From Neocallimastix sp. 'constans' (lineage: Eukaryota), in NCBI GenBank assembly GCA_050613775.1, contig JBODTK010000016.1:868001-932000 (forward strand): a stretch of DNA of 64,000 nucleotides, read 5' to 3'. Shown here in pieces: positions 1 through 64,000 of the stretch (positions within the stretch are counted from its first letter, which is position 1; each line of letters opens with the position of its first letter). The notes under the pieces were generated by a model. It did not search any database. It saw only the letters and a list, made by a program, of their open reading frames with translations, and was not told where the DNA came from. The position numbers and the translations under genes were made by a program.

Positions 1-355
1 TTCTATTGTTTTCTATTTTTTCTAAATTTTTCGATTTTTAAGAACTTTTTAGAAACTTTTATTTTTATTTTTTAATAACTTTAACTTTTGAAAAAAATAT
101 AAATATGAGTAAAATTCTTATTAACAAATATTCTTTTCTTTGTGTTTTTTATTTTAATTTTGTTTAGTTAATAAAACTTAATTTTTAATAAAACTTTTTT
201 TAATATTAATACTATATCAACCCTTGCGGCTTATAGTATTATAATAAATATAATTAATAAAATAATTATAATAAAAGAAAAAAAATAAATAAAAAATAAA
301 ATAATTTTTGTTTTTTTTTGAGTGTTATTATATTTATTATAATATTTTGTTATAA
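1..355 (+). repeat. 3' part of an element A LTR (cut by the window edge)
   Basis: Identical to 6981-7335; ends in TGTTATAA. Confidence 0.7.
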
Positions 356-833
356 TAAAAAACACCCAAGATTTAGACGCCGTGCCTTGATATATCTACC
401 CTTTTGTTTGGTTTGAAGCTTTCTTTTGGAATTAGTGTCTACTGCCTTTTTGTTTTCTTTTTGGACTTTATTTTTTGAATCTCTCGGATTTTCTGTTTCC
501 TTTGTTTTTGGTTTCTGTTTGGCTACTTATCTTATTGGCTTCAGGTTTCCACTTTTGGTTAGATTCTTTCTGTTTGCCTTGGATTTCTTATTTTTGGTCT
601 TGGTTTCTGTTTCCATTGGTTTCAGATTTCTTAGTTTTGGACTTGGTTTTTGTTTCCATTGGTTTCGGGTTTCTGATTCTTGGTTTCTACTTTTGGACAA
701 AATCTCTTCTTCTCTTAGTCTCTGATATCTTCTTTGGGTTCAGCCTTGCTTCTTGAATCTACTTTTTTTTTTTAAAAAATAAAATTCTCGGTTTTTGGTA
801 TTAATAGCAAACTCACAATAATACCAAAATCTA

Positions 834-2182
834 TCTAGGCGAAAAAAAAAAAAATTTTGATATAAAAAAAAAAAAAAAAAAAAAAAATTCTTTAAGAAGT
901 TCTACAGTTCTTGAGACTTTTTAAAGAATATTACAGGTAAATATAATATTTAAATATACTAGGAGCGATTAGAGCTCATAAACAGAGTTTCGGCGGTTAG
1001 TAACTGTAAAGATATTATTAATATCTTTATAAATTTTAATTAAATTTAATCATAAATTTAAGTAAAATTGAAATAAATCTATTAAAAATCACGTGTATAA
1101 AATTATTGCAAATAATTTTAAACAAAACTTCGACTTCTTCCCAATCACATTAATAAATTAAAAATTTCTCTTGTGAAACTAGTAATTGAAAATCATTTCT
1201 TTTTATGTAATTTAATTTAAATAATAAGAGTTAAGGTTTTTTACAAGATAAATTAACAACATGAAACTATGCAATTAGTCATGTTGAAACTTGCGGCATT
1301 TTATGCTAAAATCATATTAAATAATTATGACAACTTTTATATTAATTTTAAATAGAAAATATAATAAGAATTTATTAATAATATTTAAATAATAAATAAA
1401 TAATAAATGAGCTCGATTGAAATTGTTTATATTTATTTTAGTTATTAATTATAATTCTCTTTATTTAGTAATAGTTAATTATTTATTATTAGTTTAGGTT
1501 AGTATTGTTTTTAAATAAATAGTTAGATAATATAATTCAATAGGAATTATATATTCTAAATGTAATAAGATAAAAATATAAATAGTTAACCAAATTTCAT
1601 GTATTTTAATCGATGTAATTGTTATTAACGATTTATTGTTAATAACACTAATAATTAATAAAGATTATTTTAAAATCTAAATATAATAAAACTTATTTGT
1701 TTATAAAACATTTTTGTGTTATTTAGTGTTATTATAATTTTTGACTTATAATCTATTTTTTAAATCAAAACTTTATAGTAACTAGTTTCAGTAGGTTAGA
1801 AACTATAGCCGTTAATTATTCGAATATAAACGGGCTTCAAAACCCTAGGGCGTGAAGAGCGTGTGGATTAAACGAAAGCCACATCCTACCAACCAACTTC
1901 AACAGTTCGGTGGTTGCTCTATTCGAATAAGCTCTGGCGAATAAGGAACTATAGTCACCGAAGGCTATAGGTTGGTCGTGAAGGTAAAGCGACTTTAAAA
2001 TATATAGTTTATAATTTTTTATTTTGAGGTCTAGTATATACCTCTAGTTAGTAACTCTTGCCGGTTTTTTATTTTGTTGTAAGGCATAAAAGAGTGAAAT
2101 TTAGTCTAGTTATTATATTTACCAAATTAAATTTAAAAAAAAAAAAAAAAATTTAAATCAGCAATTAAACTAAACGCCTAGA
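834..2182 (+). ncRNA. Candidate large structured RNA in the element A 5' leader (copy 1)
   Basis: Shares AGGAGCG..TAGAGCTCATA.ACAG, AGTAGGTT, TTAATT, CTGGCGAATAAGGA and GTCACCGAAGGC with 26692-27117, in the same order, with compensatory changes in several stems. Confidence 0.75.
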
Positions 2183-2354
2183 AAAATAATAATTTATAAT
2201 TCTTTATCATTACAATTTTCATTCGGGAGCACTAATAAAAAAAAAAAAAAAAAAAAAAAAAATAATAATAATAATAGTGATAATATTAAATAAATCTTCC
2301 TATTGCAATTCTTAAACTATTCTTAAACTTGTTTATAATTTAATAATTCTTTCA

Positions 2355-5300
2355 ATGTCTTCTTCATCAAACGATTTTCATTTTAATGGCGATTCAGCTA
2401 AGCTCAAGGGATTTTTAGCTTATGTTGGGTTAGCCATTGCACTTCGTCCTGAATATTTCACCAATGATCCGTTAAAAGTAGCTTATACCATCACTTTGTT
2501 AAGAGATGAAGCTATGGATTGGGCTGCAGACTTGATGAATGAAAATAACCCAGTCCTTGACGATTTTAACGCTTTCATTGAACTTATGAAGGATAGATTC
2601 AGTGACGTAGATGCAGTTTTTAATTGTAATCAAGCTCTTATGCATATTAAGCAAAAAGTATATGGTAAAGTCACTGATTACAATAATGAATTCCGTAGGC
2701 TTTCGGAAAAAACGGACTGGAATGAATTTGCCTTAATGGATGCTTATATTGAAGGATTGCTACCAAGACTTCAAGAAAGAGTAATTAGTTTGTTCCCTCC
2801 TCCTGCCAAATTAAGTGAACTAATGCGAATTACCAATCGTATAGATCATCAAATGACTCGATTTGCAACGATCAACAATTACAATTCTAGAAATAACAGT
2901 AATAATAATAATAATTCTCGTAATAATAGGAAGTATTTTAGATTTAACTCTAGTAATAATAGAAACGCCAATTCTAATTCTTTTTTCAAATCAAATAATG
3001 ATTCAAATTACTCTCATTTATCCCCTGAAGAAAGAGCAAGAAGAATTAAAGAAGGGCTTTGTCTATATTGTGGACAATCAGGCCATAAATTAATAAATTG
3101 TCCAAAGCGAGCAAATAAACCTGGCTCCTCCCATATGGCTAGATCTAATTCTTCTAAGAAATTTAATAAAGATTGTATTATTAAGTGTTCCTTTAACTAC
3201 AAAAATAAATGGATTAAAGCTAAGGCTCTTATAGATTCCGGCTCCGACTTGAATCTTATGGATAGTAATTTTGCTAAAATTAATAATTTTAAGCTTGTAC
3301 ATGATAATTTAGAAGCTGATAACATTACTGGTATTGGTGGTGGCAAAGACGTTGTTGGTAAAACTATACCAATATTATTTAAAGTTAGTAACCTTCAGGT
3401 CTTAACAGAATTTTTTGTTATTGATTTGAACGACAAATTTGAGTGCTTAATTGGTTCTAGATTTCTTAAAGAAAATAAATCATCAATTGATTTCAACAAT
3501 AATATTTTAAGCTTTTGCAATAGTAATAACAATGCGTCAGATTCTTCCTTTGTTGAATCAATACCTTCAACCTCGGTTAACTCTACTTCACTTTCTCTTA
3601 CTTCGAATACTTCCGACTCTATCTCTTCGAAATCAGCCTATTCCAGTTCATACACCCCTAATAATTCTTTGTTTGATAATTCTTCTATTTCTCCTTCAGT
3701 GTTGAAGAATTCAATTGCCTCTTCCCCAAACATGGATACTCCAAATAAAACACTTCCCGCCATTTATCTAGAATTCTCTGATGTATTTAGTGAAGAAGAA
3801 GCTAAAATCTTACCTCCTCATTCTAGTTTTGATTGTGCTATTGACCTTAAACCTAATACTAAGTTATATTATAGTGCAATTTATCCCCTTACAATTCCCG
3901 AAGAAATAGCTTTAGAAAAAATTATTAAAGACTATTTAAAATACGGCTTTATTGTTAGGTCAAAATCAGAAGCTGGTCATCCAATTTTATTTGCTCCAAA
4001 AGATAATGGTGAGTTACGTATGTGTATTGATCTTAGGAAACTTAATGAAATCACCATTAGAGATAGTTATCCTATGCCTTTAACAACTGTTATTTTTAAT
4101 AAAGCTCCTGGTCATAAGTATTACTCAAAGCTTGATTTAAAATCTGCTTACTTCCAAATTCGTATCAGGTCTGGAGATGAATACAAAACAGCTTTTGTAT
4201 GTAGCTTAGGACACTTTGAATTTAGAGTTATGCCTTTCGGTTTCAAGAATGCACCTGCCTGTTTTCAAAGAATGATTGATACTGCATTAAGTGACTATTT
4301 AGGTAAATTTTGCTATGCCTATATTGATGATATTATCATTTTTTCTGATGATCTTTCTGAACATCATTTACACGTTAAAAAAGTACTATTACAACTTAGG
4401 AAATTTCATTTACATGTTAACCTTGAAAAATGTGAGTTTGATAAGTTCGAAGTTAAATTTTTAGGATATTATGTATCTTCAGATGGTCTTAAGATGGATA
4501 TTAAGAAAGTCTCAGCTATTTTAGATTGGCCTGCTCCAACTACAGTTAAAGAAGTTCAATCGTTTCTTGGCCTAGCCAATTTCTACAGACGCTTTATAAA
4601 AAATTTTGCTAAAATTGCTTATCCTCTTAATAAACTTACAAGAAAAAATGTTCCTTTTGTTTGGTCAAAAGATGCTAATGACTCTTTTGAACTTCTTAAA
4701 CGTTCTTTTACTTCTGCTCCCATCCTTATTCCTGTTGATCCTAATTCTCAATTTTTTGTTGAAACGGATGCAAGTAATTTTGCGCTTGGATGTATTTTAT
4801 CCCAAGTTAGCTCTAAAGATAATAAGCTTCATCCAATTGCTTTCTATTCTAGAGCTTTTACCTCTGCTGAATGCAATTATCCAATTTATGATAAAGAGTT
4901 ACTTGCTATTAAGACTGCTTTTGAAACTTGGAGGTACTATTTAGAAGGTGCTAAGAATACTATTAAAGTTCTTACTGATCATAGAAATCTACTCTACTTT
5001 AAGAAACCAGAACAGCTTTCACAACGTTTAATTAGATGGTCAATGTTCTTTACTCGATTTGACTTTCAAATTGAGTATCGTCCAGGTTCTCGCGGTGGTA
5101 AGCCAGATGCTTTATCTCGCCGTCCTGATTATGATAATCATGAATCTGCTAAACCTTACCAAGTACTTAAACCGGAAAATTTTTGTTTTACTTCAAGGAT
5201 CTCTATTGAATCAAATCTACAAGATGAAATTAAAAAGTGTTACTCCAAGGATCCTTTCTTTAATAATGTTAAGATATATTTTGAAAAGCCTTCTGCTAAT

Positions 5301-6683
5301 GAGAAACCCATTGCTTCGGTTGATCTCCTTTCGTTCTCCAATGGTATTCTTTTATATGACAATCTTATTTATATTCCTGAATGCCTTAGATTTAAAATTC
5401 TTTGTTCTTGTCATGATTCTCCTACTGCTGGCCACTTTGGCATAAATAAAACCTCTGACTTAGTTTCTAGAAATTATTGGTGGCCTGGTATGCATAAGGA
5501 TATTAAAAAATATATTCGTACTTGTAATGTGTGCTGCGCTTCAAAAGCTCCTCGTCATAAACCTTACGGTTTACTTAAATCTTTACCCATTGGCAATAAT
5601 CCTTGGGAATCAATTTCAATGGATTTTATAACTGATCTTCCCTCTTCCAATGGTATGTCTTGTATTCTTGTCGTAGTTGATCGCTTTACGAAGATGGCTC
5701 ATTTTGTTCCCTTTAAATCAGTTCCCTCTGCTGAGGATTGTGCTGAACAATTTCTTAATTCTATTTTCAAACTTCATGGTCTGCCAAAGGATATTGTGTC
5801 GGATAGAGGTACTCAGTTTACTTCTAAATTTTGGAATAGATTATTTAATTTACTTCATGTTGATCTTTGTTTATCATCTGCTCATCATCAGCAAACTAAT
5901 GGCCAAACGGAGAGGGTAAACGCAATACTTGAACAATACTTAAGATGTTATGTTAATTATCAACAAAATAATTGGATGGAATATTTATCTCTTGCAGAAT
6001 TTGCTTACAATAACACAATACAAGAATCTGCAAATGCTACTCCTTTCTTTCTTAATTATGGGTTAAATCCTAAATTTGATCCTTCTACTCCAGATGTTTC
6101 TATTGTCCCTCGTGCTGAAATTATTGCTAAAGACTTAAAAGAATTAAGAAATGTACTTAAAGAAAATCTTCAAAGTGCAGTTAATTTTCAAAAAAAATAT
6201 TATGATGATAAACATATGTCTCCGCCTGAGTTTAAAGTTGGCTCAAAAGTTTGGCTGTTAAGGAATGATTTAATAAATAATAAAAAAGGTAAACTTGCTC
6301 CTAAGAAATCTGGTCCATTTACTATTTTAAAGAAAATTTCAGATGTAAGTTATAAATTAAAGTTACCAAACTCTTTTAGGGTCTTTCCAGTTTTCCACGT
6401 TTCACTTCTTGAGCCAGCCTATGAAAATGAATTTACAGAAAGAAATATCCCAACTCCAAAACCTATTATACTTAATGGAGAAAAAGAATATGAAGTTGAA
6501 TCTATTCTTGATTCAAAGAAATTTCATAACAAAATTAAATATTTAATTCATTGGAAAGGTTATGATGATTCTGAAAACTCATGGGAACCTTTTGAGAATC
6601 TTCATTGCAATAAACTTCTTGCCGAATTCCACAAGAAGTTTCCAAATAAACCAAAACCTAAGACGTCTGGAATCCGTCTCTAA
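2355..6683 (+). CDS. Gag-Pol polyprotein (Gag, CCHC knuckle, aspartic protease, RT, RNase H, integrase, chromodomain)
   Basis: CLYCGQSGHKLINC; LIDSGS; RT MPFG and YIDD; RNase H VETDAS; integrase HDSPTAGH..CNVC, SMDF, SDRG, GQTE, GPF; chromodomain EYEVESIL...YLIHWKGY...SWEP. Confidence 0.98.
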   Translation: MSSSSNDFHFNGDSAKLKGFLAYVGLAIALRPEYFTNDPLKVAYTITLLRDEAMDWAADLMNENNPVLDDFNAFIELMKDRFSDVDAVFNCNQALMHIKQKVYGKVTDYNNEFRRLSEKTDWNEFALMDAYIEGLLPRLQERVISLFPPPAKLSELMRITNRIDHQMTRFATINNYNSRNNSNNNNNSRNNRKYFRFNSSNNRNANSNSFFKSNNDSNYSHLSPEERARRIKEGLCLYCGQSGHKLINCPKRANKPGSSHMARSNSSKKFNKDCIIKCSFNYKNKWIKAKALIDSGSDLNLMDSNFAKINNFKLVHDNLEADNITGIGGGKDVVGKTIPILFKVSNLQVLTEFFVIDLNDKFECLIGSRFLKENKSSIDFNNNILSFCNSNNNASDSSFVESIPSTSVNSTSLSLTSNTSDSISSKSAYSSSYTPNNSLFDNSSISPSVLKNSIASSPNMDTPNKTLPAIYLEFSDVFSEEEAKILPPHSSFDCAIDLKPNTKLYYSAIYPLTIPEEIALEKIIKDYLKYGFIVRSKSEAGHPILFAPKDNGELRMCIDLRKLNEITIRDSYPMPLTTVIFNKAPGHKYYSKLDLKSAYFQIRIRSGDEYKTAFVCSLGHFEFRVMPFGFKNAPACFQRMIDTALSDYLGKFCYAYIDDIIIFSDDLSEHHLHVKKVLLQLRKFHLHVNLEKCEFDKFEVKFLGYYVSSDGLKMDIKKVSAILDWPAPTTVKEVQSFLGLANFYRRFIKNFAKIAYPLNKLTRKNVPFVWSKDANDSFELLKRSFTSAPILIPVDPNSQFFVETDASNFALGCILSQVSSKDNKLHPIAFYSRAFTSAECNYPIYDKELLAIKTAFETWRYYLEGAKNTIKVLTDHRNLLYFKKPEQLSQRLIRWSMFFTRFDFQIEYRPGSRGGKPDALSRRPDYDNHESAKPYQVLKPENFCFTSRISIESNLQDEIKKCYSKDPFFNNVKIYFEKPSANEKPIASVDLLSFSNGILLYDNLIYIPECLRFKILCSCHDSPTAGHFGINKTSDLVSRNYWWPGMHKDIKKYIRTCNVCCASKAPRHKPYGLLKSLPIGNNPWESISMDFITDLPSSNGMSCILVVVDRFTKMAHFVPFKSVPSAEDCAEQFLNSIFKLHGLPKDIVSDRGTQFTSKFWNRLFNLLHVDLCLSSAHHQQTNGQTERVNAILEQYLRCYVNYQQNNWMEYLSLAEFAYNNTIQESANATPFFLNYGLNPKFDPSTPDVSIVPRAEIIAKDLKELRNVLKENLQSAVNFQKKYYDDKHMSPPEFKVGSKVWLLRNDLINNKKGKLAPKKSGPFTILKKISDVSYKLKLPNSFRVFPVFHVSLLEPAYENEFTERNIPTPKPIILNGEKEYEVESILDSKKFHNKIKYLIHWKGYDDSENSWEPFENLHCNKLLAEFHKKFPNKPKPKTSGIRL

Positions 6684-6692
6684 GGGAGAGAG
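6682..6692 (+). other. Polypurine tract of element A
   Basis: AAGGGAGAGAG overlapping the ORF stop and directly before the inferred LTR; repeated at 13663-13673. Confidence 0.75.
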
Positions 6693-7335
6693 TTATAACA
6701 GAATCAATAATTACAATTATTTTATTATTTTAATATTTAGTATTATTTTTCAATAAAGTTTTAAAACAAATAATTAAATTTAAAAAATATTATTTCTGGT
6801 ATAGTTGTTAGTAACTAATACCATGAATCAAACTACTTAGGGTTCGATTCACATTTATTATTATTTTATAGTTTTATTCTAAAAAATATCTAGAAGATTC
6901 TTTATAGTTCAAGAAATTACTAGAATTTCTTGATAATTCTTGTGTTTAATTAATTAAAATTTATTCTATTAAATTCTTAATTCTATTGTTTTCTATTTTT
7001 TCTAAATTTTTCGATTTTTAAGAACTTTTTAGAAACTTTTATTTTTATTTTTTAATAACTTTAACTTTTGAAAAAAATATAAATATGAGTAAAATTCTTA
7101 TTAACAAATATTCTTTTCTTTGTGTTTTTTATTTTAATTTTGTTTAGTTAATAAAACTTAATTTTTAATAAAACTTTTTTTAATATTAATACTATATCAA
7201 CCCTTGCGGCTTATAGTATTATAATAAATATAATTAATAAAATAATTATAATAAAAGAAAAAAAATAAATAAAAAATAAAATAATTTTTGTTTTTTTTTG
7301 AGTGTTATTATATTTATTATAATATTTTGTTATAA
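6693..7335 (+). repeat. Element A LTR shared between copies (643 bp)
   Basis: Starts right after the PPT with TTATAACA and ends with its reverse complement TGTTATAA. The boundaries are inferred from the PPT and this 8-bp inverted repeat. Confidence 0.65.
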
Positions 7336-7813
7336 TAAAAAACACCCAAGATTTAGACGCCGTGCCTTGATATATCTACCCTTTTGTTTGGTTTGAAGCT
7401 TTCTTTTGGAATTAGTGTCTACTGCCTTTTTGTTTTCTTTTTGGACTTTATTTTTTGAATCTCTCGGATTTTCTGTTTCCTTTGTTTTTGGTTTCTGTTT
7501 GGCTACTTATCTTATTGGCTTCAGGTTTCCACTTTTGGTTAGATTCTTTCTGTTTGCCTTGGATTTCTTATTTTTGGTCTTGGTTTCTGTTTCCATTGGT
7601 TTCAGATTTCTTAGTTTTGGACTTGGTTTTTGTTTCCATTGGTTTCGGGTTTCTGATTCTTGGTTTCTACTTTTGGACAAAATCTCTTCTTCTCTTAGTC
7701 TCTGATATCTTCTTTGGGTTCAGCCTTGCTTCTTGAATCTACTTTTTTTTTTTAAAAAATAAAATTCTCGGTTTTTGGTATTAATAGCAAACTCACAATA
7801 ATACCAAAATCTA

Positions 7814-9163
7814 TCTAGGCGAAAAAAAAAAAAATTTTGATATAAAAAAAAAAAAAAAAAAAAAAAAATTCTTTAAGAAGTTCTACAGTTCTTGAGACTT
7901 TTTAAAGAATATTACAGGTAAATATAATATTTAAATATACTAGGAGCGATTAGAGCTCATAAACAGAGTTTCGGCGGTTAGTAACTGTAAAGATATTATT
8001 AATATCTTTATAAATTTTAATTAAATTTAATCATAAATTTAAGTAAAATTGAAATAAATCTATTAAAAATCACGTGTATAAAATTATTGCAAATAATTTT
8101 AAACAAAACTTCGACTTCTTCCCAATCACATTAATAAATTAAAAATTTCTCTTGTGAAACTAGTAATTGAAAATCATTTCTTTTTATGTAATTTAATTTA
8201 AATAATAAGAGTTAAGGTTTTTTACAAGATAAATTAACAACATGAAACTATGCAATTAGTCATGTTGAAACTTGCGGCATTTTATGCTAAAATCATATTA
8301 AATAATTATGACAACTTTTATATTAATTTTAAATAGAAAATATAATAAGAATTTATTAATAATATTTAAATAATAAATAAATAATAAATGAGCTCGATTG
8401 AAATTGTTTATATTTATTTTAGTTATTAATTATAATTCTCTTTATTTAGTAATAGTTAATTATTTATTATTAGTTTAGGTTAGTATTGTTTTTAAATAAA
8501 TAGTTAGATAATATAATTCAATAGGAATTATATATTCTAAATGTAATAAGATAAAAATATAAATAGTTAACCAAATTTCATGTATTTTAATCGATGTAAT
8601 TGTTATTAACGATTTATTGTTAATAACACTAATAATTAATAAAGATTATTTTAAAATCTAAATATAATAAAACTTATTTGTTTATAAAACATTTTTGTGT
8701 TATTTAGTGTTATTATAATTTTTGACTTATAATCTATTTTTTAAATCAAAACTTTATAGTAACTAGTTTCAGTAGGTTAGAAACTATAGCCGTTAATTAT
8801 TCGAATATAAACGGGCTTCAAAACCCTAGGGCGTGAAGAGCGTGTGGATTAAACGAAAGCCACATCCTACCAACCAACTTCAACAGTTCGGTGGTTGCTC
8901 TATTCGAATAAGCTCTGGCGAATAAGGAACTATAGTCACCGAAGGCTATAGGTTGGTCGTGAAGGTAAAGCGACTTTAAAATATATAGTTTATAATTTTT
9001 TATTTTGAGGTCTAGTATATACCTCTAGTTAGTAACTCTTGCCGGTTTTTTATTTTGTTGTAAGGCATAAAAGAGTGAAATTTAGTCTAGTTATTATATT
9101 TACCAAATTAAATTTAAAAAAAAAAAAAAAAATTTAAATCAGCAATTAAACTAAACGCCTAGA
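7814..9163 (+). ncRNA. Candidate large structured leader RNA (copy 2)
   Basis: Same as 834-2182. Confidence 0.75.
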
Positions 9164-9335
9164 AAAATAATAATTTATAATTCTTTATCATTACAATTTT
9201 CATTCGGGAGCACTAATAAAAAAAAAAAAAAAAAAAAAAAAAATAATAATAATAATAGTGATAATATTAAATAAATCTTCCTATTGCAATTCTTAAACTA
9301 TTCTTAAACTTGTTTATAATTTAATAATTCTTTCA

Positions 9336-12300
9336 ATGTCTTCTTCATCAAACGATTTTCATTTTAATGGCGATTCAGCTAAGCTCAAGGGATTTTTAGC
9401 TTATGTTGGGTTAGCCATTGCACTTCGTCCTGAATATTTCACCAATGATCCGTTAAAAGTAGCTTATACCATCACTTTGTTAAGAGATGAAGCTATGGAT
9501 TGGGCTGCAGACTTGATGAATGAAAATAACCCAGTCCTTGACGATTTTAACGCTTTCATTGAACTTATGAAGGATAGATTCAGTGACGTAGATGCAGTTT
9601 TTAATTGTAATCAAGCTCTTATGCATATTAAGCAAAAAGTATATGGTAAAGTCACTGATTACAATAATGAATTCCGTAGGCTTTCGGAAAAAACGGACTG
9701 GAATGAATTTGCCTTAATGGATGCTTATATTGAAGGATTGCTACCAAGACTTCAAGAAAGAGTAATTAGTTTGTTCCCTCCTCCTGCCAAATTAAGTGAA
9801 CTAATGCGAATTACCAATCGTATAGATCATCAAATGACTCGATTTGCAACGATCAACAATTACAATTCTAGAAATAACAGTAATAATAATAATAATTCTC
9901 GTAATAATAGGAAGTATTTTAGATTTAACTCTAGTAATAATAGAAACGCCAATTCTAATTCTTTTTTCAAATCAAATAATGATTCAAATTACTCTCATTT
10001 ATCCCCTGAAGAAAGAGCAAGAAGAATTAAAGAAGGGCTTTGTCTATATTGTGGACAATCAGGCCATAAATTAATAAATTGTCCAAAGCGAGCAAATAAA
10101 CCTGGCTCCTCCCATATGGCTAGATCTAATTCTTCTAAGAAATTTAATAAAGATTGTATTATTAAGTGTTCCTTTAACTACAAAAATAAATGGATTAAAG
10201 CTAAGGCTCTTATAGATTCCGGCTCCGACTTGAATCTTATGGATAGTAATTTTGCTAAAATTAATAATTTTAAGCTTGTACATGATAATTTAGAAGCTGA
10301 TAACATTACTGGTATTGGTGGTGGCAAAGACGTTGTTGGTAAAACTATACCAATATTATTTAAAGTTAGTAACCTTCAGGTCTTAACAGAATTTTTTGTT
10401 ATTGATTTGAACGACAAATTTGAGTGCTTAATTGGTTCTAGATTTCTTAAAGAAAATAAATCATCAATTGATTTCAACAATAATATTTTAAGCTTTTGCA
10501 ATAGTAATAACAATGCGTCAGATTCTTCCTTTGTTGAATCAATACCTTCAACCTCGGTTAACTCTACTTCACTTTCTCTTACTTCGAATACTTCCGACTC
10601 TATCTCTTCGAAATCAGCCTATTCCAGTTCATACACCCCTAATAATTCTTTGTTTGATAATTCTTCTATTTCTCCTTCAGTGTTGAAGAATTCAATTGCC
10701 TCTTCCCCAAACATGGATACTCCAAATAAAACACTTCCCGCCATTTATCTAGAATTCTCTGATGTATTTAGTGAAGAAGAAGCTAAAATCTTACCTCCTC
10801 ATTCTAGTTTTGATTGTGCTATTGACCTTAAACCTAATACTAAGTTATATTATAGTGCAATTTATCCCCTTACAATTCCCGAAGAAATAGCTTTAGAAAA
10901 AATTATTAAAGACTATTTAAAATACGGCTTTATTGTTAGGTCAAAATCAGAAGCTGGTCATCCAATTTTATTTGCTCCAAAAGATAATGGTGAGTTACGT
11001 ATGTGTATTGATCTTAGGAAACTTAATGAAATCACCATTAGAGATAGTTATCCTATGCCTTTAACAACTGTTATTTTTAATAAAGCTCCTGGTCATAAGT
11101 ATTACTCAAAGCTTGATTTAAAATCTGCTTACTTCCAAATTCGTATCAGGTCTGGAGATGAATACAAAACAGCTTTTGTATGTAGCTTAGGACACTTTGA
11201 ATTTAGAGTTATGCCTTTCGGTTTCAAGAATGCACCTGCCTGTTTTCAAAGAATGATTGATACTGCATTAAGTGACTATTTAGGTAAATTTTGCTATGCC
11301 TATATTGATGATATTATCATTTTTTCTGATGATCTTTCTGAACATCATTTACACGTTAAAAAAGTACTATTACAACTTAGGAAATTTCATTTACATGTTA
11401 ACCTTGAAAAATGTGAGTTTGATAAGTTCGAAGTTAAATTTTTAGGATATTATGTATCTTCAGATGGTCTTAAGATGGATATTAAGAAAGTCTCAGCTAT
11501 TTTAGATTGGCCTGCTCCAACTACAGTTAAAGAAGTTCAATCGTTTCTTGGCCTAGCCAATTTCTACAGACGCTTTATAAAAAATTTTGCTAAAATTGCT
11601 TATCCTCTTAATAAACTTACAAGAAAAAATGTTCCTTTTGTTTGGTCAAAAGATGCTAATGACTCTTTTGAACTTCTTAAACGTTCTTTTACTTCTGCTC
11701 CCATCCTTATTCCTGTTGATCCTAATTCTCAATTTTTTGTTGAAACGGATGCAAGTAATTTTGCGCTTGGATGTATTTTATCCCAAGTTAGCTCTAAAGA
11801 TAATAAGCTTCATCCAATTGCTTTCTATTCTAGAGCTTTTACCTCTGCTGAATGCAATTATCCAATTTATGATAAAGAGTTACTTGCTATTAAGACTGCT
11901 TTTGAAACTTGGAGGTACTATTTAGAAGGTGCTAAGAATACTATTAAAGTTCTTACTGATCATAGAAATCTACTCTACTTTAAGAAACCAGAACAGCTTT
12001 CACAACGTTTAATTAGATGGTCAATGTTCTTTACTCGATTTGACTTTCAAATTGAGTATCGTCCAGGTTCTCGCGGTGGTAAGCCAGATGCTTTATCTCG
12101 CCGTCCTGATTATGATAATCATGAATCTGCTAAACCTTACCAAGTACTTAAACCGGAAAATTTTTGTTTTACTTCAAGGATCTCTATTGAATCAAATCTA
12201 CAAGATGAAATTAAAAAGTGTTACTCCAAGGATCCTTTCTTTAATAATGTTAAGATATATTTTGAAAAGCCTTCTGCTAATGAGAAACCCATTGCTTCGG

Positions 12301-13664
12301 TTGATCTCCTTTCGTTCTCCAATGGTATTCTTTTATATGACAATCTTATTTATATTCCTGAATGCCTTAGATTTAAAATTCTTTGTTCTTGTCATGATTC
12401 TCCTACTGCTGGCCACTTTGGCATAAATAAAACCTCTGACTTAGTTTCTAGAAATTATTGGTGGCCTGGTATGCATAAGGATATTAAAAAATATATTCGT
12501 ACTTGTAATGTGTGCTGCGCTTCAAAAGCTCCTCGTCATAAACCTTACGGTTTACTTAAATCTTTACCCATTGGCAATAATCCTTGGGAATCAATTTCAA
12601 TGGATTTTATAACTGATCTTCCCTCTTCCAATGGTATGTCTTGTATTCTTGTCGTAGTTGATCGCTTTACGAAGATGGCTCATTTTGTTCCCTTTAAATC
12701 AGTTCCCTCTGCTGAGGATTGTGCTGAACAATTTCTTAATTCTATTTTCAAACTTCATGGTCTGCCAAAGGATATTGTGTCGGATAGAGGTACTCAGTTT
12801 ACTTCTAAATTTTGGAATAGATTATTTAATTTACTTCATGTTGATCTTTGTTTATCATCTGCTCATCATCAGCAAACTAATGGCCAAACGGAGAGGGTAA
12901 ACGCAATACTTGAACAATACTTAAGATGTTATGTTAATTATCAACAAAATAATTGGATGGAATATTTATCTCTTGCAGAATTTGCTTACAATAACACAAT
13001 ACAAGAATCTGCAAATGCTACTCCTTTCTTTCTTAATTATGGGTTAAATCCTAAATTTGATCCTTCTACTCCAGATGTTTCTATTGTCCCTCGTGCTGAA
13101 ATTATTGCTAAAGACTTAAAAGAATTAAGAAATGTACTTAAAGAAAATCTTCAAAGTGCAGTTAATTTTCAAAAAAAATATTATGATGATAAACATATGT
13201 CTCCGCCTGAGTTTAAAGTTGGCTCAAAAGTTTGGCTGTTAAGGAATGATTTAATAAATAATAAAAAAGGTAAACTTGCTCCTAAGAAATCTGGTCCATT
13301 TACTATTTTAAAGAAAATTTCAGATGTAAGTTATAAATTAAAGTTACCAAACTCTTTTAGGGTCTTTCCAGTTTTCCACGTTTCACTTCTTGAGCCAGCC
13401 TATGAAAATGAATTTACAGAAAGAAATATCCCAACTCCAAAACCTATTATACTTAATGGAGAAAAAGAATATGAAGTTGAATCTATTCTTGATTCAAAGA
13501 AATTTCATAACAAAATTAAATATTTAATTCATTGGAAAGGTTATGATGATTCTGAAAACTCATGGGAACCTTTTGAGAATCTTCATTGCAATAAACTTCT
13601 TGCCGAATTCCACAAGAAGTTTCCAAATAAACCAAAACCTAAGACGTCTGGAATCCGTCTCTAA
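9336..13664 (+). CDS. Gag-Pol polyprotein with chromodomain, second identical copy
   Basis: Protein identical to 2355-6683. Confidence 0.98.
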   Translation: MSSSSNDFHFNGDSAKLKGFLAYVGLAIALRPEYFTNDPLKVAYTITLLRDEAMDWAADLMNENNPVLDDFNAFIELMKDRFSDVDAVFNCNQALMHIKQKVYGKVTDYNNEFRRLSEKTDWNEFALMDAYIEGLLPRLQERVISLFPPPAKLSELMRITNRIDHQMTRFATINNYNSRNNSNNNNNSRNNRKYFRFNSSNNRNANSNSFFKSNNDSNYSHLSPEERARRIKEGLCLYCGQSGHKLINCPKRANKPGSSHMARSNSSKKFNKDCIIKCSFNYKNKWIKAKALIDSGSDLNLMDSNFAKINNFKLVHDNLEADNITGIGGGKDVVGKTIPILFKVSNLQVLTEFFVIDLNDKFECLIGSRFLKENKSSIDFNNNILSFCNSNNNASDSSFVESIPSTSVNSTSLSLTSNTSDSISSKSAYSSSYTPNNSLFDNSSISPSVLKNSIASSPNMDTPNKTLPAIYLEFSDVFSEEEAKILPPHSSFDCAIDLKPNTKLYYSAIYPLTIPEEIALEKIIKDYLKYGFIVRSKSEAGHPILFAPKDNGELRMCIDLRKLNEITIRDSYPMPLTTVIFNKAPGHKYYSKLDLKSAYFQIRIRSGDEYKTAFVCSLGHFEFRVMPFGFKNAPACFQRMIDTALSDYLGKFCYAYIDDIIIFSDDLSEHHLHVKKVLLQLRKFHLHVNLEKCEFDKFEVKFLGYYVSSDGLKMDIKKVSAILDWPAPTTVKEVQSFLGLANFYRRFIKNFAKIAYPLNKLTRKNVPFVWSKDANDSFELLKRSFTSAPILIPVDPNSQFFVETDASNFALGCILSQVSSKDNKLHPIAFYSRAFTSAECNYPIYDKELLAIKTAFETWRYYLEGAKNTIKVLTDHRNLLYFKKPEQLSQRLIRWSMFFTRFDFQIEYRPGSRGGKPDALSRRPDYDNHESAKPYQVLKPENFCFTSRISIESNLQDEIKKCYSKDPFFNNVKIYFEKPSANEKPIASVDLLSFSNGILLYDNLIYIPECLRFKILCSCHDSPTAGHFGINKTSDLVSRNYWWPGMHKDIKKYIRTCNVCCASKAPRHKPYGLLKSLPIGNNPWESISMDFITDLPSSNGMSCILVVVDRFTKMAHFVPFKSVPSAEDCAEQFLNSIFKLHGLPKDIVSDRGTQFTSKFWNRLFNLLHVDLCLSSAHHQQTNGQTERVNAILEQYLRCYVNYQQNNWMEYLSLAEFAYNNTIQESANATPFFLNYGLNPKFDPSTPDVSIVPRAEIIAKDLKELRNVLKENLQSAVNFQKKYYDDKHMSPPEFKVGSKVWLLRNDLINNKKGKLAPKKSGPFTILKKISDVSYKLKLPNSFRVFPVFHVSLLEPAYENEFTERNIPTPKPIILNGEKEYEVESILDSKKFHNKIKYLIHWKGYDDSENSWEPFENLHCNKLLAEFHKKFPNKPKPKTSGIRL

Positions 13665-13673
13665 GGGAGAGAG

Positions 13674-14316
13674 TTATAACAGAATCAATAATTACAATTA
13701 TTTTATTATTTTAATATTTAGTATTATTTTTCAATAAAGTTTTAAAACAAATAATTAAATTTAAAAAATATTATTTCTGGTATAGTTGTTAGTAACTAAT
13801 ACCATGAATCAAACTACTTAGGGTTCGATTCACATTTATTATTATTTTATAGTTTTATTCTAAAAAATATCTAGAAGATTCTTTATAGTTCAAGAAATTA
13901 CTAGAATTTCTTGATAATTCTTGTGTTTAATTAATTAAAATTTATTCTATTAAATTCTTAATTCTATTGTTTTCTATTTTTTCTAAATTTTTCGATTTTT
14001 AAGAACTTTTTAGAAACTTTTATTTTTATTTTTTAATAACTTTAACTTTTGAAAAAAATATAAATATGAGTAAAATTCTTATTAACAAATATTCTTTTCT
14101 TTGTGTTTTTTATTTTAATTTTGTTTAGTTAATAAAACTTAATTTTTAATAAAACTTTTTTTAATATTAATACTATATCAACCCTTGCGGCTTATAGTAT
14201 TATAATAAATATAATTAATAAAATAATTATAATAAAAGAAAAAAAATAAATAAAAAATAAAATAATTTTTGTTTTTTTTTGAGTGTTATTATATTTATTA
14301 TAATATTTTGTTATAA
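13674..14316 (+). repeat. Element A LTR (third, 643 bp)
   Basis: Same sequence and termini as 6693-7335. Confidence 0.65.
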
Positions 14317-15124
14317 TAAAAAACACCCAAGATTTAGACGCCGTGCCTTGATATATCTACCCTTTTGTTTGGTTTGAAGCTTTCTTTTGGAATTAGTGTC
14401 TACTGCCTTTTTGTTTTCTTTTTGGACTTTATTTTTTGAATCTCTCGGATTTTCTGTTTCCTTTGTTTTTGGTTTCTGTTTGGCTACTTATCTTATTGGC
14501 TTCAGGTTTCCACTTTTGGTTAGATTCTTTCTGTTTGCCTTGGATTTCTTATTTTTGGTCTTGGTTTCTGTTTCCATTGGTTTCAGATTTCTTAGTTTTG
14601 GACTTGGTTTTTGTTTCCATTGGTTTCGGGTTTCTGATTCTTGGTTTCTACTTTTGGACAAAATCTCTTCTTCTCTTAGTCTCTGATATCTTCTTTGGGT
14701 TCAGCCTTGCTTCTTGAATCTACTTTTTTTTTTTAAAAAATAAAATTCTCGGTTTTTGGTATTAATAGCAAACTCACAATAATACCAAAATCTATCTAGG
14801 CGAAAAAAAAAAAAATTTTGATATAAAAAAAAAAAAAAAAAAAAAAAATTCTTTAAGAAGTTCTACAGTTCTTGAGACTTTTTAAAGAATATTACAGGTA
14901 AATATAATATTTAAATATACTAGGAGCGATTAGAGCTCATAAACAGAGTTTCGGCGGTTAGTAACTGTAAAGATATTATTAATATCTTTATAAATTTTAA
15001 TTAAATTTAATCATAAATTTAAGTAAAATTGAAATAAATCTATTAAAAATCACGTGTATAAAATTATTGCAAATAATTTTAAACAAAACTTCGACTTCTT
15101 CCCAATCACATTAATAAATTAAAA

Positions 15125-15822
15125 ATTATCTAAAAACTGTCAAAGTTTTAAGATAATTTGGTCTTAACGATTAGGTCAAGATGCCAAATTATAGTAATTA
15201 ATTAATAACTTAATTTTGCTCTTATTTAAAACATATTGTTATTAGTAAATTTTATAATTAAAATTTTTATTTAAAATATAAATTTTATTTAATCTTAATA
15301 ATATTTTATTACATTATTATTTTATATAATTATTACTATAATTTAAATTACAATAATCCTACAAAGGATTAATCAAAAGAATTTAAACATGTATTTATAT
15401 AAAATAATTAATTATTAAAATATTAATTATTAATATGAATATGTAAATAATATTAATATAAGTTTGATATTGATAATATAAAGTTAGATAATAATATAAA
15501 TATTTAATATAAATAAAATATAAGAATCAAATATTGCTAAATATTATAATTTATAATTAAAATATAATATGTAGAAATTAATTTAATATGACAATCACGT
15601 GTTTACATTATTTAATATATATTAAATTCAATATGTTAATAATATTTAGTAATTAGTTGGCCTAGACTAATTCCTAAATATTTTAATAAAGTTAATTTAA
15701 TAATAATTATTATATTATTATTATTTATTAATATTGAAATTCAAATAACTGAATTATCGAAATTGAAATTGAATTGAAATTCAGTTATTATCTTAACAAA
15801 AACTTTGACAAGTAAAGAATTA
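15125..15822. mobile_element. Possible foldback/MITE-like element at the truncation point of element A copy 3
   Basis: TGTCAAAGTTTTAAGATAA (15138-15156) is an imperfect inverted repeat of TTATCTTAACAAAAACTTTGACA (15788-15810). Internal hairpins at about 15155-15191 and 15744-15789. No TSD found. Confidence 0.4.
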
Positions 15823-15853
15823 TTAATAATAAAATAAAGGTTATTAATTCATT

Positions 15854-16641
15854 TGGTATGGTTCATATAATTTTAGGAATATAATAATAATTAACACAAA
15901 TAATAAAATTACAATAAAAAAAATTAATTTGTTTTAAAATCAATATTTATTTATTTAAATTTATAAAAGAAAAATAATAATATAATTATTTATTTAATAA
16001 AAAGAAAGTTATTGATTATATTTTATTTCACTAAAATTACATGTATTTATATTTTTTTATCAAATTAAAATTTGTAAAGCCTAACTATTTTTTTAATAAA
16101 CTAATTACTAATTATTTTTATAAATAAAACATTTAAATTGAAATTGAATTATTATTTTAGTTAATAATATTATTGTTATAAATAGTAGTTATATATTATT
16201 GAATTATTAATTATTTAATAATAGTTTAATACTAATATATATAAAATAAAAATAAAGAGATTATACAGAATATTTTATTGTGGTTTAGTTAAATTTAGTA
16301 ATTAAAAATAAATTTAAATTGATAACGAAAATTTTAATAACTAATTAAATAGATTTGATTATTTTCAATATAACATAATACAAAAGAAATATAATATTAA
16401 TATATTAAGTGGGCAAGGACAATATTCTTGGCTAAAGATTTTTAATACATTATAATGGAATCGGATCGATAATTCAAAAAGGAATTATAAGTTAATTAGT
16501 GATTTATTAACTTTAGATTTCTATTTAGTAATATTTGAAGAATATTGGAAAGTTCCAATTATATAAAATAGAATAATCTATAAGGTTAGAATAATTTATA
16601 TTATTCTAGCACAATTAGTATTATTTGTTCATTCTGTATTA
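15854..16641 (-). mobile_element. Putative degenerate solo LTR
   Basis: Flanked by CATT (15850-15853 and 16642-16645). Termini TGGTATGG...CTGTATTA resemble element B LTR termini TGATACGT...CTGCATCA, mostly by transitions. Confidence 0.45.
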
Positions 16642-16645
16642 CATT

Positions 16646-17248
16646 TGGTACAGGACTTTTGAAATGGATGGATGTATAATAATATATTGGTAAATAGATA
16701 GTGGACGTATAAAAATTACGAAAAACTTATACAATATTTATTTATTTATTTATTGATTATTTATTAATTTATTTATTTAAAAATTTATTTAACTATATAT
16801 TATTCATCCATTTATTTATTTGTTCATTTATTTATTTATTCCTCCATTACATAAAAAAAAAGAAAAGAGAGAGATTTAAAATAATATTATTACAAAATAT
16901 TTTATAAATTTTGGTAATACATTGATTAGTTAAAAATAATTTTGTGTAACAATAAAATAATAATAAAATTTTAGATATGAATATTAATAATAAAAATAAT
17001 AAAAAAATTTATAATATAAAATAAAATTTATCAAATGTATAATAAAAATATAATAAGAATATAATAAAATATTTATTTTATAGCAAAATATTAATAATTA
17101 ATAATATATATATTTATATAATAATAAAGGAAATATTGATAAAGTTAATAAAGATAATAATTAATTAATAAAATAGATTTAAAACATATTTATATGGAGA
17201 AATATTAAAATTATTATAATTTAAGGTATTTGGGTAAATACCGTATCA
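16646..17248 (+). mobile_element. Putative solo LTR (603 bp)
   Basis: TG...CA termini (TGGTACAG...CCGTATCA) resemble element B sense termini (TGATGCAG...ACGTATCA); flanked by CATT on both sides. Confidence 0.65.
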
Positions 17249-17252
17249 CATT

Positions 17253-17805
17253 TGATACGTTATTTCTATAAGTATCAATGTTTTTGTGGTTAGCAAGATT
17301 GTATTAAATAAAAATATATTCTAATATAAAAATATATAATTACAATACACGTTAATATTAAAACAAAATATAAAAAAATTATAGTTTTGTCGTTTTATTT
17401 ATTTATTTAAATTATTTATGTCGTAATACAAATTTTATAATAAAATGTTATTAAAGATCTTATTAATTATTTATTTCTAACTAACTTATTACTATTAAAA
17501 TTTTTGATAAATAAATATATTCCCCAAATATATTTATTTTAACCAATTTTATCTCTATTTTTTTCCAAATAAAAAAACCTCCTTTTTTTTTTTTTTTTTA
17601 AAGAATTATAATAATTTTTCTTTTATATTTCTAATTTCTAATTTACTATAAATTAAATCCTATTGGCTATTAACTAATTAAATAAATTTAATAATTTTTA
17701 TATTACTATTTATTATTATAATATACATATATAATTTAACTAATTATTTATTATATTTAATTTTATTTCTTGATAATATTCTCTTTTTATTTAAATACTG
17801 CATCA
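17253..17805 (-). repeat. Element B 3' LTR
   Basis: Direct repeat of 25155-25707; preceded on the minus strand by the G-rich tract GCGGGGGCGTCT. Confidence 0.95.
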
Positions 17806-17893
17806 AGACGCCCCCGCTTAGCCTAGACTTCGTCCCTTGAAGTCCTAAAAAAATATATATATATATATATATATAAATCCATTTAAATTTGCT

Positions 17894-17953
<60 letters not shown>

Positions 17954-18063
17954 AATTAATCTTTGTTCAAAAAAAAATTTTATATGAATTATTATTATTT
18001 TATTGGTCAATTATTAATTCATTAAACATGTGAAGTTTATCAATGTAAATGTCTTATTCATGG

Positions 18064-18126
<63 letters not shown>

Positions 18127-19020
18127 TTAGGTATGTATATTATGTTATTATTGTTATTATTATTATTATAATATATTTAAATTGATGATTACATATTTAA
18201 ATTGATAATTACATTCAATAATTATTTTTATTAATTGATTTAATTTCATTGTTACCATTTGTTATATAAATATATATATATTTGGAAATATCGTATAATT
18301 TAGAATTTATAACGTCAAATTTCTTTGTCAAATCTCATTATGTTCACATTATTTTCTTTTCGCCATGTACTTTTTTAATTATCATTAATATGTATTATAA
18401 TCATTATTATCCAAATAAAATTATAATTAAAAAAAATAAAATAATCTTTTGAATCAATGTCTTAATTTAATGTTGAACCTATGGTTTTAAAATATATACT
18501 ATTATTATTTTTGTATATTATTATATAATTATATTTATCTATAACATTCATATTATTTTATATTATAATACTATCTATTTTGTTATTTTAGTTAATAATA
18601 TATATTATTATACTATCTTTTTGTTATTTCATCTATATTTTATTATTTTACTCAATATATAATATTTATATTATTATACTATCTATTTGTTATATTATCA
18701 ATATTTTATTATTTTACTCAATATATAATATTTATATTATTATACTATCTATTACGTTATATTGTCTATATTATAGTTAATTATACTATCTATACTATCT
18801 ATGTTTATATATTTTATTATTATATCTAATATAATCAGTTCTTATATATAATTATTATTATTATTATTATTATTATTTTTTTTTTTTTTTTTTTTTTTTT
18901 GAGATAAAATTTATCAAATGTTAAGAAATGAATAAAATAAATTTCAAAATTATAAGTTTTAAATTCAGATTTTGAAATTTCAATTTTGAGGTTTTGAAGT
19001 TTCAATATAATTTAATTATT

Positions 19021-19054
<34 letters not shown>

Positions 19055-19090
19055 CTGTTAATTTTTTTTTTTGTATATATATATGTATCC

Positions 19091-22000
19091 TTATTCTTCT
19101 AAATTCAATTCTGTGAAATATGGAATAATATTTTTTAAATGAATGTTTCTATCAGCAACTTCTCCAGTTACTGGATCGCAAACTGTTACTGTATTGAACT
19201 CTTGTTTTACGATCTTTAGTGGGCCAGTGGAAAACGGATCCAGCTTCTTTCTGTTGAACAATTTGACCAAAACAAGATCACCTGGCTTATACTTTGCTCT
19301 CATTCTTTTTATTTGTTTTCTACGATCTTCCCACAACTTGTTTGCTGTTTCAATGTTCTTTATTGCTTCACGGATCCAACGGTCATGGTTAATAAATTTC
19401 CTCAGCCAAAATTCTTCTTCGTCTTCCCAGTCATTTTTGGATTCGACATTAACAGTGAGTTCGAATGGTTGTAAGTCTCTCCGATCATACAACAATTCAA
19501 AGCTGCTGTGCTTCGTAACTTCATTCTTGCACGTTCTTAAAGCCCAAAGAGCACTATAAAGTGTTTCGTCCCACTGCGAATCCTCTTCTCCGAGTAACCT
19601 GAGATACTTACCTATTTCCCTATTTCTGTTTTCTACTTCTCCATTAGACGAGGGGTGATAGGTTGCTACATAATTTACATAAATGTCGTTAAGGTCCAAA
19701 AATGCTTTTGTCTTATCGGAAGTAAACTGTGGACCATTGTCAGTAACTAAAATTTCAGGAACACCATGTCGTGCAAATATTTTCTTGAGAAAATTTATTA
19801 CATCTTGAGATTCGGCAGATTGTAAGGGTTCTGCTTCCACCCATTTGGTAGGATAATCTACTAATACAATTATATATCTATTACCTTTATTTGTTATAGG
19901 TAACGGTCCTATTAGATCCAACCCAACTCTTGAGAAAGGATATTCAGGTACAGTTGCGATATTTTCGGTATATTTATTTAATTTTTGTGGTCGACAAGTT
20001 TGACACTTGTGACAACATTTTATTAGTATTTGTATATCTTTTTTCATATTTCCCCAGTAGTAATCCCTCTTCAGTCTGCTATAAGTTTTATAAGCTCCTT
20101 CATGGCCTAGACCATGGGCTTCTTCGATTAATTTTTGCTTCTCTTCTTTGTTGTGAACTATTCTTCTCAGTTGTTCTCCTTGTTTAAGATATTCCACACC
20201 ATCAATATTTATAATTCTCTTATTTATAAATTCATTCATAAATTTATTTATACTATCATTGCTATTATTGGATAAAACATCATTGTTTACTAATGCATTT
20301 AATATTTCTTTATTTTCATGTATTTCTTTTGTAGGTAACCTAGATAAAGCGTCAGCAATAACGTTCTTCTTCCCCTCTTGAAATTGGACTTGAACATTTA
20401 ATATTGATAGTTCAGTAACCCATTTAAGGTGGCGATTATTTGAAGGCTCTCTATTAGCAAATATACTAACCAAGGGTTTATGGTCTGTATAAACGATAGT
20501 GGTAAAAGGGCTTCCACTAAAATAGGGTTTAAATTTTTTAACACAATGAAATATTGCTTTGCCTTCTAAATCAGTAACACTATAATTAGATTCAGCAGCG
20601 GAAAGAGTTCTACTTTCAAAATATATGGGGATTTCAATTGAATTTTCATTTGTTTGGAGAAGTACTCCACCAAGTCCATCTCTGGAAGCATCTGTTCGGA
20701 TAATAAATGGTTTAGAATAATCAGGAGGAGTTAAAATAGGGGCAACCGTTAGTGACATTTTTAATTTTTCAAAGGCTATGTTGCACTTTTCGGACCATTC
20801 ATACGGTACATCTTTCTTTAAGAGGTTAAACAGAGGATTTGCAATCTGAGCAAAATTTTTAATAAATTTCCGATAATAACCAACAGCTCCCAAAAATGAT
20901 TTAAGTTGAGTGATATTTTTAGGGGGTAGCCAGTTAATTATAACTTTAATCTTATCAGGAATCGGGGCAATACCTTTTGTGGATAATACATGACCAAGAA
21001 GGACTACTTCTTCTTTGAAAAAAGAACATTTTTCTAAGTTTATTTTCAAACCATTGTCTGCTAGGATTTGGAATACTTTAGTAAGATGAGTAATGTGTGA
21101 TTCAATTGAGTCAGAAAATATTACTAAATCGTCAATGTAAACAAATAAGCATACTCCAATCAAGTCAAAAAAAATCCGGTTCATTTCACGTTGAAATGTA
21201 GCCGGTGCATTACATAGCCCAAACGGCATCACACAAAATTTATAGTTTCCAAACATCGTTGTGAATGTTGTTTTATCTTTATCATCAGGATTCATTGGAA
21301 CCTGATGATAACCAGAAAAAAGATCAATAGTAGAGAGTATTTTAGCGTTCTTTCCAATAAACATTAATATGTCATCAATTAAGGGCAAAGCATAGGAATC
21401 CTTAATAGTTATATTGTTTAAAGCCCTAAAGTCGACACACATTCTCCAGTCGCCGTTTTTCTTTGGAACTAGTACTACTGGAAATGCCCATGAAGAGTAG
21501 GATGGCTCTATTAGTTTGTTTTCTATTAGCTTAATCAAAATTTCCTTTAGAGCTTTTGTTTGCGCTTTGGATAAACGGTAAGCTTTTAACTTTATGGGTG
21601 AAGATTTTGGAATTAATTCAATCCTGTGAGGTAATAATTTTGACCTTCCTAAATCATCTGTTTTAATTGCAACTACATTTTTAAATTTAAAAAATAATTT
21701 ACTAATTTTATTTTTAAATTTATTAGGAACAGAAGATATTATTTCGTTAATTAAATGTTCTTTCGTGTTAGGTAATTCATTAGTGTTCGTAATTTCTTTA
21801 TCATTGGTAACTGTAATTGTTAATAAAAAAGGTTCAGATTTTGTATTTTGATGTTTTTCTATATCCTCATTATCCTTGTAAGTATTATTAAGATTGATAT
21901 CATAAAATAGATCTGCTAGTTTAATGTAATTATTATTTTCATCAATATAATATAAAGTATCATCTACTAAGTTAATATCAAATCTATTATTCTTTAGAGA

Positions 22001-23587
22001 ATCAACACCAATTAAGATATCGAAAATATCATCCTTTTCTATTATTCTGAAATATTCATTAAAAGTTTTACTACCAATAGAAATCTGTAAGTCATAGATA
22101 TCACTCTCTGTTGAAGAATTAGAGTACGCTTGAAATATTGTTTCAGAAATTCTACCAATAGAAGGTTTGTTGATTTTTAATTTATTTAAAGCAGAACGTG
22201 TGATAAAGTTGACACTAGCACACGTATCTAAAAATATTTCACAGTCATTATTTTCTACTTTACCGCAAACTTTAATTATTTTATGTTTTGTGATAACCGT
22301 CATCACATTTGTTATTGTTTGTTTAGGCGCTAATTTTAAAGCTTTTAAAAATTCTGTACGGAATTTTGGAAAAAGATCTAAAAGGTAAACTAATTTTGTT
22401 ATTACATCAGTTGATGCAATTTCTTTTATTAAATCTTGAATATAATAATCACCAAATTTTTCCATAAGTTTGATGTGTTTTTCAGGTTTCTTAAAAGAAG
22501 TTTCACTTTGCTCAATGTCGGTATTTATTTTCTTAGCTTTATTTTTTATATCTTTGATTTTTTCTTCCCTATTTTTACCTTTAACATTTCGAATATTTTT
22601 CTCTGTTATAAAGGAAGGATCAAGATATTCTAGTTTTTCTGTTTTACGATTTTCACTATTAGAGACCATATCCGGGTTTTCCTTAATTATATTATTAAAA
22701 TTCTTAGATCTACCAGGTAAAATATTATTATAATTTTTAGAGTTATAATTTTCTTTATCAGCATCATTATCTTCATCATCTTCAGATTCTTCTATCATAA
22801 TTACATCTTCATTAGGTTCTATATCTTCTCGTTCAACCCTTTGGGTATTGCTTGTATTGTTATGAGTATTATCATCATTATTGGTGACAGTATTTTCTTT
22901 AAAATAGTCGTAAGTATTATTTTCCTTATTTTCATTAAAATCATTATTACTATTATAATTATCTATAGTATTATTATTTTTATTATCATTATTCGCATTA
23001 TCGTTATAATTGTCTATATTATGATTAATTTTATTATTATTATTCTTATTATTGTTTTCATATTCATTATTCTTATTATTCTTATGATTATTAATATTAT
23101 TATAATTATTATTAGCATTTGTATTACTATAATCGATATTATTTTTATTATTAATATTATTATTATAATTATTATTAATACTATTATAAGTACTAATTTT
23201 ATTATCACTAGTATTATTATTAATATTATTATGACTCATAGCTGCCGTTTGTATTGGTTTTGGATTGTCCTTTAAATTAAATCTCACTTCCTTTCTATTG
23301 TATGGCTTTTCATTATGTTTGTTTAATTTATTTCTTGAATTTCGAGTAGCGGCTGCTATAATTTCAATTGGTCTATTTAATGTATTTTGTGTAGTGTTAC
23401 TATTATTGTTTATATTAAGGTCATTACATTTTTGTTTTTCTTTAATATTATTATTAATTATAGGTAATATTGTTTGATCGTCTACCATTGTCATTATATT
23501 ATTATTATTATTATTATTATTATATGAGTCGTTATTTTTGAACATTATTTTATTATTATTATTATATGAGTCATTATTTTTGAACAT
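19091..23587 (-). CDS. Pol of element B (Asn-rich spacer, protease, RT, RNase H, integrase); frame open back to the slippery site at about 23683
   Basis: FLDTCAS; MPFG; YIDD; IRTDAS; HGLGH..CHKC; GLDL, TDNG, GEVE. No chromodomain. Confidence 0.97.
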   Translation of the reverse strand: MFKNNDSYNNNNKIMFKNNDSYNNNNNNNNIMTMVDDQTILPIINNNIKEKQKCNDLNINNNSNTTQNTLNRPIEIIAAATRNSRNKLNKHNEKPYNRKEVRFNLKDNPKPIQTAAMSHNNINNNTSDNKISTYNSINNNYNNNINNKNNIDYSNTNANNNYNNINNHKNNKNNEYENNNKNNNNKINHNIDNYNDNANNDNKNNNTIDNYNSNNDFNENKENNTYDYFKENTVTNNDDNTHNNTSNTQRVEREDIEPNEDVIMIEESEDDEDNDADKENYNSKNYNNILPGRSKNFNNIIKENPDMVSNSENRKTEKLEYLDPSFITEKNIRNVKGKNREEKIKDIKNKAKKINTDIEQSETSFKKPEKHIKLMEKFGDYYIQDLIKEIASTDVITKLVYLLDLFPKFRTEFLKALKLAPKQTITNVMTVITKHKIIKVCGKVENNDCEIFLDTCASVNFITRSALNKLKINKPSIGRISETIFQAYSNSSTESDIYDLQISIGSKTFNEYFRIIEKDDIFDILIGVDSLKNNRFDINLVDDTLYYIDENNNYIKLADLFYDINLNNTYKDNEDIEKHQNTKSEPFLLTITVTNDKEITNTNELPNTKEHLINEIISSVPNKFKNKISKLFFKFKNVVAIKTDDLGRSKLLPHRIELIPKSSPIKLKAYRLSKAQTKALKEILIKLIENKLIEPSYSSWAFPVVLVPKKNGDWRMCVDFRALNNITIKDSYALPLIDDILMFIGKNAKILSTIDLFSGYHQVPMNPDDKDKTTFTTMFGNYKFCVMPFGLCNAPATFQREMNRIFFDLIGVCLFVYIDDLVIFSDSIESHITHLTKVFQILADNGLKINLEKCSFFKEEVVLLGHVLSTKGIAPIPDKIKVIINWLPPKNITQLKSFLGAVGYYRKFIKNFAQIANPLFNLLKKDVPYEWSEKCNIAFEKLKMSLTVAPILTPPDYSKPFIIRTDASRDGLGGVLLQTNENSIEIPIYFESRTLSAAESNYSVTDLEGKAIFHCVKKFKPYFSGSPFTTIVYTDHKPLVSIFANREPSNNRHLKWVTELSILNVQVQFQEGKKNVIADALSRLPTKEIHENKEILNALVNNDVLSNNSNDSINKFMNEFINKRIINIDGVEYLKQGEQLRRIVHNKEEKQKLIEEAHGLGHEGAYKTYSRLKRDYYWGNMKKDIQILIKCCHKCQTCRPQKLNKYTENIATVPEYPFSRVGLDLIGPLPITNKGNRYIIVLVDYPTKWVEAEPLQSAESQDVINFLKKIFARHGVPEILVTDNGPQFTSDKTKAFLDLNDIYVNYVATYHPSSNGEVENRNREIGKYLRLLGEEDSQWDETLYSALWALRTCKNEVTKHSSFELLYDRRDLQPFELTVNVESKNDWEDEEEFWLRKFINHDRWIREAIKNIETANKLWEDRRKQIKRMRAKYKPGDLVLVKLFNRKKLDPFSTGPLKIVKQEFNTVTVCDPVTGEVADRNIHLKNIIPYFTELNLEE

Positions 23588-23648
23588 TGTTTTATTATTA
23601 TTATTATATGAGTCATTATTTTTGAATATTATTTTATTGGTTTGGTTA

Positions 23649-23683
23649 ATGGAAGTTGTCCTTCTCCCATCTATTGGTTTAAA
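23649..23683 (-). promoter_or_regulatory. -1 ribosomal frameshift signal (U UUA AAC plus hairpin)
   Basis: Heptamer at 23683-23677 is in the gag frame; AUGGGAG/CUUCCAU stem lies downstream; pol is in the -1 frame and open across the junction. Confidence 0.85.
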
Positions 23684-24987
23684 TGTTTATTGAGCAATCC
23701 TTTTTCTTCCAATTCAGCCAATTGCTTAAATGTATAAGGACATTCTGAAGCTCTATGTCCATTCATTGTGCAACGGTAACAATTTACATGGTTGTTATTA
23801 TTGTTGTTAATTGAGTTTTTATTAGTTACTAATGTATTACTGACATTATTATTTTCTATCCCATTGTTGTGATTATTTCCATTTTGATAATTAAAGGATT
23901 GAATCATATTATTTGTATTAAATTTATTATTGTTAAACATTTGGTTGTCATGTTCTTTATCATTATTTGTTATATTAATATTGTTGTTCAAATTGTTTAA
24001 ATAATGATTCATCTTATTGTCTCTTATTTCATTGGATGGCTGATTATTATTCATATTGTTCATATTATATTTGTTATTATTATTCATATATTGATTAATA
24101 TTATTACTGTGCCAAAATTTATTATAATTAAATCTACTATTATAACGATTTGTAAAATTTCCATTGTTCATTTTATTAATATCATTTTTATTATTCAAGT
24201 AATAATTTAGATTATTATATGGATTACTCATGTGATATACATAATTTGAATTTCTGAAATTATTATTATTGTTCCATAATCTAGATTTAGAATTCCAATT
24301 ATTTCTTTCCTGGAATATATTATTATTATGGTTCATAGGTAATTGATTTAACTGTAAGTTTTCGTAGAATGGATGTCGCATTAGTAAGCTATTATCCGGC
24401 TGATTCTGAGTAAACATAATATGATTCCTCATATTATTAATTTCATTTCTTTGATTTATATTTGCTATTTCTTTTTCAGTCTCCTCAGCTACTTCTGCAA
24501 TTTTACACGCCTCATTTATTGTATCACATTCTGCAACCATAACTCTTGAGCATGGAAATACACGGGAGCTAATAGCATTCGTGTAGTCCTTTACAGATAT
24601 AAGTCTTCTATATTCTAAACTGAGTTTATTATATAATTTTTTATATCTGTAATTAAACTTTTTAATTGATTCTTCTTGATTTATTTGTATTGTTTTGAGA
24701 ACTGCACATTTATCATTTTCTGTAATGTGCAAATGTTCTTCAATTGTATTTTGAATTTCTTTAAATGTGGGATATCTCATTTCATCCCCGTGTCTGACTA
24801 CCAATGATTGTAACGCTCCTTGAATATCTTCTTCCACAGCTTCCTTTACCCAAATAAAAATTCGCCTTGGTTCCATTATATCATAAAGCTCCATTATCTT
24901 AACAAAGTCGGTCATCCAGCTGTCTACATCTTTTCCATAATCAGCCAGATGTGGTAGCTTCCTTTGCAGTTTAGTAGCGTCAAACAT
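23671..24987 (-). CDS. Gag of element B
   Basis: Capsid-like N-terminal half, Asn-rich region, CCHC knuckle CYRCTMNGHRASEC. Confidence 0.95.
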   Translation of the reverse strand: MFDATKLQRKLPHLADYGKDVDSWMTDFVKIMELYDIMEPRRIFIWVKEAVEEDIQGALQSLVVRHGDEMRYPTFKEIQNTIEEHLHITENDKCAVLKTIQINQEESIKKFNYRYKKLYNKLSLEYRRLISVKDYTNAISSRVFPCSRVMVAECDTINEACKIAEVAEETEKEIANINQRNEINNMRNHIMFTQNQPDNSLLMRHPFYENLQLNQLPMNHNNNIFQERNNWNSKSRLWNNNNNFRNSNYVYHMSNPYNNLNYYLNNKNDINKMNNGNFTNRYNSRFNYNKFWHSNNINQYMNNNNKYNMNNMNNNQPSNEIRDNKMNHYLNNLNNNINITNNDKEHDNQMFNNNKFNTNNMIQSFNYQNGNNHNNGIENNNVSNTLVTNKNSINNNNNNHVNCYRCTMNGHRASECPYTFKQLAELEEKGLLNKHLNQ

Positions 24988-25132
24988 TGTAAAAAAAAAA
25001 ATAATTACTTGATAAAAAAAAAAAGAAAAATAAATGAAAGATTATATAAAAAAAAGTATTCTATTATGATAATTATATTGTAATTATAATTTTCTTATTA
25101 TTTTCATATTAATTTATTTGATCTTGCTTTCC

Positions 25133-25149
25133 CCCCACGTTGGGCGCCA
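25133..25149 (-). other. Primer binding site for tRNA-Lys(CUU)
   Basis: TGGCGCCCAACGTGGGG, 5 nt inside the 5' LTR, matches the well-known Lys1,2 PBS. Confidence 0.9.
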
Positions 25150-25154
25150 AATTT

Positions 25155-25707
25155 TGATACGTTATTTCTATAAGTATCAATGTTTTTGTGGTTAGCAAGA
25201 TTGTATTAAATAAAAATATATTCTAATATAAAAATATATAATTACAATACACGTTAATATTAAAACAAAATATAAAAAAATTATAGTTTTGTCGTTTTAT
25301 TTATTTATTTAAATTATTTATGTCGTAATACAAATTTTATAATAAAATGTTATTAAAGATCTTATTAATTATTTATTTCTAACTAACTTATTACTATTAA
25401 AATTTTTGATAAATAAATATATTCCCCAAATATATTTATTTTAACCAATTTTATCTCTATTTTTTTCCAAATAAAAAAACCTCCTTTTTTTTTTTTTTTT
25501 TAAAGAATTATAATAATTTTTCTTTTATATTTCTAATTTCTAATTTACTATAAATTAAATCCTATTGGCTATTAACTAATTAAATAAATTTAATAATTTT
25601 TATATTACTATTTATTATTATAATATACATATATAATTTAACTAATTATTTATTATATTTAATTTTATTTCTTGATAATATTCTCTTTTTATTTAAATAC
25701 TGCATCA
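25155..25707 (-). repeat. Element B 5' LTR
   Basis: Direct repeat of 17253-17805. Confidence 0.95.
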
Positions 25708-25711
25708 CATT

Positions 25712-26198
25712 TGATAAGAATGTACTAAATAATGCATTCTTAATTAAATCTACGATTTATTTCTAATACATTATGTGTACATTATTATTTTTGTACTTTA
25801 ATAAATTTTTAAATTCAAAGATTAAAAATTAGATCAAAAATTATATTAAACTTTATAATTTTTATATTAAATCTTATATTAATAGTAATATTTTTATATA
25901 TTTAAAACTTATATTAACAATATTAATAATAAATCTTATTTTTTTATTTTTATATTAATAATGAAAATTTGTATTAATAATATTTTTATATATTGATAAT
26001 TAAAAATTTATATATTATATTTTAACTTTTATTATAAAATTTTATATCGAAATGTTTTATTTTATATTGAAAAATATTTTATTTTATTAAAAACCTTTAT
26101 ATTAGAATAGTATTTTTATTTTTATTTGAATATTTTAACAGATTGTAATAAAAATTTTAGCCAATTAAATAAATTCTTATTAGTAATATTTTAGATAG

Positions 26199-26264
<66 letters not shown>

Positions 26265-26573
26265 TATTAATATTATAAATGTATTTTATTTATATTGTTA
26301 TAATTAAATTTTATATAATTGATTATAAAAATCAATTTAAATTTAATAGTTTTTATATATAAAAAGAAAAATAATAATAAAATGTAATTTAGTGGCAAGA
26401 ACAACTTTTATGCCTTGAAAAAAAAGTATAAATAGTTGTAAATTTTGCTACTAATTTTTAAATATCATCAAATAAAATAAAATAAAATAAAATAAAATAA
26501 AATAAATTAATAAATAAAAAATAAAATTTGTGTTTCTTACTTTATTTTTATTTAATTCTCTAAAACCTTAACA
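25712..26573 (+). repeat. Element C 5' LTR
   Basis: Direct repeat of 32895-33758. Confidence 0.95.
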
Positions 26574-26579
26574 TTTATA

Positions 26580-26596
26580 TGGTGGAGATATCGGGG
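26580..26596 (+). other. Primer binding site, probably tRNA-Ala
   Basis: TGGTGGAGATATCGGGG follows the LTR; TGGTGGAG is complementary to the typical tRNA-Ala 3' end (CUCCACCA). Confidence 0.75.
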
Positions 26597-26691
26597 AATT
26601 AAATAGAAATAATAGTAAATAACATAGATTTTTTTTTTTAATTTTTTTTTATTTTATATTGATAAACAAGTAAGTCGTTAATCCTTTGATT

Positions 26692-27117
26692 AACCTATGG
26701 CGCTTGTTTGATATATATATAAAAAAAAATTTTTTTTAAATAAGTAAAATTAAGATTCAAAAAAAAAAACAAATTTTGTAAAATTATAACAAGGAGCGGA
26801 TAGAGCTCATACACAGTGTATTCTCAGATAGCAACAAATTAACTCTATTCATAGTAGGTTATTGAATAGTAGTTAATTTGGAGATTAATTGGAAAGTAGA
26901 CGAAGGTATTTGGTTACCGACCCGGTAATAATAGTTCAGCCTTCAACGTTTCAACACACGAAGGTGCGGGTACTTTCCAAGCACTGGCGAATAAGGAGCT
27001 TACGTCACCGAAGGCGTAAGATTGTTTTTTTTTATATATATTTTTTTTTACTTTTCTTTGTGCTAGTTATAAGGCACTTTATTATATAAAGTATCAGACT
27101 TTGGCTAACTTCGCCAT
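26692..27117 (+). ncRNA. Candidate large structured RNA in the element C 5' leader (compact form, about 425 nt)
   Basis: Same motif order and covarying helices as 834-2182. Confidence 0.75.
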
Positions 27118-27600
27118 TTAAATTTTTTTTATTTTTTTTTATTACTGATACTTTATTTGTTTAATAATTCCTGTAAAAGAATCTTAATTTACTTGAAAAT
27201 ATTGTGTTTTTAGTTAATTTTTATTAGTTAATAAAAATATTATTGAATACTTTTAAAATTTTTTTTTTATTCCGTACATAGATTATCGGATTAAGTTTAT
27301 CCTACATAGTAATTGGGCTAGTAGGCTCTGAACTGCTATATTTTATATTGAATATAGTAATCGTGGCACACGCGTGGCATGACACCATTAGGTAAGCTGC
27401 ACGTCAGACAGTGTGTACTATCAGATTGTACGACAATAAAGATTATTTTTTTGTATTTAATAATTATAATTAATTAATAATTTTATTAGCTATAACAATA
27501 CAATATTTATCGTTTAAAAAGAAAAATTTTTGAAAGGTGAAAATAATAAATAAAACTTTGCTTCTAAATTTATTACTACAAATATACTAAATTACAAAAT

Positions 27601-27792
27601 TCAAGTGGTCGATAAAGGTTTCGAGCTTGAAAAATATTCTATTGAGTTGTCGATAAAGATTTCGAACTTAAAATTATTCTATTGAGTTGTCGATAAAGAT
27701 TTCGAACTTAAAAATTATTCTTAATAAAGTAGTCGAAAAGAACCTCGTGCTTTATAATTTCTACTAAGTTGTCGATAAGGATTTCGAGCTTA
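27601..27792 (+). repeat. Five tandem hairpin-forming repeats of about 40 bp upstream of gag
   Basis: Consensus resembles RAGTtGTCGATAAAGATTTCGARCTT with A/T-rich linkers. Confidence 0.85.
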
Positions 27793-27966
27793 TATCTACT
27801 AAAGAAAGCAAATAAAATTATTATTTTCAAAAGTTACTAAAATATATTGTTTTAAAAATTGATTCGATATTAAATTACCTATTAAATTATATTTTTAAAG
27901 TTGTATTTCCAAATTTATTCTTATTTAATCACCTCATTAATATACAACAAGAAATATTTAAACAAA

Positions 27967-28878
27967 ATGTCCAAGGAAACAACTTTGAGCTTTAAAGAAT
28001 TGAAAAAAGAATTAAGAGATATTGTGAAACTTAGCAAGGACAATTTAGATATTAAGTCCTGGGCTACTGAATTAAAACTTTGGATCAAGATACAAGGTAT
28101 TACAGATCCAGAAACAATATTTAATGCTTGTTTACTTACCAGCTCTGGTGAAGTACAACGCGTTATTGAAGATTTGGGAGAAGATAGTGATGATGAAAGT
28201 GATGATTCATCAGATGAAGAAGAAGATGATGATGAAGAAGAAAATGTTGATGATGATATTAAATTTCCTTCCCTTGAAAAAATTATTTCAAGTCTTGAAA
28301 ATTTTTACGGTATTAAAGAAGACCAAAATTTACTTCTTAAAGAACTTCGTGCAATGCGAATTAAAAGAAACGAAAAGATTAAAGACTTTAATGTAAGATA
28401 TAGAACTTTGTACACTAAACTTGATAAAAAGAGAAGAAAGCGCATTGGTGTACTAGATTATATTGATTCTATTCAAAATAATTATGAAGCCTGGAAGAAA
28501 TTATCCCTTAAAGATGATATAAGTATGGATAAAGCTTTCAAAATTGCCGAGAAAGTAGATAGACTTTCTGTAAGGAACAATAATATTAATACCTATAATG
28601 TTAATAATTCCCAACATAATCAAAATAATCAAAACAGTACTACTTCAAGACTTTATCCTAAAAGAAGAAACGAAACTTTCCAAACAAATCAAACAAATAA
28701 TAAACCGAAACCTCAAGATATTATAGAAGAATCAACCCAGAAAATGAGAAATTTATCCGTTAAAACTTGCTTCTTCTGTAAGGAAGAAGGTCATTACTCA
28801 TACTATTGCCCTCAATTAAATAAGATTATGGAAAAAAATAAAAAAGAAATATATTCCAAAAAGTCTTTAAACTTCTAA
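27967..28878 (+). CDS. Gag of element C (ORF track starts at TTG 27901; first ATG is 27967)
   Basis: Capsid-like region with an acidic insert; CCHC knuckle CFFCKEEGHYSYYC. Confidence 0.93.
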   Translation: MSKETTLSFKELKKELRDIVKLSKDNLDIKSWATELKLWIKIQGITDPETIFNACLLTSSGEVQRVIEDLGEDSDDESDDSSDEEEDDDEEENVDDDIKFPSLEKIISSLENFYGIKEDQNLLLKELRAMRIKRNEKIKDFNVRYRTLYTKLDKKRRKRIGVLDYIDSIQNNYEAWKKLSLKDDISMDKAFKIAEKVDRLSVRNNNINTYNVNNSQHNQNNQNSTTSRLYPKRRNETFQTNQTNNKPKPQDIIEESTQKMRNLSVKTCFFCKEEGHYSYYCPQLNKIMEKNKKEIYSKKSLNF

Positions 28879-28918
28879 ATGGGAGCAGAAGCACTCCCAA
28901 TGACAAAACAATAGCTTC
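28866..28918 (+). promoter_or_regulatory. -1 frameshift signal (U UUA AAC plus stem-loop or pseudoknot)
   Basis: Heptamer 28866-28872; UGGGAG/CUCCCA stem 28880-28899; loop GAAGC can pair with GCUUC at 28914-28918; -1 frame open to the pol ATG. Confidence 0.85.
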
Positions 28919-29060
28919 ATTAAATAATTTACAAAATAATACTTTTACTAAGAATACTCCAATTGATAATAATTCCTTTAACGAAGAATCTGAAGAATCT
29001 GATTTTAGTGACACAACTGAAAGTGAGGATGATATCATTATAAATGCTGTAAAAAGAAAA

Positions 29061-32000
29061 ATGAATGATAATAACAGCGAAAAAGAAGAAAATAATTCCA
29101 AGAAAGTACATAAAAGTTTAAAAGATAATCCACGTCCTTTTGCAACTCCTGCTTTAAGAAAGAAGAAAGAAAATGAGCTGCATAATAAACCAAATAAAGT
29201 TTATAAAAATCAAATACTTCCTTCAATTTTAACTCAACCAAATATTAACAAAGAAAAACAAAAAGAAAAGGAATTAAGAAATATGACAAGAGTAAGAGAA
29301 AGTAAAGAAGAAAACAACAATTATTCATCAAAAGGAAAGGAAAAAGTTGAATCTGAAGATATACTTGTAATCGATAATGAAATAGAAGATCTAGAAATGA
29401 ATAAAGATAATCAACAAAATAAAACTAATACTTTGGAAAAATTAATTTCAACAAAAACTAAGGAAACTAATAATGGAAATACTCAATTAGTAAAAAGGAA
29501 TATCAAAATGATGAATAATAAAGAACCTTACAATATTATGGATGATTTAAATAATCTTAAATCCAGTATTACGATAGGTCAACTCTTGAATGCATGTCCT
29601 AAAATTCGTTCACAATTAACTCAAGGTTTAAAGTTAGAAAAGTCTAAAATAATTGGAACTGTAGACAATGTAATAGCACGAACTTTATTAGTAAATAACT
29701 ATGACCATAGCTACATAAGTAAAAGTAATGAAGTAGCCGAAGAAGACTTAGCAATGGTTGATGCAAGTGTTGACGGAGTACTAGGAAAACTTTTAATTGA
29801 TTCTTGTAGTAACCTAAGCATCGTTACTAAGCAGTATTTTGATAAATTACCTGGTGAATATGAAACAGTTGGAAAAAGTCGTGGAAGAATCCAACTAGCA
29901 ACACAAGATGAAGAATACTCGGAAGGAATTATTGTTCGATTACCAGTAAAAATTAATAATTATGAATTTAATGCGGACTTTAGAATTATTGAGAAAGAAG
30001 ACTCATTTTATGATATGTTAATAAACTTTAAAACTCAAATCGATCATTGTTTATTTATTCATCCAACCTTAAACAGTCTATGTAAACTTTTGTCAGAAAG
30101 TGAATACGAAGAAATAGCTAAAATAAATAATCAATATTATGATGAAGAAAGTATAATCTGCACTATTAGAAAAGTTGAAGAAACGAATAATGAAAAGGAA
30201 ATTATAAAGGAATTAACTCCAATGGAATTTATTGAGAGTGATGAATTTTTAAGTACCTTAAATAAAGATTATAAAGAACAAATTATTAAAATTCTCAAAG
30301 AAATGATTGACATAGTTGCCACTTCAACAGAAGAACTAACTCCTTCTAAACTTTCACCACATAAGATCCGTTTGAAAGCAAATGCAAAGCCAGTAAAATT
30401 AAGAAGTTATAGGTTAACTAAATTAAAATCAGATATCTTAAAAGAAGAACTTACAAAGCTTATTAAGAAAGGATTGATAGAACCATCCTGTTCAGAATGG
30501 TCATCTCCAGTAGTACTCATTCTAAAACACAATGGAAAGTGGCGCTTGTGCATTGACTACCGAAAAGTCAATGATATGACAGAAAAAGATTCTTATTCAG
30601 TTCCATATATAGATGAAATTTTTGATAGTCTCGGAGGAGCTAAAATATTTACAACTCTTGATTTATTTTCTGGTTTTCACCAAATCTTAATGGATGAAGA
30701 AAGCGTTGAAGTAACCACTTTCACTACTAAGTTTGGAAATTATCAATTTAAGGTTATGCCTTTTGGACTTACTGGAGCTCCCTCAACCTTCCAAAGAGAA
30801 ATGAATAAAATTTTATTCCCTTTTATTGGTGAATTTGTTTATGTATTTATTGATGATGTTTTGATCTATTCAAAAAGTATCGAAGAACATTTAATTCATA
30901 TTAAACAAGTATTAGAAGTATTTAAAGAAAACAAGTTAAAAATTAATATTGAAAAGTGCCATTTTCTTCAAACTGAAGTTGATGTATTAGGTCACAAACT
31001 TACTACTAAAGGATTAAGTCCCATGGAAAGTAAGATAACAGCTATTAAGAAGTGGGAAGCCCCTTCATCACTTCATGAATTAAGATCATTTTTAGGAGCA
31101 GTGGGATATTATCGTGATTTTATTCCTAAATATGCTCAAATTACCTCACCTTTATGTAAATTATTGAAAAAGAATACCAAATATGAATGGAATAAAGAAC
31201 AACAAGAAAGCTTTGAACTCCTAAAAGAAAAATTAATCAATGCACCTATTCTAAAATTTCCGTCATTTGACAAACCTTTTATCATTAGAACTGATGCTTC
31301 GTATAATGGAATTGGTGGAGTTCTTTTACAAAAAGAAGAAGAAACCGGTAAGGAGCATCCAATACACTTTATAAGTAGAAGTTTAAAGAAAGCTGAAAAG
31401 AATTATGGTATTACCGATTTAGAAGGAACCGCTTTGTTTTACTGTATGACTAAATTTAAATCTTATATTGAAGGAAATCCATTACCTACAACTATTTACA
31501 CAGATCATAAACCATTAGTTGGTTTATTTAAGAATAAAGAACCTTTGAATGCAAGGCAAACAAGATGGTGTCTAACCGCTAGTATGCTCGGAATTAATAT
31601 AAAATATGAATCAGGCAAAAAGAATGTGTTAGCTGATGCTCTTTCAAGAATGAAAAGTAAGGAAGAGAGAAAGATATTATTAACAAAAATTACTAATGGA
31701 AATAATGAAGAATTATTATCTAAAGTTATAAAGGAATTTATTAATGAAAAGTTTACTGTTATTGATGGTGAAGATTATTTTATCGACAATGGAAATTATA
31801 GAAAATTAATAACGGACGAAAATGAAAGGTTTAAATTAATTTTAGAAGCTCATAATATTGGCCACGAAGGATATTACAAAACATATCAAAGACTTAAGAA
31901 AAACTTTTATTGGAATCATATGATTAAAGATATCAAAAGAATTGTTAGTAATTGTGAAAAATGCCAGTTAAATCGTCCTCAACCATATCCAGAACCAACC

Positions 32001-32876
32001 GAAATCCATCCAACTAAAGTGGAGGGTCCCTTTGTGCATTTAGGATTAGATATTATAGGACCGTTACCAAAAACAAGAAATAATAATCAATATATTATAG
32101 TAACTGTTGATTACTTTACCAAATGGGTTGAAGCCGAACCCACTGAAAACATAACTTCCTCTGATATAATTAAATTTTTAATAAACGTTTTTGCAAGACA
32201 TGGTGTGCCTCAAGTTATTACTACAGATAATGGAGTCCAATTCACTTCTGATATGACTAAAATCTTTCTTGATCTTTATGATGTTTATGTAAAATTCATA
32301 GCTACCTATCACCCTGAATCCAATGGTCTCACTGAAAACCGAAATAAAGAAATTGGAAAATTACTTCGTTTATTAGGAAGGAAAAATCAAGATTGGGATG
32401 AAGTTTTACCTTCTGCTTTATGGGCACTTCGAACTACCAAAAACACAGCTACCGGACATTCTAGTTTTGAATTAGTATATGGAAGAGAAGACCAACAGCC
32501 TTATGATATAGCCATAAGAACAATTGAAAATGCAGGTAAATCGTATGATGAAATTTTAATGGAAAAATTTGTTCGTCATTATCAATGGACTAGAGAAGCA
32601 TGCGAAAATGTGAAGAATGCTAACAAGTATTGGGCAACAAGACGAGAAGAACAAATAAGTATGAAAAAAGGAAAAGAATTAAAAGCTGGTGATCTTGTTC
32701 TTGTTAGAAACTTTAGCCGCACTAAGCTAGAACCATATTACAATGGACCATTTAAAATTTTAAAAATTCAATTCAACACGGCAACCTTAATCGATCAGAA
32801 AACTGGGAAACAACTCGATAGGAATGTTCATTTTAAAAATTTAGTAAAGTTTAACTCCGCTTACAGAGAAGCTTGA
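29061..32876 (+). CDS. Pol of element C (protease, RT, RNase H, integrase); frame open from about 28866
   Basis: LIDSCS; MPFG; FIDD; IRTDAS; HNIGH..CEKC; GLDI, TDNG, GLTE; GPF. Confidence 0.97.
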   Translation: MNDNNSEKEENNSKKVHKSLKDNPRPFATPALRKKKENELHNKPNKVYKNQILPSILTQPNINKEKQKEKELRNMTRVRESKEENNNYSSKGKEKVESEDILVIDNEIEDLEMNKDNQQNKTNTLEKLISTKTKETNNGNTQLVKRNIKMMNNKEPYNIMDDLNNLKSSITIGQLLNACPKIRSQLTQGLKLEKSKIIGTVDNVIARTLLVNNYDHSYISKSNEVAEEDLAMVDASVDGVLGKLLIDSCSNLSIVTKQYFDKLPGEYETVGKSRGRIQLATQDEEYSEGIIVRLPVKINNYEFNADFRIIEKEDSFYDMLINFKTQIDHCLFIHPTLNSLCKLLSESEYEEIAKINNQYYDEESIICTIRKVEETNNEKEIIKELTPMEFIESDEFLSTLNKDYKEQIIKILKEMIDIVATSTEELTPSKLSPHKIRLKANAKPVKLRSYRLTKLKSDILKEELTKLIKKGLIEPSCSEWSSPVVLILKHNGKWRLCIDYRKVNDMTEKDSYSVPYIDEIFDSLGGAKIFTTLDLFSGFHQILMDEESVEVTTFTTKFGNYQFKVMPFGLTGAPSTFQREMNKILFPFIGEFVYVFIDDVLIYSKSIEEHLIHIKQVLEVFKENKLKINIEKCHFLQTEVDVLGHKLTTKGLSPMESKITAIKKWEAPSSLHELRSFLGAVGYYRDFIPKYAQITSPLCKLLKKNTKYEWNKEQQESFELLKEKLINAPILKFPSFDKPFIIRTDASYNGIGGVLLQKEEETGKEHPIHFISRSLKKAEKNYGITDLEGTALFYCMTKFKSYIEGNPLPTTIYTDHKPLVGLFKNKEPLNARQTRWCLTASMLGINIKYESGKKNVLADALSRMKSKEERKILLTKITNGNNEELLSKVIKEFINEKFTVIDGEDYFIDNGNYRKLITDENERFKLILEAHNIGHEGYYKTYQRLKKNFYWNHMIKDIKRIVSNCEKCQLNRPQPYPEPTEIHPTKVEGPFVHLGLDIIGPLPKTRNNNQYIIVTVDYFTKWVEAEPTENITSSDIIKFLINVFARHGVPQVITTDNGVQFTSDMTKIFLDLYDVYVKFIATYHPESNGLTENRNKEIGKLLRLLGRKNQDWDEVLPSALWALRTTKNTATGHSSFELVYGREDQQPYDIAIRTIENAGKSYDEILMEKFVRHYQWTREACENVKNANKYWATRREEQISMKKGKELKAGDLVLVRNFSRTKLEPYYNGPFKILKIQFNTATLIDQKTGKQLDRNVHFKNLVKFNSAYREA

Positions 32877-32894
32877 GTCTTCGTCGGGGCATCT

Positions 32895-33381
32895 TGATAA
32901 GAATGTACTAAATAATGCATTCTTAATTAAATCTACGATTTATTTCTAATACATTATGTGTACATTATTATTTTTGTACTTTAATAAATTTTTAAATTCA
33001 AAGATTAAAAATTAGATCAAAAATTATATTAAACTTTATAATTTTTATATTAAATCTTATATTAATAGTAATATTTTTATATATTTAAAACTTATATTAA
33101 CAATATTAATAATAAATCTTATTTTTTTATTTTTATATTAATAATGAAAATTTGTATTAATAATATTTTTATATATTGATAATTAAAAATTTATATATTA
33201 TATTTTAACTTTTATTATAAAATTTTATATCGAAATGTTTTATTTTATATTGAAAAATATTTTATTTTATTAAAAACCTTTATATTAGAATAGTATTTTT
33301 ATTTTTATTTGAATATTTTAACAGATTGTAATAAAAATTTTAGCCAATTAAATAAATTCTTATTAGTAATATTTTAGATAG

Positions 33382-33449
<68 letters not shown>

Positions 33450-33758
33450 TATTAATATTATAAATGTATTTTATTTATATTGTTATAATTAAATTTTATA
33501 TAATTGATTATAAAAATCAATTTAAATTTAATAGTTTTTATATATAAAAAGAAAAATAATAATAAAATGTAATTTAGTGGCAAGAACAACTTTTATGCCT
33601 TGAAAAAAAAGTATAAATAGTTGTAAATTTTGCTACTAATTTTTAAATATCATCAAATAAAATAAAATAAAATAAAATAAAATAAAATAAATTAATAAAT
33701 AAAAAATAAAATTTGTGTTTCTTACTTTATTTTTATTTAATTCTCTAAAACCTTAACA
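32895..33758 (+). repeat. Element C 3' LTR
   Basis: Preceded by CGGGGCATCT; repeat of the 5' LTR. Confidence 0.95.
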
Positions 33759-33773
33759 CATTCTTTACCAGTT

Positions 33774-33845
33774 GCCCGTTTGGCTCAGTGGTAGAGCGTC
33801 GCTCTCGTAAAGCGAAGATCAGTGGTTCGATCCCGCTAATGGGCA
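33774..33845 (+). tRNA. tRNA-Thr(CGT)
   Basis: Acceptor stem GCCCGTT/AATGGGC; D stem GCTC/GAGC; anticodon stem TCGCT/AGCGA with loop CT-CGT-AA; T arm GGTTCGATCC; T5 run at 33861-33865. Confidence 0.97.
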
Positions 33846-33906
33846 TTAGAAATTAATGAATTTTTAAATATTTTTTAATAAATACAAATGTTGATGAAAT
33901 AAATAA

Positions 33907-33953
<47 letters not shown>

Positions 33954-34670
33954 ATAAGGAGATATAGTTTTCTGTGAATTAAACATTGATCTAAAATGTT
34001 TTATATCATAAAGATATTATTTGATATTTATTTAAGTCTTTTCTATTTACTGGGACAGTGGTTAGATTTTTTATTATTCAGATATAATTTCTTTTATGAA
34101 GAGGAAATTTTTCTTGATATTGATTGTTAAATCTGTTGTGTTTTTTCTGCTACTTTTGCTGTTTCTTTTGTTTTTCTATAATTAAATATATGATTGACTA
34201 AATTATATATAAAATTCTAATAAAACAAAATTTTTAAAACAATATATATTAATTTATATATATATATAAAATATTCAATTCTCTTTTATATGAATTAATA
34301 TATTTTTAATGTTTCAATAAAAAAATTAATTAAACATTACTATACCGCAGATCATAATTAAATCTATTCTATCAATATAAATAAAATAAATAATTGAAAA
34401 AAAAAAAAAAAAAAAAAAAAAAATACTTATTATATATTTATATTGTATTATAGTATACACTATAAAATCAATTAATATAATAGTTCTTTACTAATACACT
34501 ATCAAACTTTTATTATAAAATATATCTTTAATAATATTTAATTGCTTTTACTTTATAAAGAATGATTTAATGTTAAACAAAAAATATATATATATTATTG
34601 TTAAAAAAGCACATATAAAAAATTTTTGTATTAAAAAAGATAAAATATAAAAAATAAAATTGGAGAGGTA

Positions 34671-35354
34671 TGCATTTCTTAAAATGTGGCTTAAAATGTT
34701 TTTAAAAAATAAACATATAAATAAATAAAAAATATTAAATAAAAAAAAATATGTTAAAAATGTTTTATTATTACTCTTTTATATTATATCTATCACTTTT
34801 TAGTTTTATTTTATTATTAAAATTTTAATAAAATAAAAAAAAACTATATAAAATAATGATATTGATATTAATAATAAAAAAACTATATAATATTGATATT
34901 GATTTTAATAATAAAAATAACTATATATAATATTGATATTCTATATATATAATTATTTATTATTCAGAATAAATAATATATAATTTTTTAATTAAACAGT
35001 AATATTAAGATATGAAGTATATATTAAAATATTCTTTTTACTGATTAATATTTGAAATATTTTTATTTATTCTGAATAATAAATTAGAGTTAATTATTTA
35101 TTATTTATTATTTACTATTTATTATTTATTTATTTAAAAATATTACATAATAAAATATTTAAAGACTTATTTCAAAAATGATTTTTATTATTTATTTAAT
35201 TATTTATTTAATTAATTAATTAATTATTTATTTAATTATTTATTTAATTATTTATTTAATTATTTATTTAATTATTTATTTAATTATTTATTGGATAAAA
35301 AAATATATAATGTGGCAATTAATTAAAAATATTTTAAGCCACATTGGAAATGCA
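34671..35354. mobile_element. MITE/foldback element
   Basis: TIRs of about 33 bp (TGCATTTC..AATGTGGCTTAAAAT.TTTTTAA) and a concentric 21-bp internal inverted repeat (34956-34976 and 35063-35083). No clear TSD. Confidence 0.65.
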
Positions 35355-36011
35355 CTAATGCGAAATGATACACATTCATAAAATTGTGATATATTTATAT
35401 ATTTATATTAAATGAGAATTATAAATAAATAAAATATAAAATATAAAATATATATAAATAAAACTAATAAATAAATTAAAAAAAAAATAATAATAATAAA
35501 ATAAAATAAAATAAATAGTAGAATATTAAATATAAAGTACAGATTGAATAAAATAAAATAAAATAAAATACTTAATTCCTTTTTCAACATATTTAATTGA
35601 TTTTATACATTTTTAAAACGTTTATTATTTTTTATAAGTCTGTACATACTATTGAAATTAAGGTTTTTAAGATTTAAATTTTTAATATATTTTATTCTTA
35701 TTATGGTAATTACAAAGATTTAATAATACATGAATTTTTAACTTTATTTATACTAATTAATTAGTGGCGTATTTTTATCATGTGGCTTTATTTTTATCAA
35801 GCCACATTTGTAAATGTGGCGCTTGTTGTAAACATTGGTTGACTACTTTTATTTTTATTTATATTAAATTTATATTATTATTTATTTTTTATAATTTATT
35901 TTTTAATTATTCTATCACATACATTATTTATAGATGTTTTATCATCTTTTCTTTTGTTGTTATAATCTTTATCAAATATATATATTATTTTGTATTTTTA
36001 TATCATTTATT

Positions 36012-36075
<64 letters not shown>

Positions 36076-36327
36076 TTATTTTATTATTTTTTATTTTATG
36101 GATTTACTTATATTTCTATCCATTACTTTTTTAACAATTATATACCATTGAATGATTGATAAATATAAATATTATAAATATATCTTTTATTATATTTTTA
36201 TTTTATATTTCTATCCATTATTTTTTTTAATAGTTATATACTATTAAATTTGATTGATAAATATAAATATTAAAAGTATATCTTTTATTATATTTTTATT
36301 TTAAAGTATTAATATTTTATTTTTTTC

Positions 36328-38668
36328 TTATTCTATAGATCCAGTATATTTCATAGCCCATGTTTCATAATCATATTCATAGAGAGGACCATTATTTTTT
36401 TGTTCTTTAATTGTAGTCCATTCACCAGAGTAATTATGACCAGGTAATATTAATATATTTTCATCCAAATTTTTAAGTTTATTTAACGATTCAAACATCT
36501 TTCTTTTATCTGAATCTGGAAAATCACAACGACCAAATATACCATTAAATAATGTGTCTCCTGTGAATAGTCGTTTGTCATTTACTAATATACACATTGA
36601 ACCAGGAGAATGTCCAGGAGTATGAATAATTTTAAATTTAACATTTGTTGTATCTTTTCCTTCATTACTTGGCATATCAAATACTTCTCCATCTTTAACT
36701 AATGTTAATCTACTTTTTTCAATTTCTGGATTAGCATTAAATAAACCATCAAAATCTTCCTCATGAATATAAATCGGTATATCTGGTAATTTTTTAGATA
36801 ATTTTACTAAACCATCAACACGAACATAATATTTATCATATGGTGCTGGTGGTATACCTCCTATATTTTATTTGTTAATATTAAACAGATATCAATACAG
36901 ATATTAACAGAAATTATAAATTCTAATAATCTATATTATATTATTTAAATAATAATATTTATCTATATTATTTATCATATTACCAACATGATCAATATGA
37001 TAGTGTGTATAATAGGCTCCAACTACATTTAAATTCACTTTTTTTGAATACTCTAAAATACCATCTATATCCCAACACTAATTAAAAAAAATATTATAAT
37101 TAAATTATTATATTATAAAAAAAAAATAAAAAATAAATAAATAAATAAATTAAAAATATGTAAATCAATAATATTAGAATAATATTAGAATTTATATAAT
37201 GTTCTTTTTTTTTTTTTTTTCAAAAAAAAAATTAATATTTTAACTATGAAAAAAACATACAGCATCAACTAAAACACAATCTCTTGTTTTTGCATCACCA
37301 ATAATATATAATAAATTCTGCATTTCATAACTGAATTGAAAAATAATGTTTTGAATGGGAGTTTTTAATGATTTTAAACAAATTTCACGACCTGGGACCA
37401 TTTGATATATTTCTAAGCCTTAAATCATATTAATTTTTATTAATAATGATGAATATAATTTCCAATTTTTAAAATATTTAATATAATAATGAATATAATT
37501 CTTACCCATTTCTTTATTTTCTAATTCTTTATTTAAAAAAGTTATATATCTTCTTATACGCTCTTCATAACCAGGTTCCTATATTTTTTTTTAATATAAA
37601 ATATTTTTACATTTAAAAATAATAATTTATTTTATATTTTAATAAAAACATATAAACACATTTAATATTTATTAATATTCAACTATTAATTAAATATAAT
37701 AAAATATTTACTAATTTTAAAGATTTTAAAAAGAAATTCTTTGCTTCTTCAAATTGCCTTAGTTCACTCAGTGCTTCAGCTTTTCTAAAATAACCCTTTA
37801 ATTACAATAGTTTTATTTATCATATTCAGTAAATATGTTATATAAGGAATATTACTATTACAATAACATAATTTTAAAAATGAATTATTTATTTACTATT
37901 CTTCATATCATAACATAATATAAGGAATATTACTATTACAATAACATAATTTTAAAAATGAATTATTTATTTACTATTCTTCATATCATAACATAATATA
38001 AGGAATATTACTATTACAATAACATAATTTTAAAAATGAATTATTTATTTACTATTCTTCATATCATAACATAATTTAATTTTTATTAAATTTATTTTAT
38101 TACTTTAAACCAAGTTGGTCTCATAATAATAACTTGTTCAGCATCTTTTTTTGCATTTTCATAACGACCCAATTTTCTCATTGAAACTGAACGATTTGAT
38201 AATAAAGTTGAGTAAAGTTTAATTGTATCTTGAGTATCTAATGACGCATCAGTATCTTGCACAGGTGAAGTGTCCGACAAACCTGATGCATTTATTCTTT
38301 TAAATGTAAAAGTAGCCATAGCTTTTGTATATTCATTTGCTGCGTCTTGATATCTTCCATTATTATAAAATTCATTACCTCTCTCTTTAAATCTTTTCAC
38401 ATTTAACAGAGCTTGAGCTGTACAATTCAATATTAATTCTGCATCCTTTTCTTCAATTCCATATTTAAAAGGAAAACACTTTATCATTTCTTCATTGTTT
38501 TCTTCGTGTGGTGGAATAGATTTTGAAAAATAAGATTGAAATGTCTTTTATTATTATTAATATTAATATTCTTTTCATTTTTATCTTTATTTTATTTATT
38601 TTATTTTTTTTTTAAAAAATAAAAATTTTTGTTCTTAAAATATATATATAATTATTTACCTGAAACAT
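36328..38668 (-). CDS. TPR-domain plus metallo-beta-lactamase (glyoxalase II-like) protein, 7 exons, 463 aa
   Basis: GT-AG exons 38668-38660, 38544-38104, 37795-37712, 37578-37506, 37418-37261, 37077-36984, 36860-36328 join in frame (1392 nt). TPR motifs KERGNEFY, LLSNRS, KGYFRKAEAL; MBL motifs THYHIDH, HTPGHSPG, TGDTLF, PGH. Confidence 0.9.
37840..38074. repeat. 3 x 78-bp intronic tandem repeat
   Basis: TAAGGAATATTACTATTACAATAAC recurs at 78-bp spacing. Confidence 0.9.
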
Positions 38669-39259
38669 AGTATAATAAGTTTATAATTTAAATCTTAAAA
38701 ACTTTATTATTATCAAATTTCGTCTATTCTAATTTCAAATTAAGTAATATTAATAATAACAATTATTATTATTAATGGTAAATAATTAATAATATATAAA
38801 CGTATATTATTAGAAAATAAAATAAGAATAAATAAATAAAATAAAATTAACAATACAAATTATTTGAAATTCGAAAGATTTCATTAAAATTTAATACATT
38901 GAAATTTCAATTAATCAATTCCTTACTTTATTCTATTTTTATTTTTTTTATTTTTTATTTTTTATTTTTTTTTTAATTTTAATTTTATTTATTTCTATAA
39001 ATTTTTAAATAGTCTTATATTTAAATAATTTTTAAATCTTTAAAAAAATATTTTGGATAATTTAATAAATTTATTTTATGTAATATAAAAAATATTTAAT
39101 ATATTTTAATTTTAATTACATTTTTATAGTTATTTTTTAACCTGATTCAATATTTTATTAGTTCAATTTTTTATTTTTTATATGTATTTATATATTTATT
39201 ATCTTTCTATTTAATGTCTTTCAATAAAAGTTCTATTTTAAAATTATTAATTTTTTTTA

Positions 39260-39279
39260 TAAAAAGAATTTGTTATTTT

Positions 39280-39315
<36 letters not shown>

Positions 39316-39394
39316 AAAAGAATTTCCTATTTTAAATATGTTTTTTTTTTTTTTTTTTTTTTTTTTAATAAAAAGAATTTCCTATTTTAAATAT

Positions 39395-39434
<40 letters not shown>

Positions 39435-39461
39435 TAAAAAGAATTTCTTATTTTAAATATG

Positions 39462-39493
<32 letters not shown>

Positions 39494-39545
39494 TAAAAAG
39501 AATTTCTTATTTTAAATATGTTTTTTTTTGTAAATAAAAAGAATT
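39260..39545. repeat. Tandem repeat ATAAAAAGAATTTC..TTTTAAATATG plus variable poly-T
   Basis: About 5-6 copies visible. Confidence 0.8.
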
Positions 39546-39814
39546 TGTAATATATTTATGTAATAAATTAAGAATAAAAAACAAGGATAAATAAATATTT
39601 TGATTAATTAAAAATATTAAAAAATAAAATATATATTAAAAATATAATAAATAATTAAATCAGGAAATAAGGTGATAATTTACTATAAAATTTTATATGG
39701 AACAATAATTTTTTAAATATAATAATTAACAGAAAACACCATTATTTAAAATAAATAATGTAGGTTTATAATAAAAAGTAGTTCTAATATATATATATTT
39801 TATTTTTAATACCA

Positions 39815-40180
39815 TTATATTTTATATATTTCTATATTTCTATATTTCTATATTTCTATATTTTATATTTTATATTTTATATTTTATATTTTATATTTTA
39901 TATTTTATATTTTATATTTTATATTTTATATTTTATATTTTATATTTTATATTTTTATATTTTATACTTTATATTTTATATTTTATATTTTATATTTTAT
40001 ATTTTATATTTTATATTTTATATTTTATATTTTATATTTTATATTTTATATTTTTTTTATTTTTTTTTTTTTATATTTTTTTTTTTTTATATTTTATATT
40101 TTATATTTTATATATTTAATATTTAATATTTTATATTTTATATTTTATATTTTATATTTTATATTTTATATTTTATATTT
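39815..40180. repeat. (TATTTTA)n 7-bp satellite
   Basis: Direct inspection. Confidence 0.9.
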
Positions 40181-42038
40181 CGATATTTTAATTATATTAT
40201 TTATCAATATTATTTTCCCATAAGAATTTCAAAACTTCAGTAATTAAGTATCATATATGTCGTTAATGTTGAGGTAATAATATATGTTGCTTGAATAATT
40301 GTAATTATTTTAGTTAGTAATGGGATTTTTTAAAGTTATATAAAAACAGTATAATATAATAAATGTAATATTTTAATTTTATTAAATAAAAATTAAAAAT
40401 ATTATTAAATATTATTGTTTATCTAAAAATAATATTAAAAAAAATATAAGAATTAATATAAAATGAAAAAAAAAAAATAATAAATTAATTATAAATTAAT
40501 AAAATAAAATTACTAAAAATAGAAACTGTTAGTGTAAAATTAGTATTTCGGATAGCGGCTTTTTTTATTAAAAAGAAATCAAGAATAAGGATTAAGGATT
40601 ATAGGAAATAACAACCAATAGTAATAATCCTAATATATAAATAAATAAACAAGTTTAATAATATGTATAAATATAAATTAATACATAAATATTATAAAAT
40701 AAACATTAATATTATTTATATGAAAACCTAAAATTTATTATTTGTAGCATATAATATATAATGTAGTACAACTATTTAAAAGATTATTTTTTATTTATAT
40801 AAAATAAAAAATTTATTAACTATATTTATTATTCATAATTATGAGAATAAATAATAAATAATTAATTATAAATAATAAATAAATAAATAAATATAATAAA
40901 AAATATTTTTAAGATTATTTTTTATTAATATAAACAATTTATTAATTATAAATAATAAATAAATAAATAAATATAATAAAAAATATTTTTTAAGATTATT
41001 TTTTATTAATATAAAATAAACAATTTATTAATTATAAATAATAAATAAATAAATATAATAAAAAATATTTTTAAGATTATTTTTTATTAATATAAAATAA
41101 ACAATTTATTAACTATACTGTATATTTATATTTATTATTCATAATTATTAGAATATGTTACTATTAACTTTAATAAATAATAAATAATAAATAATTAATA
41201 ATAAATAATAAATAAATAAAAAAATATTATAATAAAAAATATTTTTATAGTTCATAATAGTGTATAAAATTTATTCAATTTTTAAATATTAAATATATTC
41301 ATAAAAAGAAATAATTTATAAATATTGAATTATTTTAATTTAAAAGGACATCATTACTGAATTATTGTAATCTTTGTATAAATATTGTTAACTATAGCTA
41401 TTACATTATCGAAGATCTTCAAATTAGAAAAGAATGAGTTGGACAAAGTGGTAAAAGGTTAAAATTATAAGTCTATCATTTTTATAGTTATTACGAACTA
41501 TTATAATAATTTTAACTTTAATTTCTTATTATTATTTTTTTTTTTCGGATTATAATTAATTGAAAGTGCAATTTTTTTTAATATTATAAAATATATTTAA
41601 ATATGATTAATGATTATTTTTGGGGGATTAATTATTGAATGATAATAAAATAATAAAATAAATTTATTTTTAAATTTATTTTTTTTTAAAAGGGAATTTA
41701 ATATTATTAATAAAAAAAAATTAATTGATTTGAAATTTTTTTTAATTATTATTGTTATTATTAATATTGTAATTTAGATTTTGATTTTTCTCCTTGATAA
41801 TTTTATGTAAATGTATAAAATTATATATATATGTATGTAAATATTTTAACAATTATTATTTATAATTTCATTGGTTTTTAATAACTAATTTTTAATGTTA
41901 AATATTTTTTTATTAGATAATGAAATTTATTTAGTTTTTTTTTATTGTTCAAAATTTTCGAAATGTAAATATTTTGATAGTGATAATTTAGTAAAATTCA
42001 TAGAATATTAAAACTACTACTACTACTACTACTACTAC

Positions 42039-42078
<40 letters not shown>

Positions 42079-42233
42079 CAGAGAATAAATACAATCAGAA
42101 TTAATAAATTATAGTAGTTTATATCATCGTATTTTATATTTTTATTTAATTTTAATGAAAATATATATATATATATATATATAATTATTGATACAAAAAT
42201 ACATATTTAATTTATTATTTTAGTATTAAATAA

Positions 42234-44278
42234 TTAAATAAATAATATTATAATAATAAAAAGTGATAAAAGTTTTGAAAAAAAAAGTGATATAGAAAAT
42301 TTTAGTGATACACTATTATTAATGCTTTCATTATCTTTTTCATTTTTATATGTTAAATCATCGATTTCTGATTTAAAAATCTCAGTATTAGTATTTGTTG
42401 GCAATATCATTGTTTCCGTTGGGACTATTATATAATAAATTTTATTTTGAAAATATTAAATTTTTGGGCAAAATAATTTATTATTAATAATAAAATATAA
42501 TATCATATAATAAATTTAAATATTTATAATAAATAATAAATATAATTTACTTTCATGTTCTATATCTGTAAGCGTATAATCTTCTTTATTATTCATATTT
42601 GTTGGTATTATTGCTATATTCGTTGGAACAAATATTTTAATTTTATTTTAAAATTATTAAATTTTATTAGTACAAATAATTTACAATTAATAATATAATA
42701 TAAATAATTATAAAAAGTAATAAATAAAAATTTTACTTTGATTTTCTGTAGGGGTATTTGTTGGAACTAATATATAATTAAATTTTATTAATATAAATAA
42801 TTTTTCAATATTATAATTATATTTAAATATTTATAGTAAATAATAAATAAAATTTACTTTGATTTTCTGTAGGAGTATTTGTTAGAACTAATATATAATT
42901 AAATTTTATTAGTATAAATAATTTTCAACATTATAATATAATTATATCTAAATATTTATAGTAAATAATAAATAAAATTTACTTTGATTTTCTGTAGGAG
43001 TATTTGTTAGAACTAATATATAATTAAATTTTATTAGTATAAATAATTTTCAATATTATAATAGAATATAATGAACTTAAATTTTTATTATTTATAATAA
43101 ATATTACCTTCATTTTCTGGAAAAGAATAATTTTGTATTAATTCAAGTTCTTGAAGTTCTTTTTCATTTGGAATATAATCAGTTGTTTCGATTGATGGAT
43201 AAGATATTAATTTTTGGTTTGAAAATTCAGAATACATTAAAATACGATTTGGATCTTCTGAATATTTTTGTCCTTCCGTATCAATATGTTCAGTTCCAAT
43301 TAAGAAAAAGTCAGTTTGTAAGTTTTCATTTGAACCAGATGGATAATATATACCATTTATTATAGGATCATCATAAGTTACATCTATAATATACCATTTA
43401 TTATCCATTTCGACAAAATTCCATTCATGAGATGAACTATAAGCAATAATGCAGTTAATATTATATTGGCGGGCAATATATTGGATAGCTTCTGCATAAC
43501 CTTCACATACACATTTATTTTCAACAAGTGCACCATAAATATTTCTTATATGTTCACGATTTTCATCTAAAGTATAAACAATATTTGTAATCAAGTAATC
43601 ATGAATATACCTTAATATAGCATAAGGTGTTGTTAATCCAATTTGCTTAATTTGATACATAATTTTATTTTTAACTATATCAATTTCTTTATTTAAATTT
43701 GAAATATCCTCACTAGTGTAATTATAGAATAAAGAGTCTCTTTCATGTAAATATATACAAATCTCATAATTAATAAAATCATAAGTATCATAACTAAAGG
43801 AAAAATAATCAATCCACCAAATATCAGGATTTTCTATTAAAAGTATAGTGAATATTTTTTCTAATTTAATTAAAAGTTCTTCTTCAAAATTTTCCAAACT
43901 TTTTGTTGAAGTTTCAATGTTAGTAGTTATTTCAAAATCAGGTTGTGACTTCATACAACTCTCATATATAATATCATATATAGGCTTTTCGGTGTCATCT
44001 AATTGATTGTAAAAATTAAATTTTGCTGATGAGAATACAGCACTGATGTTGACATCTTCATTATCATTATCTGTAATGTTATAACTTTTTAATTGTTCTT
44101 TTTCGGCATTTGGCCAATATTTTATTGGAATTAATTTAATTTTTTTATTTGTGAAGTTTATGTCATTTCTTTTTTCAAAATTATATTTATTTATGTATTT
44201 TGATAACGATGACCTCGCTAAAATATATAAAATTAAGAAGAACTGGATAAATGAAACTTTCAATGATTTTTGAAACAT
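42234..44278 (-). CDS. Secreted, membrane- or GPI-anchored transglutaminase-like (Cys-His-Asp) protein
   Basis: Signal-like N-terminus; IHDYL, VCEGYAEA, HEWN, IDVTYDD motifs. Exon 44278-43108, three 30-nt micro-exons (43012-42983, 42887-42858, 42766-42737), possible exon 42628-42551, last exon 42424-42234 with a hydrophobic tail. Confidence 0.82.
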
Positions 44279-44408
44279 TATTTATATTATTTTTATATTA
44301 TTATATAATATATATAATAACTTTTAATATTTAATAATATAAAAATTTATTAATTTAATATATTGATTTAATGTTTAAAAAATTAAGATATTCAAACAAA
44401 TAACACTT

Positions 44409-44453
<45 letters not shown>

Positions 44454-44764
44454 AAAAAATTAAATATTCATATAAATGCTTTCTATGTTATTAAAATTTA
44501 GTAAATGAATAAATAATTTATTGAAATAAAAATAAAAAACATGAACAAATGAATAATACAGTTTTATGAAATTATCTATAGATTCTAAAAATTAGAATTA
44601 TATATGTTAAAAAATCTTAAATCTTAATATGTTATTAAATAAAATATATATAATATAATTTTGAAAAAATTTTAAAATAGAGACAAAAATTTATATATTT
44701 TAATTAATAATTAATTATTATTATTATTATTAGTATTAGTATTAGTATTAGTATTAGTATTATT

Positions 44765-44820
<56 letters not shown>

Positions 44821-45862
44821 GTATATATATATATTTGCTTATAAAATGAATTTGAGATATTTTATTATTGTTTTCAACTTTTATACCTAAAATAAAGTCT
44901 ATTGGTCTTGATTTTGATATTTTGAATTTATCTTAAATTTTGCTAATTATGTATTTAATTTATTTAATTTCCTTTATTTCTCCCGTAATTAATTTTTTTT
45001 TTTAGATATGTTATAAAAAAAATGAAATATAATATTTATATATTATTTAGAATACTAAAAAATATTTTTCGATTTTTAAATTTATAATTGTTTAGAAATT
45101 AATCTTATTTTTCTTTAATTTTTTTTTACGATTATTTATTCTATTGCTTATATATTATATATCAAATTATACATTTCTGAATATTGAATTATTTTTATAT
45201 TACTATTTTTTTTTATTATTGTTTTAATGATATTATATTATATATATTAATATTTAAACATTCTCATAAAAAAATAAATAAAAATGAAAAACATTTTCAC
45301 AATTTATTTTTAAAATGAAAATATGATGAATAATATTATTTTTTGTACATAAAAAATAAAACTCTTTATTTGTGTTATTTCTGATAGAGGAATTCTAAAC
45401 AATTCATCTATCAAATATAATATTTTAATATATTTTATTTATTATTATTTTATTGATACATATTACATTTACATTATACATATCAATACTTAAATAAATT
45501 AAACATTATCAAAAAAAAAAATAATAAAATTATTACATTCATTTTTATTTCATTTTTAAATATTATTAAATTGTTTTTGGTCATAAGTAAAACTCTTTAT
45601 TTGAATTATATTTAATAGAAAAATCATTTTTGTTCAAGATAATAAAAATGAATTTTTTATTATTTTAATAAATATAAAAATTAATAAATATGATTATTTA
45701 AGATTATATATATTATTTTTTTTTTAAAAAAAAATAAAAATAATATATATATGAATAATTATGAACATATTTATGATATTTTAAAGTATTTAATTGATAA
45801 TTCTTTAAAATTAAAATTTAATAGTTTTTTTTCCATTAAATATTGATTTTCTCTCTTCTCCA

Positions 45863-46997
45863 TTAATTTTGTTTTGTATCTTTATTATTTCCTTTTCTAT
45901 TAAATATATTAATGATATAAACAATCATATGTATAATTAATAGAAGAATAAAATCTAATGTAAATCCATAAACAATAATATAAATAAATATCGGAGTAAG
46001 TAATTTATCATATAAATCAACACCATCATTAATGTCTGAAAAGTCAGTGGAAGTTGAAGAATCAATTTTTGAAGATACTACTACTTCATTATTTTTTAAA
46101 TCAGAATCATTTTTTTCATCTTTAAAATTTTTTAAAAATAAGTTATATAAAAGAATAATAAAATAAATAAAAAAAAAATTATTCATTAGATATGTACTAT
46201 TATTTTAGTATTATTTCTTTTAAATTCATAATATTTGACTATTATATATTTATTTATCAATTATTATCTTTTTTCAATTAAAACTTTATTATTTATATAT
46301 AATTATTTTATATTATTTATTGTTAATATTAATATATGTTTAAAAAAAAAAAGTTAATTTAAAAAAAAATATATATATAATAATAATTCTACCTATTTTG
46401 TTACTTTGAGTAGGTATATATTGTTGAGCAGGAGAAACAGCTGCAGTTGTTTGAACTGGCTGTTGTTGTATTTGTGCAGGAGCAACGACTTGTACAGTTT
46501 GAGTAGTAGGTTGTTGCATTTGCACAGGAGTAACAGGTTGTACGGTTTGAACAGGTTGTTGTAATTGTACGGGATTTACTGGGATTCCCACTGGCATCCC
46601 CATTGGCATCCCCATTGGCATAGTTTGTGGAAAGTATTGAATTGAATATTGCATAGAATAATATTGTTGTGAAGCTGACATGGATTGTATAGGTTGATAT
46701 ACTTGACCATTAGGATTATTAAATTGTGAAATAGGTTGTTGATTATTTGTTATGTTATTTGATGGAAGTGGTTGATTTTGATTTATTGGTGTTGGTTCAT
46801 TTCCAGTTATACTAACATTTTCAACTTTATTTAATGGTGACACTGCAGTTGGATTTTCAGATATACCTAATTGTAATTTACTGTTTTCTATATATAAATA
46901 TATATATTTGTAATTTTTAATTATTAAATTATTTGTTTTATTAAATTTATTTAATTTATATTAAACGTTTGCATTAATTTAATATACCTTCAGTCAT
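45863..46997 (-). CDS. Gln/Pro-rich protein with C-terminal hydrophobic segment, 3 exons, 253 aa, function unknown
   Basis: Exons 46997-46988, 46887-46393, 46119-45863 with GT-AG borders join in frame (762 nt). Confidence 0.75.
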
Positions 46998-47196
46998 TAT
47001 TATTATTTGGTAAATAAATTCTTTATTTTTTTTTTTTTTTTATTCTGTAAAAAATTTTATTTTTTATTAATATAATTATTAAATTTATAAAAAATACATA
47101 AATATGAACTTTTATAAAATAAAATTTAAAAAACAAAAAACATTAATATAAAAATAATTTAAAAAAAAAAAATTATTTTATCATTACAATGATATT

Positions 47197-47232
<36 letters not shown>

Positions 47233-48203
47233 ATTAATAAAATTTGATTAATATATATATATTTTTTTTTTTCATAATTCACCAATTTTAAATACAATAA
47301 TTTCAAATCTAAATAGTTATTAACTTTAATTATTAATTATATTTATTAAATATTAAACATTAAGAAATTAAGAAAACTACAAAATTTATATTAAAAAACT
47401 TCTTAATTAAACTTTTATAACTAATCTTTATAATTAAAAAATAAAATCTAACTTTATTTTTTACATGATATACAATTCATATTTATTTGGATTTTATTAT
47501 TATTCATTTATTGTAATATATTTATAAAATACATATACATATATTGAATTAAATTAATCAATATTTCATTTAGCTTATTAATGAAAAAATTAAATGAAAA
47601 TTATAAATAGTAATTAGCAATTAATTGTTGATTTTATTTATTTTATATATTAATTATTTTAATAGTTTGAAATTTGAAAATTCGAATTGATAAATAGATA
47701 ATTCAAATTTTTATTTATAATTATAAAATAAAGGATTTTTTTTATTATATGATTTCAAGTTTTTGTTTGATAATAAATAATAAAATAATAAAATATTAAT
47801 GATATTAATTTGAAATTATAATAATTTTAATTTACAATTAAATATATAATGAAGCTTTAAATTTATTACTTTTTAATATCTAGGTTTATGATTTTACTAT
47901 AGTTATATATTTATTTAATATCATGGCTTATGATATTGAATATATAACTTTAGTTATATTTTTATTAAGGCATAATTAAAAATATTAGGTATTATAATTT
48001 AAATGTTTACCAAAAATTTTATTGTATAGGTAATATTTATTTATATTAAAAATATAGATTCGAATTTGTATTTTATATATATATATATATATAAAAAAAA
48101 AAGCAGAAAAAATAATACATAAATAACTTAATAGTATAAATTAATATTAATTATTATTATTAAAGCATTGGTTAAGACAATGAATATCATTAATATTCAA
48201 GGT

Positions 48204-48434
48204 GGGAGTGATTTCGCCAAGATTCATTTCGCAAAATTTTTTGAAAGTATGTGATATATTAAAAATGTTGCATTTCGCCAAATTGAAAATTATTAAATAG
48301 ATAAATACAAATAAATAAATAAATATTATTAATATTAAATAAAAACAAGTTTAAAAAAAATATTTTGAATTTTATTTATTTATTCATTTATTTATATCAA
48401 TACTATACGCCATTTGGCGAAATGCAACTCTCCC
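48204..48434. mobile_element. MITE with 9-bp TSD (Mutator-like)
   Basis: TIRs GGGAGTGATTTCGCCAA and TTGGCGAAATGCAACTCTCCC; TSD ATTCAAGGT at 48195-48203 and 48435-48443. Confidence 0.8.
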
Positions 48435-48445
48435 ATTCAAGGTAG

Positions 48446-49008
48446 TTGAACCAGGTTCTATCATACATAAGGCTCCTGGTTCGACCCCGCCCTTTGATCA
48501 TTTTCCGGTTTTTCCTGAATAAAAGGTTTTACGGTAGATGGTTGTTAGGGTTTCCGTTTACAGGTAAGTATATCCCCCCTCCCCTTATATATAATATTCT
48601 TAAATTCCGGAGTAATATAGACTAGATACTGTCCTAACAGTGGGCCTGAAAGGGTTGCGCTAGTAACTGTCATTAATATACTTACGAGGGAATTCCTAGG
48701 ATATGGGTTCATATGCACGTAGCTAAACTACGAATAATCAATCTGCTAACTCAATATTATTACTAAATTGGGTTAACACGTGACTCAATTGGGTTAGGTT
48801 ACTCTAGCCTCGCTTCTAGTTAGGCACCGAAAAAGCACTCCGAAAAAAATCGTGCTAGAAAATCTCAGCAATAATATGTATGGTTAGAGCGCCAATGCTG
48901 AATTAACAGTAAGGCTATCTAGTAGGGACTATATCCACAAAATGTTGTGACTACCTTAATATTCCCATGTCTTGAGGGGGGCATAGGGTGGTACACACCG
49001 GAAATAAA

Positions 49009-49037
<29 letters not shown>
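48446..49037 (+). mobile_element. SINE-like retroposon with tRNA-like head
   Basis: B-box GGTTCGACCCC (48478-48488); GC-rich body; AATAAA followed by a poly-A tail; 11-bp TSD ATTCAAGGTAG (48435-48445 and 49038-49048). Confidence 0.8.
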
Positions 49038-49040
<3 letters not shown>

Positions 49041-49137
49041 CAAGGTAGGATTCAACTTATTGACACAGAATCAAATATTCAATTTCTGTCTGATATATTA
49101 AACTGTCACTGAGATGAATTTTAATTATTAAATATAA

Positions 49138-49178
<41 letters not shown>

Positions 49179-50126
49179 ATCGATAGATAAATTGATATAT
49201 TTAATAATGCTAAAATTAATATTTCTAAGTAATTACCAAAGTAATTTAAGTAATTTTTTATAAGACTGGGATTAACGAGAGGAGTGGACAATAGTACCTC
49301 CAGTCCATCCCTTAAATATATCAGGCTTTCATTAGATTCTTTTTCATACAGTTTTGGTGTTCGACGCGGACCTCTCTCTAAGCATAGCTAATATGAAAAA
49401 CATTTCTTTTATGGTACTTTATACGATGGGCTTCTTTTCAGTGATCTTTTGAATCATTATCGAGGGAATAGAAATAAATTAATAAAATATAAATATTGGT
49501 TGATGCCTTTGGTATATATATGTATTTTTTTTTTTTTTCATTTCTGTTAATACAAATGAATAAGAAATTATTCAATTATAATAAATAAATGAATAAATAA
49601 AATTTTTAATAAGTAAAAAAATATAAGGAGGTTATTATATAAAATTTCAAATATTTTTTATTTAAAAATTTCTAAATGCAATTATTAAAAAAATATTTTA
49701 AAATTTGTAATATTAATTTAAAATTTTCCGTTAGTTATACAAAATAGTTTAACTCCATATTATAATATAATTTTTTTAATGGCGGTTAAGGTACTTCTAA
49801 TGACCAATGATCGAGGTCTATTCCATTATCTTGAAATTAAAATGCCAATTATATATATAATAATATAATCCCTGAGTGATTAAAGTAACATCAATTTGTA
49901 AAAGTTTAAAATAAAAAAAAAATATCGATATTATTAGAGATAATTATTATGAATGGAAACATAATTTTTGCTCCAAGAAATAGAACTTATTACCTTTAAC
50001 ATATTTCAATGATATAATAAATTATTTACATAACCATATTATTGAATAGAGTTAAATTTTATATTATACCAATATAACTATAATATTATATTATTTTTAA
50101 TATGTGATGAAAATAAAACAAATTTC

Positions 50127-50200
<74 letters not shown>

Positions 50201-50551
50201 ATATATGTTTATTTGCTATAATGTTTGCTTAAATTTCCAATCCAAAATTGTTAATTTTTTTTTTTTTTTTAGATATTAAAGTCAATATTTATTTTATTGT
50301 TAAAACAACTTTTCATATATGATGGAATATTATATTTATATATTTATAACCCAATATCTCTAAACGAAATTAAACATCAAGAAATTGGCTAGAGTATATA
50401 CTTTACTAATTACAAAAAAAAATGTAATATTTATATAATTTATATACTATATATTATATATTAAATTATATATATATGTATTTGTATATACTAAATATAA
50501 ATTTATATGTAGAAAGGAAGAAACATCAGTAATTATATAGCAATCTTTACA

Positions 50552-50613
<62 letters not shown>

Positions 50614-51107
50614 CTTATTTATTGAATATTTTATTTTTTAATGAATCCTTATTTGCTTATTTTGTTTATTATTATCAATACTAATTGACATTAGCTACGA
50701 TATTAATAAATTTTATTTATATCTTTTTTTAATTTTTTATTTTTTATTTTTTATTTTTATTTTATTTTTTTTTTCAGTTCAAAAAATTTTGTCCATTATT
50801 AATAAATATACTCATTTTATTAAATAATTAATCAAAAATGTAATTTCATTGATAGTATTACTTTTTTAATTAATTATTAAATAAATTGATAGTTAATAAT
50901 TTATTTATTTATTTTTTTTTTTTTTAAGTTCGTTTTTGATTTTGATTTTATGTAATTGGTGATTGATTACTTACTATTTATTTTTTAATAGTAGATTTTA
51001 TATTTAGATAAATTTTTCTATTCATATTTCACTTTTCATCTTAATATTATTCATTCAATTAACATACTTTTAGATATGAATAAAATTTACATGTATATTT
51101 TTTTAAT

Positions 51108-52342
51108 TTATTCTTCTTTCTTAGCATTTTCATCTTTTTCTTTTTTTTCTTGATTCTTACGTTTCTTATCATTCTTGTTAGCACGACGCTTCTTAGCACC
51201 ACTGTATGTGAATTTAATTAAAGTCTTACCGAATCTAATAGCAAGAGCAATAATAAATGATGTAATTACACCAGTTTTAATATTTGTGTATGGATTTTCA
51301 ATACAGAAACCACTAACACAATGTCCTGAATTACATTCATCATCAAAACTACACTTTATAAAGTTAGCTTTTTTGCAAACTAAATCTTCACTGTTACATT
51401 TGTAAATTGGAGTTTCTGTAATACAAGTACTATTGTAGCAAGTACCGAATAAACAATCATTATCTTTTTCACATTTTTCGGTTGCACAGTTAGGAGCAAG
51501 GATCTTTGCTAAGAAATTAGTATGTAATTCTTCCTTGTAACAACTTCTTATAATTGGTCTGTAAGTTTCTGGATGAATATCATTCTCTTCACCACTATCA
51601 TATGTATTCCAAGCATCAGATTGAAGAGAAACACAATTTTCTTTTTCATTTTCTGGACATAAGAAATAAAATTTACAATAACCATCTACACATGAATTAC
51701 TGAAACAGTCGCTATTTGATTCACATTTAACTGAATTACTATTATTATTAATATTTTAAATAATTTAAAATTAATTAAAATAAATAATTTATAAAAAATA
51801 TTATATAAATATAAATTAAATTAATGATTTTAATAAAGATAATAACAGAAAAAATATATATATATATTTATATTATTTACAAATTTCGATAATTAATTTA
51901 ATATAAATAATAACAAAAAAAAATATATATATATATATTTATATATATATATATTTATATTATCAACAAATTTCGATAATTGTGTATACATAGGAAATTT
52001 TCAATAATAAATTATTTTTTTTTTAAATAAAACAGAAAACTTATTAATATTATATATAATAAATTTGTTAAAATTCACATATATATAACAAAAAAAAATA
52101 TATATATATTTGAAATTTTGATTACATAAAAATATTATGATTCGTAATAATGTTACTTTAAATACTTTTATATTATTATATATTTTAATATTTATAAAAA
52201 TAAATAACAATTACATTTCAGTTGGTTCTTTAAAAGAATTTAGATTGTAATTAGTAATTTGATGTGAAATTTGAATTTCTTCACCCTTAGTGCCAAGAAT
52301 ACATAATAAAGCGACTAAAGAAGTAAATAAAAAGCTTTTCAT
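51108..52342 (-). CDS. Cys-rich protein with signal peptide, probable TM segment and basic tail, 2 exons, 252 aa (absent from the ORF track)
   Basis: Exons 52342-52215 and 51738-51108 (759 nt). MKSFLFTSLVALLCILG signal; three modules CESNSDCFSNSCVDGYC, CEKDNDCLFGTCYNSTC, CSFDDECNSGHCVSGFC. Confidence 0.88.
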
Positions 52343-53726
52343 TTTTGTATTATTTTGAATAATTTATCTAAATTTATTTATTATTTGTTTTCCTTGTTGT
52401 TATTTTTAATTATATTAAAAAAAATATACAACTTTATTTTATTATTGTTATTAATTTTAATATTAAAAGTTTTTATTTTAAAAAAAAGATTTACCTTTTT
52501 TTTTTTTTAATTTTTATTTCGCCAGAAAGTGAATTTTTATTTTTTATAATTTTTATTTAAATTTTAAATTATTTTTTTTTTATTTATATTTTTAATCAAA
52601 TATTTTAATTATATAATATATTACATTATATTATTAATATATTAGATTTATTATAAAAATTTTTTATTTTTTTATATTAAATTTATAAATTTTTATAATT
52701 AAGCCTTTTTTTTTTAAATATAAGAGTTTGAAAATAAATTAATTTTATTATGTTTAAAATTCTTTTTACCAATAGATTTAAAGACAATACATTATACAAA
52801 AATATATTAGAACAGAATAAATATGTTAATTTATATAACTTATTATCATTATTTATTAAAAAATTAATTCATCTAACCATTTCTACTATTTAATTTATTT
52901 AAATTAATAACTATTCATCTATTTATATTACTATAATATTACTGGAAATTAATTTATAAATATAAAAAACCAATAAAAAAAGCAGTACATTTCAAAAAAA
53001 TAGGAAAATAAATACCAAAATTTAAAAATTCAAAAAAATTTAATAAAAATGTTTAAAAACCAGTTAGGTATATGATTTAGAAGGTGTTCTAATCTTCAAA
53101 ATTTTAATTAAGTTCTTCTATTTTTGAGTATTAATTTTTCATTTTCATGCTCATTAACTATAAAATTTTTATTAAAATTAAAACATATAATTATTAATAT
53201 AAAATATAATTATATTCTATTTTTATTATTAAAAAACAAAGAAATGAATAATATAAATATTTTATTTATTTATATAATTGAAATATAACAGTAATGCTAA
53301 AGATATATTTTAAAAAATATATACTCTTTTTATATTTCTTGTTAAGTAAATATAGTATAAAATATCATAATTTAATTTTATGTTTTAATATAAAATAATA
53401 ATCAAATTTAGAGCCTAAATATTTTACTCTTTTAATTATAATTGAAATAGTAACCTTTTAACTATTAACAAGTATAAAATATTTTAATATAATAATAATG
53501 AAAAAAAAAATAATGAAAAAAATTAGTAATGATTAATTATTTATATATATATGATGCAATTAATAATTTTTTTTATGTTATTAATAATATGTAATATGTA
53601 ATATTATTATTATTATTATTATTGACTATTTTATATATTAAATAATTAAACTTTGCATTATAGAACTAATATACAAGAAAAGTAAAGGTTTATTAAAAAT
53701 ATTAACTCTTTTATTAAAGCTGTAGT

Positions 53727-54008
53727 TATTATTAATATTTCTATAATTAGTATTACAATGAAATAATTTTCTTTTCACTAATGGAATTTGAATTTTTTTT
53801 AAAAATTTTATATTTTTTTAAAATTTTATATTTATATTTTTTAATTATAATTTTATTTAATTTATTATTAATATTTCTATAATTAGTATTACAATGATAT
53901 AATTTTCTTTTCACTAATGGAATTTGAATTTTTTTTTAAAAATTTTATATTTTTTTAAAATTTTATATTTATATTTTTTAATTATAATTTTATTTAATTT
54001 ATTTATTG
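53727..54008. repeat. Tandem duplication of about 140 bp
   Basis: ATATTTCTATAATTAGTATTACAATG occurs twice, with matching downstream sequence. Confidence 0.85.
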
Positions 54009-55204
54009 ATTTAAGTTTTTTTTTTTTTTTATTTTATTTTGTTTTGTATTTCATTAATTTTCTTTCTTTGACCAAATTAAATATAATATTAAAAAAGAGA
54101 GATTAAATATTTTCAGTAATAGTTTATATAAATATCTTAATTTAGATATCATAAGTGTACTGCTTTGCTGGACAAATTGATAAATATAATGATTTGTGTT
54201 TTTTTTTTTTTTTTTTATATTCATGATATGATGGATTGCTATCAAAAAGTATTTTGACCATATTTGAATACATTTGGCATATATAGGTCAAGAAAAGAAA
54301 AATAATAATCCAAACTAGAACTTGAATTAACAATTTGAATATTTCTGTAAGTTACATTTATTATCTTAATAATGAGTATTAAACAAAAAATACTCAAACA
54401 AAATATATTATATATATATATATATTTTTTTTTTAAAATAATAATAAATGTTCCTCTTATGTTTATTTGTAAAAATTTGAAAGAAATCTACAAATTTAAA
54501 GAAAAGAAGAGATGATACTTATTTTTTTCATATTAAATAACTAATTATATTATTATAATATTAATCATTATATCAATAAAAGTAATTAATGACTTGTAAT
54601 GTACTTTAGTTTTGTTATTAATATTTTACAATAATATTTAATATTTAATATTTAATATTATAAATACATTAAAAAAAAATTATTTGACTTCAAATTTAAA
54701 AATTATAATTCATGTTTTTGAAAAATGTGAAATATAAATTTAAAATAATAATGTGAAATATGAATTTGAAATAATAAACTATTGCAATTTATTGAATATA
54801 TATAATATTTTTTTTTTTTTTATTTTTTGAAAAAAATTTAAAACATACAAAACTTGAATATTTTGTTATAATAAATCATTAATCATAATACTTTATTTAT
54901 TTTATTAATGCCATTATTTTTTTGTATTAACAAGCAAAAATAAATAAATAATTAATTAAATAAATAAATAAAAAATAATTCAATATATTTTCTTCATATT
55001 ATCAATTTTTTTTTTTTTTTTTTCATATTAATATAACTCTACTTTTATTTGTACAAAAAAAATTTTTTAAATAAAAACTGAATATTTTATATAAATTATA
55101 TATTAGAATATAGGATTTTTTATAAATAATAATTCACTAAAATAAGAGGTAATTTTCACTTTTTATGTAATGTTCTTTCATAATTATTATTATATTACTA
55201 TTTA

Positions 55205-55560
55205 GTACATCTGGATCGGTCCCTGTCAGTATCAAATCTTCATGATTTCCCCCCAGGGTTTTGTATGAAATGTTAGGAGTTAAATGATATTCAAATAGGT
55301 ATGATTTCTAAATTTCGAACACTTTAAGATTTCCAATGCGTAAGCCTTTTCTGAGAGGATTACAATTTCCAGCTCCACTGGGATGGCAAGGAGGTGACCT
55401 ATAGTGGGCTCTGTTTTCCTTTGAGGATCGCGTAGAGTGCTTCTATAATGGAGTTTCTTTGCTTATGGGGGGTTGTGAGTGTCGACCCCGTACTGGTATG
55501 GCAGTTAAACATACACCCATATTATAATATGGGGGAGACATAATTCTTCAGTCTATAAAA
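55205..55560 (-). pseudogene. GC-rich island, possibly a decayed non-LTR retrotransposon ORF2 fragment
   Basis: The minus strand reads LKNYVSPIL*YG, resembling the P-x-L-x-Y-G motif C-terminal to LINE RT; many stop codons. Confidence 0.3.
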
Positions 55561-57015
55561 AAAAAAAATAGTAATATTTATAAAATTTATATACTATATA
55601 TTATATATTAAATTATATATATAAATGTATTTGTATTTACTAAATATAAATATATATGTAGAAAGAAAGAAAAAAAAGATATTAGCAATTATATAAGAAA
55701 AATAATTATTTATAAGAAAAATTATTTATTAAAATTTTTTCTTTATTAATTTTTCATATTTACATATTTTATTTTTATTACTATTTGGACAATTTAATTA
55801 AAATAAAAAATACATTATAAGAAAAATAATGAATTATAATTTTTTCTTTAATATTTCATATTTATATATTTTATTTATATTATTGAAAAGATATTAATTA
55901 TGTTGATAATAAGATTTAATAATATACCGTTTATTTAATTTTTTCTTTTGACTAGGAATAAACTTATTAATATTCAACATATGGAATATTTATATAGTAT
56001 TAAAAAATTATGTAATGAATTCTGAAGCTTCTAGATCTTCCCATATATCGATGAAAACTCCTATTGAATAAATATTATTATTCATGTCTATATCAGAATT
56101 TCTCCTTTGTCTTATTGTTTCGTTGTTTATCTTCTTGATAAATGATAGGTTAATGGTATAAAATCAATAAAATTTAATTAAATTGAATGATTTGTAGCTT
56201 AAAATCCTCAAATTTACTACAATATGAAGGATAGCACATTGGACATTTTATTGACTCTATATTACTTTTATAGTAATATAAGATTTCATATCAAATCTAA
56301 GTCCATATTTAGTACGTCCAATTCAAAAAAAAAAAAAAAAAAATAGATTATTTTAAGGTGTCACAGAAATAAATTTTTTAAACCAAATTTGAATTTTTCA
56401 TATAATCATGGATAACTGTTTTTTTTTAAAAACAATTTCTAATTTCTTTAGGATGCTTACGTATTGTTAATTTTAATAGCTTTTTTGTACAAGAGAAATG
56501 TGAAATTATTATAATATTATTTACTAAATGAAAAATAATACAAAAATAGTTTTCCATTTTTTAATACATCGAATTATCACATTTCGTTGTATAATTTTAT
56601 TTTATATTATATTATTTACACCAAATTAAAATATTATTTACACTAAATTAAAATATTATTTACAAAATGAAAAATTATACAAAAATACATCAAATTATTT
56701 TATTGTATAATTTTATATTATATTTTATATATTAATTACACTATTAAACTTTACATATTCATAATAATTTTAATTTATTTTTATTAATTTCCTTTTTGTA
56801 CAATAAAAATTTTTTATTATTTTTTAGAGTAAAAAATAATAAAAAATTTTTTACTCTAAATGATACACATATTTATTTCATATTTATTTTATCTATTTAT
56901 ATTTTAATATTTAATTTTATTACTACAATTATTTTCAATCATATTCTTTAAATCATATATAAATATTTAATTTTATCACTAAAATTATTTTCTATTTTCT
57001 TCTTTAAATTGTAAT

Positions 57016-57380
57016 ATTTAATGGCAATTATATACTATATTATATTTTATTATATTTTATTATTATTATTTATTTTATTTAATGGCAATTATATACTATA
57101 TTATATTTTATTATATTTTATTATTATTATTTATTTTATTTAATGGCAATTATATACTATATTATATTTTATTATATTTTATTATTATTATTTATTTTAT
57201 TTAATGGCAATTATATACTATATTATATTTTATTATATTTTATTATTATTATTTATTTTATTTAATGGCAATTATATACTATATTATATTTTATTATATT
57301 TTATTATTATTATTATTTATTTTATTTAATGGCAATTATATACTATATTATATTTTATTATATTTTATTATTATTATTAT
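57016..57380. repeat. About 6 x 61-bp minisatellite
   Basis: ATTTAATGGCAATTATATACTA recurs every 61 bp or so; degenerate copies continue to about 58400. Confidence 0.9.
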
Positions 57381-58814
57381 TTATTTTATATTTTTATGTT
57401 TTTATATTCTAATCTATCTTATTATTATTATTATTATTTATTTTATTTTTTTTTTTTTGTTTAATTTTTATATCACTAAAATTATTTTATATTTTCTTCT
57501 TTAAATTGTAATATTTAATGGCAATTATTCACTATATTATTTTTTAATCTATTTTATTATTATTATTATTATTATTATATTTCATTTTCTTCTTCTTATT
57601 TTTTTTTTGTTTAATTTTTATATTTTGATATTGATAATTAGTTTTGCCTTCATAACTTCTTTCCTTTTCCTTTTCTTTTTTCTATCTTCTTTCCTTTCTC
57701 CTTTCTTTCATATATTTTCGATTTTCTTTTAATAAGTATACTAATAAATCATAGGATATCAGTATTATAATGTCTTTATATTTTTTTTTTCTTTCATAAC
57801 TTCTTTCCCTTTCCTTTCTTCTTTCTTTCAATATATTTTCAATTTTAAATCATAGGATATCAGTATTATAATGTCTTTATATTTTTTTTTTCTTTCATAA
57901 CTTCTTTCCCTTTCCTTTCTTCTTTCTTTCAATATATTTTCAATTTTCTTTATATTGTAATATCTAATGGCAATTATTACTACATTATATTTTACTCTAT
58001 TATTATTATTATTATTATTATTATTTATTTTTTTTTTTTTACATTTTTTTTAACTTCGATATTTTGATATTTTGTTTTTCAATTATTACTACTATATTAT
58101 ATTTTTACTTTTTATTATTATTATTATTATTTTTTTTTCAATTATTACTACTATATTATATTTTTACTTTTTATTATTATTATTATTTTTTTTTTTTTTT
58201 TAATTTTGATAATTTGTTTTGCAATTATTACCACGTTATTATTTATATATTTTATTTTGTTTTACAATTACTACTACGCTATATTTTACTCTATTTTTTT
58301 TTATATTATTATATTATATTTTATATATTTTATTTTGTTTTTCAATTATTACTACGTTATATTTTACTCTATTTTTATTTTTATTTTTATTTTATTATAT
58401 TTTTTTTTATTATATTTTTTTTTATTATATTTTTTTTTTAAATATTTTTTAATATTGATATTTTGATATTTTATTTTGCCTTCATAATTTCTTTCCTTTT
58501 CCTTTTCCTTTTCCTTTTCTTTTTTCTTTCAATATAAAATTTATTTAATATTTCTTAATTTTTATATAAGTCAATAAATCATAGGATTTCTGTATTTTGA
58601 TATTTCGTTTTACTTTCAAGTTTTACTTCTTTTCCTTTCCTTTCTTCCTCTCTTTTCTTTTAATGTAAAATTTACTTAATATTTCCGAATTTTAATATAT
58701 GTATTAACTAATAAATAAAAGCATTTCAGTATAATAATGTTTGTATATTTTTCCTTCATAACTTCTTTCCTTTTTCTTTTCTTTTTTTTTTATTCATTTT
58801 TTATATTATTTTTA

Positions 58815-60871
58815 ATTTTCCGTCTAAAGATCAAAAAAAAAAAAAAAAAAAAATGGAGAGATCCCATTTTTAATATTCATTAATGTTGTGACCTACTTGC
58901 CGATTTGAAATTTCTCCATTGCAACCTAAAGCATAAATATAATATGGTAAGGCGATCATTTGCCACACCATATTATACAATATTAACAAGTAATTACATT
59001 TAGATAATCTTTAAAATACACAATTAATATTTTAGAAATTAATGATATAAGATACATCACCTTAAATACTAATACAGAGAAGAATTTATTATCCTATTTT
59101 TTTTAAATATATATATATATTTAATATTAATATCTACAATAATAATATAATACTATATTTTAATTAGAATTAATATCTTACCTTAGTTTATAATCAACCA
59201 CTTTAATTAACCTAATTATTTTATAAAAATATAATATATTTACTATTAGTTACATAATTTTTCAAAATTAACATTTAATTTTTATAAGAATTGAAAGCTT
59301 ACCTTATGGTTCATCATCAATAATTTTAATTAACCTAATTTTTAACTAAAATAAGAAAACGGTATAATTGCGATTATACAGAAAACAATTTTTCATTCTA
59401 TTTTTTTTAAAAAAAAAATATTTATATTTAATATTAATTTTGAATATCTACATTAATAATATAATAGTATATAATAGTACTATATTTTTATTAGAATTAG
59501 TAGCTTACTTCATCATCAATCACTTTAATAAACTCAATTTTTAATTAAAAAATACAATAACAGAATATTTTCAATTTTATAAAAATAAATATTGAATAAG
59601 AACAAAAAAAAAAAATGTCTTCATTAATTCTTTCCATTTTCTTTTCTTTTTTTTTATTTCATTTCTTTTTTCTTTTTTTTTTTCAATTCTTTTTTCTTTT
59701 TTTTTTTTCATTTCTTTTTTCTTTTTTTTTTCATTTCTTTTTTCTTTCTTTTTTCTTTCTTTTTCTTTCTTTTTTCTTTTCTTTTTTCTTTCATTTTTTT
59801 TATATTATTTTAGTTTTCCGTCTAAAGATTAAAAGAAATCAAAAAAAGAAATCGCATTTTTAATATTCATTAATGTTGTAACCTACTTTCCGATTTAAAA
59901 TAACTCTATTTTAACCTAAAGTATAAATATAATATGGCAAGGTGATTATTTTCCTCACCATATTATACAATATTAACGAGTAATATCATTTAGATAATCT
60001 TTAAAACACACAATTAATATTTTAAAAATATAGATACATCACCTTAAATACTAATACGGAAAAGAATTTTTATCCTATTTTCTTTTTAAAAATATATATA
60101 TATTTAATATTAATATCTACAATTATAATATAATAATACTACATTTAAATTAGAATTAATAGTTTACCTTATTATAATCAATCACTTTATTTAACCTAAT
60201 TCTTTTTTATAAAAATATGATATATTTACTATTAGTAATGTAATTTTTCAAAAATAACATTTAATTTTTATAAGAATTGAAAGTTTACCTTGAAATTTCA
60301 TAATCCATAATTTAAAAATTAACCTATTTTAATTTATATAACGGTATATTTACTATTAATAATTCAATTTTTCATAAATTACAACTAATATTAAATTTTT
60401 AATAGAATTAATAGCTTACCTTAAAAGTTCATAATCAATCACTTTATTAAACCTAAAATTTTTATATAAATAAAAGATATATTTAATATTAGTAACGTAA
60501 TTTTTTAAAAACTACATTTAATATTAATCTTTATAATCTATAATAATAATACAATAATAATATAATAATAATATAATAATAATATAATAATAATATAATA
60601 ATATTAAAATTTTATTTTAATTGATAGTTTACCTTAAAATTTCATAATCCTTAAATTAAAAATTAACCTATTTTAATTTATAAAACGGTATATTGATAAC
60701 TTACCTTAAAAGTACATAATCAACAACTTTTATTAACCTAATTTTTTTTTTAAAAAAATGATATATTTACTATTAGTATCTTAATTTTTCAAAAGTTACT
60801 TTTTATGTTACCATATAGCTTACCTTATAGTCCATAATCCGTTATTTAAAAATTAACCTATTCTTTTATAA

Positions 60872-60903
<32 letters not shown>

Positions 60904-60971
60904 CAATTAATATTAAAAATTAAAAAGATAGCTTACCTTATAGTTCATAATCCATTATTTAAAAATTAACC

Positions 60972-61007
<36 letters not shown>

Positions 61008-61030
61008 AAAAAGATATATTTACTATTATT
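58815..61030. repeat. Diverged duplication of about 1 kb followed by degenerate TTACCTTA..CATAATC..TAACCTA units
   Basis: TTTTCCGTCTAAAGAT starts both units (about 58816 and 59814), with collinear similarity for about 500 bp. Confidence 0.75.
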
Positions 61031-61800
61031 AGTGTAATTTTTAATGTAATTTTTCAATAATTTCGTCTAATATTAAATTAAAATATTTTCTCTCAAGAAT
61101 AGGTATATGTATTATTAGAAAATTTTCTATTATTATATAAAACAAAAATTTACTATATTAAATTTACCTAATATTTAAAAAATTATTACTTAAAGAACCT
61201 ATTTATATAAATTTATTTTTTATTGTTAATTACATATGTTAAATTTATTATTAATATATATAATATTTTTATAAAAATTATACTTCACCTTTTATTTTTG
61301 ATTTAAGTTTTAAATATGAAACCTATTTATATTAAATAAAATGCTACATATTCTCATATCTTTAATAATTTATATTTTCAGAACTATTTTCACCTTATTT
61401 AAAACAATAGTCTTTCTTTTATATTGTAAAAATTTTATTTTTATGGATATTCATATAATTATATTATGAAAGTTCTTAATTATATTACGCCCTCCACCAT
61501 CCCCCATATTTAATAATGTACTATTCTTTGGGTTCAGTCCGTATATCCTCACCACTATATATATTTGTATATATTAAAAACTTTTCTATATCTATAAAGG
61601 TAGAAATCCAAAAAAAAAGGCCGAATCCTAATAAATCATAGTTTCCAAATTAAAAAAATTATGATTTCAGAAAATCATAAATGCTAAATACTAATAAATT
61701 GTAGGATCTAAAGATGTCCGGTCCTAAAAATCCTAAAAATAGTCCTAAAAACATTTGTTACTCGAAAAAAGAGTTTAAAACAAGATAGATACAAAAAACT

Positions 61801-62508
61801 AGGTAGAAACTAAACATCAAGGTAGAAACTAAACATCAAGGTAGAAACTAAACATCAAGGTAGAAACCAAAATCAAGGTAGAAACCAAAATCAAGGTAGA
61901 AACCAAAATCAAGGTAGAAACCAAAATCAAGGTAGAAACCAAAATCAAGGTAGAAACCAAAAACAAGGTAGAAACCAAAAAAACAAGGTAGAAACCAAAA
62001 AAAAACAAGTTAGAAACCAAAAAAAAACAAGGTAGAAACCAAAAAAAAAATAAGGTAGAAACCAGAAAAAAAAAAGGTAGAAACCAAAAAAAAATAAGGT
62101 GGAAACCAAAAAAAAAAAAAAGGTAGAAACCAAAATCAAGGTAGAAACCAAAATCAAGGTAGAAACCAAAATCAAGGTAGAAACCAAAATCAAAGTAGAA
62201 ACCAAAATCAAAGTAGAAACCAAAATCAAAGTAGAAACCAAAATCAAAGTAGAAACCAAAATCAAAGTAGAAACCAAAATCAAAGTAGAAACCAAAATCA
62301 AAGTAGAAACCAAAATCAAGGTAGAAACCAAGATCAAAGTAGAAACCAAAATCAAAGTAGAAACCAAAATCAAAGTAGAAACCAAAATCAAAGTAGAAAC
62401 CAAAATCAAAGTAGAAACCAAAATCAAGGTAGAAACCAAAATCAAGGTAGAAATTAAAAACAAGGTAGAAACTAAAAACAAGGTAGAAACTAAAAACAAG
62501 GTAGAAAC
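61801..62508 (+). repeat. 18-bp minisatellite (AARGTAGAAACCAAAATC)n
   Basis: Dozens of near-perfect units; degenerate copies extend over about 61597-62950. Confidence 0.95.
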
Positions 62509-64000
62509 TGAAATATGTATGATATCAGTAAATCATAGAGTCTTACACATTAGATTATCCAAAAAAGGTCAGTCCTAAAAGTCCTACAAACATATGTATT
62601 TCAAAAAGATATTTTTTCCAAAAAAAAAATTGTATCCAAAAACAAAGTGGAACCAAAAAAACAAGGTAGAAACCAAAAAAAAAACAAGGTAGAAACCAAA
62701 AATTGTATTCCAAAAAAAGATTCATTCCAAAAAAAAAAAGATTGTATCCATAAAAATGTAGAAACTAAAAAAGTTGAAAACCATAATATATATGATAACA
62801 GAAAATTATAAAGGCTGAATCCTAATAAATTGAAGTATCCAAAAAAATTTGGTCCTAAAAATCCTTAAAAAATTTTATTCCAAAAAAAAATATTTATTCC
62901 TATAAAAGATTGTATCCAAAAGTTGTATCCAAAAAAAAGGTATTAACCAAAAATATTATGATCAGAAAATCATAAATAGGTCATAAATTTTTGAATAACA
63001 AAAGAATTCAATTGATATTATATCCAGAAAATCATAAATAGGTTAAAAATCTTCGAATACCAATAGAAATCAATTGATATTGTATCCATAGTATAATATG
63101 GAAGCCTATTCAATTAATTAATAACCTATATACAATATAATAATGTATAATAAATTAAAATATATTTCATGTAATTGCATAAATATATAAATTTATTTAT
63201 ATATTAAATTATGAATATTCTTTTTAAAAAACAAAAAATAAAATAAAATAAAATAATATAAAAAAACAAAAATCTTATATATAAATATATAAATCTAACA
63301 TTAAATATTTATATAATTTTTATATCAATAATTTTAAATACAATTACAAAAAAATAAATAATATATATATAATATGTTTATTTATAAAATGGATAAACAT
63401 TGGATAAACATTAAAGAATATTAAAATATAATAAAATATAATATAATAAATTACAAAAATATAAATATATATATAAAATAAATGTTCTATATGTTGTAAT
63501 ATATATAAGCAATATATCTAGGTATAATTGGTAAAATATAATTCGATATATAAATGTAGAAAATATGAATCCTATTTTCATGAAATTGTTTTTTCTTTTA
63601 TTATCCCTAAATCACAACTACTTTTAACGTTCTTCAAATATATCTTAAACCCAAAAGCCATTTTGACTATATTCGTTATTTAATTCTGTTTCTATATTTT
63701 TTTGACTCATCTTCCAACTGAACCAAGAATTTCTATTTCGATATTTATTAAATAAAATTACAAAAATATCTAATATAATATATATTATAATACTTATTAA
63801 TGGCCATTAGTATTAGTTCTCTTAAACCCTAAAGCCTTTCTAATGATACTCGTTATTCATTTTTTTTTTTTTTTTTATTTTGTCCCATCATCCATCAAAT
63901 TAACTGGAAATTCCTATTTTCCATATCAATTAGCAGAATTATAATTTCCCAAGTCAGAAAATTTTGCCTAATTATTCCATCACTTCTGAATTCACAACTT

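Follow-up and report, generated by a model that had tools for sequence, protein, structure and literature searches.

Targeting of tRNA start sites by LTR elements has so far been described in ascomycete yeasts and dictyostelids. For Ty3 (S. cerevisiae) and DGLT-A, the insertion window lies some 15 bp upstream of the mature tRNA (PMC5006619, available part). Ty3 binds Brf1 by a vestigial chromodomain placed after the integrase C-terminal domain (bioRxiv 2021.07.27.453949, available part), while DGLT-A contacts the TFIIIC protein Tfc4 through RNase H and the integrase N-terminal domain (PMC6101501). Among fungi, Ty3/gypsy elements located close to tRNA start sites also include Tj1 (S. japonicus), Tyl6/Tyl3/Ylt1 (Yarrowia) and beta/Tca8 (Candida) (PMC5911963 Table 1, available part), all from ascomycete hosts. 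In dictyostelids, targeted elements have already been noted to stack at a single tRNA gene (PMC5006619, Table 1 footnote c, available part); the available part of PMC10085805 mentions no stacks.

Here, in a 64-kb stretch of Neocallimastix sp. 'constans' DNA (the window), we find four LTR insertions that occupy the same four bases before a tRNA-Thr gene (Table 1). A preliminary description of this locus had placed CATT at each of five boundaries and the proximal copy at -15 to -12 from the mature tRNA 5′ end, with one 4-bp site used in both orientations, and these points are confirmed. Since the LTR spans of the two full-length elements, B and C, are known, the copies at 17249, 25708 and 33759 mark element edges exactly. 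The window contains CATT 364 times, and the informative feature is its position, not its occurrence. The tRNA-Thr(CGT) start used here is that of Rfam (67 bits); ARAGORN places the gene at 33773-33846. The proximal duplication thereby falls within the 10-20 bp or so before mature tRNA 5′ ends that are one mark of LTR retrotransposons targeting Pol III start sites, and the insertions belong to different LTR families of one lineage.

Table 1. Features of the insertion stack upstream of tRNA-Thr (window coordinates; TSD, target-site duplication)
Feature	Position	Strand	Basis
Distal TSD copy, CATT	15850..15853	+	motif position
S1, 788-bp solo LTR of C subclade; U3 end toward tRNA; terminal TG now TA	15854..16641	-	L030 anchored match, L008/L009/L030 alignments, BLAST
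TSD copy CATT, S1/S2 boundary	16642..16645	+	motif position
S2, 603-bp probable solo LTR, TGGTAC...GTATCA; minus orientation likely but uncertain	16646..17248	-	L015 U5 end, clade U3 starts
TSD copy CATT, S2/B boundary	17249..17252	+	motif position
B 3′ LTR, 553 bp	17253..17805	-	identical to 25155-25707
B G-rich PPT-like tract, 5 nt before LTR	17806..17820	-	layout same in clade loci
B pol, intact frame of 1531 aa between stops; PR-RT-RH-IN; lacks a chromodomain	19091..23686	-	ORF, Pfam
B gag, CCHC knuckle; -1 frame overlap with pol at TTTAAAC	23671..25041	-	ORF, motifs
B PBS after 5-nt spacer	25132..25149	-	sequence
B 5′ LTR, 553 bp; U3 end toward tRNA	25155..25707	-	LTR pair
TSD copy CATT, B/C boundary	25708..25711	+	motif position
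C 5′ LTR, 862 bp	25712..26573	+	LTR pair
C PBS after 6-nt spacer	26580..26597	+	sequence
C gag, CCHC knuckle; -1 frame overlap with pol at TTTAAAC (28866)	27886..28878	+	ORF, motifs
C pol, intact frame of 1344 aa between stops; PR-RT-RH-IN; integrase ends 40 aa past GPF and lacks a chromodomain	28842..32876	+	ORF, Pfam, model
C 3′ LTR, 864 bp; U5 end toward tRNA	32895..33758	+	LTR pair, run X4 contig
TSD copy CATT, C/host boundary, -15 to -12 of mature tRNA	33759..33762	+	motif position, Rfam tRNA
11-bp host spacer, part of presumed pre-tRNA leader	33763..33773	+	sequence
tRNA-Thr(CGT) gene	33774..33845	+	Rfam, ARAGORN

B (17253-25707, minus strand) and C (25712-33758, plus strand) are intact, as first described, and both are Ty3/gypsy elements. 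The two LTRs of B are 100% identical, and those of C differ solely in a poly(A) run (59 versus 61). Both pol frames are intact and contain the Pfam domains RVT_1, RT_RNaseH, Integrase_H2C2 and rve in this order, with intact catalytic motifs (DTCA/DSCS, YIDD/FIDD, HHCC and D-D). Together with the paired TG...CA LTRs, a PBS, a purine tract and a 4-bp duplication, this pol order places them in the Metaviridae (Ty3/gypsy). We take the PBS to be of tRNA-Lys type in B and of tRNA-Ala type in C.

As with Ty3, insertion at this locus is confined to a short interval at the presumed Pol III start site, some 15 bp ahead of the mature tRNA, and B and C resemble Ty3 in having gag and pol in two overlapping frames and in the RT-RH-IN order. 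The best PDB sequence match of C pol is also Ty3 (7Q5B, 361 bits); nonetheless, against the Ty3 RT (4OL8) the RT-RH of C scores 283.7 bits versus 283.8 for the chromovirus of the same window, so that C is no closer. Ty3 differs in its 5-bp duplication (bioRxiv 2021.07.27.453949, available part) and in its +1 frameshift (PMC6101501), in place of the -1 overlap of B and C, and no Ty3_capsid Pfam match was found in B or C. Like B and C, DGLT-A has no chromodomain, occurs as several families per genome and inserts repeatedly at one tRNA gene, 13-33 bp (mean 15) upstream and in either orientation (PMC5006619 and PMC5911963, available parts). DGLT-A has one ORF (PMC6101501), whereas B and C have two; its LTR-PBS spacer is 2 bp, compared to 5-6 nt here, and its hosts are dictyostelids rather than a fungus, the likeness being one of description and not of compared sequences. 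Tj1 is self-priming, has a 5-bp duplication and uses one orientation (PMC4600332). Chromoviruses carry an integrase C-terminal chromodomain that is missing in B and C, although some members may have lost it.

The two distal segments had been described as solo LTRs, which holds for S1 and is probable, from its ends, for S2. Read on the minus strand, the right end of S1 matches the U3 start of the clade LTR L030 at 17/20 anchored bases, a score reached by a fraction of 5e-5 of 59,164 background positions. Alignment of the first 200 nt of S1 with the LTRs of L008, L009 and L030 gives scores of 57, 66 and 52 (background maxima in 60 random windows: 40, 35 and 38), and BLAST recovers the same three LTRs. 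Based on these matches, S1 is identified as a solo LTR from the C subclade that lies on the minus strand, its terminal TG mutated to TA. For S2, also read on the minus strand, the last 10 bases of the left end are the same as the L015 U5 end, and its match to clade U3 starts is 15/20 (background 0.0023). The chance of finding CATT-TG...CA-CATT there, with its two neighbours independently fixed, is around 4e-8 (background 34400-64000). These clade-like ends suggest that S2 is probably a solo LTR as well; the homologue search gave no significant internal match for it among the fetched LTRs. We rejected S1 and S2 as copies of B or C because neither aligns internally to the B or C LTRs. They do not align internally with each other either.

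The stack had also been presented as a chronological record with a decay gradient. Of the gradient, the mutated S1 terminus and the solo versus full-length state stand. That proximal insertions are the newer ones, as such a record would have it, is inferred: the LTR pairs of B and C are both essentially identical, too young to order these elements by age, and both solo LTRs would be distal with a 1-in-6 chance under random order.

B and C group together in a clade of 40 of the 63 rows (SH-like 100), separate from element A, the chromovirus of the window. The FastTree tree behind this grouping carries long-branch warnings and contains no named reference elements such as Ty3, Tj1 and DGLT-A. Short coverage excluded four of the 68 candidates and one more was a duplicate, which leaves the 63 rows. 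Named relatives of the clade are anaerobic gut fungi, to which it is likely to be specific, and integrase queries found no members in viral contigs.

Next, we looked at other tRNA genes. Among the matches listed from other sequencing runs, nine rows (six distinct) are upstream flanks of tRNA-Thr-like genes, with 12 further loose ends outside this set. In reverse complement, a run X4 flank matches the L023 U3 start at 18/19 bases, the match ending 16 nt short of the tRNA, and a run X8 flank matches the L015 U3 start at 16/19 bases, ending 15 nt short of it. Against any of 21 LTR starts, 0 and 12 of 59,166 background positions reach 18 and 16 matches; one of these reference starts, L036, is mis-called, which leaves the two matches used unaffected. 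The flank of L036, whose LTR end is uncertain, resembles a decayed transposase. Compared by eye, a third flank ends in TGCATCA, the terminal 7-mer of B, 14 nt before the tRNA. Clade LTR starts are thus matched in two of the six distinct flanks listed, and a clade-type end is missing in three. These short sequence matches hint that further clade families, too, terminate 15-16 bases ahead of tRNA-Thr-like genes. Targeting had originally been proposed to be base-precise; the gap across loci is 15, 15, 16 and perhaps 14, a precision of about ±1. The four bases after these outside LTR ends (AATA, AAAC and AAAA) differ from CATT, so the position is shared and not the sequence. The outside flanks are only 30 letters long, which puts the far duplication out of view.

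The four insertions, of one Ty3/gypsy clade, share one site, and we consider it quite likely that they do so because their integrase is tethered to the Pol III start complex and cuts at an almost constant spacing from the tRNA gene. The tether would hold to TFIIIB or TFIIIC, and transcription by Pol III would start close to the A of CATT. Since the promoters of tRNA genes lie inside them, an insertion here would not disable the tRNA and would re-create CATT at -15. The next element would then land between the previous element and the tRNA, and older ones would be cut down to solo LTRs by LTR-LTR recombination.

How general such targeting is within the clade is a separate matter. No tRNA was found in 44 clade loci (42 distinct), most of whose contigs end inside the element, in LTRs or homopolymers. 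None of the three readable 3′ (U5-side) flanks (L013, L015 and L030, followed by CAAA, TGTA and ACAA) holds a tRNA, and L030, an element of the C subclade, adjoins a reading frame for a copia RT (RVT_2, E 2.9e-8); targeting is therefore probably not exclusive but a strong preference. U3 faces the tRNA in three of the four insertions here and in both strong outside flanks, a bias that could account for the tRNA-less U5-side flanks but not for L030. Among four non-PBS loose-end rows of 24-30 letters each, none shows a clear tRNA start behind the C LTR end. The exact C LTR end pattern had no match in metagenome contigs, the tRNA 5′ pattern none in viral contigs, and a search for the L083 LTR or the tRNA in five contaminated prokaryote MAGs returned the source contig and AT-rich noise only.

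These observations bear on an alternative in which only some families of the clade target tRNAs, or the same families do so part of the time, the rest entering AT-rich or repeat-rich DNA and stacks being survivors of selection. The position of L030, the tRNA-less 3′ flanks and a read depth at the C LTR end far above that of single loci all fit it, and there is a precedent in P. pallidum, where DGLT-A.1-3 lost targeting and DGLT-A.4 kept it (PMC5006619, available part). Nevertheless, selection alone gives neither four insertions at the same four bases nor ends at 15-16 nt elsewhere. We regard this account as unlikely; it narrows the scope of the tethered integrase without replacing it.

Still less probable is a hot spot, with CATT or a near-palindromic LTR-CATT-LTR junction drawing elements to LTR ends and the tRNA being incidental. 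The B/S2 junction does form a 7-bp inverted repeat around CATT, and any junction of this kind could seed tandem stacks of several families. However, the other clade sites bear the various 4-mers given above, single clade-type LTRs end 15-16 nt before other tRNA copies, and CATT is unoccupied elsewhere in the window. A merging of separate insertions by misassembly or by recombination between homologous chromosomes is very improbable: identical LTRs and long homopolymers make assembly difficult and no long read was seen spanning the stack, but the four units are different families with no common internal sequence for recombination, each junction has exactly one CATT, a 71-bp contig of run X4 carries the C-LTR/CATT/tRNA junction and is identical over all 71 bases, and even joined alleles would leave each insertion at the same four bases. 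Run X1 has no read cover at 33766-71 and is uninformative. The sequencing runs list no empty allele for the tRNA junction, an absence that carries no weight.

As with yeast Ty3, insertion in this gut-fungal lineage is thus likely directed to the starts of tRNA genes. In the literature searched, we found no report of tRNA start-site targeting in Neocallimastigomycota, and the clade would extend it to a phylum of early-diverging fungi whose genomes are large and AT-rich. Gut fungi are without easy genetics, and targeting of this kind could point to safe-harbour integration tools for them. The clade offers intact, recently active elements, which DGLT-A of D. discoideum does not (PMC6101501), and a short integrase that lacks the targeting domain of Ty3. 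The number of times that Pol III targeting arose, and the contacts through which it did so, thereby become directly testable.

The tether would have to differ from the vestigial chromodomain of Ty3. Pfam detects a Chromo domain in element A and none in B or C, whose integrases extend 40-41 aa past GPF, compared to 120 in element A; across the clade the median is 40 aa, in 91 of 101 proteins. In its predicted model, the C integrase runs through a long helix and a beta-barrel and then stops, around 8 aa past this C-terminal barrel, where a 66-aa domain would not fit. Judging from sequence and model, the clade integrase is thus without the Brf1-binding chromodomain of Ty3. Candidate tethers would be the long helix with the SH3-like C-terminal domain, the N-terminal extension or, as in DGLT-A, RNase H. 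We tentatively raise, while inclining somewhat to doubt it, an independent origin: a gut-fungal clade that is rich in active families and uses several primer tRNAs may home to -15 by a third molecular route, neither chromodomain-Brf1 nor RNase H-Tfc4, and build ordered, dated stacks. A fold search with the integrase, in which the C-terminus is out of reach, returned the generic integrase core only (PFV, Z 22); Ty3 (7Q5B) matched with a Z of 17.7 and an rmsd of 9.9 over 261.

The preliminary description proposed that four insertions share one 4-bp site before tRNA-Thr, and this holds. In a window of 21% G+C, CATT stands at all five boundaries as a 4-bp target-site duplication (TSD), and the copy nearest the tRNA gene occupies -15 to -12. 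The stack, formed by two distal segments (S1 and S2) followed by the intact Ty3/gypsy elements B and C, is real; a 71-base contig of the public sequencing run X4 contains the C-LTR/CATT/tRNA junction unchanged.

For the distal segments, LTR starts following the purine tract and LTR ends preceding the primer binding site (PBS) were read in 44 loci of the B and C lineage (hereafter the clade), from metagenomes and mis-binned MAG contigs. On the minus strand, S1 shares 17 of 20 bases with the LTR start of locus L030 (background 5e-5), and its ~100-base alignments with L008, L009 and L030 each outscore all 60 background windows, so S1, whose terminal TG is now TA, is identified from its sequence as a solo LTR of C's subclade. 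S2 is clade-like at both ends, and its U5-type end (the closing part of an LTR, U3 being the opening part) has 10 terminal bases in common with L015. No internal homologue of S2 was found among the LTRs of the fetched clade loci; with its two neighbours fixed, a CATT-TG...CA-CATT arrangement would arise by chance with a probability of ~4e-8. Four insertions at the same bases are therefore counted. U3 probably faces the tRNA in three of them, while C presents U5.

Both B and C are organised as PR-RT-RH-IN without a chromodomain, with TTTAAAC inside the -1 gag/pol overlap. The PBS of C differs from that of B and follows a 6-nt spacer; the primers are presumably tRNAs of the Lys and Ala types. 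Across 11 clade loci (L003-L029) the LTR-PBS spacer is 2-9 nt, and the G-run lies ~5 nt from the 3′ LTR, so clade cDNA ends would bear extensions longer than the usual 2 nt.

Features of the stack and of the surrounding window (nt)
Feature	Position	Strand	Description
Chromovirus array (A)	1-15127		head-to-tail; two or more complete units of 6980-6981 bp, 99.98% identical
CATT	15850, 16642, 17249, 25708, 33759		
S1	15854-16641		
S2	16646-17248		
Element B	17253-25707	minus	553-bp LTRs identical; PBS after 5-nt spacer; gag and pol intact
Element C	25712-33758	plus	LTRs differ solely in poly(A) run; gag and pol intact
LTR-PBS spacers	25150-25154, 26574-26579		
tRNA-Thr(CGT)	33774-33845		sole tRNA in window; clean cloverleaf
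Leader motifs, C	26782-26835, 26979-27024		
Leader motifs, A	952-1004, 1929-1974		
Leader motifs, locus L003	506, 699 (in L003)		
ORF	43088-44281	minus	397 aa; transglutaminase-like domain PF01841, E 1.4e-5
Tandem repeat	~61750-62950		long, 18-bp unit; frames open on both strands

We compared four public runs with window positions 33712-33868 and collected loose ends, that is, flanks departing from the window sequence. Upstream of tRNA-Thr-like genes, the matches listed hold nine such rows representing six distinct flanks; 12 further loose ends exist beyond them. Compared by eye with clade LTR starts, an X4 flank agrees with L023 in 18 of 19 bases and stops 16 nt short of the tRNA, a flank from run X8 matches L015 at 16 of 19 and ends at 15 nt, and a third terminates at 14 nt in TGCATCA, the last seven bases of B. 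Among 59,166 background positions compared with any of 21 LTR starts, none reaches 18 matches and 12 reach 16. L023 and L015 belong to two other branches of the clade. The bases following the LTR ends in these flanks differ from CATT, which favours position rather than sequence. A clade-type end is absent from three of the six flanks among the matches listed, two of them with no more than CA, at 14 and 17 nt. One X8 contig with a loose end behind 33762 reads C LTR end, CATT, TG, then unrelated sequence; this may be the present locus after a yet more recent insertion next to the tRNA, or a chance resemblance.

Targeting does not appear to be exclusive. No tRNA was found in the 44 clade loci, whose contigs mostly stop inside the element, or in the three readable 3′ flanks (L013, L015, L030). 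Since the L030 flank passes directly into a copia RT frame, the data suggest that some clade members insert away from tRNA genes. Behind the LTR end of C, four non-PBS rows among the matches listed lack a clear tRNA start; such U5-side blanks could reflect orientation bias. As a preference, positional targeting is in our judgement well favoured, and the elements probably represent a tRNA start-site-targeting Ty3/gypsy clade of anaerobic gut fungi.

The named relatives of the C pol come from Orpinomyces sp. C1A and from a member of the Neocallimastix lanati cluster, other close matches being metagenome proteins; E is 1e-73 at hit 101 and already 1e-46 at hit 102. An anaerobic gut fungus (Neocallimastigomycota) is therefore the likely host. 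The clade takes in 40 of 63 rows (SH-like 100), apart from the window's chromovirus A, in a FastTree tree that drew long-branch warnings and holds no named reference elements. Prokaryote MAGs of GTDB (Bacilli, Erysipelotrichaceae, Methanosphaera) contain seven clade contigs (L082-L088), probably as contamination from binning. A PBS follows the post-pol LTR in L005, L010, L014, L018, L019, L021 and L082, and at the starts of L016 and L017, with L021 continuing into a second gag-pol; tandem copies with a common LTR, LTR circles or collapsed assembly are alternative explanations.

Targeting of this kind is established for Ty3, Tj1, Tyl6, Tca8 and DGLT-A (PMC5911963; PMC4600332), and in dictyostelids single tRNA genes are recorded as having taken several insertions (PMC5006619, including Table 1). 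The literature searched, in which subscription papers and Repbase notes are thinly covered, contains no such report for gut fungi. Ty3 is described as engaging TFIIIB through its CTD together with a vestigial chromodomain and as producing a 5-bp TSD (bioRxiv 2021.07.27.453949; PMC6673722), whereas the clade has 4 bp and its integrase no such chromodomain; for DGLT-A, RNase H and IN-NTD are described as contacting Tfc4 (PMC6101501). Of 101 clade proteins, 91 gave a median of 40 residues beyond the GPY/F motif, where the chromovirus has 120, and the modelled integrase (pLDDT 76.9) has a long helix (residues 299-343) and an SH3-like barrel, then ends. Because it stops so soon after the barrel, a Ty3-type chromodomain contact is unavailable to it. 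By defining features the clade is neither Ty3 nor DGLT-A, and its probable tRNA targeting possibly arose independently.

At the locus itself, one clade has repeatedly used one site at -15 with a 4-bp TSD. We propose that the Pol III initiation complex holds the intasome and that the cut falls near the start site. Because internal A/B boxes would keep the tRNA active, every new copy would land proximal. The chronological record put forward earlier is a consequence of this mechanism and no proof of it; the data themselves speak for it weakly, since neither B nor C can be called the older and the solos would lie distal by chance in 1 of 6 cases.

The chromovirus array, each unit a single 1455-aa ORF with Ty3_capsid and Chromo matches, breaks off at about its tabulated end, some 720 bp from the stack. 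C and A, which are only distantly related (pol ~32% identical), have two motifs in common in their 5′ leaders. An Rfam search with them gave no meaningful match. In the second, a 14-nt core that does not vary leads into an 8-bp hairpin, five pairs of which show compensatory changes across three sequences, and the motifs may be a conserved structured RNA for packaging, translation or ribozyme activity.
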